Origin: Alphaproteobacteria bacterium
Lineage (GTDB): Bacteria; Pseudomonadota; Alphaproteobacteria; GCA-2731375
Assembly: GCA_965225945.1 (NCBI GenBank)
Contig: CBDDBZ010000021.1
Span: 46,538-110,537 of the forward strand
Direction of reading: 5' to 3'
Length of the DNA: 64,000 nt
Shown: positions 1 through 64,000 of the stretch, one piece after another
Layout: each line of letters opens with the position of its first letter
Numbering within the stretch: the stretch's first letter is position 1
Notes under the pieces: generated by a model
The model's input: the letters and a program-made list of their open reading frames with translations, nothing else
The model's database searches: none
What the model was told of the DNA's origin: nothing
Program-made: the position numbers and the translations under genes

Positions 1-159
1 CGAGAGAGACATCGGCGTGGAAATCACCGAATTGACCGCGCCAATTCGTCTTACTGCTCGTTACGGCGATGCGTCGAGCGCCACGATCTCGGCTGTCGTC
101 GGGAGGACTCCCAACGCCTCTCAAATCCTATAATATCTTTAAAAACAATAGTTTAGTTT

Positions 160-234
160 TGGCTGGGGCGCCAGGATTCGAACCTGGGATCGCGGGATCA
201 AAACCCACTGCCTTAACCTCTTGGCTACGCCCCA
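160..234 (-). tRNA. tRNA-Gln (anticodon TTG)
   Basis: Reverse complement reads TGGGGCGTAGCCAAGAGGTTAAGGCA-GTGGG-TTTTGAT-CCCGC-GATCCCAGGTTCGAATCCTGGCGCCCCAGCCA: acceptor stem, TTG anticodon loop, GTTCGAATC T-loop, encoded CCA. Confidence 0.96.
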
Positions 235-420
235 TCCAGGCGCGTCGCCCACTCGGGCGGCGGACGCGGCGGACGATCACGAGGCCGTTCCTAGAGGAGA
301 GCCGAGGCAAACTCAAGCCATGAGCCGCTAAATTGGCCGACCCGGCCCCCCGGCTTGCGCTTTGGCCGTCGCCCTCCAGGCGATAGGATGGCGCCCGAGG
401 CGGGCGGGGAGGTGGCGGCG

Positions 421-1419
421 ATGCGGGTGGCGTTGATCGAGGTCTCGCACTGGCACTATCCGCTCTACGTCCCGGGCTTGAGCGTGCCGGGGGTGGACGT
501 GGTCGCGGTCTCCGACCGGCTGGGCGAGGCTCGCGGGCGCGAGGCCGCGCGCTACGGCGCCCGGGCGCACGACGATCCCTTTCGTCTGATCGCGGAAGAG
601 GATTTCGACCTCGCCTTCGCCTTCGGCCGGCACGACGAGATGGCGGCGATCGGTCTGGCCTTGGTCGAGAAGGGGGTGCCCTTCGCGATTGAGAAGCCGG
701 CGGGGCTGAACGCGGCGGAGGTCGCGCGCCTCGCCCGGGCGGCGGCGGCCCGCGAGCTCTATGTCGCCGTCCCCTTGATCCAGCGCCTCGGGCCCCTCGG
801 CCGCCTCGCCGACCGACTGCGGGGCGAGGGCGCGCGCTTCACCTCGGCCTCCTGGCGCTTCTTCGCCGGCCCGCCCGAGCGCTATCCCCGGGCCGAGAGC
901 GCCTGGATGTTGGAGCCGGAAAAGAGCGGCGGCGGCTCGTTGATGAACCTCGCCAATCATTTCATCGATTTCTCGCTTCGACTCTTGGGGGCCGAGGCAG
1001 AGAGCGTCTTCGCCCGGCTCTCCTCGGCGCTGCACGGCCGCGCGGTGGAGGACTATGCGATGCTGTCGCTGGCGCTGACCAACGGGACCTCGGCGATGAT
1101 CGAGACCGGCTATGGCTTCCCCGATTCTTCGGCCAAGCGGGAGTATTCCTTCACCCTGGTGGCGGAGGACCGCTTGGTCCGAAGCCGGGAGGACGGCGTG
1201 ACGCTCTACAACACCGGCGACGCGGGCACGGCCGAGACGATAGCCATGGACCTCGACACCGATCCGCTCTATGGCGAGTTCACCGCCCGGGTGCTCGCCG
1301 AGGCCCGGACGGGCGCGCGGGCGGTGGCGGATCTGGACGATTTGGCGCGGGTGATGCGGATCGTCGACGCGGGCTATCGGGCCGCCGCGCTGGGCGCGGC
1401 CGTGGCGCCGCTCCGCTGA
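421..1419 (+). CDS. Gfo/Idh/MocA family oxidoreductase
   Basis: MRVALIEVSHWH start, EKP motif, SGGGSLMNLANHFID; GGAGG RBS before ATG 421. Confidence 0.85.
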   Translation: MRVALIEVSHWHYPLYVPGLSVPGVDVVAVSDRLGEARGREAARYGARAHDDPFRLIAEEDFDLAFAFGRHDEMAAIGLALVEKGVPFAIEKPAGLNAAEVARLARAAAARELYVAVPLIQRLGPLGRLADRLRGEGARFTSASWRFFAGPPERYPRAESAWMLEPEKSGGGSLMNLANHFIDFSLRLLGAEAESVFARLSSALHGRAVEDYAMLSLALTNGTSAMIETGYGFPDSSAKREYSFTLVAEDRLVRSREDGVTLYNTGDAGTAETIAMDLDTDPLYGEFTARVLAEARTGARAVADLDDLARVMRIVDAGYRAAALGAAVAPLR

Positions 1420-1433
1420 GGGGAGGTGAGGCG

Positions 1434-2606
1434 ATGAGCCCGCGAGCGAGGCCGAAAGGGAAGCGTGGCCGGGCCTTCGCCGGCGAGAAGGCGCACCAGG
1501 CACTTCGCCGGGCGACGCGCCAGCCCCTGATGGTGGGCCTCTTCCTGCCGCACCAGCAGGGCGCCTGGAGCCCCTCGGCGGCCCCGCGTGGCACCGAGTG
1601 GAGCTTCGACTACAACGCCCGCCTGGCCCGCCGCGCGGACGAGCTGGGCTTCGATCTGGTCTTCGCGCTGGCGCAATGGCTCCCCAAGGGCGGCTACGGC
1701 GGCGAGATCAAATTCCGCGAGAACACGCTCGATCCCTTCATCACCTCGGCCGGTCTGGCGCCGCTGACCAAGCGGGTGCTGCTGATCGCGACGGTGCATA
1801 TCCTCTATGGCTGGCATCCCCTGCACCTGGCCAAATACGGCGCGGTGATCGACCACATGAGCGGCGGACGCTGGGGCCTCAACGTGGTCACCGGCTATAA
1901 GAAGAGCGAGTTTCGCATGTTCGGCCTGGCCCCGGTGGCGCACGATGCGCGCTACGCCATGGCCGACGAATTCACCACGGTGATGCGCCGGCTCTGGTCG
2001 GAGGACCGGCCCTTGAACTTCGAGGGGCGTTGGTGGCGGACGGAAGAGGCCTATGTCGCGCCGAAGCCGGTGCACAATCGGATCGTGCTGGTGAGCGCCG
2101 CCAGCTCACCCGCCGGCATCGACTACGCCGCCCGCCACTCGGACATCATCTTCGTGACCTCGCCGGCCGGCGCCGAGGCGAAGGCGGCCCTCGAGGCGCT
2201 GCCGGCGCACACGGCCCGGGTGCGCGAAGCGGCCCGCGCCCATGGCCGCGAGGTGAAGATCGTCATCAACCCCCATGTCATCTGCCGCGACAGCGAGCGC
2301 GAGGCCAAGGCGCAGTACCGCCGCATCCTGGCGGGCGCCGATCCCGTGGCGCTGGACAACTTCGTCGGCGCCTTCCGTTCCGGCGATCAGGCCTCCTGGC
2401 GGCGGCACAAGAAGTCGAGCTGGGCGGTCGGCGGCAACGTCCACCTGGTCGGCTCGCCGGAACAGATCGTCGAGTGGTTCCAGCGCCTCAGGCAAGCCGG
2501 CTTGGACGGCGTGCAGATCAACTTCTTCGATTTCCTACCGGAGCTGGAGTTCTTCGGCGCCCGGGTGCTGCCGCTGATGCGCGAGGCGGGCTTGCGGCTC
2601 GATTGA
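1434..2606 (+). CDS. LLM class flavin-dependent monooxygenase (SsuD/RutA-like)
   Basis: ADELGFDLVF, HPLHLAK...IDHMSGGRWGLNVVTG, LVGSPEQIVE luciferase-like motifs. Confidence 0.88.
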   Translation: MSPRARPKGKRGRAFAGEKAHQALRRATRQPLMVGLFLPHQQGAWSPSAAPRGTEWSFDYNARLARRADELGFDLVFALAQWLPKGGYGGEIKFRENTLDPFITSAGLAPLTKRVLLIATVHILYGWHPLHLAKYGAVIDHMSGGRWGLNVVTGYKKSEFRMFGLAPVAHDARYAMADEFTTVMRRLWSEDRPLNFEGRWWRTEEAYVAPKPVHNRIVLVSAASSPAGIDYAARHSDIIFVTSPAGAEAKAALEALPAHTARVREAARAHGREVKIVINPHVICRDSEREAKAQYRRILAGADPVALDNFVGAFRSGDQASWRRHKKSSWAVGGNVHLVGSPEQIVEWFQRLRQAGLDGVQINFFDFLPELEFFGARVLPLMREAGLRLD

Positions 2607-2757
2607 AGGGCTTGGCGCCACGAACGATGTGGATGAACGGGGCGCTGCGTCCGCGATGGGGACCGGCGGATTGGGGTTGCGGGGAGGCAATACCTAGCTT
2701 CGGACCGCCGCGCTTGCTCGGACCGTCGGCAACGACGAAAGCCCAGGCCCCCGGCGC

Positions 2758-3225
2758 TCAGCTCCGGCGCTCGATCCGGCCCTCGATGTGGCGCGCGAGC
2801 TTGAGCGTCACGCGGCCGTCGACCAGCAGGTCGTTGTCGTCCTGGTAGTCCTCGATCGCAAATCGAGTACGCCGGCCCATGACGCCGTCGATCGGTCCGG
2901 GGTCGTAGCCGAGCTTGGCGAGACCGGCCTGGACCCGGCTGACCGCCGACTTGTTCGCCGACCTGTTCGGCGCGCCGGAGTCCGAGGCCCAGATCGGATC
3001 GCCCAGGTTGATCGTGTCCTCGCTGGTGAGCGCCCCGGTGAGGCCGCCGGCCGCCGCGCCGATCAGCACGCCGTGCAGTACCGAAAGGCCGGTGACCGCG
3101 CCCACGACCGCGCCGGCGGTCGCACCGATGCCGGCGCCCGAAACCGTACGGTCGCCGGTGCTGCTGCCGCAGGCGGCCAGCGCCAGGCAGAGGCAGATCG
3201 TCATTGCTGTGGCCGTCGTTCTCAT
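2758..3225 (-). CDS. lipoprotein with glycine zipper and peptidoglycan-binding domain
   Basis: Lipobox LAAC, GAGIGATAGAVVGA zipper, VQAGLAKLGYDPGPIDGVMGRRTRFAIEDYQ PG-binding motif. Confidence 0.8.
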   Translation of the reverse strand: MRTTATAMTICLCLALAACGSSTGDRTVSGAGIGATAGAVVGAVTGLSVLHGVLIGAAAGGLTGALTSEDTINLGDPIWASDSGAPNRSANKSAVSRVQAGLAKLGYDPGPIDGVMGRRTRFAIEDYQDDNDLLVDGRVTLKLARHIEGRIERRS

Positions 3226-3467
3226 CGTTCCAATTCCTCTTCGTCCGCGAGGCGGACGGGCATTTCTCGTTCCCACCTATCATATTGGGGGGTCCGCCGG
3301 CGAATTCAGTGACCGTCGTCACTTTTCCGAGCCCGGGTCCTAGCCTGATTCGCCCGCGCGGTCTCGCCTGGCCGCCCGCTCGCGCGGCGTCGCGCGGCCC
3401 TCCCTCGTCGTTTCCCTGCTATGCTCACCGCACCGGTGAGGCGACGGCGAGCATGGCGGAGGTTCTG

Positions 3468-4253
3468 ATGAGGCTGGAGGCGGCCGAACGGGCGGCTTGG
3501 GAGGAACGGGGCTTCCTCTTCATGGAAGGCTTGCTGTCGGCGGCGGAGATGGCGGTGGTGGACGCCGCGCTGCCTCGACTGCTGGGCTTGCGCCGACGCG
3601 AGACGGTACTGGAGAAGGACGGTGAGACCGTTCGCTCGCTCCTCAACCTGCATCTCTACGACGCGGTCTTCGACCGGCTGGTGCGCCATCCGAAGCTGAT
3701 CGGACCCGCCCGCGACCTCCTCGGCGACGAGGTTTACATCTTCCAATCCATCCTGAACCTGAAGCGGCCCTTCACCGGCGACGTCTGGCAGTGGCACCAG
3801 GATTTTCCGACCTATCACGCCGACGATGCGATGCCGGCGCCGCGCGTGGTCAACGTCCTGCTCTTCATCGAGGCGGTGAACGAGTTCAACGGGCCGCTGA
3901 TGCTGATCCCGGGGTCGCAGCGGGAGTACTTCATGCTGCCGGAGGTCGACACGACGACCACCAGCTATCCCCTGCGCCGGCTGGAGGCGGCGGACATCGG
4001 CGGCTTCGCGGAAGCGAACGGCATCGTCGCGCCGAAGGGGCCGGCCGGTTCGGCGATCTTCGCCCACACCAACATCATCCACGGCTCCAACCCCAACATG
4101 TCGCCCTGGGGCCGGGCGATGCTGTCGCTGACGCTGAATTCGGTGGCGAACCGGACCACGCGGCCCTCGGTCCGCCCGGCCCACGTCACGCTCGACGATT
4201 TCACCCCGGTGGTGGCGCTCGAGGAAGACTGCCTACTGAGCCTGGCGGGCTGA
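3468..4253 (+). CDS. phytanoyl-CoA dioxygenase family (EctD-like) Fe(II)/2OG dioxygenase
   Basis: WQWHQD, NGPLMLIPGS, HGSNPNMSPWGR motifs; start uncertain (3453 or 3468). Confidence 0.85.
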   Translation: MRLEAAERAAWEERGFLFMEGLLSAAEMAVVDAALPRLLGLRRRETVLEKDGETVRSLLNLHLYDAVFDRLVRHPKLIGPARDLLGDEVYIFQSILNLKRPFTGDVWQWHQDFPTYHADDAMPAPRVVNVLLFIEAVNEFNGPLMLIPGSQREYFMLPEVDTTTTSYPLRRLEAADIGGFAEANGIVAPKGPAGSAIFAHTNIIHGSNPNMSPWGRAMLSLTLNSVANRTTRPSVRPAHVTLDDFTPVVALEEDCLLSLAG

Positions 4254-4373
4254 AGCGTCGTCCGCCCGAGCGGAATTACCCGGCTACACACTCTCCCGCC
4301 GAATACCCGGGAGGCGGTACTTTCGGGCTGGCCGGGCGGAGCCAAGCGCGCCGCATCCTGCTACACTGAGGGC

Positions 4374-5285
4374 ATGAGATTCGGGCCGCTCGCGATCGTG
4401 ATCCTGCTCCTCCCCCTCGCCGCCCTGGCGGAGATCCGGGGCGGCGTCCGGGTGCTCGACGGCGACACGATTTCGGTGCAGGGGATCCAAATCGAGATCG
4501 ACGGCATCGACGCGCCCGAGCCGGAACAACGCTGCCTGAGGGATAGCGGCCGATCCTATGCCTGCGGCGAGCTGGCGACCCGGGCGCTGAGGACCATCAT
4601 CGGTGGCCGGCGGGTTCGGTGCGAGGAGCTGGGAAAGACGGTCACCGGCACGATACGCGCCCGTTGCCGGTTGCGTCGGCGCGATCTCGGCCAGGAGATG
4701 CTGGCGCTCGGCTGGGCCCTGGCACACGAAGGCGCGGCGAGGGACTACGCCGAGGCGCAAGCCCGGGCCGAGACGGCGCGGGAGGGCATCTGGTCCGGTC
4801 GCTTCGTCCCGCCCTGGGAGTGGCGCCAAGGCAAGCGGATCGTCGAGAGCCCGGCCGCGCCGGCGCCGCCCGCGACCACCGCCGCCCGCCCGCCCGCTCC
4901 GGCGCCGGTGATCGCGCGGAGGTCGGGTTCAGCCCCGGCGCCCGCCCGCGCGTCCAAGTCGGCGCCGGCCTCGGCGCGCGAGGAAACCGTGACGCCGACC
5001 AGCGCCGCGCCGAAGCGAGAACGACCGCCTGCGGCACCGGCGCGCGCCGCCCCGTCGGCGCCCGCCTCGCCCCGGGTATCGGTGAAGCCTAGCGCGCGAC
5101 GAGGCGCCGGCCGCCATCCCGCCGGCTGCCCGATCAAGGGCAACATCGACGCCATCGGTCGGCGCTTCTACTACCTGCCGGGAACCAAGTGGTACAACAT
5201 CATAGCGATCAATACCGAGGCCGGCGAACGTTGGTTCTGCAACGAAAATGATGCCATGGCAGCCGGCTGGCGCAAGTTCCCCTGA
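4374..5285 (+). CDS. thermonuclease (SNase) family protein with C-terminal ExoI-like Cys domain
   Basis: Signal peptide, DGDT and GIDAPE motifs, GIWSGRFVPPWEWR, Pro/Ala linker, C-terminal CPIKGNI...GERWFC...AAGWR. Confidence 0.85.
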   Translation: MRFGPLAIVILLLPLAALAEIRGGVRVLDGDTISVQGIQIEIDGIDAPEPEQRCLRDSGRSYACGELATRALRTIIGGRRVRCEELGKTVTGTIRARCRLRRRDLGQEMLALGWALAHEGAARDYAEAQARAETAREGIWSGRFVPPWEWRQGKRIVESPAAPAPPATTAARPPAPAPVIARRSGSAPAPARASKSAPASAREETVTPTSAAPKRERPPAAPARAAPSAPASPRVSVKPSARRGAGRHPAGCPIKGNIDAIGRRFYYLPGTKWYNIIAINTEAGERWFCNENDAMAAGWRKFP

Positions 5286-5297
5286 TGGCGCCGGGTC

Positions 5298-5475
5298 GCG
5301 ATCGAAATCGCGGCGCAGATCACCACGATCAACTTCTATCAGCGCGTCGGTCACCTGGACGCCGCCGCCTGCGACGATTTCGTCAATTCGGGCAATGATT
5401 TCGTCATCCTCGACGACGAGGTGATCAAGAAAGGCCAGGAGCTGTCCTTCGCCTGGGCCGACAAGGCCGGGGAGT
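5298..5475 (+). pseudogene. possible C-terminal fragment of a TRAP transporter solute-binding protein
   Basis: Startless frame AIEIAAQITTINFYQRVGHLDAAACDDFVNSGNDFVILDDEVIKKGQELSFAWADKAG resembles DctP C-termini (recognition only). Confidence 0.4.
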
Positions 5476-5662
5476 CGCCATTTATGGCGGCTGGTTCTCT
5501 ACATGAGGCTGCCGTGTCAAGTTGATTCGGCCTTTGTGACGGGTGGCGGGGCGGGACAAGTCAATCGCGAAAAAGTCCCTCGGCTTCGCCTCGGTGGGCT
5601 TTTTCCCGAACAATTATCCGAGAGCGCGAGGTAAAAATCGAGTTTGCCGGCGCGTTGGTGGA

Positions 5663-6274
5663 TCAGCGCGAATAATACTCAATCACCAGGTTCGGCTCCA
5701 TGCGGACCGGGTAGGGCACGTCGGCGAATTTCGGCACCCGCGTGAAGGTGCCTCGCATGGTGCGGTAGTCGACCTCGACATAGTCGGGGGTATCGCGCTC
5801 GGCGCTGTCGATCGCCTCCAGCAGCATCACCATCTGGCGCGATTTCTCCCGTACCTCGACGACGTCGCCCTCGGCCACCCGGAAACTCGGGATGGTGACC
5901 CGGCGGCCGTTCACCGAGACATGACCGTGGTTGACGAACTGTCGGGCGGCGAACACCGTCGGCACGAACTTCATGCGATAGACCACGGCGTCCAAGCGGC
6001 GCTCCAAGAGGCCGATCAAGTTTTCCGAGGTATCGCCCCGGCGCCTCACCGCCTCCGCGTAGACCCGGCGGAATTGCTTCTCGGTGATGTTGCCGTAGTA
6101 GCCCTTGAGCTTCTGTTTGGCGGAGAGCTGGATGCCGTAATCGGACGGCTTGCGCCGGCGCTGACCGTGTTGGCCGGGGCCGTATTCGCGCCGGTTCACC
6201 GGGCTCTTCGGCCGGCCCCAGAGATTTTCGCCGAGCCGCCGGTTCAGCTTGTATTTCGAATGTCCGTCTCGTCG
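5663..6274 (-). CDS. rpsD: 30S ribosomal protein S4; start codon out of frame as sequenced
   Basis: [62 protein letters not shown]. The frame is open to 6274 and preceded by TGA inside a tandem repeat. Confidence 0.95.
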
Positions 6275-6402
6275 TCATGTCCGTCTCGTCGTCATGTCCG
6301 TCTCGTCCGTCCGTTCGTCGTCATGTCCGTCTCGTCGTCATGTCCGTCTCGTCGTCATGTCCGTCTCGTCGTCATGTCCGTCTCGTCGTCATGTCCGTCT
6401 CG
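6260..6402. repeat. 17-bp tandem repeat (TGTCCGTCTCGTCGTCA), about 8 copies, one block degenerate
   Basis: Exact units at 6261, 6278, 6324, 6341, 6358, 6375; degenerate block 6295-6323; partial unit at 6392. Confidence 0.95.
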
Positions 6403-6513
6403 CTCGCCGGTCCCGCCCGAGCCTCGGGCGGGCCGCTTGAATTCGCTTGGCTTGGGGCCGGCCGGGGCAGGCTCCGCGCCGAAACGCGCTAATACAAGGC
6501 CGTCGGGCACAAG

Positions 6514-7305
6514 TCAAACCTCGCCGTCGCGTCGGTTTGCGGCCTCTTGCTCCAGAGCCGGGCCGGCCCGCCGCAGCGCGCTGACGATGCCGTGGAGCGT
6601 CCTCACTTCGGCTTCGCTGAACCCGGCGCGGGCGAACATGTTGCGGATGTTGCGGGTCATGGCGGGCCGCTTCTCCGGTGGCTTCAGAAAGCCGCCCGCG
6701 TCGAGCCCCGCCTCGAGGCGGCGGTGGAAGTTCTCCAACTCGGCGGCGCTCGCCCGCGCCGCGCCGCTCGGCGGCGCTTCCGCCACCGGGTCGGCTCGGA
6801 ACCACTCGTGCCCCATCAACAGCACCGCCTGCGCCAGGTTGAGGGAAGAGAAGGCCGGGTTGGTCGCCACCTCGACGATGGCGGCGGCCGGGGCGATGTC
6901 GTCGTTGTCGAGCCCGGCCCGCTCAGCCCCGAACAGAATGCCGGCCTTTTCGCCCCGAGCCAGCGCGTGGCGCAGCCTCGCCGCCGCCTCGCGCGGGCGC
7001 AGCACCGGCTTCGCCATGTCGCGCGCCCGCGCCGTGGTCGCCAGCACCAGGTTCAAATCGGCGATCGCGTCAGCCGTCGTGGCGTGGACCGTCGCCCGGT
7101 CCAATACGAGGTCCGCTCGGCTCGCCGCGGCCCGCGCCTGCTCGCTCGGCCAGCCGTCGCGCGGCGCCACCAAGCGCAGTTCGGTGAGGCCGAAGTTCAA
7201 CATCGCGCGGGCCGCCGCGCCGATATTCTCGCCCAATTGCGGGCGCACGAGGACGACGGCGGGGCCGCCGAGGACGGCCGGCCTGGAGGTATCGGTTCCG
7301 GCCAT
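6514..7305 (-). CDS. trmJ: tRNA/rRNA methyltransferase, TrmJ/LasT (SPOUT) family
   Basis: VVLVRPQLGENIGAAARAMLNFG, LFGAERAGL, SSLNLAQAV. Confidence 0.9.
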   Translation of the reverse strand: MAGTDTSRPAVLGGPAVVLVRPQLGENIGAAARAMLNFGLTELRLVAPRDGWPSEQARAAASRADLVLDRATVHATTADAIADLNLVLATTARARDMAKPVLRPREAAARLRHALARGEKAGILFGAERAGLDNDDIAPAAAIVEVATNPAFSSLNLAQAVLLMGHEWFRADPVAEAPPSGAARASAAELENFHRRLEAGLDAGGFLKPPEKRPAMTRNIRNMFARAGFSEAEVRTLHGIVSALRRAGPALEQEAANRRDGEV

Positions 7306-7429
7306 GGCGCTTCAACTCCGGCGAGGTCGGGGCGAGCCTCGAGCTATATCACGACTTCGCGGCGTCTGGTCTTTGCCCGAGGTGATGCTATGGTCGCAGC
7401 GACACGCGGTGACCATGTCGGGAGGGGAG

Positions 7430-8215
7430 ATGAGCCTCGAGGCGACCTCGATTGAGGTTTCGGACGTCCGGATCGATCTCCGCGCGGGCGGCGCGGGGCG
7501 GACATTTCTCTATCTTCACGGCGGTCTCGGGCCCGGCGGCGACGAGGTCTTTCTCGACGCGCTGGCGGGCGAGGCCCGCGTCCTGGCGCCGACCCACCCC
7601 GGTTTCGGTGCCTCCGAGTGGCCGCGCGAGTTCCGCGGCGTCGACGATCTGGCCTATTTCTACCTCGACTTCGCCGAGGCCTATGGGCTCGACGACGCGG
7701 TCCTGGTCGGCGCCTGCTTCGGCGGCTGGCTCGCCGCCGAGATGCTGATCCGCAGCCGGCGGCAGTTCTCCCGCGCGGTGTTGATCGGGACGCTCGGGGC
7801 CAAGTTCTCCGACCGGCTGAGCCGCGACATCGCCGACATTCACGGCGCCGAGAAGGCGGAGCTCGACCGCCTGCTGTTCCACGATCCGGCGTTTGCCGCG
7901 CGCGACCTGACGGCGCTCGACGAGGCGACGCTGACCGCGATCGCGCGGGACCGCGAGGCCTTCGCCTATTACGGCTGGAAACCCTACATGCACAATCCCG
8001 GGCTGCGGCGCTGGTTGCACCGGATCGACGTCGCGACCCTGCTGATTTGGGGCGAGAGCGACGGCTTCGTCACCCCCGATTACGGCCGCGCCTGGGCCGC
8101 GGCGATACCCGGCGCGCGGCTGGAGACGATTGCGGAAGCGGGACATTTTCCCCATCTCGAACAGCCCGAGGAGACGGCGGCCCATGTCTTGGCCTTCGCC
8201 GCCGAGGGCCGGTAG
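7430..8215 (+). CDS. alpha/beta hydrolase
   Basis: LYLHGG, PTHPGFG, LVGACFGGW nucleophile elbow (Cys at the usual Ser position), IWGESD, AGHFPHLEQP. Confidence 0.85.
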   Translation: MSLEATSIEVSDVRIDLRAGGAGRTFLYLHGGLGPGGDEVFLDALAGEARVLAPTHPGFGASEWPREFRGVDDLAYFYLDFAEAYGLDDAVLVGACFGGWLAAEMLIRSRRQFSRAVLIGTLGAKFSDRLSRDIADIHGAEKAELDRLLFHDPAFAARDLTALDEATLTAIARDREAFAYYGWKPYMHNPGLRRWLHRIDVATLLIWGESDGFVTPDYGRAWAAAIPGARLETIAEAGHFPHLEQPEETAAHVLAFAAEGR

Positions 8216-8249
8216 GGACGGAAGGGAAGGGAAGGGAAGGAGCGCGAAC

Positions 8250-9473
8250 ATGCAGGTCTGGCACTTTTCCGAGATGGCCTACCCACCGGCCTGGGACGCC
8301 GGGCGGAAACGGGGCAGTTTCCGCGTCACCCTGCCGAGTCGCGAATTCGACCCGGAAATCGGGGCCGACATCTTCCACCGGCACTACGACGAGTATCAAC
8401 TCTGCGACGAACTCGGCATGAACATCATGGTGAACGAGCATCACAGCACGGCGACTTGCCTCAACGCGGCGGTCACCGTCTCGCTCTCGATCCTGGCCCG
8501 GATCACCAAGAAGGCGCGCCTCCTTTCCCTCGGCATGCCGATCGCCAACCGATCGGACCCGGTCAGGGTCGCCGAGGAGATGGCGATGGTCGACGTCATC
8601 AGCCGGGGCCGGCTGGAAATGGGGCTGGTCAAGGGCGCGCCCTACGAGATCGCGCCGGCGAATTCCAATCCCGGACGGATCATGGAGCGTTTCTGGGAGG
8701 CCCACGACCTGATTCTGAAGGCGATGTCGACGCACGACGGGCCGTTCAACTGGGAGGGCGAATACTTCCACTACCGCAAGGTCAATATCTGGCCTCGGCC
8801 CTGGCAACGGCCGCATCCACCGGTCTGGATCACCGGGCTCAGCCCCGGGACCGGTCGTGCCGTGGCCGAACGCGGCCATGTCGCGGCGGCGCTGTTGAGC
8901 GGCGGCATCGCCGGCGCCATGTTCGATGCCTACCGCCAGCGGGCGGCGGAGCTCGGCTGGGTGGCGCCGCACGACCGCATGGCCTATTGCGCGCTGGTCG
9001 GCGTCGGCGTGAGCGAGGCGGAGGGCAGGCGCCGGGCCGACGACGTCGCCGGCTACGTCCGCACCTCGCCGCTCGTCGCCGAGCCGTTCCGCAATCCCCC
9101 GGGTTATAACGCCATTGCGGCCAACGTCGCGGCGATGCGCCAAGGCCCGAGCGTCAGTGTCGCCCGGGTCGCGACCGTCGATGGCCGGGTGATCGATCCG
9201 AGGGTCGCCTCGGTGCAGGAGTTCATCGACGCCCGCACCCTCTTCGCCGGCACGCCCGATCAGGTGTTCGAGCAGATCGTCCAGTTCAACCGCGAGGTCG
9301 GTGGCCTCGGCCATCTGATCATCATGGGCCAGGGCGGCACGCTCGGCTTCAAGGATACGTGTGAAAATCTCCGTCTTTTCGCCGAAGAGGTGATGCCTCG
9401 GCTCGGCGAGATCGAAATGCCGGAGAACCCCTACGCCGAACAGGCCGAGCGGGCGTCGAGCGCCGCCGAGTGA
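8250..9473 (+). CDS. LLM class flavin-dependent oxidoreductase
   Basis: NEHHST, PVRVAEEMAMVDVISRGRL, NIWPRPWQRPHPPVW, AGTPDQV, LFAEEVMPRL. Confidence 0.88.
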   Translation: MQVWHFSEMAYPPAWDAGRKRGSFRVTLPSREFDPEIGADIFHRHYDEYQLCDELGMNIMVNEHHSTATCLNAAVTVSLSILARITKKARLLSLGMPIANRSDPVRVAEEMAMVDVISRGRLEMGLVKGAPYEIAPANSNPGRIMERFWEAHDLILKAMSTHDGPFNWEGEYFHYRKVNIWPRPWQRPHPPVWITGLSPGTGRAVAERGHVAAALLSGGIAGAMFDAYRQRAAELGWVAPHDRMAYCALVGVGVSEAEGRRRADDVAGYVRTSPLVAEPFRNPPGYNAIAANVAAMRQGPSVSVARVATVDGRVIDPRVASVQEFIDARTLFAGTPDQVFEQIVQFNREVGGLGHLIIMGQGGTLGFKDTCENLRLFAEEVMPRLGEIEMPENPYAEQAERASSAAE

Positions 9474-9778
9474 GGCCCTCGGGCGCGCCGCCCGGCGCGC
9501 CGCCCTCGACATCGGCTCCCAACCGCGTCCCGTTCGGGCGGCGAGGCTTTCAGGCTCGACCGCCAATTCGTACTCATTTGGGTGATTTATTTGTTGTTAT
9601 TTTGGATTAGCTTTGGGTTCGCGGGACCAAGTTGGTTTCGTGACTTGCCGTTTTGGCGGTTTTGTCGAGGATTTCGGGGTGTTTTGATGTCGAATGTGAC
9701 GCTGCGCACTTTGAATTCCGGCAATTTTATCCAAATCTCCTGAGAGCCAATGGGCGCTAGGGGATATTCGGGAGCAGC

Positions 9779-12700
9779 ATGATGGCCGATAGCATCGAGA
9801 CCACGGGCATGAACGAGAGCGCGGGCACGACCACGGGCATGGCGGAGAACCTGGCGGCGGTGGACGATTCCGTGCTTGTCGGCGCCGAGGGCCAGGTGAC
9901 GGCGGTCGGCCAGGCGGATCTCGGCGAGACGGTCGAGGTCACGGACGAATCGCAGGAGATCGCGGTCGATCCGGGCGACGACTTCGTGCTCCCCGAAGGC
10001 ATCGCCTCGGGCGACATCCAATATTCACAGTTCGAAGGCAGCCTGGTGATCGTGCTGCCGAGCGGCTCCGAGATCACCTTCACCGATTTCTTCGTGATCG
10101 CCTCTCAGCAGGAAGAGGGGGGCCTGCCCCCGGTGCTGACCCTGGCGGACGGCACGGTGATGGACCCGCCCCTGGTGATCGCCCAGATCGCGGACTTCGA
10201 CCCCAACGCGGTCGAGGCGGCGGCCGGCGGCGGCGGCGGCACTGGCGGCAACGCCTCGTTCTCGCCCTATGCCAGCGGCGACATCGGCCCCGGCGACGCC
10301 GCGCTGGATCTGTTGGGCAACTTGCCGGGCTTCCCCTTCGACCTCGGGAACCTGGAGGAGGAGTTCCTGGACGAGGCCGGCGGTCTGTTCCAGGTGGTGA
10401 CTGCGCTCTCCCAGGTCGTGCCGGTGGGTCTGCCGACGGACCTGCCGTCGAGCGTCACCGGGTTGATCTCCGGCGACTTCGACGGCGGCTTCGAGGATGC
10501 GCTGCCGAACCAGCATCTGGGCGCGGTCGATGCGGCCAACGAGACCAAGACGCAGTTGGTGATCGAGTTCGTGCCCGACGACGACGAGGTCGTCGAGAGC
10601 TTCGCGGTCGAGGGCATCCCGTTGGACGTGCGGATCTTCATCCGCCCGCTCGACGGCGGCGCCGACGTCGAGCTTGCGCACGACGGCTCGGTGACGGTGC
10701 CGGGGAGCTTGCTCAACAACATTTTCCTGATTCCGCCGGAGGACAACGACGCCGACATTCCGCTGTCGTTCAGCGCCGTGGTGGTGGATCCGCAGAATCC
10801 GACCAATCCGGTGACGCTGACGGGCACCTTCACGGTGGTGATCGACGCGGTGGCGGACGTCCCCTCGGTCGGCCCGACCGGGACCGGCGGCGGCTTCGTC
10901 GCGGGCGCGATCCCGAGCGTCGAGGGCGAGGCGGGCGGCACGGTCGCGGTCAACCTCGACGTCGTCTCGAACGATATCGACGGCTCGGAGACGACGGCGG
11001 TTCAGCTGTTCTTCTCCTCGCCCCAGAACTTCACCGCGGCGGACTTCGACGTGATCGCGGTGGGCGCGGAACTGGTGGTGCCGGAGGACGGCTCGCCGCC
11101 GTTCTGGGTGGTGCCGCAAGAGGGCTTCGCGGGCCTGCAAATCGTGGTGCCGGAGTCGGCGACCGAGACCGTCGACGTCTTCGCCTTCGGCGTGGCGACG
11201 GAGACCTTGATCACCGGCGAGGAGCTGACCTTCGACAACAACCAGGCGTCGACCAAGAAGGCGGTGGCCTTCCAGATCGCGCTGGAGGGCGAGCTGATCG
11301 TCAACATCGGCAACCCGACCTTCCTGGAGACGGAGACGGATGATGTTCTGACGATCTCCTTCGCGGACCTCCAGGTGAGCGCGACGCTGGGCGGCGCGGG
11401 CCGCCCGGACCTGGTGGAGAGCGTGACGGCGACGTTCGAGAATCTGCCGGACGGCGCGGTGATCTTGGACGCCTCGGGCAATGTGGTGGCGACGGCCTCG
11501 GGCGGCACGATCAGCGTGACGGCGCCGAGCCTGGACGACTTCAACGCGTTGACGCTGCAACTCCCCGCCGACTTCGCGACGCCGGGCCCGGGTGGTGTCA
11601 TCGATCCGGGCGACATCAGCGGCACGGTGGTGGTGGAGAGCCCGGTCGCGGTGCTGAACCCGCAACCCGGCTCGATCGCCATCGACGTCGCGGTCGAGGG
11701 CGACATCGACGTGACGGCGGCGCCGGAGACGACGGCGGAAGACCAGAACCTGGCGACCATCTCCGACGGCGCCGGCAACAGCGTGACCTTGAACGTGGTG
11801 GTGCTGAACCTGGCGGCGGTGGCGACGGACGCCGACGGCTCGGAGACGGTGCAGACGGCGACGGTAACCTTCAACGACGTGCCGGCGGGGACCGGCGTGC
11901 TGTTCTTCGGCACCGCCGGGGCGACGATCGCGACGGTCGAGCGGAGCGTCAATCCCGACGGCACCGAGGATCTGGTGGTGAGCAACCTCTCGCCGGCCGA
12001 GCTGGCCACGCTGCGGCTCGGCGTGCCGGAGGACTATAGCGGGACGATCACGGGCAACGTGGTCTCGGCCTTCACCGACGAGCAGGGCGAGGATTCCGCG
12101 ACCTTCATGGTCGTGGTGACGCCGACGCCGGTTCTGGTGCTGCCGAGCGAGAATATCGGCGGTTCCGGCCTGGACCAGGAGACCGACCAGCCGATCACGG
12201 TGGATCTGAACCTCTCGGCGGCGATCACGGACGGCGACGGCAGCGAGGTCCTCACCTCGATCACGGTGACCTTCGACCAGTTGCCGGCCGGCACGACGGC
12301 GAGCGGCGGCACGCTGACCGGCCTGGTCTGGAGCGGCACGCAGGCCGAGCTCTCGGCGCTCGCGCTGACCTTCCCGACGGACTATTCCTCCGAAGACGGC
12401 GGCGTGATCAACGGCAGTCTCAGGGTGACCACGGACGAGGGCGGCGACCAGACCGTCGGCTTCACGGTTCCGGTGCTGCCCGAGGAAGACCTCGACGTGG
12501 TCGCGAACGACGTCACCGTGCCGGAGTCGGACACGGGCGTGACGGTCAACCTGAGCCTGTCGGCGACGGTGACCGACCAGGACGGCTCGGAAGTGGTCGA
12601 TAGCGTGACGGTGACCTTCACCGGCCTGCCCGCGGGCTCGTCGGTGAACGGCGGCACGCTGGTGGGTGGTGTCTGGAGCGGCACGGCCGTCGAGCTGGCG

Positions 12701-15700
12701 GCGCTGCAACTGACGCTTCCGGCGAGTTTCACGGGCGACATTACCGGCCTTCTCAACACCGGCCTTCTCAACGCGACCTCGGACGAGGGCGGCAACGAGA
12801 GCGCGCCGTTCACCATCACCGTCGATGCGATGCCCGATGTGATCGCGGTGGACGACGTGACGGTGGACGAGGACGGCTTCGAGACCGCCAACCTCGATGA
12901 CTCGCCGCTACGGCCGGGTGAAGTGGACAGCACGGAGTCGACCACGGGCACGGGCACGATCACGGTCGATTTCGAAGCCGACGTCCCGGCGACGCTGGAC
13001 GGCTCGTTGAGGCTTCTCGACTCGCCCGCTCTCGACGGCCAGTTGACGACGCTGGACGGCGGCTCGGTGAGCTTCACGAGCCCGGATGGCGGTCTGACGC
13101 TGGTCGGCACGGTGCCCGACGGCGAGGGCACGCGCGAGGTGCTGACGATCGCGGTGCAGACGGGGGCCTCGGCGAGCGGCACGGAGGTGACCTACACCTA
13201 CGTGGCGACGCTGAACGAGCCGCTGGAGCATCCCGACCCCGAGGAGGGCGGGAACACCGAGAACACCTTGACCTTGAGCGGCGTCGGCTTCGTGGCGACG
13301 GACTCGGACGGCGACCCGACGCCGGCGGCGAGCTTCGACGTGACGATCGTCGACGACATTCCGCTGGCGGTGAACGACGCGACGACCACGGCGGAGGATA
13401 CCCAGGTCACCTACAACGTGATCACCAACACCGACGGGACCTCGGACGCGTCGGGCGCGGACGCGCCGCTGACGCTGGTCTCGGCGGGTCTATCCAGTGG
13501 TTCGGGCTCCGTGAGCTTCGCCTCGAACGGCGACGTCACCTTCACGCCGGCGAACGGCTTCGAGGGCGACGCGGTGATCGCCTACACGATCGAGGACCAG
13601 GACGGCGACCGGTCCTCGGCGACGCTGACGGTGACGGTCGGCGATGATTCGACCCCGATCGTGACCCTGGACGAGGACGTGACGGTGGACGAGGACGGCT
13701 TGTCGGGCGCCAACCTGGACGGCACGCCGCTTCGGACGGGCGAGGTGGACAGCACCGAGGACGACACGGCGACGGGGACGATCAAGGTCGACTATCTGAA
13801 CGCGGCGGATGTTCCGGGGACGCCGGACGGCTCCCTGAAGCTTCTCGACTCGGCGGCTCTCGACGGCCAGCTGACGACGCTGGACGGTCTCTCGGTCAGC
13901 TTTGCGCTTGACGGCGACCAGAAGCTCGTCGGCTCGGTGACGGACGGCCAGAATGTCACCCGCGAGGTGTTGACGATCGAGGTTCAGACCGGGGCCTCGG
14001 CGAGCGGCACGGAGGTGACCTACACCTACGTGGCGACGCTGAACGAGCCGCTGGAGCATCCCGACCCCGAGGAGGGCGGGAACACCGAGAACACCTTGAC
14101 CTTGAGCGGCGTCGGTTTCGTGGCGACGGACTCGGACGGCGACCCGACGCCGGCGGCTTCGTTCGACGTGACGATCGTCGACGACATTCCGCTGGCGGTG
14201 GACGACGCGACGACGACGGCGGAGGACACCCAGGTCACCTACAACGTGATCACCAACACCGACGGGACCTCGGACGCGTCGGGCGCGGACGCGCCGCTGA
14301 CGCTGGTCTCGGCGGGTCTGTCCAGTGGTTCGGGCTCCGTGAGCTTCGCCTCGAACGGCGACGTCACCTTCACGCCGGCGAACGGCTTCGAGGGCGACGC
14401 GGTGATCGCCTACACGATCGAGGACCAGGACGGCGACCGGTCCTCGGCGACGCTGACGGTGACGGTCGGCGATGATTCGACCCCGATCGTGACCCTGGAC
14501 GAGGACGTGACGGTGGACGAGGACGGCTTGTCGGGCGCCAACCTGGACGGCACGCCGCTTCGGACGGGCGAGGTGGACAGCACCGAGGACGACACGGCGA
14601 CGGGGACGATCAAGGTCGACTATCTGAACGCGGCGGATGTTCCGGGGACGCCGGACGGCTCCCTGAAGCTTCTCGACTCGGCGGCTCTCGACGGCCAGCT
14701 GACGACGCTGGACGGTCTCTCGGTCAGCTTTGCGCTTGACGGCGACCAGAAGCTCGTCGGCTCGGTGACGGACGGCCAGAATGTCACCCGCGAGGTGTTG
14801 ACGATCGAGGTTCAGACCGGGGCCTCGGCGAGCGGCACGGAGGTGACCTACACCTACGTGGCGACGCTGAACGAGCCGCTGGAGCATCCCGACCCCGAGG
14901 AGGGCGGGAACACCGAGAACACCTTGACCTTGAGCGGCGTCGGTTTCGTGGCGACGGACTCGGACGGCGACCCGACGCCGGCGGCGAGCTTCGACGTGAC
15001 GATCGTCGACGACATTCCGCTGGCGGTGGACGACGCGACGACGACGGCGGAGGACACCCAGGTCACCTACAACGTGATCACCAACACCGACGGGACCTCG
15101 GACGCGTCGGGCGCGGACGCGCCGCTGACGCTGGTCTCGGCGGGTCTGTCCAGTGGTTCGGGCTCCGTGAGCTTCGCCTCGAACGGCGCCATCACCTTCA
15201 CGCCGGCCAACGGCTTCGAGGGCCCGGCGGTGATCGACTACACGATTCAAGACCAGGACGGCGACCAGTCCTCGGCGAGCTTGACGGTGACGGTGGGCGA
15301 TGATTCGACCCCGGTGGTGACCCAGGACGACGACGTGACGGTCGACGAGGACGGCTTCCAGTCCGCCAACCTCGACGGCACACCGACGCTGCGGCCGGGT
15401 GAAGTGGACAGCACGGAGCTGACCGCGGCGACGGGGACGATCAAGGTCGACTACCAGAACGCGGCGGATGTCCCGGGGACCTTGGACGGCTCCCTCAGGC
15501 TTCTCGACTCGGTCGCTCTCGACGGCCAGTTGACGACGCTGGACGGCGGCTCGGTGAGCTTCACGAGCCCGGATGGCGGTCTGACGCTGGTCGGCACGGT
15601 GCCCGACGGCGAGGGCACGCGCGAGGTGCTGACGATCGCGGTGCAGACGGGGGCCTCGGCGAGCGGCACGGAGGTGACCTACACCTACGTGGCGACGCTG

Positions 15701-17308
15701 AACGAGCCGCTGGAGCATCCCGACCCGGCGGAGGGCGGCGATACGGAGAACACTCTGACCTTGAGCGGCGTCGGCTTCGTGGCGACGGACTCGGACGGCG
15801 ACCCGACGCCGGCGGCGAGCTTCGACGTGACGATCGTCGACGACATTCCGTCGATCGATTCCGCCATCGACGGCATCTTGGCGAGCGAATCGGGGAACGC
15901 GCTCAGCGGAACCTACGAAGCCGACTTCGGCGCCGACGGGCTCGACCTGCTGACCGTGGCGCTGGGCAACGCTGTGACCGACTTCGCCTTCACGGAGTTG
16001 GCTCCGGTCGGCGGCGTGACCCAGGTCAACGTGACGCCGACGGCGGGCGACGACTTCACCTTCTACTACACCAAGACGGATGGTGGGGTCGGCACGCCGG
16101 CGCTGCTCGAGGCCTACGGCGATCTCGCCCTCTCCGAAGTCAATCGGTTCTTCACCATGGCGGTGAACGACGACGGGACCTATGATTTCGATCTCCACAG
16201 CAACGCGATCGCCACTCGCACGACGACCGATTTCAGCACCGTCGATCCCGGCATCAAGGATCAGCTCCACCTGCCGTCGGGGACCGAGGATCCGCCGGCC
16301 GACGGGATTTTCTCGGTGCTGGTCGACGCGCTGGCGCCGGACAGCAACGGAGTTCTGCAGGACGTCCGGGTCAACACCTCAACGCACGGCATCGGCGCCT
16401 CGAACCAGAACACGGTTCAGGGCGAGGTGGTGACCTTCGACTTCCGGAACGATCAGTCCTTGGTCCGCTTCGACGTCACCAAGTGGCAATCCGGCGCGGC
16501 GGTGCTGACCATCATCGTGACCCTGGCGGACGGCTCCACCCACACCGAGGACGTGCCCGTCACCAAGACCAGCGGCGGTAGCGATCCGACGGTCGAGGTG
16601 GTGTTTGGCACGCTCCCGACGGGCCTGGCCGACGCGGCGGTGGTCGTGGCTCAGGAATTCGACCATATCGACGTCGTGTACAAGACCGGCACCGAGAACA
16701 TCAACTACAACAACCTGGAGTTCGACCAGGAGTTCATCGTCGACGACCTGGCCTTCAACTTCACGCTGGGGGCCACCGACAACGATGGCGACACGGCCAC
16801 GCTCACGGATGCGGTGATGATCGATATCGAGAGCTACGTCGACGCGGGCGACAGCATCGTCGGCAGCGGCGATGGCGAGGCGATCGCCGGTGGCACCGGC
16901 GACGACACGCTCACGGGCCTCGGCGGCGACGACTTCCTGTTCGGCGGCGCCGGCGACGACGAGCTCTCGGGTGGGACCGGCGACGACGTCTTCTTCTCCG
17001 ACGCCGCCGCCCTTGCCGACGGCGACGGGACGGGCCTCACCGATCACGACGTCATCCTCGACTACGAGGCCGGCGACACCATCGATCTCGATGCCCTGTT
17101 CGATTTCCTCGATCCCGATCGCACGACGGATGTGAATACGGATCCGGTCGTGACGGAGGACAATTCGATCGACCGCACAGGCGACAGCACGATTGACACC
17201 CTGATCACGGTCACCGACGAGAGTGGCGGCGCCGTTTCGGACTTCTCGATCGTGCTGAACGACTTCACCGGTACCGTCGACATAGACGAAGGCACCGGCG
17301 GCGTCTGA
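9779..17308 (+). CDS. giant acidic T1SS-secreted RTX adhesin (LapA/BapA-like) with tandem Ig/cadherin-like domains
   Basis: 2509 aa Asp/Thr/Val-rich; N-terminal EAAAGG retention-module-like motif; DxDGSE and DSDGD...VTIVDDIP repeats; C-terminal GGxGDD Ca-binding nonapeptides; no Sec signal. Confidence 0.9.
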   Translation: MMADSIETTGMNESAGTTTGMAENLAAVDDSVLVGAEGQVTAVGQADLGETVEVTDESQEIAVDPGDDFVLPEGIASGDIQYSQFEGSLVIVLPSGSEITFTDFFVIASQQEEGGLPPVLTLADGTVMDPPLVIAQIADFDPNAVEAAAGGGGGTGGNASFSPYASGDIGPGDAALDLLGNLPGFPFDLGNLEEEFLDEAGGLFQVVTALSQVVPVGLPTDLPSSVTGLISGDFDGGFEDALPNQHLGAVDAANETKTQLVIEFVPDDDEVVESFAVEGIPLDVRIFIRPLDGGADVELAHDGSVTVPGSLLNNIFLIPPEDNDADIPLSFSAVVVDPQNPTNPVTLTGTFTVVIDAVADVPSVGPTGTGGGFVAGAIPSVEGEAGGTVAVNLDVVSNDIDGSETTAVQLFFSSPQNFTAADFDVIAVGAELVVPEDGSPPFWVVPQEGFAGLQIVVPESATETVDVFAFGVATETLITGEELTFDNNQASTKKAVAFQIALEGELIVNIGNPTFLETETDDVLTISFADLQVSATLGGAGRPDLVESVTATFENLPDGAVILDASGNVVATASGGTISVTAPSLDDFNALTLQLPADFATPGPGGVIDPGDISGTVVVESPVAVLNPQPGSIAIDVAVEGDIDVTAAPETTAEDQNLATISDGAGNSVTLNVVVLNLAAVATDADGSETVQTATVTFNDVPAGTGVLFFGTAGATIATVERSVNPDGTEDLVVSNLSPAELATLRLGVPEDYSGTITGNVVSAFTDEQGEDSATFMVVVTPTPVLVLPSENIGGSGLDQETDQPITVDLNLSAAITDGDGSEVLTSITVTFDQLPAGTTASGGTLTGLVWSGTQAELSALALTFPTDYSSEDGGVINGSLRVTTDEGGDQTVGFTVPVLPEEDLDVVANDVTVPESDTGVTVNLSLSATVTDQDGSEVVDSVTVTFTGLPAGSSVNGGTLVGGVWSGTAVELAALQLTLPASFTGDITGLLNTGLLNATSDEGGNESAPFTITVDAMPDVIAVDDVTVDEDGFETANLDDSPLRPGEVDSTESTTGTGTITVDFEADVPATLDGSLRLLDSPALDGQLTTLDGGSVSFTSPDGGLTLVGTVPDGEGTREVLTIAVQTGASASGTEVTYTYVATLNEPLEHPDPEEGGNTENTLTLSGVGFVATDSDGDPTPAASFDVTIVDDIPLAVNDATTTAEDTQVTYNVITNTDGTSDASGADAPLTLVSAGLSSGSGSVSFASNGDVTFTPANGFEGDAVIAYTIEDQDGDRSSATLTVTVGDDSTPIVTLDEDVTVDEDGLSGANLDGTPLRTGEVDSTEDDTATGTIKVDYLNAADVPGTPDGSLKLLDSAALDGQLTTLDGLSVSFALDGDQKLVGSVTDGQNVTREVLTIEVQTGASASGTEVTYTYVATLNEPLEHPDPEEGGNTENTLTLSGVGFVATDSDGDPTPAASFDVTIVDDIPLAVDDATTTAEDTQVTYNVITNTDGTSDASGADAPLTLVSAGLSSGSGSVSFASNGDVTFTPANGFEGDAVIAYTIEDQDGDRSSATLTVTVGDDSTPIVTLDEDVTVDEDGLSGANLDGTPLRTGEVDSTEDDTATGTIKVDYLNAADVPGTPDGSLKLLDSAALDGQLTTLDGLSVSFALDGDQKLVGSVTDGQNVTREVLTIEVQTGASASGTEVTYTYVATLNEPLEHPDPEEGGNTENTLTLSGVGFVATDSDGDPTPAASFDVTIVDDIPLAVDDATTTAEDTQVTYNVITNTDGTSDASGADAPLTLVSAGLSSGSGSVSFASNGAITFTPANGFEGPAVIDYTIQDQDGDQSSASLTVTVGDDSTPVVTQDDDVTVDEDGFQSANLDGTPTLRPGEVDSTELTAATGTIKVDYQNAADVPGTLDGSLRLLDSVALDGQLTTLDGGSVSFTSPDGGLTLVGTVPDGEGTREVLTIAVQTGASASGTEVTYTYVATLNEPLEHPDPAEGGDTENTLTLSGVGFVATDSDGDPTPAASFDVTIVDDIPSIDSAIDGILASESGNALSGTYEADFGADGLDLLTVALGNAVTDFAFTELAPVGGVTQVNVTPTAGDDFTFYYTKTDGGVGTPALLEAYGDLALSEVNRFFTMAVNDDGTYDFDLHSNAIATRTTTDFSTVDPGIKDQLHLPSGTEDPPADGIFSVLVDALAPDSNGVLQDVRVNTSTHGIGASNQNTVQGEVVTFDFRNDQSLVRFDVTKWQSGAAVLTIIVTLADGSTHTEDVPVTKTSGGSDPTVEVVFGTLPTGLADAAVVVAQEFDHIDVVYKTGTENINYNNLEFDQEFIVDDLAFNFTLGATDNDGDTATLTDAVMIDIESYVDAGDSIVGSGDGEAIAGGTGDDTLTGLGGDDFLFGGAGDDELSGGTGDDVFFSDAAALADGDGTGLTDHDVILDYEAGDTIDLDALFDFLDPDRTTDVNTDPVVTEDNSIDRTGDSTIDTLITVTDESGGAVSDFSIVLNDFTGTVDIDEGTGGV
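12845..15850 (+). repeat. near-identical about 828-bp (276 aa) internal repeats of the adhesin, about 3.6 copies
   Basis: GAGCGGCACGGAGGTGACCTACACCTACGTGGCG recurs near 13174, 14002, 14830 and 15661. Confidence 0.92.
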
Positions 17309-17328
17309 TCGCGAGCCGACCAACGACC

Positions 17329-17354
17329 GGCCGGTCCCCGCGCGGGGACCGGCC
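17329..17354. terminator. perfect 26-bp palindrome after the adhesin, possible terminator
   Basis: GGCCGGTCCCCGC-GCGGGGACCGGCC; no U-tract. Confidence 0.5.
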
Positions 17355-17421
17355 CCATCGCCCGGCGGAACTCATCCTTGCTCGGATCGCCTGGCCGCGC
17401 GCGGGGCGCCCCGTTGCCGGT

Positions 17422-17949
17422 TCAATCTCGTCTGATCGCCTGAAGTTTGATCAGCATCGAGAGCATGCGTTCCAGCTTCCGATCCAGGGAAACCTCGTAA
17501 CGCGCCAGCCGCTCCAATCGAGCGGGATCGAAGGCGTTTCCGAAAGCGTAGCGCCGGATGAGATCTCGGTGCTCGAGCAGCACCTTGCGCTTTGTCAGTT
17601 CCGCGATCAGGTCCCGGCTCAGCCAGGTCGCGAACTCGGAGGCGCGGCGCGCGTCCTCGCCCTGTCGCGCCGACCGGCCGACGTCTTCCCCATCGCCGTC
17701 GAAGCGCTCCGCGTGCCGCCGCCAGGCTTCTCGGGCATCGTCGTCCAGGATTGCGACAGCTTCGCCATAGGTCGCCTCGCGCTCGCCGAGGAACCGTTGG
17801 GCGTCGAGCGCGCTCGAGTCGCTCGCCCGTCCTGGCCAAGTCGGCCCGAACGCCATCCCCGTCCATGCGCATGACCTCGCGAACGCTACGCGCCGCGATC
17901 TCCCGCGCCCGCTGGCGACCGCGAGCCTCGAGGCCGTCGCCTCGGCCAT
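17422..17949 (-). pseudogene. truncated paralog of the 19542-20438 phage/island-type protein
   Basis: C-terminus AFDPARLERLARYEVSLDRKLERMLSMLIKLQAIR aligns by eye with AVHPKHVEAFDRYEGSLWNGIERTLSMLTKLQQIR; the N-terminal half is missing. Confidence 0.55.
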
Positions 17950-17978
17950 CTAGCCGGATTTGCAGTTTTTACGAATAC

Positions 17979-18128
17979 ATGGAAATGCGCCGCCGGCCCG
18001 CGCTCGCCGGCATCGCGGCCATCATCGAGAGCGTGGATGAAAAAGCGCGACTGGTCGTGCTTCTGGACATCATGGGCCGCAAGGTGCGCACCCGAGTCGG
18101 GCGGGCGCAGGTCTCTCGCGACCTCTGA
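17979..18128 (+). pseudogene. NusG/RfaH-like KOW domain fragment
   Basis: LAGIAAIIESVDEKARLVVLLDIMGRKVRTRVGRAQV matches the RfaH/NusG C-terminal pattern; no NGN domain. Confidence 0.55.
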
Positions 18129-18561
18129 ACGTCGATTCGGCTGTCCACCAATCATCATGCCGCCGAGGGGTCTCTGGCTCCCGCCGAAAGACGGTCCCGC
18201 CAAAGCCGCGAAGCCGTTTCCTCGGCGTCGATCCGTCGGCGCTTCCACCACGCGCGTTCGTCGCCCGCATCATGCACGTCGCGGTGAGCCGAATCATCGC
18301 CGATTTTTCCGCTGGGGACGTGGTCGGCAACGTCCTGACGATTGCCATAAGCGCGTGACCCCGCATGACGCACGGCAGCAGACTCGTTTCGTTTTCATGG
18401 GATTTGAATCCCCGATTTCAGATAATATTACCATGAAATCACGTTATCATAGATATTGTTGTTCAAATTGTCAATATGATTCATAGGATTTCGCAAAATA
18501 ACTTGAGGCAGGTGGATTAAGTGATTTCAGGGACAGGCCAAATTGGTGGCGCTTCTGGGTA

Positions 18562-19281
18562 TCAGAGGGCGTGGCCACGCCAGAGCACGAGGCCGATGAT
18601 GTCGAGTGTCGAAAGGGGGGTGTTGGGAATGGGGGGATATTTGGGATTGTCGGCGATGATTGTGGTGGCGTCGCCCTGGGGGCCGAGTTGAAGGCGCCGG
18701 ATGGAGATGTCGCCGGGTCGGTGGAGGACGTAGAGACCGTCGCGGCGGGGACGCGTCACGGCCAGATCGATCAGGAGAAGGTCGCCGGCGTTCAGCGTGG
18801 GGGCCATGGTGTCGTCGTGGACGGTCAGCACGGCGGGGTCGCCGACGTCGAGCGAATTTATCACCGCGTAGGGCAGGCGGAGGGTTCCCTTGAACCAATG
18901 TTCCCGGGGCTGGTCGGCCTCGACGGCCTTGAGGTCGAGAACCGGGATTTTGCGGGCGCCATCAGCGGCTTTCCTAAAAAATCTGGGCGCAGTTTCGCGA
19001 GCGGGTGGTCGAGAGGCCATAACGGACGTGACGCCCCAGCGTTCTCGATTCTGTTGATCGATGATCAGGTCGAGATCGGCGGGAGGATTGAGGATCTCAT
19101 CGACGGAACAGCCCAAAACCTGGGCGATGCGATGGAGCGTTTGGCGACGGGGCTGTTGCGAGCGGCCGGAGAGGATGTCGCGCACCGCCGTGGCGCCGAG
19201 ACCCGCGGCGAGTGAGACGGCACGGGGGTTGAAGCCAGCGGCGGTGATCCGCAGGTCCAGGGCGTCACGCCAGTCGATCAT
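18562..19281 (-). CDS. phage CI/LexA-like repressor (HTH + S24 peptidase-like domain)
   Basis: N-terminal HTH (AVSLAAGLGATAVRDILSGRSQQP...IAQVLGCSV); C-terminal VHDDTMAPTLNAGDLLLID...DGLYVL...IIADNPKY. Confidence 0.85.
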   Translation of the reverse strand: MIDWRDALDLRITAAGFNPRAVSLAAGLGATAVRDILSGRSQQPRRQTLHRIAQVLGCSVDEILNPPADLDLIIDQQNRERWGVTSVMASRPPARETAPRFFRKAADGARKIPVLDLKAVEADQPREHWFKGTLRLPYAVINSLDVGDPAVLTVHDDTMAPTLNAGDLLLIDLAVTRPRRDGLYVLHRPGDISIRRLQLGPQGDATTIIADNPKYPPIPNTPLSTLDIIGLVLWRGHAL

Positions 19282-19541
19282 GGGCGACCGGAAGAGGGGT
19301 TGGCCGAATCATGACCCATAGTATCGAACAAATCGGTGGATGGGCGACCGGAGACATGCTGTGCCCATGATTCGATCTGCACAACTCAAGGTAATGTGTC
19401 AAGGTCATTTTTGCGCAGCATGCTGTTGAAATGGCGTCGTCGTAGTGATGGTATTTTCCACAGGAAGGACCCTTGGTTGCGCCTCGCCGTAGTCGGCGGC
19501 TGCTACGGTGGAGGCGCGACCTCAGCGATTGAGGTACTTCC

Positions 19542-20438
19542 ATGAAAGAGAAAGCCGCCAAACCCAAAACCGCGCAGCCTGTCGACGCATCAGCCCCCAG
19601 CGCGGGAGCCGGCGCCCGAGATGAAGGTCGATCACGCCTCAATGCGACACGGCATGGAATCCTGAGTCGTGCCAGGGTTATGCCCTGGGAGGACGCGGCG
19701 GAATACGATCGCCTCCTCGATATCCTGCACGAGGAATATCAGCCCGTAGGGTTTACGGAAGAGAAGCTGGTCGAGGACTTGGCGGACATATATTGGCGAA
19801 AACAGCGGCTTCGTGTCGCCGAGGGTGCCGAACTTCAGACCCGAATGGCCTCTGTCGTTGCGGGTGTCGATTCGGACATCAGCCGGACGAGAAAGCCCTC
19901 GTCCTTCAGCGCCGACGCGTTGATGCTGGTTTCGGAACACACGGACTTCTCGTCGGAGGAGGCGAGAGAGGTGTTCCGCTTGAGCCATGACGATATCGAA
20001 AGTGAAGTGGCCCGACTCACCGAGTTAATCTCTTCTGCCGGCAACATTGTTACGCTCCTAGAGGCACATAAGATCGACTGCGAGGAAGCGCTCAGGCGCA
20101 TGGAACTCGTTACCGGGAAATCCATGGACCGGTACAAGGAAGATCCGAACCAGGATTCCAGCGAGCCCGAGGCTTCCGCATCGGACAAAGACTTGGCCGC
20201 GTTGAATCTGAGATGGGCTAAGTTCATCGGAAGTAAATTTATGCGCCCGTGGGGGAGGCGGAAATCTCTTTTCGAAAGCCATGAGCTTCTTCGACAACAA
20301 GCCTACGGGTGTGCCGTTCATCCGAAACATGTCGAGGCATTCGACCGGTATGAGGGAAGCCTTTGGAATGGGATTGAGCGCACGCTCTCAATGCTGACCA
20401 AACTCCAGCAAATCCGGAAAGATCGGACGAACTCCTAA
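19542..20438 (+). CDS. hypothetical phage/island-associated helical protein
   Basis: RSRLNATRHGILS...EDAAEY...PVGFTEEKLVEDLADIYWRKQRL pattern typical of prophage-region proteins; GAGG RBS; lower GC. Confidence 0.65.
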   Translation: MKEKAAKPKTAQPVDASAPSAGAGARDEGRSRLNATRHGILSRARVMPWEDAAEYDRLLDILHEEYQPVGFTEEKLVEDLADIYWRKQRLRVAEGAELQTRMASVVAGVDSDISRTRKPSSFSADALMLVSEHTDFSSEEAREVFRLSHDDIESEVARLTELISSAGNIVTLLEAHKIDCEEALRRMELVTGKSMDRYKEDPNQDSSEPEASASDKDLAALNLRWAKFIGSKFMRPWGRRKSLFESHELLRQQAYGCAVHPKHVEAFDRYEGSLWNGIERTLSMLTKLQQIRKDRTNS

Positions 20439-20685
20439 TCGATGAGCCCGCGGAGACGCACTTGGGACCCAACTTTCGCATCGCTGCTCGGCGACATCAT
20501 GCCAAGAACGTCTGACTCGTTATAAGACGCCGACAGCGCGTTTCATGTGCCGGCGATCCTGGTCAACAAGCCTTCCCGTCGTCTGATCGTCAAACGGTAG
20601 GTTCAGAAAATGTGACCTGGTCAGACGATTTACCCAAGCTCAGCCCGCCCTTGCGGCTCATGCGCTTGCCATGTCCCGCCGGCGT

Positions 20686-21033
20686 CTATCGCCGTAATCG
20701 CGCAAGGGCAATCAGAAGCCGTGCTTCAGCGGCATCACAGAGCGCCATGATGCCGCGGCAACGGGTTCGCCACTGGTCGAGTCCGTCGAGGAATTCCGAC
20801 CATATCTCGGGACTGTCGATTGCGCGAACCTGGGTGCCGAGGACGGCATCGCCCTGGCTAGCAAGAACCGACGAGAGGCGTAAGAGGACGTAGTCTTTGC
20901 GGGCTTCTTCCAGCCACATGTCAAGTGTCAGATCAGCGAGCAGATGAACGACATCTGGATCGGCGTCGAGTGGAATGTCGGCAATCGTGTAGCCGTGTTC
21001 ATTGCGTAACTTGTCGGATTTTGAGCTGGGCAT
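20686..21033 (-). CDS. hypothetical protein downstream of a C4-like antisense cassette
   Basis: 115-aa ORF with an AGGA RBS that is part of the repeated CAATAGG box. Confidence 0.55.
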   Translation of the reverse strand: MPSSKSDKLRNEHGYTIADIPLDADPDVVHLLADLTLDMWLEEARKDYVLLRLSSVLASQGDAVLGTQVRAIDSPEIWSEFLDGLDQWRTRCRGIMALCDAAEARLLIALARLRR

Positions 21034-21041
21034 CGTGCGTT

Positions 21042-21223
21042 CCTATTGTTTGGCTTTTCAGACCATCACCAACATGCGGAGTTGGCGCCCGGGGCTGAAA
21101 ACACGCAATAGGTCGTGCCCGACTGCCTTTAGGCTCGCGCCCTGGACATACGCAGCCGGGCCCCGGACATAGAAAACCCGCCGGTATCGGTGGCGGGCCT
21201 CCGCCTATTGTGACGTTTTCAGC
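21042..21223 (-). ncRNA. C4-like antisense RNA with two cognate target sites
   Basis: Minus strand: target GCTGAAAAC..CAATAGG (21223-21204); hairpin CCCGCC/GGCGGG-TTTT; antisense CCTATTG..GTTTTCAGC (21112-21094); second target CTGAAAA..CAATAGG (21061-21042) on the RBS. Confidence 0.7.
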
Positions 21224-21232
21224 GCCAACAAT

Positions 21233-21261
21233 AGGTTACGTGATGGAGGAAACTATGTCAA
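21233..21261 (-). promoter_or_regulatory. sigma70-type promoter of the C4-like cassette
   Basis: TTGACA (21261-21256), 17-nt spacer, TAACCT (21238-21233). Confidence 0.7.
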
Positions 21262-21285
21262 ATCGATAACGGCGGCATGGCGAAT

Positions 21286-21811
21286 TAGAGCGTTCCCCGA
21301 CCTGGTTGAGCCGGTTTTTGCCGTTGGGGGGATTCCCATATCTTGCGGTATGAGGGAGAATAGTTGGCAGATCTCGTGTCATAGTAGTCTGCCATGCTCA
21401 AACCGCTGTCGATTGATCTACGCCGACGCATCGTCGAGGCCAAGGAGGCCGGCGGCTCGCTCCGCTCGGTCCGCGATCGCTTCGGCGTCGCCGCGAGTTC
21501 GGTCAGCAACGGAGCGTCGAGCCGAAGAAGCTTTACTCAGGAAAATGGGTGCACATGCCGCGAGTTCGGTCAGCAACCTCCACACCTTGTGGCGCGCGAG
21601 GGGGAGCGTCGAGCCGAAGAAGATGGGGGCGATCGCCGCAGCCATGCGATCGAGGCGCACCACGATTGGCTCCTGGAGCTGGTCGCCGAGACACCGGACC
21701 TGACCCTGGCGGAAATCCGTCTTGCGCTGCTGGGCCGGAGCCACGGCTTTGGCAAGGGAACGGTGTGGCGTTTCTTCGAGCGCCATCGCATCAGCTTCAA
21801 AAAAACCGGAA
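21286..21811 (+). mobile_element. truncated, rearranged IS630-family element (HTH half of the transposase only)
   Basis: TAGAGCG left end; MLKPLSIDLRRRIV...RFGV, PDLTLAEI...VWRFFERHRISFKK followed by an A7 slippery run; no DDE domain. Confidence 0.75.
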
Positions 21812-21909
21812 AAAAGGGGTCATTCTACTTTTCCGCCTCCGCTGGCGCTGGCGACACGAGCCACGAAGAGGCCCGCCGTAGCGACCGATAAAGTAGAATG
21901 ACCCCTTTT
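21812..21909. repeat. perfect 20-bp inverted repeat, REP-like
   Basis: AAAAGGGGTCATTCTACTTT (21812-21831) and AAAGTAGAATGACCCCTTTT (21890-21909). Confidence 0.85.
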
Positions 21910-21968
21910 CTACGCCATCACGATTGTGTGACGGCCGTCGCGGGTGGCGGTGATTTACCTCCACTGCC

Positions 21969-23156
21969 TCAAGCCGCCGCCGGGGCCGCCGGGCGGGCGA
22001 CGCCGGGCAGGGCCAGACCGAACGCCGTGATCACCAGGGCGAAGGCGCCCAAGATCCAGAACACCGCCTCGAAGCCGCCCCGGCTCTCATGCAGGAAGGC
22101 CACCAGTGGCACCGCGCTGGCCGCGACGCCGAGGGCCAGGACGTATTTCACGGCATAGATCCGCCCCCGCCATTCGTTGCTCGAATGGCGCGCGATCAGC
22201 GTGTCTAGAATCGGGATCTGGCCGAACACCAGGCTCATCGCGATCAATCCGCCCAAGAACATCCCCACCTCCGTGAGCCCGGTCAGCAGCAGGAACATCG
22301 GCACTTGCAGGCCCAGCAACACCAGGAACACCGGCTTCACCGGATATTTGTCGATCAGGTTGCCGACCAGGATCTGGCTGAAGGCGGCGACGGCGAAGAT
22401 CGCCGCGACCAAGAGGCCGACGTCGGAGGTGCCGGCAAGGAAGCTCGACACCCGCTCGTCGATCACCTTGGGCATGGCGATGGTGGTGGCGTTGAAGATG
22501 ATGCCGCCGAGCGAGGTGGCGACGACGATCACGGTGAACACCCGGATCATGGTCTGGCGGTCGAAGCCGCCGCGCGGCGCCTCCAACTTGCGCAACTGCC
22601 CCGCCTCGGCCGCCCGTTTGGCGAAGACGAGGAAGGCGAGGCCGGTCAGGATCGCGATCACGCCGGGCACGACGAAGGCGGCGCGCCAACTGATCAGATC
22701 GGTGAGCACGCCGGCGACCAGCCCCGCCGCCGCGACGCCCATGTTGCCGAAGACGCCGTTGATGCCCAGCAAGCGGCCCACCTTCTCCCGCCCCTCGACC
22801 AGCATCGAGATGCCGCAAGGGTGATAGATCGAGGCGAAGACGCCGATCACCAACAGGCCGGCGCCGATCTGGAGCGGTGTGCGGGCGAAGCCGGTCAGCA
22901 CCGAGGCGAGGCCGATGCCGATGAAGAAGATCACCATCATGCCCGCCCGGCTCCACTTGTCGCCGAGCCAGCCGGCCAGGATCGCGCCGCCGCCGAAGGC
23001 GACGAAACCCGCCGTCGAGAAGGCGAGCAGCGTGCCGTAGGAGGCATCGAACTCCCGTTCCAGCGCGATCACCACGGTGGTGAACAGCAGCATGATCATG
23101 TGGTCGAAGAAGTGTCCGACATTCAGGAACAGCGTCCGGGTCGCGTCGCGAGACAT
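21969..23156 (-). CDS. MFS transporter
   Basis: About 12 hydrophobic segments, GWLGDKWSR motif A, ASIYHP. Confidence 0.88.
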   Translation of the reverse strand: MSRDATRTLFLNVGHFFDHMIMLLFTTVVIALEREFDASYGTLLAFSTAGFVAFGGGAILAGWLGDKWSRAGMMVIFFIGIGLASVLTGFARTPLQIGAGLLVIGVFASIYHPCGISMLVEGREKVGRLLGINGVFGNMGVAAAGLVAGVLTDLISWRAAFVVPGVIAILTGLAFLVFAKRAAEAGQLRKLEAPRGGFDRQTMIRVFTVIVVATSLGGIIFNATTIAMPKVIDERVSSFLAGTSDVGLLVAAIFAVAAFSQILVGNLIDKYPVKPVFLVLLGLQVPMFLLLTGLTEVGMFLGGLIAMSLVFGQIPILDTLIARHSSNEWRGRIYAVKYVLALGVAASAVPLVAFLHESRGGFEAVFWILGAFALVITAFGLALPGVARPAAPAAA

Positions 23157-23406
23157 CACCATTTCCCTCGTTTCGAACTTCGCGGCGCCAGGCTAGCCGC
23201 TTTGGGCGCGGCCGTCTCACGCGGTTCCGACAAATTACATCGAGGTTCGGTCAAATCGACCGATCGCCGGTCTCGAAGAGGCGAGCGCCCAGATCACAAG
23301 GGCGCGGTCCGGACGGAGCCATGGTCGAAGTATTCCATCCGAAGCGGCGCGAATTGGCGAATCAACGGGTTTTTGCGACCCCGGCGAGCCGTGGCAATTC
23401 GCCCCC

Positions 23407-25353
<1,947 letters not shown>

Positions 25354-25521
25354 CGCCACTGATCCTCCCTTAAGGGCCGCCTTTTCGACGGCCCGAACGC
25401 TAGCATGAGTTCCCGGCGATTATTCCGCCATCCGCCCAGCCCGGCAAGCGGCTGAGCGGACGTTCGTCGGCTCCCTCGGGTATACCATCGCGATTCCGTG
25501 ACGGAAGGAAGGAGTGACGCC

Positions 25522-25959
25522 ATGAGCTGGGACTGGCGGCGGGTGGCGCCGGAGGAGGAGGGCTTCGAGGCCGATCTCGGGGCGCGGCTGGAGGCGGCGG
25601 CGGCCTCCGGCTTACGGATGCGGCCGCGCGACCTCGCGCAGATCGGCCGGCTGGTGAATGCCGGGGGCCGGTGGGGCGAGAGGGAGATCGTGCCGGCGGC
25701 CTGGGTCGAGGCGATGCTGACGCCCCGGGTGCGTCCCGACGAGACCATCGAGTATGGCTACCAGTGGTGGATCGGGCGGGCCTCGCGTTCCGGCAGGCCC
25801 TGGCACGGCGCCTTCGGCAACGGCGGCCAGCGCCTGATGGCGGCGCCGGGGCTCGATCTCGTCATCGCCGCCACCGCCGGCAACTACAACAGCCTCGACG
25901 CCTGGCGCGTGCCCGTGGGCGTGTCCACCGAGGTGGTGTTTCCAGCGTTGAGGCAATGA
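25522..25959 (+). pseudogene. serine hydrolase (beta-lactamase class C-like) with a large internal deletion
   Basis: N-terminal WRRVAPEEEGF joined directly to C-terminal SGLRMRPRDLAQIG...YGYQWW...GNGGQR; no SxxK motif. Confidence 0.7.
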
Positions 25960-26025
25960 TGCATCCCGCCGCTTCCGGCGACCGCCTCGAGGAGGGCGTC
26001 GCCGCGCGCGTGGGTTGACGATTCC

Positions 26026-27105
26026 TCACCCCAGGTGCCATTCGGGCTCCAACGGACAATGGAGGACCGTATCGGGGCCGACGATGCCGCCGGGGCGAGG
26101 CACGGTCTCGGGCGTCCCGTGGCGTTCGTAATAGACGGCCGGCAGCGGCCGTCCGTCGTGGCAGAGCAGCCAGAGTCGCAGCAGATGGCGCCGCCCGTCC
26201 GGCGCAACGTGATCCTCGAAACCCCGGCGCGAATGCAGGATCGCGTGGTTGTTCAGGAACTGCATGTCGCCCGGCTCGAAGGCGATTTCGAGGTGCAATG
26301 CCTCGGCCACCTCGCCGACCATGGCGACGCCCTCGATCTGCGCCGCCGAGTTCGGGTCGCGGCCGTCGAAATGGCGGGCGACGGAGCCGATGTAGGTCGG
26401 CTCGATGGTGGTCGACAGCAGCCCGTCGTGGCGGTTGAACACGGGGATCGCGTACCACGGCGCCTTGCCCGGCGGGATCTCGTCGCGGCGATCGCGATAC
26501 ACCGGCGCCTCCAGCGCGGCGACCAGATCCGGGCGGCGTTCGAGCATCGCGTTATGGACCGCGCCGGAGCTGGCGATCAGGCTCTCTCCGCCGGCCTTGG
26601 CCGGGGCCAGGCACAGCAGACCGGCGATGTCGCAGCAGTCGACGTGATAGGGGATGGTCTCGGCCGAATAGGGGCCGCGCTGGCTGGGGTTGGCGCGGCT
26701 CTGGCCGAGATCGAGGATATGGCCCAGAAGGTGGCCGTTGGCGTTCTGCGAGGCGACCTCGTGGCCGAGATGACGGCCGATTCCCCAGAAGGCGATCGCC
26801 GCGCCGAGCCGGCCCAGCCGCGCCACCGGCAGGCCCCGGAGCTGCGCGAAGCCGCGTCCGTCGAGGATCTCGCGGCGGATCTCGCGCAAGGCGGGGCCGA
26901 GGCGGGGCAAGGGAAAATCCTCGGCGCGAATGGCCATCAGGTCGGCCTCCGCCGTCGTCAACGGCGCCACCACCGCCTCGATTTCCGCCACCTCCGCCGC
27001 CGACAATCGATAGAGCCAATCGTCATGGCGCGCCATCTCCGCCCCGGTCCAGACCGAGGGATGGGAAATCGGCGCCGATGGTCGGCTTCGGTCGTTTCGC
27101 GTCAT
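26026..27105 (-). CDS. TauD/TfdA family dioxygenase
   Basis: YHVD, PGDMQFLNNHAILHSR, RHLLRLWL. Confidence 0.88.
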   Translation of the reverse strand: MTRNDRSRPSAPISHPSVWTGAEMARHDDWLYRLSAAEVAEIEAVVAPLTTAEADLMAIRAEDFPLPRLGPALREIRREILDGRGFAQLRGLPVARLGRLGAAIAFWGIGRHLGHEVASQNANGHLLGHILDLGQSRANPSQRGPYSAETIPYHVDCCDIAGLLCLAPAKAGGESLIASSGAVHNAMLERRPDLVAALEAPVYRDRRDEIPPGKAPWYAIPVFNRHDGLLSTTIEPTYIGSVARHFDGRDPNSAAQIEGVAMVGEVAEALHLEIAFEPGDMQFLNNHAILHSRRGFEDHVAPDGRRHLLRLWLLCHDGRPLPAVYYERHGTPETVPRPGGIVGPDTVLHCPLEPEWHLG

Positions 27106-27357
27106 CTGTCCGCCTCGTCCCGTATTTCCGCCAGCCGAGGGAGGATCTTAGGCCGTCGCCGATGTGCGATCCAGAGAATGCAAATCCCTGGTCCCCGCGC
27201 CCAGGGCGGTTCCTCGATTTGATGGTATAATCGCGGCAAGTTCCGAAGCATCCGTTTGGCGATGATCGACATGAACCAAACGTGAGATTCCCATATTGGG
27301 TTCAAGAAAGAAATCGCGGAACCAGGCAAATTCGCGCGACACGTGGAGAGGGCGTGC

Positions 27358-28722
27358 ATGATCGACGACGAGTTGTTGCGGGAAACCTCGGCGCGGGCGG
27401 CGCGCTATCTGGCGGGGTTGGAAGACCGAGCCGTGGCGCCCACGGCCGAGGCCTTGGCGGCGCTCGACCCGTTGGGCGGCGGTCTGCCCGAGGACCCCAT
27501 GGCGCCGCGCGCGGTGATCGATCTGATCGATCGGCTGGGCGGGCCCGCGACCATCGCCTGCGCGGGCCCTCGCTATTTCGGCTTCGTCACCGGCGGCGCC
27601 CTGCCGGCGGCGCTCGCCGGCAACTGGCTCGCCTCGACCTGGGATCAGAACGCCTTCTCGAGCGCGAGCTCGCCGCTCGGCGCCAAGTTGGAGGCCATCG
27701 CGCTCGCTTGGCTGGTCGAGGCCCTGCGTCTTCCCGAAGGGACCGCCGGCTCGCTGGTCACGGGCGCCACCATGGCCAACTTCACCGGCCTGGCCGCCGC
27801 CCGTCACGCGGTGCTGGCCGAGCAGGGCTGGGACGTGGAGGCGGACGGCCTCTTCGGCGCACCGGAAATCCGTGTCGTCGTCGGCGAGGAGGTCCATGCC
27901 TCGCTTCTGAAGGCCCTGCGTCTGGTCGGCTTCGGCGCCGAGCGGGTGACGCGGGTCGCGGCCGACGAGCAGGGCCGGATGCGGGCCGACGCGCTGCCGG
28001 GAATCGAGGGGCCGACGATCCTCTGTCTGCAGGCCGGCAACGTGAACAGCGGCGCGCTCGATCCCGCCGCCCTGATCATCCCCCGCGCCAAGGCGGCCGG
28101 CGCCTGGGTCCATGTCGACGGCGCCTTCGGCCTGTGGGCCCGCGCCGCACCGAAGCTCGCGGCCCAGGCGGAGGGCTACGAGGCGGCGGACAGTTGGGCG
28201 ATCGACGGCCACAAATGGCTCAACCTGCCCTACGACTGCGGGATCGCGCTGGTGCGGCGGCGGGACGCGTTGCGCGGCGCGATGCGGGTCGGCGCCGCCT
28301 ATCTGGGGGAGGAGGCGCTTCGCGATCCCTTCGAATATACCCCCGAATGCAGCCGGCGCATGCGAAGCCTCGAGGTCTGGGCGGGGCTGAAGTCACTGGG
28401 CCGCGCCGGCCTCGCGGAATTGGTGGAACGCTGTTGCGGGCTCGCCGAACGCATGGCGACGGGCCTGCGGGCCGCCGGCTTCGAGGTCTTGAACGAGGTA
28501 TCGCTGAACCAGGTGATGGTGTCGTTCGGTGACGCGGAGCGGACCCGGGCGGTGATGGAGGCGGTTCAGGCCGACGGCACCTGCTGGTGCGGCGGCACCG
28601 TCTGGCACAATCGCGCGGCGATGCGGATCAGCGTCTCCAACTGGGCCACGACGGCGGCGGACATCGACCGGAGCCTCGCCGCCATCACCCGTCTCGCGCG
28701 GGAGATCACGAGTCGGAATTAG
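27358..28722 (+). CDS. PLP-dependent decarboxylase (group II)
   Basis: PRYFGFVTGG, TGATMAN, HVDGAFG, SWAIDGHKWLNLPYDCG. Confidence 0.9.
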   Translation: MIDDELLRETSARAARYLAGLEDRAVAPTAEALAALDPLGGGLPEDPMAPRAVIDLIDRLGGPATIACAGPRYFGFVTGGALPAALAGNWLASTWDQNAFSSASSPLGAKLEAIALAWLVEALRLPEGTAGSLVTGATMANFTGLAAARHAVLAEQGWDVEADGLFGAPEIRVVVGEEVHASLLKALRLVGFGAERVTRVAADEQGRMRADALPGIEGPTILCLQAGNVNSGALDPAALIIPRAKAAGAWVHVDGAFGLWARAAPKLAAQAEGYEAADSWAIDGHKWLNLPYDCGIALVRRRDALRGAMRVGAAYLGEEALRDPFEYTPECSRRMRSLEVWAGLKSLGRAGLAELVERCCGLAERMATGLRAAGFEVLNEVSLNQVMVSFGDAERTRAVMEAVQADGTCWCGGTVWHNRAAMRISVSNWATTAADIDRSLAAITRLAREITSRN

Positions 28723-28754
28723 GGCGCTTCAGAATTGAAGCGAATCGTCCGGTA

Positions 28755-29748
28755 TTAGCCTCCGACCTCGACCATGCGTCCTTCCGCCAGCGAGCGGTAG
28801 GCGGCGTCGGCCAGGAGCAGAGCGCGGCGACCGTCCTCGGCGGTGGTGCGCGGCGCGGCCCCGTCGAGGAGGCAGGCGAGGAAATGTTCGAGCTCCAGCC
28901 TGTAGGCCTCGGCGTAGCGTTGGAGAAAGAAATCGAGCGGACGTTCGCCGGTGACACCATCGGCGTCGGTCACCTCGAGCGTGGTCTCGGTCCGGTTGGC
29001 GACGCGCAGCATGCCGTTCGATCCCAGAACTTCCAGGCGCTGGTCGTAGCCGTAGACCGCGCGCCGGCTGTTGGTGATGACGGCGATCTGGCCGGCTTCA
29101 GTGACCAGGGTGATGGCAGCGGTAATCGTGATCGCCCGCCTCGGCCGCCGCCGGATCGAACAGCCGGCTGGCGGTGGCGTGGAGGCGCACCGGCTCGGCC
29201 CCCAGCAACCAGCGCGCCATGTCGAAGTCGTGGATGGTCATGTCGCGGAATAGACCGCCGGAGCGCCGCAGATATTCCAAGGGCGGCGGTTCCGGGTCGC
29301 GACTGGTGATGATCACCGTCTCCACCCGGCCGATTCGTCCCTCGTCAATCGCCCGCTTCAGTGCGGCCATGCTCGGATCGAAGCGGCGGTTGAAGCCGAC
29401 CTGCAGCAGGACGCCGGCCTCCCGGGCGACCGCCAGGCAGCCCTCGACGCGGGCGAGATCCAGGTCGATCGGCTTCTCGCAGAAGATCGCCTTGCCGGCG
29501 CGGGCCGAGGCCTCGATCAGCTCGGCGTGGGTATCGGTGCTGCTGGCGATGATCACCGCGCCGACGGCAGGGTCCGAGAGCGCGACGTCGACGTCGCTCA
29601 CCTCGCCGCCGTGACGGGCCGCGAGACGTTTGGCGGCCTCGGCGTCGATGTCGACGACATGGCGAAGGCGGGCGCGATCCGCGGTCGCCAGATTGGCGGC
29701 ATGGATCTGGCCGATGCGGCCGGCGCCGAATTGCACGATCTCGATCAT
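28755..29748 (-). pseudogene. iolG: inositol 2-dehydrogenase-like, frameshifted near 29125
   Basis: GAGRIG, CEKP, GFNRRFD, SGGLFRDMTIHDFD. Removing one T (GATTACC to GATACC) restores DTAAITLVTEAGQIAVITNSRRAVYGYDQRLEV. Confidence 0.85.
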
Positions 29749-29904
29749 GGCCCCACTCCGACGATGCTACCTCGTGGTCTATCAGGTGCTGGAGGTGGCG
29801 CAAACCCGCTTGGCCGCTTCGACCTGCACTCTACTATTCCTTCCCTCGCGCGATTTACCCGAGGTGGCGCCACATGGCGAGCCTACGCTTTACGGCGGCG
29901 CATC

Positions 29905-30122
29905 TGAAGCTGGCGATGGCCTACGTCATCGCCAACAACGGTGGCTATCGGGTTGTCAAGCAGCGCCTGCTCGCCTTCGACGGCAACGACGAGTTCATCG
30001 CCATGAGGCTCGAGGTTCCGCCGATCGATGAGCTCGGCCTGGCCCGTTCTCTCGACCTGGAGGCCACGCGGAGCGGCAAGACCAGCCTGCTGGACATCCA
30101 TATCGAGGGTTCGGTCGGATGA
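29905..30122 (+). pseudogene. C-terminal remnant of a ThDP-dependent decarboxylase
   Basis: YVIANNGGYRVVKQRLLAF...PPID..LARSL; rest of the gene absent. Confidence 0.55.
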
Positions 30123-30300
30123 GCGGGGACCGGGCAGTTCCGCGCGGGCGGATCGCATTCCGGACAGGTCCGCGCCGGTCGCGAACAGAAAGCTTCACAT
30201 TTCCAAGCTATTAGGTCACACTTCGTCTGCGAGTTGGTCATCGGGGGGCGCCCTGTGGGATCCGCCGGGGACGACAATACGGGGACGACAATAAAGTTGA

Positions 30301-30522
30301 GTGAAGGGATTGAAGAAGATGCGTGTCGGCGACATGCCCCTTTGGGGAATTCTGGTCGGTATCCTACCGGCAATCGTGGTCAAGCTTCCCGGCATGGATA
30401 TGAGCTGGGGAGCGGCGTTCCTGACATACCTCGGAGTAACCGCGGTGGTGGCGATACTCTGGCAGCTCGACAAGCTGGATGACACCATGCGCAGCGGACC
30501 GGGCGAATCGGACGATTCCTGA
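30301..30522 (+). CDS. small hypothetical membrane protein
   Basis: 73-aa ORF with two hydrophobic segments. Confidence 0.45.
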   Translation: MKGLKKMRVGDMPLWGILVGILPAIVVKLPGMDMSWGAAFLTYLGVTAVVAILWQLDKLDDTMRSGPGESDDS

Positions 30523-30727
30523 CGCCGCCGGGGGCCGCGCGCGGTCCCCGATTTGGCCTCGCTCCAGGCCATGCACCCGATGGCGAGACCGCGCCGTCGC
30601 GCCACCGTCGGCTCGGTGGACAGGCGACGAGAACGGTACGACGCGATAGACGTGAGCTCGCGAGTCGCACGGCGATTGCGATTCGATTCCCCGACTCCGT
30701 GGATCATTGGGCGTGGATCATTGGGCC

Positions 30728-32362
30728 ATGGCACGGCTGACTGGTGGCCAAGCGCTGGTGAAATCCGTCATCGCGAACGGCGTCGATACGCTGTTCGCGC
30801 TCCCTGGCGTCCAGTTGGATCACTTCTTCAACGCGCTGCACGATGAAGGCAACGCGATCCGGGTGATCAATTCCCGCCATGAGCAGGGCTCCGCCTACAT
30901 GGCGCTCGGCCAAGCGATGGCGACCGGCGGGATCGGTGCCTATGCCGTGGTGCCCGGACCGGGCGTGTTGAACACGCTGTCGGCGCTCGCCACGGCCCAG
31001 AGCGCCGGTGCCCGGGTGCTGTGTCTCACCGGTCAAATCCCCTCGGCCCACATCGGCCGGGGGCTCGGCATGCTGCACGAGATCCCCGATCAGTTGGGCA
31101 CGCTGCGCGGCCTGACCAAGTGGGCCGACCGAATCGATCATCCGACCAGCGCGCCGGCCGCCGTGGCGGAAGCGTTCCGTCGCCTGCTCGGCGGCGCGCC
31201 GGGACCGGTGGCGCTGGAGATGGCGCTCGACCTGCTCGCGGATTCGGCGGAAGTCGGGCCGATCGCCGCCCACGAACCGTTGCCCCCCGCGCCCCTCGAC
31301 AAGGAGGCGGTGGATCGGGCCGCGACCCTGTTGGGCGAGGCGGCGGCCCCGATGATCTTCGTTGGCGGCGGCATCTTCGGCGCGGAGGACGAGCTCCAGG
31401 CGCTGGCCGAGATGTTGCAGGCGCCGGTGGTGGCCAATCGCATGGGGCGGGGCGCGCTCGACGACGCGCATCCCCTCTCGGTCACCAGCCCGGTCGGCCA
31501 CGCGCTTTGGGCCGAGGCGGACGTGGTGCTGGCGGTCGGCACCCGCTTGCAGCCGCAGCGGATGAACTGGGGCATGGATCGGGACTTGAAGCTGATCCAC
31601 GTCAACACCAATCCGGTGGAATTGAAGCGCATCGCGACGCCCGAGGTGGCGCTGGCGAGCGATGCCAAGGCGACGCTCGCGGCACTGCTCGATCTGGTAG
31701 CGATACGAAATCGCGCCCGGCCCCCGCGCGGCGAGGAAATCGCCGCCATGAAGGCGGCCATGCGTGCTGATCTCGAGGCCAGCCTCGGTCCGCAGATGGG
31801 TTTCGTCGGGGCACTCAGACGGGCGCTCGATCCCGACGGCGTGCTGGTCTGCGACCTGACACAGGTCGGCTACGTCTCGCAGGCGGCCTTCCCGGTGCAT
31901 CGGCCGCGCGGCTTCATCTCCAGCGGCTATCAGGGCACCCTCGGCTACGGCTTCGCCACCGCGCTCGGCGTCAAGGTGGCCCGGCCCGACGTTCAGGTGC
32001 TCTCGATCAACGGCGACGGCGGCTTCATGTACAACGTGCAGGAACTCGCGACCGCGGTGAAGGAGGGGATCGGCGTCGTCGCCGTGGTCTTCAACGATTC
32101 CGCTTACGGTAACGTCCTCAGGATGCAGCACGAGCTGCATGACGGCCGGGTGATCGCCAGCGACCTCCACAACCCGGATTTCGTAGCGCTGGCCGAGAGT
32201 TTCGGCGCCCGGGGCTACCGCGCCGAGACGCCGGCGGCGTTGGAGGAAGCGTTGGCCGATGCGTTTCGCCACGGCGGTCCCGCCCTCGTCGACGTGCCGG
32301 TGGGGCCGATGCCGAGCCCTTGGGGCCTGCTGATGCCGGGCCGCGTCCGGCCCCGCGCTTGA
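30728..32362 (+). CDS. thiamine pyrophosphate-dependent enzyme (acetolactate synthase-like)
   Basis: TGGQAL, RHEQG, PGPGVLN, GTLGYGF, GDGGFMYNVQEL...FND. Confidence 0.9.
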   Translation: MARLTGGQALVKSVIANGVDTLFALPGVQLDHFFNALHDEGNAIRVINSRHEQGSAYMALGQAMATGGIGAYAVVPGPGVLNTLSALATAQSAGARVLCLTGQIPSAHIGRGLGMLHEIPDQLGTLRGLTKWADRIDHPTSAPAAVAEAFRRLLGGAPGPVALEMALDLLADSAEVGPIAAHEPLPPAPLDKEAVDRAATLLGEAAAPMIFVGGGIFGAEDELQALAEMLQAPVVANRMGRGALDDAHPLSVTSPVGHALWAEADVVLAVGTRLQPQRMNWGMDRDLKLIHVNTNPVELKRIATPEVALASDAKATLAALLDLVAIRNRARPPRGEEIAAMKAAMRADLEASLGPQMGFVGALRRALDPDGVLVCDLTQVGYVSQAAFPVHRPRGFISSGYQGTLGYGFATALGVKVARPDVQVLSINGDGGFMYNVQELATAVKEGIGVVAVVFNDSAYGNVLRMQHELHDGRVIASDLHNPDFVALAESFGARGYRAETPAALEEALADAFRHGGPALVDVPVGPMPSPWGLLMPGRVRPRA

Positions 32363-32377
32363 GCGGGGACGAGAGCG

Positions 32378-32869
32378 GTGGGCGACATCGCTGCACGCGT
32401 CCGCACGCTTCTCGAGGCGTCCGGCCTCGACTTCGAAATCATCGCCTGCGATCCCGAGCTGGCGGATACCGCCATCTTCTGCGCCCACTACGGCTATGCG
32501 CCGGAGGAGAGTGCCAACACCATCATCGTCCGCTCCAAGACCGGCGAGGTACGCTACGCCGCCTGTGTCGTGCTGGCGACGACTCGGCTCGACGTCAACA
32601 AGACCGTCCGCAAGCGGCTGGAGGCGGGCAAGGCCTCCTTCGCCTCCGCCGAGGAAACCCGCGAGATGACCGGCATGGAGATCGGCGGCGTTACGCCATT
32701 CTGTCTGCCGGAGGGGCTGGCGCTCTGGGTCGATGCTCGGATCGTGGCGCTTCCCCGCGTGATCCTCGGCGGAGTGGACCGCTCGAGCAAGATCATCGTC
32801 GACCCGGCGATATTTCACCGCACCCCCGGAACCGAAATCGTCTCGAATCTGGCCCGCGCGCCCGCCTAA
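32378..32869 (+). CDS. YbaK/EbsC family aminoacyl-tRNA deacylase-like protein
   Basis: KASFASAEETREMTGMEIGGVTPF, ILGGVDRSSKI. Confidence 0.85.
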   Translation: MGDIAARVRTLLEASGLDFEIIACDPELADTAIFCAHYGYAPEESANTIIVRSKTGEVRYAACVVLATTRLDVNKTVRKRLEAGKASFASAEETREMTGMEIGGVTPFCLPEGLALWVDARIVALPRVILGGVDRSSKIIVDPAIFHRTPGTEIVSNLARAPA

Positions 32870-33091
32870 TCCGACCGCGCGTCCCCACGCCGTCGAGGCG
32901 ACATTCGTCGCGCGAGCACACAAGCTCGAAACATGTCCGCCTGGGCCTGATCTCGTCCTTGGGCGGCATGTTGCCGCTGCCCCCGAGGTCGGTCTCGCCA
33001 AGGCAACGGAGTCACTGTCGCTGGGCGATCGCATCGGCCACGTCAACCGGGTGGTGGCGCCTGAATTCAGCGGCCGGCAAGGCGGCGAAAT

Positions 33092-33292
33092 TCAGGCGAT
33101 GATGTCGGGTTCGAGAAGATCCCCGAGCTGGGCGATCTGATCCTTCAGAATCAGCTTGCGTTTCTTCAGCCGCTGCACGCCCAACTGATCGTAAGGGCGG
33201 CTGTCGACCATCGCGGCGATGGCGTCATCGAGATCGCGATGTTCCTGCCGCAGTTCGAGCAGGCGTGTCCGCATTGCCTCGCCTTCGCTCAT
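33092..33292 (-). CDS. DUF465 (YdcH-like) protein
   Basis: LRQEHRDLDDAI...RLKKRKLILKDQI. Confidence 0.85.
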   Translation of the reverse strand: MSEGEAMRTRLLELRQEHRDLDDAIAAMVDSRPYDQLGVQRLKKRKLILKDQIAQLGDLLEPDIIA

Positions 33293-33428
33293 GCCTCCTC
33301 CAATCGGTTTCGAGCAACCGACCGATCGAGCGTATCACAAGTGATCGATCGCGTGGCGGGGCGGACTCGCAAAACGAGGTCGAAATGGGCGAAACTGGGC
33401 GCCGCGACAGAACGACGGGAGGATTCGA

Positions 33429-33605
33429 ATGACGTCGGATAGGGATGTCGAGTCGTTGCGTGCCGAACACCAAGAGTTGGAACGGCAAATCGCCGAGGAG
33501 AACCAACATCCAAATCCAAACGAATTTCGAATCAAGGAATTGAAACGCCAGAAGCTGCTGGTCAAGGATCGCATCGCCGGCCACGGACGCGATACGTCGG
33601 TCTGA
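33429..33605 (+). CDS. DUF465 (YdcH-like) protein, 58 aa, absent from the ORF track
   Basis: MTSDRDVESLRAEHQELERQIAEENQHPNPNEFRIKELKRQKLLVKDRI; GGAGG RBS. Confidence 0.8.
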   Translation: MTSDRDVESLRAEHQELERQIAEENQHPNPNEFRIKELKRQKLLVKDRIAGHGRDTSV

Positions 33606-33631
33606 AGACATCCTGCGTCGCTGGCGTCGGC

Positions 33632-34099
33632 CTACGGCTCGCCCACGGCGTGGTAGGGATGGCCGGTGAGGATCGCGTGCGCGCGGTAGAGCTGTTCCGC
33701 CAGCATCGCCCGGACGAGCAGATGCGGCCAGGTCATCGGCCCGAACGACAGTAGCAGATCCGCCTCCGCCTTGAGCGCCGGGTCCAGCCCGCCGGCGCCG
33801 CCGACGACGAAGGCGAGGTCGCGGCGGCCGGCCTCTTGCGCCGTCGCGATTTGCCGGGCGAGTTCCTCGCTCGAGAGGATGCGACCCGCCGAATCCAGCA
33901 AGATCTTCAGCGCATCCCTCGGCACGGCCTGGCGCAATTGCGCGCCCTCGCGACGAAGGCGGGCGTCGAGGGCGCGATCGCGGGCCGGCGAGATCTCGTG
34001 CTCTCGCACCTCCCAGGATAGGCGTTTTAGATAGTCGTCGACGAGCTGACGCTCGGGCCCGCGCCGCAGGCGGCCGACGGCAATGATGGCGAGGCGCAA
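33632..34099 (-). CDS. rlmH: 23S rRNA pseudouridine-1915 N3-methyltransferase
   Basis: AVGRL, FVVGGAGG, LSFGPMTWPHLLVRAMLAEQLYRA...GHPYH. Confidence 0.95.
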   Translation of the reverse strand: MRLAIIAVGRLRRGPERQLVDDYLKRLSWEVREHEISPARDRALDARLRREGAQLRQAVPRDALKILLDSAGRILSSEELARQIATAQEAGRRDLAFVVGGAGGLDPALKAEADLLLSFGPMTWPHLLVRAMLAEQLYRAHAILTGHPYHAVGEP

Positions 34100-34117
34100 G
34101 ACGCGGGCGGCCTGTCG

Positions 34118-34489
34118 CTAGACCGCGGCCAATTCCTCGGGAAGCGCCACCGACCACATCTTCTCGATGTTGTAGAATTCGCGCACCTCGGGACGGAAGA
34201 TGTGCACGATGACGTCGCCCGCGTCGATCAGTACCCAGTCGGCGCGGGCCATGCCCTCCGCCCGGCAGCGCCCATGGCCGGCGTTCCTCAGCCGTTCCAT
34301 CAGATGCGTGGCGATAGCGCCGACCTGGCGCGTCGAACGGCCGTTCGCGACCACCATGTAATCGGCGATCGGGGTCTTGCCGTCGAGATCGATGATGACG
34401 ATATCTTCCGCCTTGTCGGCATCCAGCGACTCGGCGACCAGGTCCAGCAGTATTCCAACCTCGGCTGGACGATTGTCACGTGTTTCTAT
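34118..34489 (-). CDS. rsfS: ribosome silencing factor; probable non-canonical (ATA) start
   Basis: LDADKAEDIVIIDL...IADYMVVANGRSTRQV, WVLIDAGDVIVHIFRPEVREFYNIEKMW; no ATG/GTG/TTG upstream of the conserved N-terminus. Confidence 0.9.
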   Translation of the reverse strand: METRDNRPAEVGILLDLVAESLDADKAEDIVIIDLDGKTPIADYMVVANGRSTRQVGAIATHLMERLRNAGHGRCRAEGMARADWVLIDAGDVIVHIFRPEVREFYNIEKMWSVALPEELAAV

Positions 34490-34558
34490 GACCTATGGCT
34501 CCGTGTTCTCGGCCGCTCGACCCGTCCCCACCCCCGGCTTCGAGTCCGGAGAGCCCGT

Positions 34559-35143
34559 TCAAGCGATCCATGACCTGGATTCCCGTAGCGCGGTGGCGGA
34601 ACTCGCCTCCAACCTTTCGCGGAGAAAGCACCACGCCGGCGGCGTCATCCGGATCAGCATCCTTGGCGTCCGAACACGGTAACCTCCGAAGCGGCGCGCC
34701 GCCTGTCCCGCGAGCGCGTCATAAGAATAGGGTGCGCGATCGAAGATCGCAACGGGAACCAGCGTCATCAGCCGCATCCACTCTCGCCAGCGCGGCAGTT
34801 GCACCAGGTTGTCGGCACCCATCAGCCAGACGAAGCGGTGGCGGGGAAAGCAGCGGCCGAGCGCGCGGACGGTATCGACGGTATAGCGGGTGGCGAGGCG
34901 GCTCTCGATATCGTCGACGCGAATTCGAGGATGGCCGGCGAGCGCCCGGGCCGCCTGGAGCCGGCGCTCGAGGCTGGCCATGCCGGCGGTCGGCTTCAAC
35001 GGGTTCCCTGGCGACACCAACCACCAGACCTGATCCAGCCCTAGGCGGCGAAGGGCGATCAGGCTGATGTGGCGATGCCCGGCATGGGCGGGGTTGAAGG
35101 AGCCGCCCAGCAAACCGACCTTGAGGCCCGCCATCGGACTCAA
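34559..35143 (-). CDS. nadD: nicotinate-nucleotide adenylyltransferase
   Basis: [38 protein letters not shown]. Confidence 0.95.
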
Positions 35144-36423
35144 GGTCGGATCTGGCCGTCGCCCCTGACGACGTATTTGAAGGTGGTCAATTGCTCCACC
35201 CCGACGGGCCCGCGCGCGTGTAGCCGATTGGTGGAGATGCCGATCTCCGCGCCCATGCCAAATTCGCCGCCGTCGGCGAACTGGGTGGAGGCGTTGTGCA
35301 ATACGATCGCTGAGTCGACCAGTGCGAGAAATTTCTCGGCCGCCGCCGCGTCCTCGGTGACGATGCAGTCGGTGTGGTTGGAGCCGTGGCGGGTCACGTG
35401 CGCAATCGCGCCGTCGACGCCGTCGACGACGCGGACGGCGATGATCTTGTCGAGATACTCGCTATCCCAGTCGGCCGGGCTCGCCGCCACGACGTGAGGA
35501 TCCACTCCTGCCGTCGCCGCGTCGCCCCGGACCTCGCAGCCCGCCTCCAGCAGATCGCCGACCAGCGGCGCCAGGTGACTGTCGGCCACCGCCCGATCGA
35601 CCAGCAGGGTCTCCGCCGCCCCGCAGATCCCGGTTCGCCGCATCTTGGCGTTGAGGGCGATGGCGCGGGCTTTGTCGAGGTCGGCGGCACAATCGACATA
35701 GACGTGACAGTTGCCGTCGAGATGCGCGATCACCGGCACCCGGCTTTCCCGTTGCACCCGTTCGATCAGGCCCTTGCCGCCGCGCGGCACGATGATGTCG
35801 ATAAATTCCGGCATGGCGAACAGCATGCCGACGGCGGCCCGCTCGCGGCTCGGCACGCGCTGGATGGCGGCCTCCGACAGGCCGGCGGCGACCAGGCCCC
35901 GGACCAGGCAGGCATGGATCGCCATGCTCGAAGCGAAGCTCTCGGAGCCGCCGCGCAGGATCGCCGCGTTGCCCGACTTGAGGCAGAGCGCGCCGGCGTC
36001 GGCGGTGACGTTGGGCCGGGATTCGTAAATGATCGCGATGACGCCCAGCGGCACCCGGACCCGCGAGATGCGAAGCCCGTTCGGCCGGGTCCAGCTCGCG
36101 AACTCCTCGCCCACCGGATCGGCGAGCGTCGCCACCGCCTCGATGCTGCGCGCCATGCCCTCGACCCGCTCGTCGTTCAGGAGCAGCCGGTCGAGCATCG
36201 CGTCCGAGAGGCCGCGTTCGCGCGCCTCCACCATGTCCTGGGCGTTAGCCGCGAGGATCGCAGCGACGTCGTCGCGGATCGCCTCGGCCTGGGCGACGAG
36301 AGCCTGGTTCTTAGCCTCGCTTCCGGCCTGGGCGAGTTCCGCCGCCGCCGCGCGGGCGGCGCGCCCCATGGCGGTCATGGTCTCGGCCAGGGCCTCGTCG
36401 TTCAAGCGCTCGGCGACGCTCAT
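35140..36423 (-). CDS. proA: glutamate-5-semialdehyde dehydrogenase
   Basis: [49 protein letters not shown]. Confidence 0.97.
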
Positions 36424-36493
36424 GCTCGTTCTCCCTCGGCTCCGGCGATTGCCGGATCGCCCGAAACTAACATGCACCCCGGTCGCGTGACAG

Positions 36494-37630
36494 TCAGGTC
36501 AACACCAGATCGTCGCGGTGGATCATTTCGTCCCGGCCCCGGTAGCCCAAAAGTTCGGCGATCTCGTGACTGCGATGGCCGAGGATCCGGGACGCGTCGG
36601 CGGCGGAATAGGCGATCAAGCCGCGCGCCAACTCCCGGCCTTCGGAATCGCGGACGACCACGGCATCGCCCCGCTCGAAGGTGCCCTCGACGGCGCTGAC
36701 GCCCGCCGGTAGCAGGCTCTTGCCGGTCCTGAGCGCCGTCACCGCGCCGGCGTCGATGACGATGCCGCCGGTCGGGTTGAGGCTGCCGGCGATCCAACGC
36801 TTGCGGGGAGTGGTGGGCGTGACCCCGGCCAGGAACCAGGAGCCGCCGCCCGCATCGGCGCGGCGCAGCGCGTCCATCGCGCGACCGTCGGCGATCAGCA
36901 TGTGGCAACCGCCCTGCATCGCAATCCGCGCCGCCTGCAGCTTGGTCGCCATGCCGCCACGCCCCAAGCTGGTCTCGCCGGAACGTGGCTCGGAAGCGCG
37001 CGCCATCGCCTCCAACTCCGGCGTGATCTCGGCGATCTCCGGGATCTTTCGGGCCTCGGGATCGCGGCGGGGATCGGTGGTATAAAGGCCGTCGACGACC
37101 GAGAGCAGGATCAGGCAATCGGCCCCCATCATCACCGCGACGCGGGCTGCCAGGCGGTCGTTGTCGCCGAACCGGATCGCCTCCGTGGTGATCGTGTCGT
37201 TCTCGTTGATGATCGCCACCGCGCCCCGGCTCAGCAGCGCGGTCAGCGTGTCGCGGGCGTTGAGATAACGTCGCCGCGTCTCCGTCTCCTGCGCCGTCAG
37301 CAATACCAGCGCGACGGTGATGTCGTGCTTCGCCAGCGCCTCCTTGAAGGCATGCGCCAGGCCGAGCTGACCCGTGGCGGCGGCGGCCTGACTGTCCTCC
37401 AGGCGGAGCGGCCCCGGCGGGAGCCCGAGCTGGCGACGGCCCAGCGCGATAGCGCCGGAGGAGACGATCAGCACCTCCTGGCCACGGGCCCGGCGACGCG
37501 CGATTTCGGCGGCGAAGGCGGTCAGCCAGTCCGCCCGCAATCGACCGGTCTCGCCATCCACCAGCAGCGCCGAGCCGATCTTGACGATGATGCGGCCGGC
37601 CCCCGCCAGCCGGTTCAGATCGGCCGCCAC
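36494..37630 (-). CDS. proB: glutamate 5-kinase with PUA domain
   Basis: [35 protein letters not shown]. Confidence 0.97.
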
Positions 37631-38655
37631 GCCGCCGCCTCCTCAAATTCCGGCTGGTCCCGGCGGCGCGCCTCGCGGACGACCTCGGCGAGCCGGCGCA
37701 ACAGCGCCTCGACACCCGTCCCCGCGACGCCGGAGATCGCCTCGACTTCGCCGCCCGAGGCCCGCGCGAGCCGACGCCGTCGCGCCCGATGGGTTTCCGC
37801 ATCCAGCGCGTCGATCTTGTTGAGGGCGATGATCTCCGGCTTCCGCGCGAGGTCCTCGCCGTAGGCTCCCAGTTCGCCCCGGATCGTTCGGTAGGCCGCT
37901 TCCACATCCTCGGCGGTGCCGTCGACCAGATGCAACAGGACGGGGCAGCGCTCGACATGGCCGAGAAAGCGGTCGCCCAGGCCGGCGCCCTCGTGCGCGC
38001 CTTCGATCAGGCCCGGGATGTCGGCGACGACGAATTCCTCGCCGTCGAGATAGACCACGCCCAGGTTGGGATGAAGCGTGGTGAAGGGATAGTCGGCGAT
38101 CTTCGGATGGGCCCGGCTGACGGCGGCGAGGAACGTCGACTTGCCGGCGTTCGGCAGCCCGACCAGGCCGACGTCAGCGATCAGTTTCAGCCGCAGCCAG
38201 AGCGTGAGCTCAACCTCGGGCTGGCCGTCGTCGACGCGCCGGGGCGCCCGGTTGGTGGAGGACTTGAAATGGGCGTTGCCACGCCCGCCCCTGCCGCCCT
38301 CGGCCAGGACCGCGCGCTGGCCCACCTCGGTCAGGTCTGCGATCACGAACTCCTGGTTTTCGTCCAGGATCTCGGTGCCGACCGGCACGCGGACATAGGC
38401 ATGACGGCCGTCGGCGCCGGTCCGCCGGCGGCCCTCGCCGGGGCGACCATTGCGGGCCTTGGCGTGCTGCATAAAGCGAAAGTCGACGAGCGTGTTGAGC
38501 CCCGCCACCGCCTCGGCGACGACGTCGCCGCCGCGCCCGCCATCACCCCCGTCGGGGCCGCCGAACTCGATGAACTTCTCGCGCCGGAAGCTCATGCAGC
38601 CGTGCCCGCCCCGGCCGCTTCGGACGTAGATTTTGGCGAGATCGAGAAACTTCAT
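37615..38655 (-). CDS. obgE: GTPase ObgE
   Basis: [51 protein letters not shown]. Confidence 0.97.
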
Positions 38656-38691
38656 CGCACTTGCTCGAGATGACCGTCACGGTCGGACTCT

Positions 38692-38725
38692 AAACGAAAA
38701 TGGGGGAATGGCGCGCCATTCCCCC
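38692..38725 (-). terminator. intrinsic terminator-like hairpin after rpmA
   Basis: GGGGGAATGGCGCGCCATTCCCCC followed by ATTTTCGTTT on the minus strand. Confidence 0.65.
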
Positions 38726-38749
38726 TCGACGTCGGCGCGCACGGGAGCC

Positions 38750-39007
38750 TCAGCCCATCGGCTCCACCGAGACGTAGGTCCGATCGCCGGCCCGCTTGCT
38801 GTACTTCACCTTGCCCTCGACGAGGGCGAAAATCGTGTGGTCCTTGCCGAGGCCGACATACTCGCCCGGGCGCCATTTGGTGCCGCGCTGGCGAACGATG
38901 ATGTTGCCGGGAATGACGGCCTCGCCGCCGTACTTCTTGATGCCGAGCCGGCGGCCCGCCGAATCCCGACCATTGCGCGAGCTGCCACCCGCCTTCTTGT
39001 GCGCCAT
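38750..39007 (-). CDS. rpmA: 50S ribosomal protein L27
   Basis: [16 protein letters not shown]...IIVRQRGTK. Confidence 0.98.
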
Positions 39008-39041
39008 TCCTCGGGTCCCCTCGATTTCCCTCGCCGGCGCT

Positions 39042-39359
39042 TTAGCCCGCCGCCTGGATATCGGTGACGCGGACCACCGTCAGATCCTGGCGATGGCCCC
39101 GCTTGCGCCGACTATTCTTGCGGCGCCTCTTCTTGATCATGATGATCTTCGGCCCGCGTGCCTGCTCCAGCACCGTGGCCTGGACGCTGGCACCCTCGAC
39201 CAACGGCGTTCCGACCTTGACGTCCGCGCCCTCGCCCACCATCAGGACCTGATCGAAGGTCACGTCCTCGCCGGCCCCGACGTCGAGTTTCTCGATTCGA
39301 AATACCGCGTCCTTTTCGACCCGATACTGTTTTCCACCCGTCTTGATGACCGCGTACAT
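39042..39359 (-). CDS. rplU: 50S ribosomal protein L21
   Basis: [14 protein letters not shown]...KRGHRQ. Confidence 0.98.
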
Positions 39360-39437
39360 GGCTTCGTTTCTCTCGATCCAGGCGCCTGCGCACAACCAAC
39401 CCGTGGCGCGGCGCTACGCCGCGCGTCCAGGAGGCGC

Positions 39438-39466
39438 GGTATAAGTCGCGACCGGGCCCGTGTCAA
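39438..39466 (-). promoter_or_regulatory. putative sigma70 promoter of rplU-rpmA
   Basis: TTGACA, 17-nt spacer, TATACC. Confidence 0.6.
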
Positions 39467-39467
39467 T

Positions 39468-39527
39468 CGTCCCGGCGGCTTCCCGGCGGCTTCCCAGCAG
39501 CGTCCCGGCGGCGTCCCGGCGGCGTCG
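39468..39527. repeat. 11-bp imperfect tandem repeat C(G/T)TCCC(G/A)GC(G/A)G, about 5 copies
   Basis: cgtcccggcgg cttcccggcgg cttcccagcag cgtcccggcgg cgtcccggcgg. Confidence 0.85.
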
Positions 39528-39540
39528 CAGAGATGCCCGA

Positions 39541-40161
39541 TCAGTGGCGCAGCCGCCTGGCCTGGAGCTTGACGCCGGAAATCTTGTATTCGACCGGCTC
39601 GGCGTCCGCGTGGACGCCGGCGTCGAGCCGCCCGTGCGCCCTGGCGCTGACCAGGATCTCGCCCCGTTGCGCCGAATCCTCGCCCAGCTTGCAAGCGAAA
39701 TTCACCGCCTCGCCGAAGAGGTCGGGGCTGCGCATCGGATCGGGCGCCTCGAGCACCAGAACCTCGCCAAAATCGATGCCGATCTTGACGAAGATGTCGC
39801 GTTTGTCCTCGGTGAAGATGTTGAGCATGTCGAGGGCGGAATTGATGGCGACGGCCGCCTCGACCGCCGGCCCGGCGTCCTCGAAGATCGCGAAGACGTT
39901 GTCCGCCTCGAACTTGATCACCTTGCCGCCATGCTTTTCGATGATCGGATGGGCCACTCGGTTCATCCGGCGAATGAGCGAGAGATAGAAGACGATGCCG
40001 TGACGCCGCGTGGCGAGGGAGAAGCCGCTCATGTCGAGGATCAACACAGCGCGATCGACGGCGAAGCGTGACTTGATCCCGGTCTCGATCCTGGGCCGAT
40101 CGTCGTCACCCGCCCGATCATAGGCGTCGAGCAGATTCAGAATTTCAACGTTGTCGCTCAT
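39541..40161 (-). CDS. class III adenylate/guanylate cyclase domain protein
   Basis: [37 protein letters not shown]. Confidence 0.85.
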
Positions 40162-40200
40162 CGCTCCCCCGTCGCGCGATCCGACAGCGCCCGCCGGGCC

Positions 40201-41076
40201 TCACTCCGCCGCCGAGCGCGCCTCCGCCAGCAGGCGATCGGATTCGAGCTGATAGCGCGGCGTCTCGTCGCGCGGCGCCCGTTCATCGCCCCCGTCCGCC
40301 CGCATCTCGTCGGCCTTCCAGCCCTCGTCCTCCGCCCAGCGCCGGTCGAGATCGATGATCCGGCCCGGTCGCTCGAAGCTCGGCCACGCCTCCAGTGCGG
40401 CGCGTAGAAGCGCCAATTGATCGGCCGGATCGAACGGCTTGCCGGTGGTGTGCCCCAAGGGATAATCGACGAAGACCGCGCGCGGCGGCCGGCCGGCCTC
40501 GATGATGTCACGGGCACTGACGATTGCGAGGGTGGGGATGCCCCGGGCTTCCAGATGGCGCGCGACCAGACTCACGGTCTGGTGGCAGACCGGTCACAAC
40601 GGCACCAGCAGGGCGACATCCACCGCCTGCGCGACGAAGGCCGCCTCGATCGCCGGGACCAGCTCGTCGCGCGTGCGGCGCTGCGAATAGATCCCGCCCA
40701 TGCACGAGAGATGGTCCTCGGCGAGCGCCCCGATCACGCCTTCCTCGGCCAGGCGGGCGAGCGGGGTCATGGGAAAGACGCAGTTCGGATCCGGCCGGGC
40801 ATCGGGTAGATAGTTCTCCGTGATGTGGGAGAAGCGCATGTCGGCCGGATCGGTGTCCCGGGGGATGCGGCGCATCGAGGTGTCGTCCTTATAGAAGAAA
40901 GCGACCTGGCCAACGGCATAGGCGCCCGCCGTCGACAGCATGCCGAGGCGCGAGTCGGACAGCGGCTTGGCAAGCGGCGTCAGCACGCCGTCGTCCTCGG
41001 CATGATACCAGGCGTAAGCTCGGTAGCCGAGTCGCCGGTAGCGCTCCGTGATGGCCTTGATGTATTCGACGTGCAT
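40201..41076 (-). CDS. GrdB/PrdB-like reductase selenoprotein (in-frame UGA, UxxC)
   Basis: Two consecutive same-frame ORFs joined by TGA at 40596-40594: VALLVPL-U-PVCHQTVSLVARHLEARGIPT; hairpin ACCAGAC-CGTGA-GTCTGGT 10 nt downstream. Confidence 0.8.
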
Positions 41077-41169
41077 GCCGTGGCGCCCCTCGTCGGCCTT
41101 GAATCGCCGGCATCTCACCAGATCGACCCCGGCCGTGCAAGCCGATCTCCGGATCGCCGCGTAGGCGTC

Positions 41170-42165
41170 CTACCCGGGCGCGCAGGCCCGGATTGCCGCC
41201 TCGAACACGGCCTTGGCGCCCGGCCCCCGAGCGAAGGGGCTGATGATCGGCAGATCGATGCCGGAGGCGCGATAGGCTTCTATCCGTTCCTTGCACTCCT
41301 CCGACCGCCCGGCGAGGCTGGTGGCGGCGACCATCTCGTCGCTGACCGCGCTGATCGCGTCCCGCCGGTCGCCCCGCGCCCAGGCCTCGGCGATCGCCGC
41401 CGCCTCGGCCTCGAAACCGTGCTCGGCTAAAAGCCTATTGTAACGCGGGAAGAAGCCGGCATAGAGCGCCAGGCCCGGGCGCATCATGTCGAGCGCCTCG
41501 GCCCGATCCTCGGCGACGACGGTCGGCAGGAGAGAGGTGATTTCGATTCCCGAACCATCCCGCCCGACGCGGGCCGCGCCCTCGGCCAATTGCGCCCGCA
41601 CCGTGCCGCCGGTGTCGAGGCTGCTCCGGGTCAAGATGATGCCGTCGGCGATCTCGCCCACCACACCGATCATCTTGGCGAAGACGGCGGCGGCGTAGAT
41701 CGGAACTTCGCGGCGAAGCGGCTGGAACCAAAGGTCGAAACTCTCGATTTTGACGGTCTCGCCCAAGTATCGTGCTTCGCCGTCGCGCAGCAGCGCGCGG
41801 ACCACCTCGATGGTCTCGCGCACCCGGGTGACCGGTTTGGCGTAGGCGACGCCGTGTTCCGGCACCACCTGCACCTTGTGGCTGCTTCCGAGGCCGAGCA
41901 CGAAGCGCCCGCCCGAGAGCTGATCGAGGGTGGCCGTCGCCATCGCGATGGTCGGCGCGGTGCGAACGAAAACGCTGCTGATCGCGGTGCCAAGGCGAAT
42001 GCGCGAGGTGAGCGTGGCGGCGGCGGCGAGGACCGCGAACTGATCACCGCCGTGGCCCTCCGCAGCCCAGGCCGAATCGTAGCCGAGCGATTCCGCGAGG
42101 CGGATACATTCGATGATCTCGCTCGCGTTGGGGCCGCCGGAAAACGCCACACCGATCCGCCCCAT
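41170..42165 (-). CDS. LLM class (F420-dependent-like) oxidoreductase
   Basis: AESLGYDSAWAAE, IRLGTAI...RTAPTIAMATATLDQLSGGRFVLGLG, GEIADG. Confidence 0.88.
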   Translation of the reverse strand: MGRIGVAFSGGPNASEIIECIRLAESLGYDSAWAAEGHGGDQFAVLAAAATLTSRIRLGTAISSVFVRTAPTIAMATATLDQLSGGRFVLGLGSSHKVQVVPEHGVAYAKPVTRVRETIEVVRALLRDGEARYLGETVKIESFDLWFQPLRREVPIYAAAVFAKMIGVVGEIADGIILTRSSLDTGGTVRAQLAEGAARVGRDGSGIEITSLLPTVVAEDRAEALDMMRPGLALYAGFFPRYNRLLAEHGFEAEAAAIAEAWARGDRRDAISAVSDEMVAATSLAGRSEECKERIEAYRASGIDLPIISPFARGPGAKAVFEAAIRACAPG

Positions 42166-42340
42166 GACGTGCTCCCTCGCTGCCGTCGAGCACCGACTCT
42201 AGCACGCGCGCCGCCGCCGGTTGACAGCCCCGGGGGGAAACGCGGATACCGGCGCGGCACGACGGCTTCGGGACGCTCGCTCTCCGGCCCCTGACGGTGG
42301 TGTTCGGCGCCGAAGTCGACGCGTCGCGCGCGCTCGCAGG

Positions 42341-43187
42341 CTAGGTCGTGGACTCATTAGCTCGCAACCAGATGCGGATGGCGGCGAGCTTGATCATGGC
42401 GAGATAGTTGGCGGCGAGCTTTTCGTAGCGTGTCGCGATGCGCCGGCAGTGCTTGAGCCGGTTGAAGAAGCGCTCGACTCGGTTGCGCTCGCGCTAGAGC
42501 GTCGGGCTGAAGGCGTGGCGCGGCTTGCGATTGCTGCGATCGGGGATGTTGGCGGCAGCGTCCTGATCCTCGATCAGTTGCCTGATCTCATCGCTCTCGT
42601 AGGCCTTGTCGGCGAGCACGAAGCAGTCCGGCTGAAGCGCCTCCAAAAGCGTCGGCGCGGCCTGACTGTCGTGCGCCTGGCCGGGCGTGAGGTCGAAGCG
42701 GAACGGCAGGCCCTGGGCATCGACCAGGGCATGGATCTTGGTCGTCAATCCACCTCGGCTACGACCCATGCAACGATCTCCGGCGTTTTTTTTGCCCCTG
42801 CCGCGTGCTGATGCACCCGCACGCTCGTGCTATCGATCATCTGCACGTTGCCGTCATAGGCCTGGACGATGGCGTCCATCAACCGGTCCCAGACACCGGC
42901 CTTGCGCCAGCGGTTGAAGCGGTTCTAGCAGGTCGTGTAGGGCCCGTAGCGCTCCGGCAGGTCGCGCCACGGCGCACCCGAGCGCAAGATCCAGAAAATC
43001 CCGTTCAGAACCCGCCGGTCGTCCACCCGCGGCACACCCCGCGGCTTGTTCGGCAACAGCGGCGCAATCACCGACCACTCAAAATCCGTCAGATCGTAAC
43101 GTCCACCCATGATCCAGCTCCCACAGTTTGGAAGCTTGAATCACATTTGCCCCAAAAAGGGAATCACTTTATGAGTACACAACCTAG
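42341..43187 (-). mobile_element. IS5-family element with an inactivated transposase
   Basis: Ends CTAGGTCGTGGACTCAT and ATGAGTACACAACCTAG; LTDFEW...LRSGAPWRDLPERYG, GRSRGGLTTKIH, ADKAY, ERFFNRLK; A-run frameshift near 42790 and TAG stops at 42925 and 42494. Confidence 0.9.
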
Positions 43188-43189
43188 TA

Positions 43190-44157
43190 TCAGGCAGCGC
43201 TTACGGCATGTCTTTGATTTTGCATTTGTCCGAACATATCTAAATCAAAGTCGAATTTCTCCGCCAGAGTTCGGAGCTTAAACAATTGGGTGCTAGTAAA
43301 TAACTTCGACCCTCGACCGGAAATTCCTATATTTTCGTTGAGTTTTTCTTTCAAACGCGAGGCGTTTCTAAATTTTTGGATCACTTCCTCCACAAACTCC
43401 TTCGGTATTTCATGACCAAGGAACTGAATCAGCTGCACAATCAACGCAGATTCATCCATCAATAAATTTTCATAAGACACGAAGAAGACGTCGAGATCGT
43501 GTCGCGCCTTTGCGCAAAACCATGATGTATAATATTGAAAGTACCAGGTAGCCGAAATGTCGATCACAAAATCAAATTTGTATTCCAGTGAGCCAGACAA
43601 AAACTTCCGAACGGCCGTCGAGGGAATCGGCCCTTGAAACGACCCGATATTGCCATGGGCTTCAATTTCGTCGATGTTTAGCGCCCATTGTCTTCCAAAT
43701 TCTTCCTTTTGACTCACCAACGAGTCCGAGATGTCTCGAAGACATATCACTGGGATAACATTAAAAAGATCCAGCATCCGCAGTGTGTGCGGATTGGCCA
43801 TGAGGTGTGCATGGGTGATAAATTTATCATGACTGGAAGTCAAGGCCAGCATTGTGGTGAAGTCTATTTCATTGACAACGTGAAGCAGACTCTTTTGCTC
43901 CAAATCCCGATCATAATCCAAAAGAATAGACCGCTGCGGTAGGCGCAAGACATCAGAAATAATATTAAATATGAATTTCGTAGCACTTTTGGAAGGGCCA
44001 AAAACACCCATGTAAAACCGCCATCAGTCAGTTTGCAATTGTGCGAAATATGATGAACAAACTCTGAAAACTGCGCTCTATCGAACTCGAATACCTTATC
44101 GTAGTCCAAGTTTGTATCCGCCATATTCATATTCCGAAATCCGTTTGTATCACTCAA
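43190..44157 (-). pseudogene. low-GC sulfotransferase-like gene, frameshifted in an A-run near 43988
   Basis: Adding one A joins the two ORFs into WVFLALPKSATKF (5'-PSB-like); also LRDISDSLVS and VSYENL motifs. Confidence 0.6.
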
Positions 44158-44691
44158 CTGACACTATGCGCACCAAACGCGGGTATATGGTGATTTCCGC
44201 GCAATTTCTTCCCGGCGCTGGATTCATGACATCACTCAAGTTTCCAAGTGGGGAAATGTATCGAACTTTGGTTAAAATTAAGTTAACTTTTCTCCGGTTA
44301 AAAATTTATTACGAATGGCTATGATCAGAAAGTTGAACGGTTGCCATTCGCCAAGGGAGTCTATACGGTTCGGCGCGTGTGGCGATAAGCTGATGTTTTG
44401 AAACGGGCTTTGAGATTCGTCGAAGGCAGTCACTTTTGCGTGCCGAGCAAAAAAATGACCGTCTTATGATAGGTGAGGTAGGGGCCCGAAGCCCCGAGAG
44501 ACCGGGCGGGGCGCGTCAAGGGGAACGGCGGACCTGGTGGGCCTGCGGAGCGGGTGCGAGGGCGCCGACGGCGATGATCGAACGGCTCACTCGCCTTCCG
44601 CGTGCAGCTTGAACCGAGCTATACCGAACCCCACGCCGGGTTGCAGGGGCGGACCGCGGGCCTAAGCCCGCGGCCTACCGAACCGGGAACC

Positions 44692-45042
44692 TCAGCCTAT
44701 CACCTCGCGCAGCACATGGCGGCGGTTGGTGGTGTCGGCGCGCACCTCGCTCGCCCAGCGCCCCTTCTCGACGGCCGCTGTCCAGGCGGCACTGAGCAAG
44801 ACGTCCGGGCTCTCGAGCTCATAGATCGCCGTGTAAGCCGGCTCGCCCTCGATGACGATGTCCATGACCTCGCCGCCGATCTTCACCTTGAGCGGCACTT
44901 GCTTGGCGCGCCGCACCTTCAGCACGCCCGGCACGGCCGAGATATAAGGCACATGTTCGGTGTCGTAGACCTCGTTGAAGAGGTCTTCCTTGTCCGCCGC
45001 GACGTCCATCGAGACGATGAAGAGATATTTCGCGTCCGCCAT
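44692..45042 (-). CDS. EthD-like dimeric alpha/beta barrel protein
   Basis: FNEVYDTEHVP...VPGV...YTAIYELES. Confidence 0.7.
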   Translation of the reverse strand: MADAKYLFIVSMDVAADKEDLFNEVYDTEHVPYISAVPGVLKVRRAKQVPLKVKIGGEVMDIVIEGEPAYTAIYELESPDVLLSAAWTAAVEKGRWASEVRADTTNRRHVLREVIG

Positions 45043-45060
45043 TTTCCTTGTCCTCCCTAG

Positions 45061-45390
45061 TCAATCGACGATGAAGAGCTTGGCCCCGATCTCGCTCGAG
45101 GAGCGATGCGCCTCCGCCCGGTCGGCGACCTGATAGGACATCCCCGGCCCTATGGTGAAGCGGCGGCCGTCGCTGAGCTCGGTCTCCAGACGGCCCTCCA
45201 GCACCAGCAGCACATGGCCCTTCTCGCACCAATGATCGGCCAGGTAGCCGGGCGTGTATTCGACCATGCGGACCCGGATCTCGCCATAGAGGCGGGTCCG
45301 CCAGATGGCCTTTCCGGTGGTGCCTGGATGCTCGCTCGGCGCCACCTCGTCCCAAGCCTGGACGGTGAAAGGGATATCGCTCATTCGCAT
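45061..45390 (-). CDS. DHCW-motif cupin protein
   Basis: [21 protein letters not shown]...GAKLFIVD. Confidence 0.88.
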
Positions 45391-45481
45391 CTCGTTCGCT
45401 CCCCTTGCCTCGCATTTCCCGGCCGTGTACTCGGTGGTGGCCCGCCCCGGGCGGCGCGCGCATCCAGCGGGAGCCAGCCTC

Positions 45482-45958
45482 ATGAGCTATACCCGACTCT
45501 ATCCCGTTTCGTGGGAACAATTTCATCGCGACGCCAAGGCGCTCTCGTGGCGCCTGGCCGACGTGCGCGAATTCGCCGGCATCGTCGCCATCACCCGGGG
45601 CGGTCTGGTGCCGGCGGCGATCGTCGCCCGCGAGCTCGACCTCAGGCTGATCGATACGATCTGCGTCCGCTCCTATCGCGACACCAGCCGGGACGCGCCG
45701 GAGATGATCAAGCCGCTCGAATCGGACGACGAGAGCTGGCTGATCGGCGACGATCTGGTCCACACGGGCGGCACCGCGCAGGTGGTGCGCCGGATGCTGC
45801 CGAACGCCCACTATGCCACGGTCTACGCCAAGCCCGAGGGGCGCCCGATGGTCGATACCTATGTCACCGAGGTGAGCCAGGACACCTGGATCCTGTTCCC
45901 TTGGGACAGCGAGCTACGGCCGGCCCGCACCGTCGTCGAATTGACCCAGGACGAATGA
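45482..45958 (+). CDS. gpt: xanthine phosphoribosyltransferase
   Basis: [51 protein letters not shown]. Confidence 0.9.
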
Positions 45959-45976
45959 GCCGGGGCACGCCCGCCC

Positions 45977-47161
45977 ATGATACGGGATCGCGCCGTCCTT
46001 TATCTCGGCATCGCCCAGACCTTGGCCTGGGCCGGGATGTTCTATGTCTTCCCGGCATTGCTGTTGCGCTGGGAGGCGGCCTTGGGCTGGTCCAGGGCGG
46101 AGCTCACCGGCGCCATAACCGTGGCGCTGTTGCTCTCGGCCCTGGCCTCGCCGCTGGCGGGCCGGCTGATCGACGCCGGCCGTGGCCCCGTGATGCTGGC
46201 GGGCGCCACGTTGCTCGGCGGCGTCTCTTTGATCGGCCTCTCGGTCGTGACGGAGGCCTGGCAGTTCTATCTCGTCTGGGCGCTTCTCGGCGTGATGATG
46301 GGGGGCTCGCTCTACGATCCTTGCTTCGCGCTGCTGACCCGGGCGCGCGGGGCCGAGGCGAAGCGGAGCATCATCCAGATCACCTTGATGGCGGGTTTCG
46401 CCAGCACGATCAGCTTCCCGGCGGCCCATGCCCTGGCGGACGCCTACGACTGGCGGGTCGCGGTGCGAATTTTCGCGGTCGTCGTCATCATCGTCGGCGC
46501 GCCGCTGATGTGGGCGGGCGCGCGCTCGGTGGAACGCGCCGGCAAGCACGGCGGTGGCGCGCCGTTGGCGGCGGCGGGGCGCCGGCCGGCGATCTTCGCC
46601 TCGCCGCTATTTTGGCTTTTGGGGATCGGCTTTGCCTTCGCCGCGGTCATTCATGGCGGGACGGTGCAGCATCTGTTGCCGATGCTCGACGATCGCGGGA
46701 TCCGGGCGGATGTCGCGGTGCTGGCGGCGTCCTTCATCGGGCCGATGCAGGTGGCGGGCCGGATCGCCGTGATGGCGGCCGGGCGTCACCTCTCCAACCA
46801 CGCTGTCGCCGTCGGCAGCTTTTTCCTGATGGCCGTGGCGATCCTGTTGCTGTTCGCCTCGGGGGGCGCGCCGCTGCTGGTGGTCGGCTTCGTCATCCTG
46901 TTCGGCGCCGCCGTCGGCACCCTCAGCATCATCCGGCCGGTGATCACCCGCGAGATCATGGGCGAGGCGCATTTCGGCGCCAAGTTCGGCGCCATGTCGA
47001 TGCTCTTTCTGGCGGGCTCCGCCGCCGCGCCCTATCTCGCCTCGCTGCTCTGGAGCGTGGGCGGCTACGACCTGGTCCTGCCCTGTCTCGGGGTCCTGGC
47101 GTTCCTGGGCCTCGGCCTCTATCTCGCCGCCCGGCGCGTTGCGCGCGGGACCAGTCCATAG
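45977..47161 (+). CDS. MFS transporter
   Basis: GRLIDAGRG, LYDPCFALL, ITLMAGFASTI, IGPMQVAGR. Confidence 0.88.
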   Translation: MIRDRAVLYLGIAQTLAWAGMFYVFPALLLRWEAALGWSRAELTGAITVALLLSALASPLAGRLIDAGRGPVMLAGATLLGGVSLIGLSVVTEAWQFYLVWALLGVMMGGSLYDPCFALLTRARGAEAKRSIIQITLMAGFASTISFPAAHALADAYDWRVAVRIFAVVVIIVGAPLMWAGARSVERAGKHGGGAPLAAAGRRPAIFASPLFWLLGIGFAFAAVIHGGTVQHLLPMLDDRGIRADVAVLAASFIGPMQVAGRIAVMAAGRHLSNHAVAVGSFFLMAVAILLLFASGGAPLLVVGFVILFGAAVGTLSIIRPVITREIMGEAHFGAKFGAMSMLFLAGSAAAPYLASLLWSVGGYDLVLPCLGVLAFLGLGLYLAARRVARGTSP

Positions 47162-47178
47162 AGCAATATCCGGACGGG

Positions 47179-47478
47179 CTATTTCGACTTCGGGCTCTGG
47201 CGGCGCCTGGTGGCGCGCGTCTTGGCCGCCGCTTTCGGCGCGCCGGCCTCCAATTCGGCGATGCGCGCGGCCAGGCGCTCGTTCTCCAGCCGGGCCTCGC
47301 GCGCCATCTCCTTCGCCACCTGGAACTCCTCCCGCGTCACCAGGTCCATGCGGTCGAGAAAGCGTTCCAGGCGCTGGCGCGCAAGCCCTTCCGCCTCCTT
47401 GCCGGCGCCCTGGGCGATGCCGGCGGCGGCGGTGGCGAGCTTGGCGAGATCATCGAGCAGTTTTCGCGGCGCGGACAT
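47179..47478 (-). CDS. ubiK: accessory factor UbiK (BMFP) family protein
   Basis: LDDLAKL...MDLVTREEF...AREARLENERLAARIAELE. Confidence 0.8.
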   Translation of the reverse strand: MSAPRKLLDDLAKLATAAAGIAQGAGKEAEGLARQRLERFLDRMDLVTREEFQVAKEMAREARLENERLAARIAELEAGAPKAAAKTRATRRRQSPKSK

Positions 47479-47586
47479 CGGCGAGCTCCCGGCGGTCGGC
47501 GATACTCGGGACTATGCGGCGGCCGGTGGCCGAGGGCAATATGTGGCACCCGTGCGAACCGCCGCCGAGTTGGAGCATCCCCGTTC

Positions 47587-48468
47587 ATGTCCGCCACGCA
47601 TCCGCGACGCCTGCACGTCTACGACGGTCCGCTCGTCGAGGGAAAACGCTGGGACCACTACGTCGCCCGCGACGACGACATCTTCATCTGCACCCCGCCC
47701 AAGTGTGGCACCACCTGGATCCAGGCGATCTGCGCCCTGCTGATCTTCGGCCGGCCCGATTTGGCCGTGAAGCCGGGCGTCGTCTCGCCCTGGATCGACA
47801 CGAACCTGACGGTGCTGGAGGATACCCTGGCGATGCTGGAGGCGCAGACCCATCGCCGCTTCATCAAGACCCACACGCCGCTCGACGGCATCCCGTTCCT
47901 CGCGGGCCACGTCTATCTCACGGTCTACCGCGATCCGCGCGACGTCTTCCTCTCCTGGCGGGCGCACGCCGGCAACCTGAAGAGCGGAATTACCGACAAC
48001 CGCCTGGCGCTGGACGTGAACGAGGGCTTCCGCCAATGGTGCCGGGCGCCGTTCACGCCCCCCGCCGCCGAGGGATTTTGCCTGGCGCGGATCGTCCATC
48101 ACTATCGAGGCTTCAAGGCCTTCGCGCATCTCGACGAGATCCACTTCCTCCACTACGCCGACATGAAGCGGGACTTGCCGGGGGCGATGGCGCGGATCGC
48201 CCGCATCCTCGGCCTCGACGTGGGGGAGGCGTTGCTGGGCGAGCTGGCGGCCGCGGCCGGTTTCGACAACATGAAACGCAACGCGGAACAGTTCGTGCCG
48301 GATGCCGGCCGTCTCGAATGGCGCAGCACGGACGCGTTCTTCGCCAGCGGCGCCAACGCGCAATGGCGCGAGGTCCTGCGCGCCGAGGATCTCGACCTCT
48401 ATGACGCGCGAATGCGCGAGCTGTTGCCGGGCGACGAGATCGCCTGGCTACAGGCGGGCGAGGGTTGA
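47587..48468 (+). CDS. sulfotransferase domain protein
   Basis: DIFICTPPKCGTTW, RRFIKTHTP, RDPRDV, HYADMK. Confidence 0.9.
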   Translation: MSATHPRRLHVYDGPLVEGKRWDHYVARDDDIFICTPPKCGTTWIQAICALLIFGRPDLAVKPGVVSPWIDTNLTVLEDTLAMLEAQTHRRFIKTHTPLDGIPFLAGHVYLTVYRDPRDVFLSWRAHAGNLKSGITDNRLALDVNEGFRQWCRAPFTPPAAEGFCLARIVHHYRGFKAFAHLDEIHFLHYADMKRDLPGAMARIARILGLDVGEALLGELAAAAGFDNMKRNAEQFVPDAGRLEWRSTDAFFASGANAQWREVLRAEDLDLYDARMRELLPGDEIAWLQAGEG

Positions 48469-48525
48469 AGGCCGGGTCGCGGCGGCGTGGAACGATCGGC
48501 GTTCGCACAGCACCGGGGGAGCCCA

Positions 48526-48740
48526 TGCCGTCAGCCAAAACCTCCGTCGAGACGACCCGCGATTGCCTCGACGTCATCGATCGTCCGAATCCCGAATTCA
48601 ACGCCTTCATCACGGTGATAGCGGAGCAGCCGCTCGCCGAGGCCGAGGCGATCGCGGCCCGCACCCTCATACCGGCCCTCGCCGCGCGCACGGTGTCTCC
48701 GAGGGCCGAGGCGGTGGTGGCGCGGGCCGGCATTCGCTAA
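48526..48740 (+). pseudogene. amidase-like remnant (N-terminus only)
   Basis: SVETTRDCLDVIDRPNPEFNAFITVIAEQPLAEA resembles amidase N-termini; no GGSSGG signature. Confidence 0.55.
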
Positions 48741-48770
48741 GCTCGATGTCCGATTCTCGACGACGGGGCC

Positions 48771-49157
48771 ATGCCCATGAGCCAACGCCTCACGATCGCG
48801 CTGCTGGACGAAATCCAGGACGGCTTCAATGCCCATGACGTCGAGGCCATCCTCTCCCACTTCACCGACGATTGCGTTTGGCTGATGGCGCGCGGGCCGA
48901 GGGCGCCGGAGGGGCGGCGCTGTCGGGGCAGGAGTGAAATCGGCGAGGTTCTCCGCGCGCGCTACCATGAGATCCCGGACATGCGCTGGGAAGAGATGCG
49001 CCACTGGATCGTCGACGACACCAAGGCGCTGTCCGAATGGGTGGTCCGCGGCACGCCCCGGGACGGCCCAGCCTTCGAATACCTCGGCTGCGATCTCTGG
49101 GAGTTTCGCGACGACCTTGTCGCCAAGAAAGACACCTATTGGAAGTTCATCGCCTGA
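48771..49157 (+). CDS. SnoaL-like (NTF2 family) protein
   Basis: FNAHDVEAILSHFTDDCVW, GCDLWEFRDD..KKDTYWK. Confidence 0.85.
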   Translation: MPMSQRLTIALLDEIQDGFNAHDVEAILSHFTDDCVWLMARGPRAPEGRRCRGRSEIGEVLRARYHEIPDMRWEEMRHWIVDDTKALSEWVVRGTPRDGPAFEYLGCDLWEFRDDLVAKKDTYWKFIA

Positions 49158-49188
49158 GGCCCCGGGGCCGGGCGAGGGGGAGGGTATC

Positions 49189-50205
49189 ATGCGTGTGGCG
49201 ATGATCGGCGGCGGCATGATCAGTGACGTGCACCTGAAGGCGCTCGCGGCCCACCGCCATGTCGACCTCGCCTGTCTGGTGGAGCCGAACCCAACGGTCC
49301 GCGAGGCCCAGGCGGCCAAGTACGGGATCGCGCGCGGCTGCGCCGATCATCGCGAGGTGTTGGAGGATCCGAGCATCGAGGCCGTCGACGTCGCGGTGCC
49401 GCACTACCTCCACTGTCCGATCACGCTCGATGCGCTGGCGGCCGGCAAGCACGTGATCTGCGAGAAGCCGATCGGCCTCAATCTGGACGAGGCCGACCGG
49501 ATGATCGAGGCGGCCGAGGCTTCGAGCGGACGCTTGCTGGTCAAGAAATACCTGCGCACCTGTCCGCACCACACCATGGCGCGGCAGATCATCCGCTCGG
49601 GCGGCATCGGCCGGGTCTATCTCGCCACCGGTTTCATCTCCGTCCAGCAGCGCCACATCGAGAACGATGCCGACAACTGGCGCGGCAATTGGGAGAAGGC
49701 GGGCGGCGGCATGTTGATCGACGGCGGCGTCCACCTGATCGACCTGATGCAGTTCATGCTGGGCCGCGCGACGGCGGTCAGCGCGACGGCCAAGCGGCTG
49801 GTCGCCGAACACCCCGAGAAGGCGGACGATACCGCGGCAATCACGATCGAATACGGCGACGGCGCGCTTGCCAACATCGTCTGCACCAATGTCGATGTCG
49901 CCCTCGGGCCGATGACCTGGGAGAAGATGTTCCTCGGCACCGAGGGCGCGCTCCACGTCTTCGAGCGGGACGGCGTCACCCGCCTGGTCAAGACGATCGC
50001 CGGCACTTCGGAAGAGTTGGTGCGGGTCGAGAACTGGTGGGAGCGGGCCAACATCGACGCGGTGACCCATCTGATCGATTGCCTACGCGACGGAAGCGCC
50101 CCCAATGCCAGCCTGGCCGAGGCGCGCCACGACCTGGAGGTGGCGCTCGCCGGCTATCGCTCGGCCAAGGAGGGTCGGCGGATCGATCTGGCCCGACGGA
50201 CATGA
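49189..50205 (+). CDS. Gfo/Idh/MocA family oxidoreductase
   Basis: MIGGGMIS, AGKHVICEKP, GGGMLIDGGVHLID. Confidence 0.9.
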   Translation: MRVAMIGGGMISDVHLKALAAHRHVDLACLVEPNPTVREAQAAKYGIARGCADHREVLEDPSIEAVDVAVPHYLHCPITLDALAAGKHVICEKPIGLNLDEADRMIEAAEASSGRLLVKKYLRTCPHHTMARQIIRSGGIGRVYLATGFISVQQRHIENDADNWRGNWEKAGGGMLIDGGVHLIDLMQFMLGRATAVSATAKRLVAEHPEKADDTAAITIEYGDGALANIVCTNVDVALGPMTWEKMFLGTEGALHVFERDGVTRLVKTIAGTSEELVRVENWWERANIDAVTHLIDCLRDGSAPNASLAEARHDLEVALAGYRSAKEGRRIDLARRT

Positions 50206-50798
50206 GCGAGCGCGAGGAAAGATCCGAGTCGCGCGGCTTCGGCCCGGAGCCGATCGCCATTCGCGATTCCAAGTTGACGGTGGGGATTCTCGTGGCTCCG
50301 TGCCTCGCCATCGTGGGCATCGGCCTCTGGGGCCTGCTGAGTGGACAGAGCCTGCTCGGCGGCGGCGTCTGGACGCAACTGGCGGCGATCGGCATCGCTG
50401 CCTTCGTCGGCGTTACCCTGCTGCGGATGGGCCTCGATCCCGAGCCGGTGGTGCTGATCGACCGCCGCGGCGTCACCTGCCGCCGTCCCGACGTCGGCCT
50501 GATCCCGTGGCGTGCGGTCATCGCGATCAGCGTCGCCCGGACGGTGGTGGTCCGCCAGTTGGTGCTGATCACCGTCGACGAGAGCGAGCTCGACGAGGCG
50601 GCGCGGGAGATCGTCCAGAGCCGGATCTCATTGTTCAGCGCGCTCTCCCGCAACGTCGCCCAATTGGAGCGCCGCTCGGTCGGCCACGGCACCATCAGCG
50701 TCTCGGTTTCGAGGTATATCATGCCGCTCGACGAGCTCGAGTCGCGGATCGACGACATGGTCCGCCGCCACGGCATTCGGCGGCGAGCACCCTGGTGA
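50202..50798 (+). CDS. hypothetical membrane protein
   Basis: Two TM segments then PVVLIDRRG...IPWRAV; ATGA overlap with the upstream gene. Confidence 0.6.
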   Translation: MSEREERSESRGFGPEPIAIRDSKLTVGILVAPCLAIVGIGLWGLLSGQSLLGGGVWTQLAAIGIAAFVGVTLLRMGLDPEPVVLIDRRGVTCRRPDVGLIPWRAVIAISVARTVVVRQLVLITVDESELDEAAREIVQSRISLFSALSRNVAQLERRSVGHGTISVSVSRYIMPLDELESRIDDMVRRHGIRRRAPW

Positions 50799-50815
50799 AG
50801 AAGAGGAGTGAATCG

Positions 50816-51682
50816 ATGAGCACGGAGACGATCGGTTTCATCGGTCTCGGCAACATGGGCGGTGCGATCGCGCGGCGGATCGCCGGCGCTGGATTCCCGA
50901 TGGTGGCCTACGACATCGCCGGCACCGCCGAGCGGGCGCCCGAGGGCGCGGGGCTCGCCCAATCGGTGGGCGAGGTGGCGCGACGTTCGGGCGCGATCTA
51001 CCTCAGCCTGCCGAGCCTCGCCTCCTTCGAGACCGTGGTGGCCGAGATCGCCGAGGCCGCCGTCGGCGCGGATGCCGTGGTGGTCAACACCTCGACCGTG
51101 GGACCGCCCGCGGCCCTCGCCGCCGCCCAGCGATTGCGGGAAAAGGGCATCGCCTTCGCCGACGCCCCGGTCTCGGGCGGCGTGCCCCGGGCCGAGGCGG
51201 GACGACTCTCGGTCATGTTCTCGGGCGAGGCGGCGCTGCTGGGGCGCCTGCGTCCCTGCTTCGAGAGCTTCGGCGCCAACATCTTCGATATCGGAGCGGA
51301 GCCCGGCCAGGCGCAGCGGATGAAGCTGGTGAACAACACTCTGGTGATCTCCGCCATGACCACGATCGCCGAGGCCCTGGCCTACGGCGAGAAGGGGGGG
51401 CTGGATCTTGCGACCATGCTGGAGGTGATCAACGTCTCGACCGGGCGGAACTTCGTCTCCGAGCACATCTATCCCCGCCACGTCGTCACCGAGAGCTATG
51501 ATTCCGCCGGCGGCGGCGCCATCATCCGCAAGGATCTGTCGCTCTTCGTCCAGGAGGCCAGCGGCGAGGGCCGCCGCCACGGCGTCGCCACCGCCGCCCT
51601 GGAGCTGGTCGAGGCGTACGACGACGCGCGGCCGGGGAGCGATCAGACCGAAATGTATCCCTACGTCCGCGACGGCGAATAG
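50816..51682 (+). CDS. NAD(P)-dependent oxidoreductase, 3-hydroxyisobutyrate dehydrogenase family
   Basis: IGFIGLGNMG, DAPVSGG, MKLVNN. Confidence 0.9.
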   Translation: MSTETIGFIGLGNMGGAIARRIAGAGFPMVAYDIAGTAERAPEGAGLAQSVGEVARRSGAIYLSLPSLASFETVVAEIAEAAVGADAVVVNTSTVGPPAALAAAQRLREKGIAFADAPVSGGVPRAEAGRLSVMFSGEAALLGRLRPCFESFGANIFDIGAEPGQAQRMKLVNNTLVISAMTTIAEALAYGEKGGLDLATMLEVINVSTGRNFVSEHIYPRHVVTESYDSAGGGAIIRKDLSLFVQEASGEGRRHGVATAALELVEAYDDARPGSDQTEMYPYVRDGE

Positions 51683-52132
51683 CCGCCGCGTCGCCAAACG
51701 CCTCGCCGCGGCACGCTCCGAGAGGGCCGGCGACACCCGGGCAAACACCGTCGAGGCCGGCGACGGCGCGCCGGAATTCCGTTCGCGGATCCGACGGAAA
51801 ACCTGCGTCGCGCCGCTCGAACCCCCAGATCCCATGCGCCCGGATTTCCCGGATGGAGGTGGTGATTGTTGATGTCAAAGGGCAATTTTTATATAAGAAT
51901 CAATATGTTGAAGTTACGCGGAGGGCTCGGCCTTGGCACACCCGAGGGCTGAAGCAAAGCGAGCGCCGCCTCGGGTCGAGCGGCGTGGTGCTCGCGAGCC
52001 GGCTCACCAGCGCGTCGGCCAGGGCGAGGGCGCTAGGAGCGTGAGCAAGAAGGCCAGGCGGGGCAGGACTAGGAATGTACCAGAGGGGGATGGCCTCGTG
52101 CGACGGCCGCGGGTTGGGCGAATGTCGGCTTC

Positions 52133-53589
52133 TCTATCGCGTCCTCGGTCAAGCCCTTTCTGGTTACGTCATGCCATATTCCTTCTTCACGTCGTTCCGC
52201 ACTGGCGGATGTTGCCGCACGGGGCTCTTGCTTCTCTTCGAGGTTGGCGCGTGGCCACCTCATGATGGGATCAGAGGATGAGGCGGTTCAATCTTTCGCG
52301 CGTCCTTGCCGCCGGTCAGCGGCAGGGTCTACCGACATTACGAACTCACCCCACCCGTCGTTCCCGTGAGGACATCTCTCTGCCTAAGCAGAACTCGTTG
52401 ATCTCCTTGTCAGTACAGTCGAAGGTTCAATCCGCCTTGACGGCGTCAGCAGGGCCGTTGCTCCAGCGGAACTCGGTGCCGTCGACCCACATGCGGTGCA
52501 GAACTACGGCCAGGCGCCTCGCGACGGCGACGATGGCACGGCGCATGCCACGTCGCTGGGCCACTCGCATGCCCCACGCCTTCAGCCAGGACCATTTCCG
52601 GCCGTGGGCGAGGAGGGACTGCGCGGCCTCGTACAGCATCGTGCGGAGCATGCTGTCGCCGCACTTGGACACGCGACCATCATAGTCGATCTCGCCGGAC
52701 TGGAAGCGCTTCGGCGTCAGGCCGACATGCGCGCCGACCGCCCTGGAGTGAACGAAGCGCTGCGGCTGATCAATGGTAGCCCGGTAGGTCAGCGCGACGA
52801 CCACGCCGACGCCGGGTGCCGTCACGAGCCGTCGGCAGACCGGGTCATGGCGGACCGTGTCGAGCACCATTTTGTGGAGGACCGCGAACTGCCGGCGCAT
52901 CACTCGCCGGACGGTGAGCAGCGGTTCCACAATAGCGGCCAGCTTCGGAAAGTCTTCGACCAGCTCGCGGATCCGCGCCTCGTACCCGCGGGTGCTGACC
53001 ATGCCCACCTTGAGACCGAAGTTGCGCAGCGTCCCGCGTAGATCGTTCTCGACGTCGAGCAGTTTTCTCTGGAGCAGCTTGCGGCTGGTCAGCAGCATCC
53101 GCTGCTCCTGGGCAACCAGGGTCTTCACATGCACCGGCTTGAACAGCCCGACCCGCATCATCTGGGCGATGCCGCGCGCATCGTTGCGGTCGCTCTTGTT
53201 GATCTGCTGCCCCTTGAGCAGTGCTTTCATGTGCCGAGTCTCGACGCAGACAACCGGCAGCCCGGCGGCGGCAAGACCGTTGACCAGCCATTGCGAGAGC
53301 GGACCGGCTTCGATCCCGATCCGGCCATAGGCCACGCCGATCGAGGTCAGCAGCGTGACGATGTCGTCCGGCTCGGTCGGTACTTTCCGCTCCAACACCA
53401 CCTCGCCAACCTCGTCGACGACGCATACCGCCGTCTCCTTCACCGAAACATCCAGACCTACGAAATGTGCCATCGTCATCGCTCCTTCCTCGATGTTCGA
53501 GGTCAGGGCGACCCCGATTTATCGATCATGCGTGAAGGGGCTGCCATCATCCTGATATCATCAGCCACAGCCGCCGCGATATACCATCT
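52133..53589 (-). mobile_element. IS110-family (IS1111-like) insertion sequence
   Basis: Transposase plus subterminal inverted repeats TATCGCG/CGCGATA, an AGA core at both ends and about 290 bp of non-coding sequence downstream of the gene; ends are inferred. Confidence 0.7.
52427..53479 (-). CDS. IS110 family transposase/recombinase
   Basis: FVGLDVS, GIEAG, KSDRNDA, APGVG, GLTP..FQSGE..GRVSKCGD, AVARRLA. Confidence 0.95.
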   Translation of the reverse strand: MTMAHFVGLDVSVKETAVCVVDEVGEVVLERKVPTEPDDIVTLLTSIGVAYGRIGIEAGPLSQWLVNGLAAAGLPVVCVETRHMKALLKGQQINKSDRNDARGIAQMMRVGLFKPVHVKTLVAQEQRMLLTSRKLLQRKLLDVENDLRGTLRNFGLKVGMVSTRGYEARIRELVEDFPKLAAIVEPLLTVRRVMRRQFAVLHKMVLDTVRHDPVCRRLVTAPGVGVVVALTYRATIDQPQRFVHSRAVGAHVGLTPKRFQSGEIDYDGRVSKCGDSMLRTMLYEAAQSLLAHGRKWSWLKAWGMRVAQRRGMRRAIVAVARRLAVVLHRMWVDGTEFRWSNGPADAVKAD

Positions 53590-53690
53590 TTCGCTCAGGT
53601 CACGTCCGGTGTACCCCCAAGACTTGCCGAAATATTAGCAGGTGCTAAACGGAAAATGTTGACCCACTCCGGAACTCCCGCATTTCAAAG

Positions 53691-54945
53691 TCATCCTTTT
53701 AATTTAGGCTTCCATGCCATCGCCAAGGCGGAAACGACCGAACCCAATGCCATGACCGCGAATGCCCAAAGCCAGGCCACGGGCTCGTCGCGGCCACCAC
53801 CCAGGTCGACCACCAACCCGACGGCAAGAGGGCCAAGAAAACCAAATGTGAAACCGACCATGCCAAACAGGGCCAGAGCCGCCGCCCGTGTTGCTCCCGT
53901 TGAAGCCGCCACAACGCCGCCAGCGATGGCGCCGACATCGCCATAGCTGGTAACGCTGTGAATCAACAGCATGGCAAGTACGAAAACATAGGGTCCGGAC
54001 GCCTGCCAACCAAGCATGCCGCAAGCCAAGACAGACGCAAGCGATACCGCGAAAATGACAGGCTTGCGACCCCATCTGCCCCCCAGCTCCGCAATGGCGA
54101 GGTTCAACGGTACCGCGATAACTACAGATCCCCAGCTCCGCAATGGCGAGGTTCAACGGTACCGCGATAACTACAGATAGCGCAGCAACCGTAGTCGGAT
54201 TCCAATCCAGCGAGGTATTCTCGTTTAGCGCCGCATTGTAAGCCAAGAACGGAACGAACCAAACACGAATGGCGAAAACCTCCCAGAGATTTCCAGCATA
54301 GGCGATGACATAACGAACAATCTCTGCATCTCGGAGCGCCTCTCCGAAATCGGGAAACAATCTACCTGACCGAGTTTCGTTCCCATCCAACGGCGGACCG
54401 ATCAAAAGAAGTGTCGGCAGAGACAGCAAGGACCCGATGCCGGCCGCCACGAATGCGGCCTCCCACCCCAGCGACCTCGAAAGCAGACCAGCGACCATGA
54501 ACGAGCACCCGCTGCCGACTGCAAAAGCACCCGTGTAATAAGCACTGGCACGGGTTTGCGGTTCACCGACCAAACGGTCCGCAAGCATTTTCATTCCGAC
54601 GATATGAATGCCGGCAAAGCCAATTCCAGCCACAAAACGCAAAACGAGCGCCCACCAGAACCCATCGGCAAATAGCGCAACGCTAAAGGAAGCGACCGTG
54701 CTGATGAGTGCCGCGACGGCATAGACAATGCGCCCATCCATCCGGTTGGCGGCGCCGGTCAGGAAAGGCAACGCGACGGCGTAACCCGAAAAATATATCC
54801 CGCCGAGCCATCCAATCTGCGAAGCGTCCATTTCCCATAGGATCGCTAACTCCACGGAGAGCGCTGGAACCGCCACAATCGGTAACTGGCCAAGTATGAG
54901 GCCCACTGACATCGAAAAGATAATTAAAACCGGTGATCGACTCAT
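53691..54945 (-). pseudogene. MFS transporter frameshifted by a 49-bp tandem duplication
   Basis: 54081-54129 repeated at 54130-54178; the C-terminal helices continue in ORF 53691-54143. Confidence 0.85.
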
Positions 54946-55050
54946 CAATTCGTTATCATGCAGCAATGCATTCCCTTTATTGTCGAGCCAGCTCGGGCGC
55001 GCGGATTACAGGAATCCCCCCGCCGAGCCAGCGTCCCGTCTCGAGTGTGA

Positions 55051-55175
55051 TTACCGCTGCCCTGATATTTTGTCCAACAACACGTGACGGAGGATCTTCC
55101 CGGCCGCATTGAGCGGCATTTCGTCGACGAAGTAGATACGCTCCGGGCACCGGTAGCTGGCAAGGTGGTAGGCCT
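55051..55175 (-). pseudogene. C-terminal remnant of an AMP-binding (acyl-CoA ligase) enzyme
   Basis: LASYRCPERIYFVDEMPLNAAGKILR (A10 motif); upstream part replaced by a REP/RAYT remnant. Confidence 0.7.
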
Positions 55176-55186
55176 GGGTCAGGCCT

Positions 55187-55480
55187 GGGGTGAGGTCCTG
55201 CATCTTGTTTTGGCTCGTGCTTCCCATGCCTTGATGATCCTGTTGCCGGAGGAATAGTGCAGGCCCGCCTCGTCGGCGATCCGGCGCATGGTGTAGCCAT
55301 GGTCGCGATAGGCCCGCGCCAACCATTGCGCGCGATCGCGCTCGCAGAGGGCGTCGAGAGTTTCGGGCGCGGCGCCCGTCAGCGGAACTTCCGAACGCGC
55401 CGTCCGCGCCGCCTCGCGGAGGCCGCCCGGGAACGCCTCGCCACCCACGACAGGCCGATGCAAAATGCAAGACCTGACCA
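55187..55480 (-). mobile_element. internally deleted RAYT-like element bounded by REP-like inverted repeats
   Basis: GGTGAGGTCCTGCATCTTG and TGCAAAATGCAAGACCTGACC flank AYRDHGYTMRRIADEAGLHYSSGNRIIK, a RAYT-type C-terminal HTH. Confidence 0.6.
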
Positions 55481-55599
55481 CAAATTCCATACCCATATGG
55501 GTGACGACGGGCCTACACCGTAATGATCTAAATTGGCTGTAAGCGGATGCGAGGCCGAAAGGCGATCCGGCAACGTTTCATTTATGATAGGTTGAGAAC

Positions 55600-55965
55600 A
55601 TGACCTCGAAACGGAACACGCGGCCGCGCGCCGGCGAAGAACTGAACCGCCGCCAAGCCTTGGCACGGCTTGGGCTCGGCGTCACGGCGGTCTATGCGGC
55701 GCCGGTGCTGCTGACCTTAAGCGAAGCCAAGGCCAGTGCGAGCTCGGGTGGTGGCTCCGGCGGTACTGGCGGATAGGGTGGCTCCGGCGGTACTGGCGGT
55801 ACTGGCGCGAGCGGTGCTTCTGGCGCTTCCGGTGCTTTAGGCGGCAGCGGGCCATCCGGTCCGAGTCTGCCCTCAATTCCAAGCACGGCGTCGGCCCCCA
55901 GCACGGCTTCCGGCCCCAGCCAGGCGTCGGGACCAAACGGACCCTCGGGCTCGATCCTCCTGTAA
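55600..55965 (+). CDS. putative RiPP-like Ser/Gly-rich precursor with RR/YxxPxL leader; in-frame TAG at 55774
   Basis: MTSKRNTRPRAGEELNRRQALARLGLGVTAVYAAPVLLTLSEAKA-SASSGGGSGGTGG*GGSGGTGGTGASGASGASGALGGSGPSGPSLPSIPSTASAPSTASGPSQASGPNGPSGSILL; not in the ORF track. Confidence 0.7.
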
Positions 55966-56046
55966 TTCGAGACGGGCAACGCAAATCGCTCGCACGGAAC
56001 CGCTTTCACCAACGCCTGGATGGCGCGGTGAGGGAGGCGTGACAGC

Positions 56047-57264
56047 GTGAGCGACGACTCGGTGAAGGTGACCTTCAATCGACTTTCAGCCCCGGTCGAG
56101 ATCGCCCGGGACGATCGCCTGCTGGCCTGCCTGGAACGAATCCTGCCGGGCTGGCACTTCCTCGAGAACGAAAACGCGGGCCCTGCAAGCACCAAGCTCC
56201 ACGGCCGCAAGTATGGCTATCACCTGACGTCGCCCCGGCTCGAAAAATCGAAGCGATACCAACACGAAGTCGACGCGGTCTGCGCCCTCATCGTCGAGCT
56301 CGTCTGGGGCTACCTCGAGGAGCATCCAGAGCTGCTATGCCTGCACGGCGCGGCGGCCGAGTTCTCCGGCAGGCTCGTGGTCTTCCCGAGCCGCTATCGG
56401 GCCGGCAAGAGCCTGCTCTCGGCGGCCCTGGCGGCCAGGGGCGTGCGCCTCTTTGCCGACGACGTTCTGCCGGTTCTCCGGCCGGCGCCGGGTCAGGCCG
56501 TAAACGGCATCGCGCCCGGCATCCAGCCGCGTCTGCGCCTGCCCCTGCCGGACAATCTGGATCGCCTGACCCGAGACTTCGTCACTCGCCGGCGCGGGCC
56601 GGAAAGCAAGCGCTACCGCTACCTCGCGCTGACGGCGGAGGAATTGGCTGCGGCCGGCGAGAGCGCCCCCATCGGCGCCTTCGTGCTGCTGGAGCGAGAC
56701 GACGATGCGTCCCTGGACTTGTCGCCGCTCGCCGCCGACGAGGTCCTGCGTCACGTGATCTGGCAGAATTTCGCCCGCGACCGCGGGGCTGCCCGCATCT
56801 TGGACGAGCTCCACGGCGCCGTCGTGGCGGGCCAGCACTATCGCCTGCGCTACAGCTCCACCGATGCGGCGGCGGCGCTGCTGCTGCAACGGTTCATGGC
56901 CTGGGAAATCTCAGGGATCACCGAGGAGGCGCCGCGCGCGTCCCCGCCTGCCTCGGACCCCTCGCCCGGCGCCGATCCGCTCCCGCCGAGCAGCTATCTT
57001 CGGCGCCCGGAAGTGGTCGAGAAGACCGTCGGCGACGAACAGTTCCTAGCCGAGCTCGACGGCACCCGGATCTATCATTTGAACCCGACCGCGGCGGCCG
57101 TCTGGCGTCTCTTGGCCGAACCTCGGACCGAGGCCGAAATAGTCGAGATCGTCCAGGCCGCCTTTCCCGAGGTCGATCGGAGACGAATCCAAGCGGAGAT
57201 CGGGGCGCTCATCGAAAGCCTCCGCGCCAAAGGACTTCTCGTCGGCGCCCGAGCGGTCGAATAG
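56047..57264 (+). CDS. HPr kinase-like P-loop protein fused to a C-terminal PqqD/RRE domain
   Basis: LHGAA, RAGKS, FADDVL kinase-like motifs; C-terminal IYHLNPTAAAVWRLL...EIVEIVQAAFPEV...LIESLRAKGLL PqqD signature. Confidence 0.85.
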   Translation: MSDDSVKVTFNRLSAPVEIARDDRLLACLERILPGWHFLENENAGPASTKLHGRKYGYHLTSPRLEKSKRYQHEVDAVCALIVELVWGYLEEHPELLCLHGAAAEFSGRLVVFPSRYRAGKSLLSAALAARGVRLFADDVLPVLRPAPGQAVNGIAPGIQPRLRLPLPDNLDRLTRDFVTRRRGPESKRYRYLALTAEELAAAGESAPIGAFVLLERDDDASLDLSPLAADEVLRHVIWQNFARDRGAARILDELHGAVVAGQHYRLRYSSTDAAAALLLQRFMAWEISGITEEAPRASPPASDPSPGADPLPPSSYLRRPEVVEKTVGDEQFLAELDGTRIYHLNPTAAAVWRLLAEPRTEAEIVEIVQAAFPEVDRRRIQAEIGALIESLRAKGLLVGARAVE

Positions 57265-57301
57265 CGGACAGGGTACCGCGGATCCGTGCCCCGGGCTCAG
57301 T

Positions 57302-57810
57302 TCAGATACTCTGGCGCTTCGTTGTCGAGAATACGGCGGCGCGTCGGTCGAGATTGTGGAGATTGTCGGGAAGTGGCGCTGCGGCATCATCCGAGTCTAT
57401 GGTGTTGGAGTCGATTTGCTCGGCTTGCTGCAATGACCAGCGCCACACATGCACCGGCCGGGCAATGTTCTTCGATTCCTGCACACACAGATCCTCGAAC
57501 ACTGCATCCAGTCGATCGCGAACGTCCTCATGGACCCGACGTGAAATGGCGATGCCGCCGGGTTCGGCGATCTCCTGCAAGCGTGCGGCGACGTTCATGC
57601 CGTCTCCCAGAATGTCCTCACCGACGATGATAATTTTGCCCAGGTTGACGCCCACGCGGAAGGTGATGCGCGTGTCCTCCGGCTCCTCTGCGCTGCGTGC
57701 CGCCATGCCTTCCTGAACTTCGGCAGCGCATTGCGTAGCGTTCGCGACCGATGGGAAATCCAGCAGCAGTCCGTCGTCCATCGTCTTGACGATGCGTCCG
57801 CCGTGATTTC
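57302..57810 (-). pseudogene. class III adenylate cyclase fragment
   Basis: HGGRIVKTMDDGLL, FRVGVNLG, GDGMNVAARLQ, KNIARPV; N-terminus missing and motifs degenerate. Confidence 0.75.
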
Positions 57811-58000
57811 GGCCTCGCTCATCCGCCGCCGGCCGGCCACCTGTCCGCCCGCGCGCCTTCGCCGCGTCCAGCCCGGCCATGGGCCGCTCGACGTCTCGCG
57901 CGCAATCCGATGGCGAGTCCCGATGTGGAAGCACGGCGTTGCCGAGGGCCCGAAAGGCTGGTTCAATTGGCCACCGCTCGGAACGGCGAGGGAGAGATTG

Positions 58001-58867
58001 ATGAAGCTCGACACACGGCCGCTCGCGCCGAACCTCGGGGCGGAGGTTTTGGGCATCGACCCGCTGGCGCCGATCGAGCGGGAGACGCGGGCGGCGATCC
58101 GCGCCGCGCTCGACGAATTCTCGGTCCTGCTGTTCCGCGCTCCGGCGGTGGACGACGACCAGCAGATCGCCTTCTCCGAGATCTTCGGACCGCTCGAGAT
58201 CACCCTCAAGTCGAATCCCGCGGCCGGTAGTCATTTCGCGCGACAGTCCAACATCGACATGGCGAGCGGTGAGATCATCCCGCCCGAGGATCGCCGCATG
58301 CTCTACCAGATCGGCAACACCCTGTGGCACAGCGATTCTTCCTATAAGGAGGTGCCGTCCTACTGCTCGATACTGTCGGCCCGCGAGGCGCCGCCCGAAG
58401 GTGGCGACACCGAATTGGCCAGCACCCGCCTGGGCTACGCCGCCCTCGACGCGGCGACGCGGGCGCGGATCGAGCCGCTGGTGGTCGAGCACGACATCGT
58501 CTATTCCCGCGGCCTCTGCGGCCACGACGTGCTGACCGACGAGATGAAGGCCGAGACCCCGCCGACGCGACATCGCCTGGTCAGGGTCAACCCGGCGAAC
58601 GGCCGGCGCTCGATGCTGATCGGCGCCCACGCCTCGCACATCGTCGGCTGGCCGAAGGCGGAGGGCCGCGAACTGCTGGCCGAGATGCTGGCGGTCACGA
58701 CGCGGCCGGAACATTGTCTCAGCCACCGGTGGGGGGAAGGCGATATCATCGTCTGGGACAACCGCGCCTGCCTGCACCGCGCGACACCCTATGATGCGGC
58801 CAAATTCCGCCGCCTGATGCAGCGCACCACCGTCGCCGGCACGCACGCGACCATCCGAAGCGTCTGA
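58001..58867 (+). CDS. TauD/TfdA family 2OG-dependent dioxygenase
   Basis: LGAEV, WHSDSSY, GGDTE, HRWGEGDIIVWDNRACLHRA. Confidence 0.92.
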   Translation: MKLDTRPLAPNLGAEVLGIDPLAPIERETRAAIRAALDEFSVLLFRAPAVDDDQQIAFSEIFGPLEITLKSNPAAGSHFARQSNIDMASGEIIPPEDRRMLYQIGNTLWHSDSSYKEVPSYCSILSAREAPPEGGDTELASTRLGYAALDAATRARIEPLVVEHDIVYSRGLCGHDVLTDEMKAETPPTRHRLVRVNPANGRRSMLIGAHASHIVGWPKAEGRELLAEMLAVTTRPEHCLSHRWGEGDIIVWDNRACLHRATPYDAAKFRRLMQRTTVAGTHATIRSV

Positions 58868-58901
58868 CGACGCGCCACGGCCACGCCCGAGAGGAGCCCC
58901 G

Positions 58902-59777
58902 ATGCGTATCGGCCATACCTTCCCGACCACCGAAATCGGCAACGACGCCGGTGTAATTCGCGACTACATTCAGGCCATCGAGGGCATGGGCTACGACTAT
59001 GTCACGATCCTGGAGCACGTGGTGGGCGCGCGCGAGGCGGTGGCCGACGACTGGCGGGCCTATTACACCCGCGACCGCCCGTTCCACGAGCCCTTCGTGC
59101 TGATGGGATTTTTTGCGGCGGCGACGAGGCGAATTCGCTTCAAGACCGCGATCCTGATCCTGCCGCAGCGCCAGACCGCACTGGTGGCCAAGCAGGCCGC
59201 CGAGATCGACACCTTGAGCGGCGGTCGCCTCGAGCTCGGTGTCGGGCTGGGCTGGAACAGGATCGAGTTCGACGTGCTGGGCGAAAAATTCTCCAACCGC
59301 AACCGGCGAATGGAGGAGCAGATCGAGGTCCTACGCCGGCTCTGGTCGGACGAGTTGGTCAGCTTCGAGGGCGAATATCATCGGCTCGACGACGTCGGTA
59401 TCAACCCGCTCCCGGTTCAGCGGCCGATCCCGCTCTGGATCGGAGCCTTCGCCGACGTCGCGGTGGCGCGCGCCGGGCGGATCGCCGACGGCTGGCTGCT
59501 GAATCCCCGCCTTCGTCCCGACAACGCGGCCCAGGCGGTGATCAAGGTGTTCCGAGCGGCGGCGAGCGAGGCCGGGCGGGAGGCCAACGCGCTGGGCCTC
59601 GACGTCACCATCTGGGCCCATCAAGGCGGGCCGGAGGAGTGGCGGGCGCTTTACGACGGCTGGCGAGCGATGGGGGCGAGCCACCTCACCTTCCGCACCA
59701 TGCAGTCCGATTTCGCCGACGCCCAGGGACACTTGGAGGCGGCGGGTCGCTTCATGGACACAATTCCCGGGCGTTGA
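58902..59777 (+). CDS. LLM class F420-dependent-like oxidoreductase
   Basis: FHEPFVL, LILPQRQTALVAKQAAEID.LSGGRL.LGVGLGWN, RAGRIADGW. Confidence 0.88.
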   Translation: MRIGHTFPTTEIGNDAGVIRDYIQAIEGMGYDYVTILEHVVGAREAVADDWRAYYTRDRPFHEPFVLMGFFAAATRRIRFKTAILILPQRQTALVAKQAAEIDTLSGGRLELGVGLGWNRIEFDVLGEKFSNRNRRMEEQIEVLRRLWSDELVSFEGEYHRLDDVGINPLPVQRPIPLWIGAFADVAVARAGRIADGWLLNPRLRPDNAAQAVIKVFRAAASEAGREANALGLDVTIWAHQGGPEEWRALYDGWRAMGASHLTFRTMQSDFADAQGHLEAAGRFMDTIPGR

Positions 59778-59805
59778 GCCGGGGCCGCGCGACGACGAGC
59801 CCGAG

Positions 59806-61077
59806 GTGCGGTATTTCCTCTATATCTCGCCCTTCTTCCCGCCGTTGGCCCGCACCGGCGCGTTCCGGGCGTTGAAGTTCACCCGTCATCTGCCGGACCA
59901 GGGCTGGCAACCGGTGGTGCTGGCCGACCTCTGGCCCGGCGCGGCGGTGGACGCGGCGCTGGCCGAGGCGGTGCCGGGCGACACCCCGGTGGTGCACGAT
60001 TATGGGCCGAGGGCGGCCGAGGCGATTCTGGCCGCGGCCCCGCCGCTGCCACGTGCCGCTGGCCGGCCCTCGCCCGCCAGGCCGGCGGGCCTCTTTCGCG
60101 GGCGGGAATGGCTGCCGCTCGGCGCGGCGGCGTTCGCCATCCCCCATGCGCTCCGCGCCGCCCGGCGCGTGCTGGCGGCGCACCCGGTCGAGGCGATCAT
60201 GGTCAACGCCGATCCGGTCGCGGCGCTGGTGGTGGGCGAGCGACTGGCGGCGGAGAGCGGACTGCCGCTCGTCGCCGATCTCCGCGATCCCTGGGGTCCC
60301 TGCGAGCTCCGCCGTCCGCTCCGCCCGGCGACGACGCGGGCGATCGAGGGTCTCGCCGAGCGCCGCGTGGTGCGGCGCGCGGCGGCCGTGATCCTCAACA
60401 CCGAGACCACGGCCGACGACTACCGCCGCCATTACCCGAACGTCGCGGCGAAACGCTTCAGCTTCATCCGCAACCACGGCGATGGCGCGTTGATCCGCTC
60501 AGGCGAGGCACCGGCGCCCGCCTTCGAGGTCTTCACGCTATTGTTCCTGGGCGGTTTCAGCCGCTTCGTCCGGCCGGACCCGCTGCTGGCGCTGCTGGCG
60601 GAGCTGAAACGTCGCGGTCACGGGCCGGAGGCGGTTCGCCTGGCGCTGACCGAGCGGCTCGACGTCGAGAGCGAGCGGCGGGCGGAGCAACTCGGCCTCG
60701 CCGCGATGATCGAGACGGTCGGAAACCTGCCCTACCGCGACGTCGGCAAACTGATCGACGCGGCCGACGTGGGGACCCTGATCGCGCCCAGCCGCCAGCG
60801 GGTGCAGGCCAAGTTCTACGACTACGTCACCGGCGAGCGGCCGATCCTGGCGATCGGCGAGAGGCACCCGGAGCTCGACGCGATCCTGAGCGAGACCGAG
60901 GCGGGCCGGCGGATCCGACCGGGCGCGGTGCCGGAGATGGCGGATTGGGTGGAGCGCCATCTGGCCCGGGGCCGCCATCCGACGGCGCCGCGTCCGCCCG
61001 GGGCGAGGCGGGAATTTTCCAGCCCGCGCGCGGCGGAACGCCTGGCGCGGCTGCTGGAAAAGGTGGCGGGCCGGTGA
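59806..61077 (+). CDS. glycosyltransferase (GT-B, GT4-like)
   Basis: ISPFFPP..GAFRALKFTRHL, PLVADLRDPW, KFYDYVTGERPILAI. Confidence 0.8.
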   Translation: MRYFLYISPFFPPLARTGAFRALKFTRHLPDQGWQPVVLADLWPGAAVDAALAEAVPGDTPVVHDYGPRAAEAILAAAPPLPRAAGRPSPARPAGLFRGREWLPLGAAAFAIPHALRAARRVLAAHPVEAIMVNADPVAALVVGERLAAESGLPLVADLRDPWGPCELRRPLRPATTRAIEGLAERRVVRRAAAVILNTETTADDYRRHYPNVAAKRFSFIRNHGDGALIRSGEAPAPAFEVFTLLFLGGFSRFVRPDPLLALLAELKRRGHGPEAVRLALTERLDVESERRAEQLGLAAMIETVGNLPYRDVGKLIDAADVGTLIAPSRQRVQAKFYDYVTGERPILAIGERHPELDAILSETEAGRRIRPGAVPEMADWVERHLARGRHPTAPRPPGARREFSSPRAAERLARLLEKVAGR

Positions 61078-62036
61078 GCGCGGGGGCACGAATCGACGTC
61101 GTCTACACCTGGGTGGACGATAGCTTCCCGGGCTATGGCGAGGAGATGGCGCGCCATGCCGGCACGGTGCACGACCGCAACCCGAACCGGACGCGGGACA
61201 ACCTCGAATTGCTGAAATACAGCCTGCGCGGCCTCGCCCGCCGGGTGCCGTGGGCCGGCCGGGTGCATCTGCTCACCTGCCGGCCGCAGCTGCCGGATTG
61301 GCTCGATTGCGAGGCGCCGGGGCTCCGCATCCACCACCATGACGAAATCATGGATTCCACGATCCTGCCGACCTACAACTCCTTCGCGATCCTGAGCCAC
61401 CTGCATCTGATCCCCGGCCTCTCGGAGCGCTTTCTCTACGTCGAGGACGACATGCTGTTCGACGCCGAGGTGGCGAGAACGCATTTCCTGGCGCCTGACG
61501 GGCGGATCGTGGTGCGCCGCCGGCTCGGCCGGACGGCGCATCCGTCGCGTCGCGACGACGAGACGACGTCGCCCTGGAACGCCTCGCTCGCCCGGGCCAA
61601 CCATCTGCTGGACACCGCCTTCGGGGCCGCGCCGCGCCACGTCGTCAACCACGTGCCGCTGTTGATCGACAAGGCCATCTGGACCGAGATGCTGGCGCGC
61701 TGGCCGGACGAGGTCCGCCTGACGCGGGAGAGCCGCTTTCGCCGCGCCGGCAACATCGCGCCCGAACACCTCTACCCCCACTACCTGCTGGCGATCGGTG
61801 TCGGCATCGCAGCACCACTCGCCGAGACCTATCGCCGAACGCTCTATTTCGGCCTCGGGAACAGTTTGGCGATGGCCCGCCTCGCCATGGCGCTGATCCG
61901 CCTGATGGCCCCGCGCACGCTGGCGCTCAACGACAATTTCGACGCTTCACCCAACCCGCGCGTGGTCGCCGCCGTCCGCGCCTTTCTGGAGCGGCGCTAT
62001 CCGATGCCTTCCCCGTTCGAAAAGGCGTTGCTCTAG
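61074..62036 (+). CDS. Stealth family hexose-phosphate transferase
   Basis: IDVVYTWVD (CR1), LKYSLR...PW, PTYNSFAI..LHLIPGLSERFLYVEDD (CR2), HVPL, LND...SPFE. Confidence 0.88.
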   Translation: MSAGARIDVVYTWVDDSFPGYGEEMARHAGTVHDRNPNRTRDNLELLKYSLRGLARRVPWAGRVHLLTCRPQLPDWLDCEAPGLRIHHHDEIMDSTILPTYNSFAILSHLHLIPGLSERFLYVEDDMLFDAEVARTHFLAPDGRIVVRRRLGRTAHPSRRDDETTSPWNASLARANHLLDTAFGAAPRHVVNHVPLLIDKAIWTEMLARWPDEVRLTRESRFRRAGNIAPEHLYPHYLLAIGVGIAAPLAETYRRTLYFGLGNSLAMARLAMALIRLMAPRTLALNDNFDASPNPRVVAAVRAFLERRYPMPSPFEKALL

Positions 62037-62251
62037 TGAAGCCGGGCCGGGCGATCGTGCTCCGCCAACAGGGCCTCGACCGCGCGGGAGATGGTGCTCC
62101 AGACCTGGGCCTGCTCCACATCGCCCTGGCGGCGGTACTCGGTGATGGTGCGGGCGACGAGGCTCCGGGCGCCGACGCCATAGAGCATCACCGAGCCGCG
62201 AGCCGCGAGCCAGATGTCGCTGTCGGGGATCGTGTGTTCGGGGGTTTGCAT
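62033..62251 (-). CDS. small hypothetical protein
   Basis: DIWLAA...YG...GDVEQAQVWSTISRAVEAL...LH pattern; GGAGG upstream. Confidence 0.6.
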   Translation of the reverse strand: MQTPEHTIPDSDIWLAARGSVMLYGVGARSLVARTITEYRRQGDVEQAQVWSTISRAVEALLAEHDRPARLH

Positions 62252-62420
62252 CCCACTGCCTCCGAGAGTTTTCCGTCCGGGAAACGCAGAGCAAGGAACG
62301 GGCCGAAACCAGGGCATTGAATTCGTTGCCGATTTCGCGGTCCACCTCACCCTCGGGCAATTCCTGCCGGGCCGATCCGGCCGTGGTAGCCTCGATGCGT
62401 GGGCGGAGCGGAGGCGCCGG

Positions 62421-62837
62421 ATGTCGGAGGGCGAAGGCGAGGCACGGCCGATCGTGCTGTTCGACGGCTACTGCGTCATCTGCAATGCCGGCGTCGATCT
62501 GCTGTTGCGGGTGGATCGGCGTGGCGTGTTGCGCTATGGCGCGCTGCAAACGGAGGCCGGACGCCGCCTCGCGGCCCGCCACGGCCTGCTCGCCGACGAC
62601 CCCGACACCTTCTACCTGGTCGAGGACAGGCGCGTTCTGGACCGCGCCGACGCGGCCCTGGCGATCGCCCGCCATTTGGGCGGCCCCTGGCATTTGGTGC
62701 GCGTGTTGGGGCTGCTGCCCAAGCGGCTCCGAGACCGTGCCTACGATTATTTGGCCCGCAACCGCTACCGCTGGTTCGGCGTCCGCGACACCTGCCGTCT
62801 CCCGAGCCCGGCCGAGCGCGCGCGGTTCCTGGAGTGA
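62421..62837 (+). CDS. DCC1-like thiol-disulfide oxidoreductase
   Basis: IVLFDGYCVICN, RDRAYDYLARNRYRWFG..DTC. Confidence 0.9.
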   Translation: MSEGEGEARPIVLFDGYCVICNAGVDLLLRVDRRGVLRYGALQTEAGRRLAARHGLLADDPDTFYLVEDRRVLDRADAALAIARHLGGPWHLVRVLGLLPKRLRDRAYDYLARNRYRWFGVRDTCRLPSPAERARFLE

Positions 62838-62869
62838 GCGGGGTCCTCACCCCCAGATCGTTGCAGCAT

Positions 62870-63970
62870 CTATTCGCGGAAGCTTATAAGGAGACGCGGC
62901 GGCCAGTTTCGGTATGCCCTCTTGCGCCCGGTTGGATTGGGGTCGACATAGGTAATTCGTCCACGTTCCAGCAGCGCTTCAAGCTCGACTCTCGCGCGAC
63001 TTGAAAGAAATGTAGTGTGCTCGTCAACCCATTTAAAGATCTCGGATACCGGCACATCGGTTTGGGCTTGAAAGCGTTCCGCGAGAAATTTAGAAAGCCT
63101 TATGGTCTGCGGTGACAGTTCGAAAATATTCCCTTGGGCTGAAACATTGGTGGCTTCTCGGTGATGCGAGAACGAGGCTCCATGCTCGGGATCTACCTTC
63201 CACATTGCTTCCTTCATCTTCACAAAACCTCGGACATTTCGCCCGCAAAAGAAGAATGCGTTGTCGCGACCATTTGTCTCATCACGCATCATAAATTTTC
63301 TCACGAATGGACCGAGCGTCAAAAGCCGACTTTCGAAGGCATCACAAAAAGCATCTGTCGAATCATCTGCATTCTTGATCGGTCTAAGGTCGTTAACGCC
63401 AACCATCGACTTGATCTTTGCAGTAATCTCTTCGTTCTCGTGCTCCTTAAAGCGATTCATGAAGCCGCACATGAAATTTATGAATAGCTCGCTGTGGTCG
63501 TTGTGCATGAGCTGTTTCAATGCTTTAAACGGGCTATGTCCGAATCCAAACGGGTCAATGAAGCTAAATGTAGGGCTGGACGTATGTATCCGAAGGTAGT
63601 CAATGATTTCGGCTATATTCTCAACAAACACACCATGTTTGATCTCGATGGTTACATTGGGGTGATGCTCTTTCACGGCAGCGGTCGAACGTAAATGTTC
63701 CAAACCTTCCAAATCTAAATCAACGAAAAACAATGTCGCCCGAAAGCCTGGGTTGCGTATTACCGTTTCGTTGGCAAGATAGGCGGCGATGACGGGTGAA
63801 CCGTCCTCCCCGGTCGTATACGCGCCCGGGCCACAAAATCCATCGACATACACGACATGTGGGAAGCCCCTGTTAGCGAGGATGCCGAACCAGGCGCCGA
63901 GATAGTTTCTTATGATCTCAAGTTTTGCCCTTGTTCTCGGTGTGCACTCCCAAAGTGGTTCATCGGCCAC
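62870..63970 (-). CDS. tcmP: three-Cys-motif partner protein (TcmP-like), lower GC
   Basis: TRAKLEIIRNYLGAW, YVDGFCGPG..Y...GSP, FSFIDPFG, ELFINF, GFVKMKEAMWKVDP. Confidence 0.8.
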   Translation of the reverse strand: MADEPLWECTPRTRAKLEIIRNYLGAWFGILANRGFPHVVYVDGFCGPGAYTTGEDGSPVIAAYLANETVIRNPGFRATLFFVDLDLEGLEHLRSTAAVKEHHPNVTIEIKHGVFVENIAEIIDYLRIHTSSPTFSFIDPFGFGHSPFKALKQLMHNDHSELFINFMCGFMNRFKEHENEEITAKIKSMVGVNDLRPIKNADDSTDAFCDAFESRLLTLGPFVRKFMMRDETNGRDNAFFFCGRNVRGFVKMKEAMWKVDPEHGASFSHHREATNVSAQGNIFELSPQTIRLSKFLAERFQAQTDVPVSEIFKWVDEHTTFLSSRARVELEALLERGRITYVDPNPTGRKRAYRNWPPRLLISFRE

Positions 63971-64000
63971 GATCTATAAGGCCGCCCGCTAGTCCATTGG

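Follow-up and report, generated by a model that had tools for sequence, protein, structure and literature searches.

We find that the window (the whole 64-kb stretch of alphaproteobacterial DNA that was analysed) carries a gene pair, a leader-bearing peptide gene followed by a gene for a kinase-like protein fused to a PqqD-type RRE, which we read, at a probability of roughly 0.6, as a two-gene module of a substrate protein and a modifying kinase-RRE predicted to phosphorylate it before export. The family of kinase-RRE proteins and leader-bearing substrates to which this pair belongs is real and apparently undescribed so far. Full-text searches of openly readable papers found no description of a kinase-RRE fusion or of an RRE leader that resembles a twin-arginine signal, and the terms “kinase”, “HPr”, “phosphoryl” and “twin-arginine” do not occur in the accessible main text of two RRE surveys (PMC7470986, PMC12710340). 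Database entries call the enzymes just “PqqD family protein” and label the substrates “hypothetical protein”; with names this bare, both the substrate family and the kinase half escape annotation at present.

The pairing of the two genes is conserved across a wide range of hosts. An exhaustive search returned 358 representative clusters (50% identity) at E ≤ 1e-30, and the loci derive from Alpha- and Gammaproteobacteria and Thermodesulfobacteriota. A match to the leader profile is found no more than 1500 bp upstream, on the same strand, in 65 of the 68 loci having more than 700 bp of upstream DNA, just as expected from the initial annotation, which had tied its proposal to homologs of the kinase-PqqD protein being preceded by a peptide with this leader. 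Since this proportion holds across phyla, chance adjacency of the peptide and kinase genes was rejected. Nearly all leader matches of at least 25 bits (100/101) are on the kinase strand, and tblastn with the window peptide recovered ORFs with the leader and Gly/Ser-rich sequence adjoining a kinase homolog in other genomes. Two loci depart from this arrangement: L008 has an intact kinase-RRE with the precursor absent from 6 kb of upstream DNA, and L039 has its precursor on the strand opposite to the kinase-RRE. Most loci encode kinase and RRE as a fusion, and 19 of 80 as separate adjacent genes; in a quick tree these split forms cluster, a single clade (SH-aLRT 90) taking in 19 of the 20 rows that bear the split label.

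In the window, the substrate or precursor gene (55600..55776, + strand), recognised from the ORF list, its translation, a leader-profile match and the homologous upstream ORFs, is truncated. From the ATG at 55600 the frame reads MTSKRNTRPRAGEELNRRQALARLGLGVTAVYAAPVLLTLSEAKA, continues into Ser/Gly-rich residues and reaches an in-frame TAG (55774-55776) following codon 58; the product of the intact ORF is the leader with only 12 core residues, rich in Gly, Ser and Thr (SASSGGGSGGTG G). The initial annotation had described a single ORF with leader and repeat core. Its leader and Ser/Gly-rich frame hold, but the frame is not open to 55965, and because the ORF stops at codon 58 most of the described “core” lies beyond the stop. 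The in-frame continuation (55777..55965, + strand) consists of 62 codons of G/S/T/A/P repeats ending with a TAA at 55963-55965, and it is here, outside the ORF to which they had been assigned, that the S-G-A and S-x-P repeats fall. This continuation is probably the remainder severed from an originally ~120-aa core. Residues 2-118 of the read-through product (X at the stop) align with upstream ORFs elsewhere, the matches being of low complexity. The TAG is located within a 27-bp tandem duplication (55750..55803, + strand; repeat search and TRF, with TRF arrays at 55759-55807), whose copies at 55750-55776 and 55777-55803 are identical at 23/27 bases; it forms the final codon of copy 1 (GGA TAG), where copy 2 has GGT ACT. 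The truncated ORF still has the entire leader as well as Ser47, Ser49 and Ser50. The window copy probably encodes a shortened product or is decaying, and the kinase-RRE gene beside it is intact. An antisense ORF of 172 aa (55692-56210) was not accepted as a gene, since it reads the Gly/Ser repeats from the complementary strand and overlaps with the two genes.

The conserved leader domain extends from R17 to A46 (RRQALARLGLGVTAVYAAPVLLTLSEAKA; 55648..55737, + strand) in an alignment of 30 precursors and comprises a twin arginine, a moderately hydrophobic stretch with YxxPxL (median Kyte-Doolittle over 17 residues: 1.65), Ser41, which is near-invariant, and an AxA site. The family pattern, RR-x13-YxxPxL-x-LS-x-AxA, spans ~30 residues and leads into a Gly/Ser-rich low-complexity tail (core composition: Gly 27%, Ser 21%). 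All 30 aligned precursors have R17, R18, G25, Y32 and P35, and the offset from RR to Y is 15 in 93/93 matches of a regex that permitted 14-21. Position Y+9 (Ser41) is Ser or Thr in 79 of 89 leaders, and a Ser occurs within five residues past AxA in 83 of 89. Against a profile from other genomes the window leader scores 69.7 bits (E 8e-21), and no other match in a six-frame translation of the whole 64 kb exceeds 8 bits. The leader is without any curated family in Pfam or NCBIfam. Pfam matched nothing in the window peptide and gave low-complexity noise only for the 30 precursor homologs, and the NCBIfam matches to the precursors (TatB_1, formate_TAT and TafF) are weak and all far under cut-off. 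Of the models for Tat signals run on the 30 precursors, Pfam TAT_signal matched none (0/30), TIGR01409 one (E 0.37) and formate_TAT seven (best E 0.015).

The same leader is present at the N-terminus of S8 peptidases of 420-580 aa (L063, L077, L078, L081 from Shinella and L082 from Paracoccus) and also on PepSY-like protein(s). S8 peptidases and PepSY-like proteins are as a rule extracytoplasmic. Because it heads such proteins, the leader resembles a shared export or sorting signal more than a classical RiPP leader, and for peptidases of this length a shared sorting signal is the better fit. In L001-L003 the leader-like motif is internal, with Glu and Asp within its hydrophobic stretch, which is at odds with a signal peptide. 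A search with leader residues 8-47 among the longer proteins of a 5.8-billion-protein set gave six matches, unnamed or “hypothetical”; the query being too short for a set of this size, the number is a poor guide to how large the family is.

The second gene is a 405-aa ORF with a GTG start (56047-57264, + strand), located 81 bp past the TAA at 55963-55965, in agreement with the earlier estimate of about 80 bp downstream on the same strand. A Shine-Dalgarno-like sequence, GAGGGAGG (56030..56037, + strand), read from the DNA, lies 9 nt ahead of the GTG, and homologs begin at the equivalent position in the alignment. Residues 1-288 (56047..56910, + strand) are predicted from the alignment, HprK_rel_A, AF2 and Foldseek to form a P-loop kinase-like domain of the HprK/PEPCK fold. 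The HprK-like motifs that had been pointed out earlier are indeed present, namely LHGAA at 99-103, RAGKS at 118-122 and ADD at 137-139. Family-invariant residues of this domain are C98-L99-H100, Y117, G120-K121, D138-D139, R162-L163-R164 and N241-F242, and the H100-G, G120-K121-S and D138-D139 motifs are invariant in 18/18 aligned kinase-RRE sequences; the window ORF is full length and retains every family-invariant residue. The profile search that the initial annotation had suggested for 56047-57264 recovered the PqqD half above cut-off (57.5 bits), but the HprK-related models matched partially and below theirs: HprK_rel_A (TIGR04352, NCBIfam) at residues 85-140 with E 7.7e-10 and 38.3 bits against a cut-off of 200, a match that spans just 56 residues of a model 280 long, and NF003883 with 11.7 bits against 252. 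The AF2 model of the protein has a pLDDT of 87.1 and a pTM of 0.84, and its top Foldseek matches in the PDB are ATP-dependent PEPCK and HprK/P (E 6e-6 to 5e-4), with low query-normalised TM-scores of 0.20-0.43. Fold and motifs together suggest that the P-loop domain is a kinase.

A Pro/Ser/Ala-rich linker (residues ~289-315; 56911..56991, + strand), recognised by low model confidence (pLDDT <50 at 289-309) and by its variable length across the alignment, joins this domain to the RRE; in 19 loci the gene is split here. The PqqD-type RRE (residues ~316-400, with the stop codon; 56992..57264, + strand) was assigned by Pfam and by profile matches to structures. As the initial annotation had recognised, the C-terminal domain is PqqD-like: PF05402 matches residues 334-398 with E 1.7e-15, well above its cut-off of 23.4 bits. 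Searched against solved structures, the RRE profile matched TbiB1 (5v1u; E 9.2e-10), LppB (9x8z_B; 1.1e-7), PbaB1 (9x90_B; 1.1e-5) and TfuB1 (6jx3; 1.6e-5), with PqqD itself at 0.1. On these profile matches, the RRE is of the lasso-B1/LppB type, the type that binds [Y/W]xxP leaders; the nearest RREs of solved structure all bind such leaders, according to the accessible part of PMC13381572. The residues by which LppB is described there as contacting its leader, N33, Y60, D70 and F74, align with N346, F373, D/E384 and L388, which are invariant or nearly so in the family alignment. The RRE here thus retains the positions that contact Tyr and Pro in the lasso B1 proteins and LppB.

The module is located between mobile and decayed remnants, as had been stated from the outset: an IS110-family transposase (52427-53479), an HTH_23 fragment, a cyclase-like fragment and an MFS gene frameshifted or broken by an exact 49-bp tandem duplication. 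Neighbours within ±6 kb of 80 loci were clustered, and a cluster counted as conserved when it occurred in three or more of these loci. The downstream genes of the window, TauD, a luciferase-like monooxygenase, GT4 and Stealth, recur in none of the 80 loci and were rejected as parts of the module. Neighbours in other loci are envelope-related and include ECF sigma factors, two-component systems and 17-kDa-antigen-like or DUF3108-like lipoproteins. A SipW-like signal peptidase I (LppS) is absent from the conserved neighbour clusters and from the window locus, an NTP transferase (LppN) and an MsbA-like exporter (LppD) are not among the clusters, and the only ABC component there is an Opp/Dpp-type ATPase (9 loci). 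The clusters likewise hold no sugar or nucleotide biosynthesis gene. Since B2 cysteine peptidase and asparagine-synthetase-like cyclase (C) genes are absent both from the window locus and from the conserved neighbourhoods, a lasso cluster was rejected, in line with the initial annotation, which had seen no lasso cyclase or peptidase adjacent.

The closest known system, as far as its description was accessible, is that of the linear polyphosphorylated peptides (LPP; LppA/LppK/LppB/LppS/LppD/LppN) of Bacillota (Popov et al., Nat Commun 2026, PMC13381572). LPP precursors are linear, 35-200 aa long, with an N-terminal YxxPx[V/L] leader and a variable tail. They are phosphorylated by LppK and LppB, LppK adding a stack of several phosphates to one Ser close to where leader and core meet, and are then cut by a signal-peptidase-I-like enzyme; the SipW-like signal peptidase I (LppS) is the gene that defined the family. 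LPPs are described as confined to Bacillota, and their loci as co-localising with polysaccharide loci (PMC13381572). On this description, both systems have a linear ribosomal precursor with a conserved YxxPx leader and a variable tail, a Ser near the leader-core junction, a signal-peptidase-I-type site (predicted here) and no macrolactam cyclase. Both encode an HprK-like kinase and a lasso-type RRE with the precursor, the likeness of the window family to LppK being one of description only, and the polysaccharide loci there have a parallel in the GT4, Stealth and sulfotransferase genes near the window module. The differences, on the same footing, are several: (I) LppK and LppB are discrete, whereas here one polypeptide unites kinase and RRE in most loci; (II) the leader here adds a Tat-like element, the invariant twin arginine at fixed distance and the hydrophobic stretch; (III) of the LPP consensus YxxPxVLxHQxIxFETxxS only YxxPx[L/V/F] is common to both, HQxIxFET being missing here, where the remainder of the leader is x-T-L-S-x-A-x-A with RR 15 residues before Y; (IV) the conserved neighbours of the kinase-RRE genes include no SipW-like peptidase, no NTP transferase and no MsbA-like pump; (V) the tails here are Gly/Ser repeats and the hosts Pseudomonadota and Thermodesulfobacteriota; and (VI) the leader here also heads S8 peptidases.

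Paeninodin-type phosphorylated lasso peptides likewise combine an HprK-like kinase with a B1 RRE (Zhu et al. 2016, JBC, as cited in the accessible part of PMC13381572), and their acceptor is described there as a Ser of the lasso core. In both cases an HprK-like kinase would be recruited to a precursor with a [Y/W]xxPxL leader; W-15, P-12 and L-10 of the PbaA leader correspond to Y32, P35 and L37, with the same spacing from AxA (A46), and the RRE here is homologous to PbaB1 (at the E given above), TbiB1 and TfuB1. In contrast to that system as described, both the B2 leader peptidase and the lasso cyclase are missing here, and the product would remain linear. With HprK/P and HprK-related kinase A (an in-silico system, TIGR04352/TIGR04353), the family shares a P-loop fold, the order HG...GKS...DD, the Foldseek matches to HprK/P structures and the partial TIGR04352 match, but its scores are far under the curated cut-offs, an HPr substrate context is lacking and the N-terminal domain differs. 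Tat signal peptides have binding chaperones, the REMPs, such as TorD and DmsD. The parallel lies in the RR motif, the moderately hydrophobic stretch, the AxA motif and a cytoplasmic protein predicted to hold the leader; however, curated Tat models do not recognise this leader above noise, its binder would be an RRE and not a TorD-like fold, and its hydrophobic stretch contains an invariant Y and an invariant P.

We propose the following sequence of events. In the cytoplasm, the RRE would grip the leader by its YxxPxL stretch, held as an additional beta strand, and thereby position the first post-leader residues at the kinase active site. The kinase would then phosphorylate Ser, either by stacking phosphates on one Ser close to the junction, in the manner of LppK, or by modifying several Ser residues within the repeats. 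The leader may serve at the same time as a twin-arginine-type signal peptide that carries the modified protein across the inner membrane, where signal peptidase I would cleave the leader at AxA; this double role would account for the lack of a dedicated peptidase or exporter among the conserved neighbours. Both the phosphorylation of many periodic Ser/Thr residues and export by Tat, as put forward in the initial annotation, are predictions. With a Ser so close behind AxA in 83/89 leaders, a target near the junction is no less likely than a ladder of phosphates along the repeats. If this mechanism is true, phosphorylated linear ribosomal peptides reach beyond Bacillota into Alpha- and Gammaproteobacteria and Thermodesulfobacteriota, in a minimal design of two genes whose leader perhaps doubles as export signal, and an RRE serves whole proteins (S8 peptidases) besides peptides. 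A bolder version, which we put forward tentatively and hold to be rather unlikely, is a general pre-export phosphorylation pathway, in which the RRE, a domain known to date from natural-product biosynthesis, would read a twin-arginine-type signal and the fused kinase would phosphorylate all its carriers prior to translocation. The products would then be secreted, phosphoserine-rich, disordered polyanions, and the tag would extend to the regulon's S8 peptidases and PepSY-like regulators; general export and signal-peptidase machinery would substitute for a dedicated RiPP peptidase or pump, the boundary between RiPP leader and signal peptide would be blurred, and bacteria would have a counterpart of secreted phosphoproteins.

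The same leader could instead be the Tat/Sec signal of a small secreted regulon, with the kinase-RRE acting as a REMP-like proofreading or holding factor for signal peptides; its P-loop domain would be an NTPase or release regulator, for instance phosphorylating Ser41, and the mature part would stay undecorated. The leader on 420-580-aa S8 peptidases and on PepSY-like proteins speaks for this, as do the S/T at Y+9 in 79/89 leaders, the constant RR-to-Y spacing of 15 (93/93) and neighbourhoods in which no dedicated peptidase or exporter is conserved. Yet the HprK-type catalytic motifs HG, GKS and DD are invariant, the Gly/Ser-rich tails of most copies and the Ser near AxA (83/89) point to a substrate region past the leader, and the REMP chaperones known so far have other folds. 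The sole characterised RRE-partnered HprK-like kinases, in the accessible part of PMC13381572, phosphorylate the core peptide. We regard a pure chaperone as unlikely. Less probable still, and in our view distinctly so, is that the P-loop domain performs another chemistry, for example as a nucleotidyl- or phosphosugar-transferase or a phosphorylase, placing a different group on the tail or acting on a non-protein substrate, with the RRE still providing targeting. PEPCK, whose substrate is a small molecule, is among the top structural matches beside HprK/P, curated HprK-related models match partially and below cut-off, and HprK/P itself is also a phosphorylase. Around the P-loop, however, the sequence match is to the HprK-related family, and no sugar or nucleotide biosynthesis gene is conserved beside the module; the documented pairing of an RRE with an HprK-like kinase, again from what was accessible of PMC13381572, phosphorylates peptide Ser.

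A separate question concerns the window copy alone and not the family, namely whether the substrate gene is a pseudogene and the kinase-RRE ORF has survived by chance in a decaying, IS-flanked region. We take this seriously, if as the weaker bet. The TAG after codon 58 lies within a tandem duplication, the IS110 transposase, the frameshifted MFS gene with its 49-bp duplication and the HTH_23 and cyclase-like fragments are alongside, and the window protein is on a long branch (0.81) of the quick family tree. No sigma-70-like promoter was found in 55000-57700, where a terminator scan gave nothing useful. Against a dead remnant, the 405-aa ORF is complete with all family-invariant residues kept, and the whole leader with Ser47, Ser49 and Ser50 would suffice if the target is junction-proximal; the TAG could also be an assembly error within the repeat. 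Cultured carriers of the family include Shinella sp. and Paracoccus marcusii, both on plasmids, and Mesorhizobium sp. KR9-304.

We find that relatives of the 405-residue kinase-RRE protein of the window (56047-57264, plus strand), in which an HprK/PEPCK-fold domain is fused to a C-terminal PqqD-type RiPP recognition element (RRE), are paired with a leader-bearing ORF. When one genome was scanned for each species, 121 candidate stretches emerged; 84 of them code for a relative, and from these 84 we retained the best 80 as our loci (each named by an L and a number). With the window peptide as query, tblastn reveals ORFs with the same leader and a Gly/Ser-rich tail adjoining the kinase homolog, mostly on the same strand. 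Run against 786 kb, a leader profile gives 101 matches scoring 25 bits or more, 100 of them on the kinase strand. The initial annotation had tied its proposal to the presence of such a peptide upstream of kinase-PqqD homologs, and a leader match indeed lies within 1500 bp upstream, on the kinase strand, in 65 of the 68 loci whose upstream DNA exceeds 700 bp. In the three exceptions, no leader ORF was found in the 6 kb of upstream DNA searched (L008), the stretch where the leader would lie is N-masked and followed by a Gly/Ser tail (L017), or the leader sits on the strand opposite the kinase (L039). The 12 loci with at most 700 bp of upstream DNA, excluded from the 68, include 2 with an upstream leader and 4 with a downstream one. 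At least two leader-bearing ORFs occur in 26 loci. The leader begins a median of 465 bp before the kinase start, compared with about 400 bp in the window. We note that the profile was built from these same loci; independent evidence comes from the window-peptide tblastn and from the 69.7-bit match of the window leader, the sole match above 8 bits in the six frames of the window.

In the window, ATG 55600 opens a frame encoding the 46-residue leader MTSKRNTRPRAGEELNRRQALARLGLGVTAVYAAPVLLTLSEAKA and then SASSGGGSGGTGG (translation of the window), after which an in-frame TAG (55774-55776) ends the precursor. The leader frame was thus correctly recognized in the initial annotation, but its reading of the frame as open through the Ser/Gly core overlooked this TAG. 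Beyond it, the frame runs for 62 further Gly/Ser/Thr/Ala/Pro-rich codons to TAA 55963-55965. A repeat search reveals a 27-bp tandem duplication at this point (55750-55776 and 55777-55803, 23/27 bases identical); the TAG is the final codon of its first copy, and the second copy has ACT there. Either the 58-residue product is still a substrate, which it could be since Ser47, Ser49, and Ser50 are kept, or the module is decaying, or the TAG is an assembly error in the repeat. The kinase-RRE gene is intact, starting with GTG 56047, 81 bases past the TAA and 9 nt past GAGGGAGG, and the GC content of the module (0.65-0.71) is the same as that of the surrounding sequence.

The 405-residue protein contains a PqqD domain (residues 334-398; Pfam, E 1.7e-15), also matches the lasso-type PqqD chaperone models of NCBIfam, and gives a partial NCBIfam match to HprK-related kinase A (residues 85-140; E 7.7e-10, 38.3 bits against a cut-off of 200). 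AlphaFold2, given an alignment of 18 family members, yields a confident model (mean pLDDT 87.1, pTM 0.84) with a disordered linker at residues 289-309. Among PDB structures, this model best matches those of ATP-dependent PEP carboxykinases and of HPr kinase/phosphorylases (E 6e-6 to 5e-4; query-normalised TM 0.20-0.43): the fold is the HprK/PEPCK P-loop fold, though the similarity is distant. Compared by sequence with solved structures, the family profile gives 9.2e-10 for TbiB1, 1.1e-7 for 9x8z_B, 1.1e-5 for 9x90_B, and 1.6e-5 for TfuB1, but only 0.1 for PqqD itself. In PMC13381572, 9X8Z (LppB) and 9X90 (PbaB1) are each described as containing the protein and its leader.

A word-indexed search yields 267 relatives; those listed share 40-53% identity, mostly over 94-100% of the query (79-85% for a few), and the few with a name go no further than "PqqD family protein" or "hypothetical protein". 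For ESM Atlas neighbours, too, PqqD family is the only name given. An exhaustive search extends the family to 1756 representatives at E ≤ 1e-3, of which 358 reach E ≤ 1e-30. Across the 18-sequence alignment, C98-L99-H100, Y117, G120-K121, D138-D139, R162-L163-R164, and N241-F242 are invariant in the kinase part, and L345-N346, W353, and A372-F373-P374 in the RRE part. The enzyme is split in 19 of 80 loci into a ~295-residue kinase gene and an adjoining ~100-residue PqqD gene. Split forms group together, one clade of a quick tree taking 19 of the 20 rows labelled split (SH-aLRT 90); L072 is a genuine split, and L077, so labelled, is merely cut by the contig end. Four loci (L023, L027, L050, and L073) encode two fused paralogs each (e.g., L023 6001-7209 and 7821-9068), with a leader-bearing ORF preceding each paralog in L023, L050, and L073; in L027, the first paralog is located where the contig begins. 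Kinase motifs are degenerate in the second paralog, which has lost LCLHG, keeps GKS and one D at the DD site, and may be a pseudo-kinase partner.

The leader follows the consensus D-x-x-RR-x-AL-x-RLGL-x5-Y-x-x-P-x-L-x-T-L-S-x-A-x-A. R17, R18, G25, Y32, and P35 (window precursor numbering) are invariant in 30/30 aligned precursors, and L21, L24, and S41 are conserved in at least 90% of them. A regular expression for the leader found 93 instances, which served to build the leader profile, and the distance from the first Arg to the Tyr is exactly 15 residues in all 93, the pattern permitting 14-21. The 17-residue stretch from LGL to TL has a median Kyte-Doolittle hydropathy of 1.65. Tails, measured from Y+14 to the next in-frame stop, have a median of 85 residues and consist of 27% Gly, 21% Ser, 10% Ala, and 6% Pro, with Cys, Trp, Phe, and Tyr near absent. 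Their repeats differ with lineage (e.g., GGSGG, SEPSEPT, SEMSEA, SSASSA, SKSRSR), and a Ser lies at most 5 residues past AxA in 83 of 89 leaders.

The analyses establish the gene pairing, the domain composition, the fold class, and the motif conservation; in the mechanism that we infer, the RRE would bind the YxxPxL stretch of the leader and the kinase would phosphorylate Ser past it. Leader binding is supported by the closest solved RRE relatives, all of which bind [Y/W]xxP leaders (PMC13381572), by conserved contact residues, and by a shared Y/P/L spacing. In LppB, the reported leader contacts (PMC13381572) are N33 at the Pro kink, Y60 in the first pocket, D70 through a hydrogen bond to the Tyr, and F74 between the pockets; in a profile alignment these correspond to N346, F373, D/E384, and L388, which are (near-)invariant in the kinase-RRE family. 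Y32, P35, and L37 stand at -15, -12, and -10 relative to the AxA site, the spacing of W-15, P-12, and L-10 in the paeninodin-like PbaA leader, and the LppA leader (Y-16, P-13) is one residue off. According to the same paper, those RRE-partnered HprK-like kinases that have been characterised all phosphorylate Ser, and LppK places several phosphates on core Ser3 before a signal-peptidase-I-like enzyme removes the leader. We would therefore expect the targets in the present family to include at least a junction-proximal Ser, which would also fit the leader-bearing S8 peptidases, whose Ser-rich stretch past AxA is only short. Multi-site phosphorylation of the repeats, as proposed in the initial annotation, is possible.

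Export is the weakest step of the mechanism. The RR pair, the hydrophobic stretch, the AxA site, the secreted types of protein that carry the leader, and the lack of a dedicated pump or peptidase argue for a signal peptide. The leader is not confined to small peptides: Peptidase_S8 proteins, a normally secreted type, are headed by it in L063, L077, and L078 (E 1e-24 to 2e-28) and also in cultured Shinella sp. and Paracoccus marcusii, where their genes are plasmid-borne. In Shinella, an ECF sigma factor gene comes first, then the S8 peptidase and an 86-residue "hypothetical protein", both with the leader, and last the "PqqD family protein"; in P. marcusii, the interval between the S8 peptidase and PqqD genes holds no annotated precursor, only a degenerate leader-like frame. 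Against a signal-peptide role, curated Tat models fail to recognise the leader. Further evidence against it comes from L001 (8608-9297), L002 (8663-9271), and L003 (8608-9279), where a ~220-residue protein adjoining an ECF sigma factor begins with a hydrophobic segment of its own and contains the leader motif again ~100 residues in. With Glu and Asp within its hydrophobic stretch, RRKALARLGLEDGTPYESPVLLTLS, this internal copy would fit RRE recognition rather than signal-peptide function.

Among recurrent neighbours we find two-component genes (26 loci), 17-kDa-antigen-like or DUF3108-like lipoproteins (18), and ECF sigma factors (10). Neighbour clusters present in at least 3 loci include no signal-peptidase-like protease, NTP transferase, ABC exporter, lasso B2 peptidase, or cyclase. 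In Rhodobacterales (L021, L022, L030, L034, L041, L043, L046, and L054; e.g., L022 7239-9801), a second leader-bearing protein, Pro/Ser/Thr-rich with a weak PepSY-like C-terminus, lies directly downstream of the kinase-RRE gene and is followed by a response regulator and then a histidine kinase, an arrangement that may link the module to envelope signalling.

The closest described system is the family of linear polyphosphorylated peptides (LPP) of Bacillota (PMC13381572, May 2026), followed by paeninodin-type phosphorylated lasso peptides. Common to LPP and the kinase-RRE family are an HprK-like kinase, a B1/LppB-type RRE, a YxxP leader, and a linear product (here predicted from sequence). In contrast, the LPP-defining SipW-like peptidase, the NTP transferase, and the MsbA-like pump are absent from the recurrent neighbour clusters, and neither the LPP leader consensus outside YxxP nor the LPP host range is matched. 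The kinase-RRE fusion, the Gly/Ser repeat tails, the leader on S8 peptidases, and the twin-arginine signal-like leader with its fixed RR-to-Y spacing set the kinase-RRE family apart. We found no description of this family in the main text of freely accessible papers, RRE surveys among them.

The module is flanked by mobile and fragmentary elements. An intact IS110/IS116/IS902-family transposase (350 residues, 52427-53479, minus strand; DEDD_Tnp_IS110 and Transposase_20) lies 2 kb upstream. An MFS transporter gene is split into two minus-strand frames (53691-54143 and 53704-54966) because of an exact 49-bp tandem duplication (54081-54178, copies 100% identical), in a stretch whose GC content (0.55-0.57) is below its surroundings. 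Just upstream of the module, two overlapping short ORFs (55051-55496, minus strand) comprise an HTH_23 (transposase-like) fragment and a 139-residue ORF with no Pfam match, whose C-terminus resembles, by eye only, the end of an acyl-CoA synthetase. A cyclase-like fragment also flanks the module. At the window end (63000-64000), GC content falls to 0.47-0.50 against about 0.67 elsewhere, and the 366-residue ORF in this part (62870-63970, minus strand) matches nothing in Pfam. A 2509-residue ORF (9779-17308, plus strand) with bacterial Ig/cadherin-like and RTX calcium-binding repeats encodes a giant secreted adhesin-like protein. The sole recognised part of a 1120-residue ORF (45106-48468, plus strand) is a C-terminal sulfotransferase domain (residues 856-1107), and a second sulfotransferase-like gene lies nearby (43190-44011, minus strand). 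Since GT4 and Stealth genes are also present (59806-62036), the surroundings of the module suggest a locus for a sulfated or phosphorylated polysaccharide.
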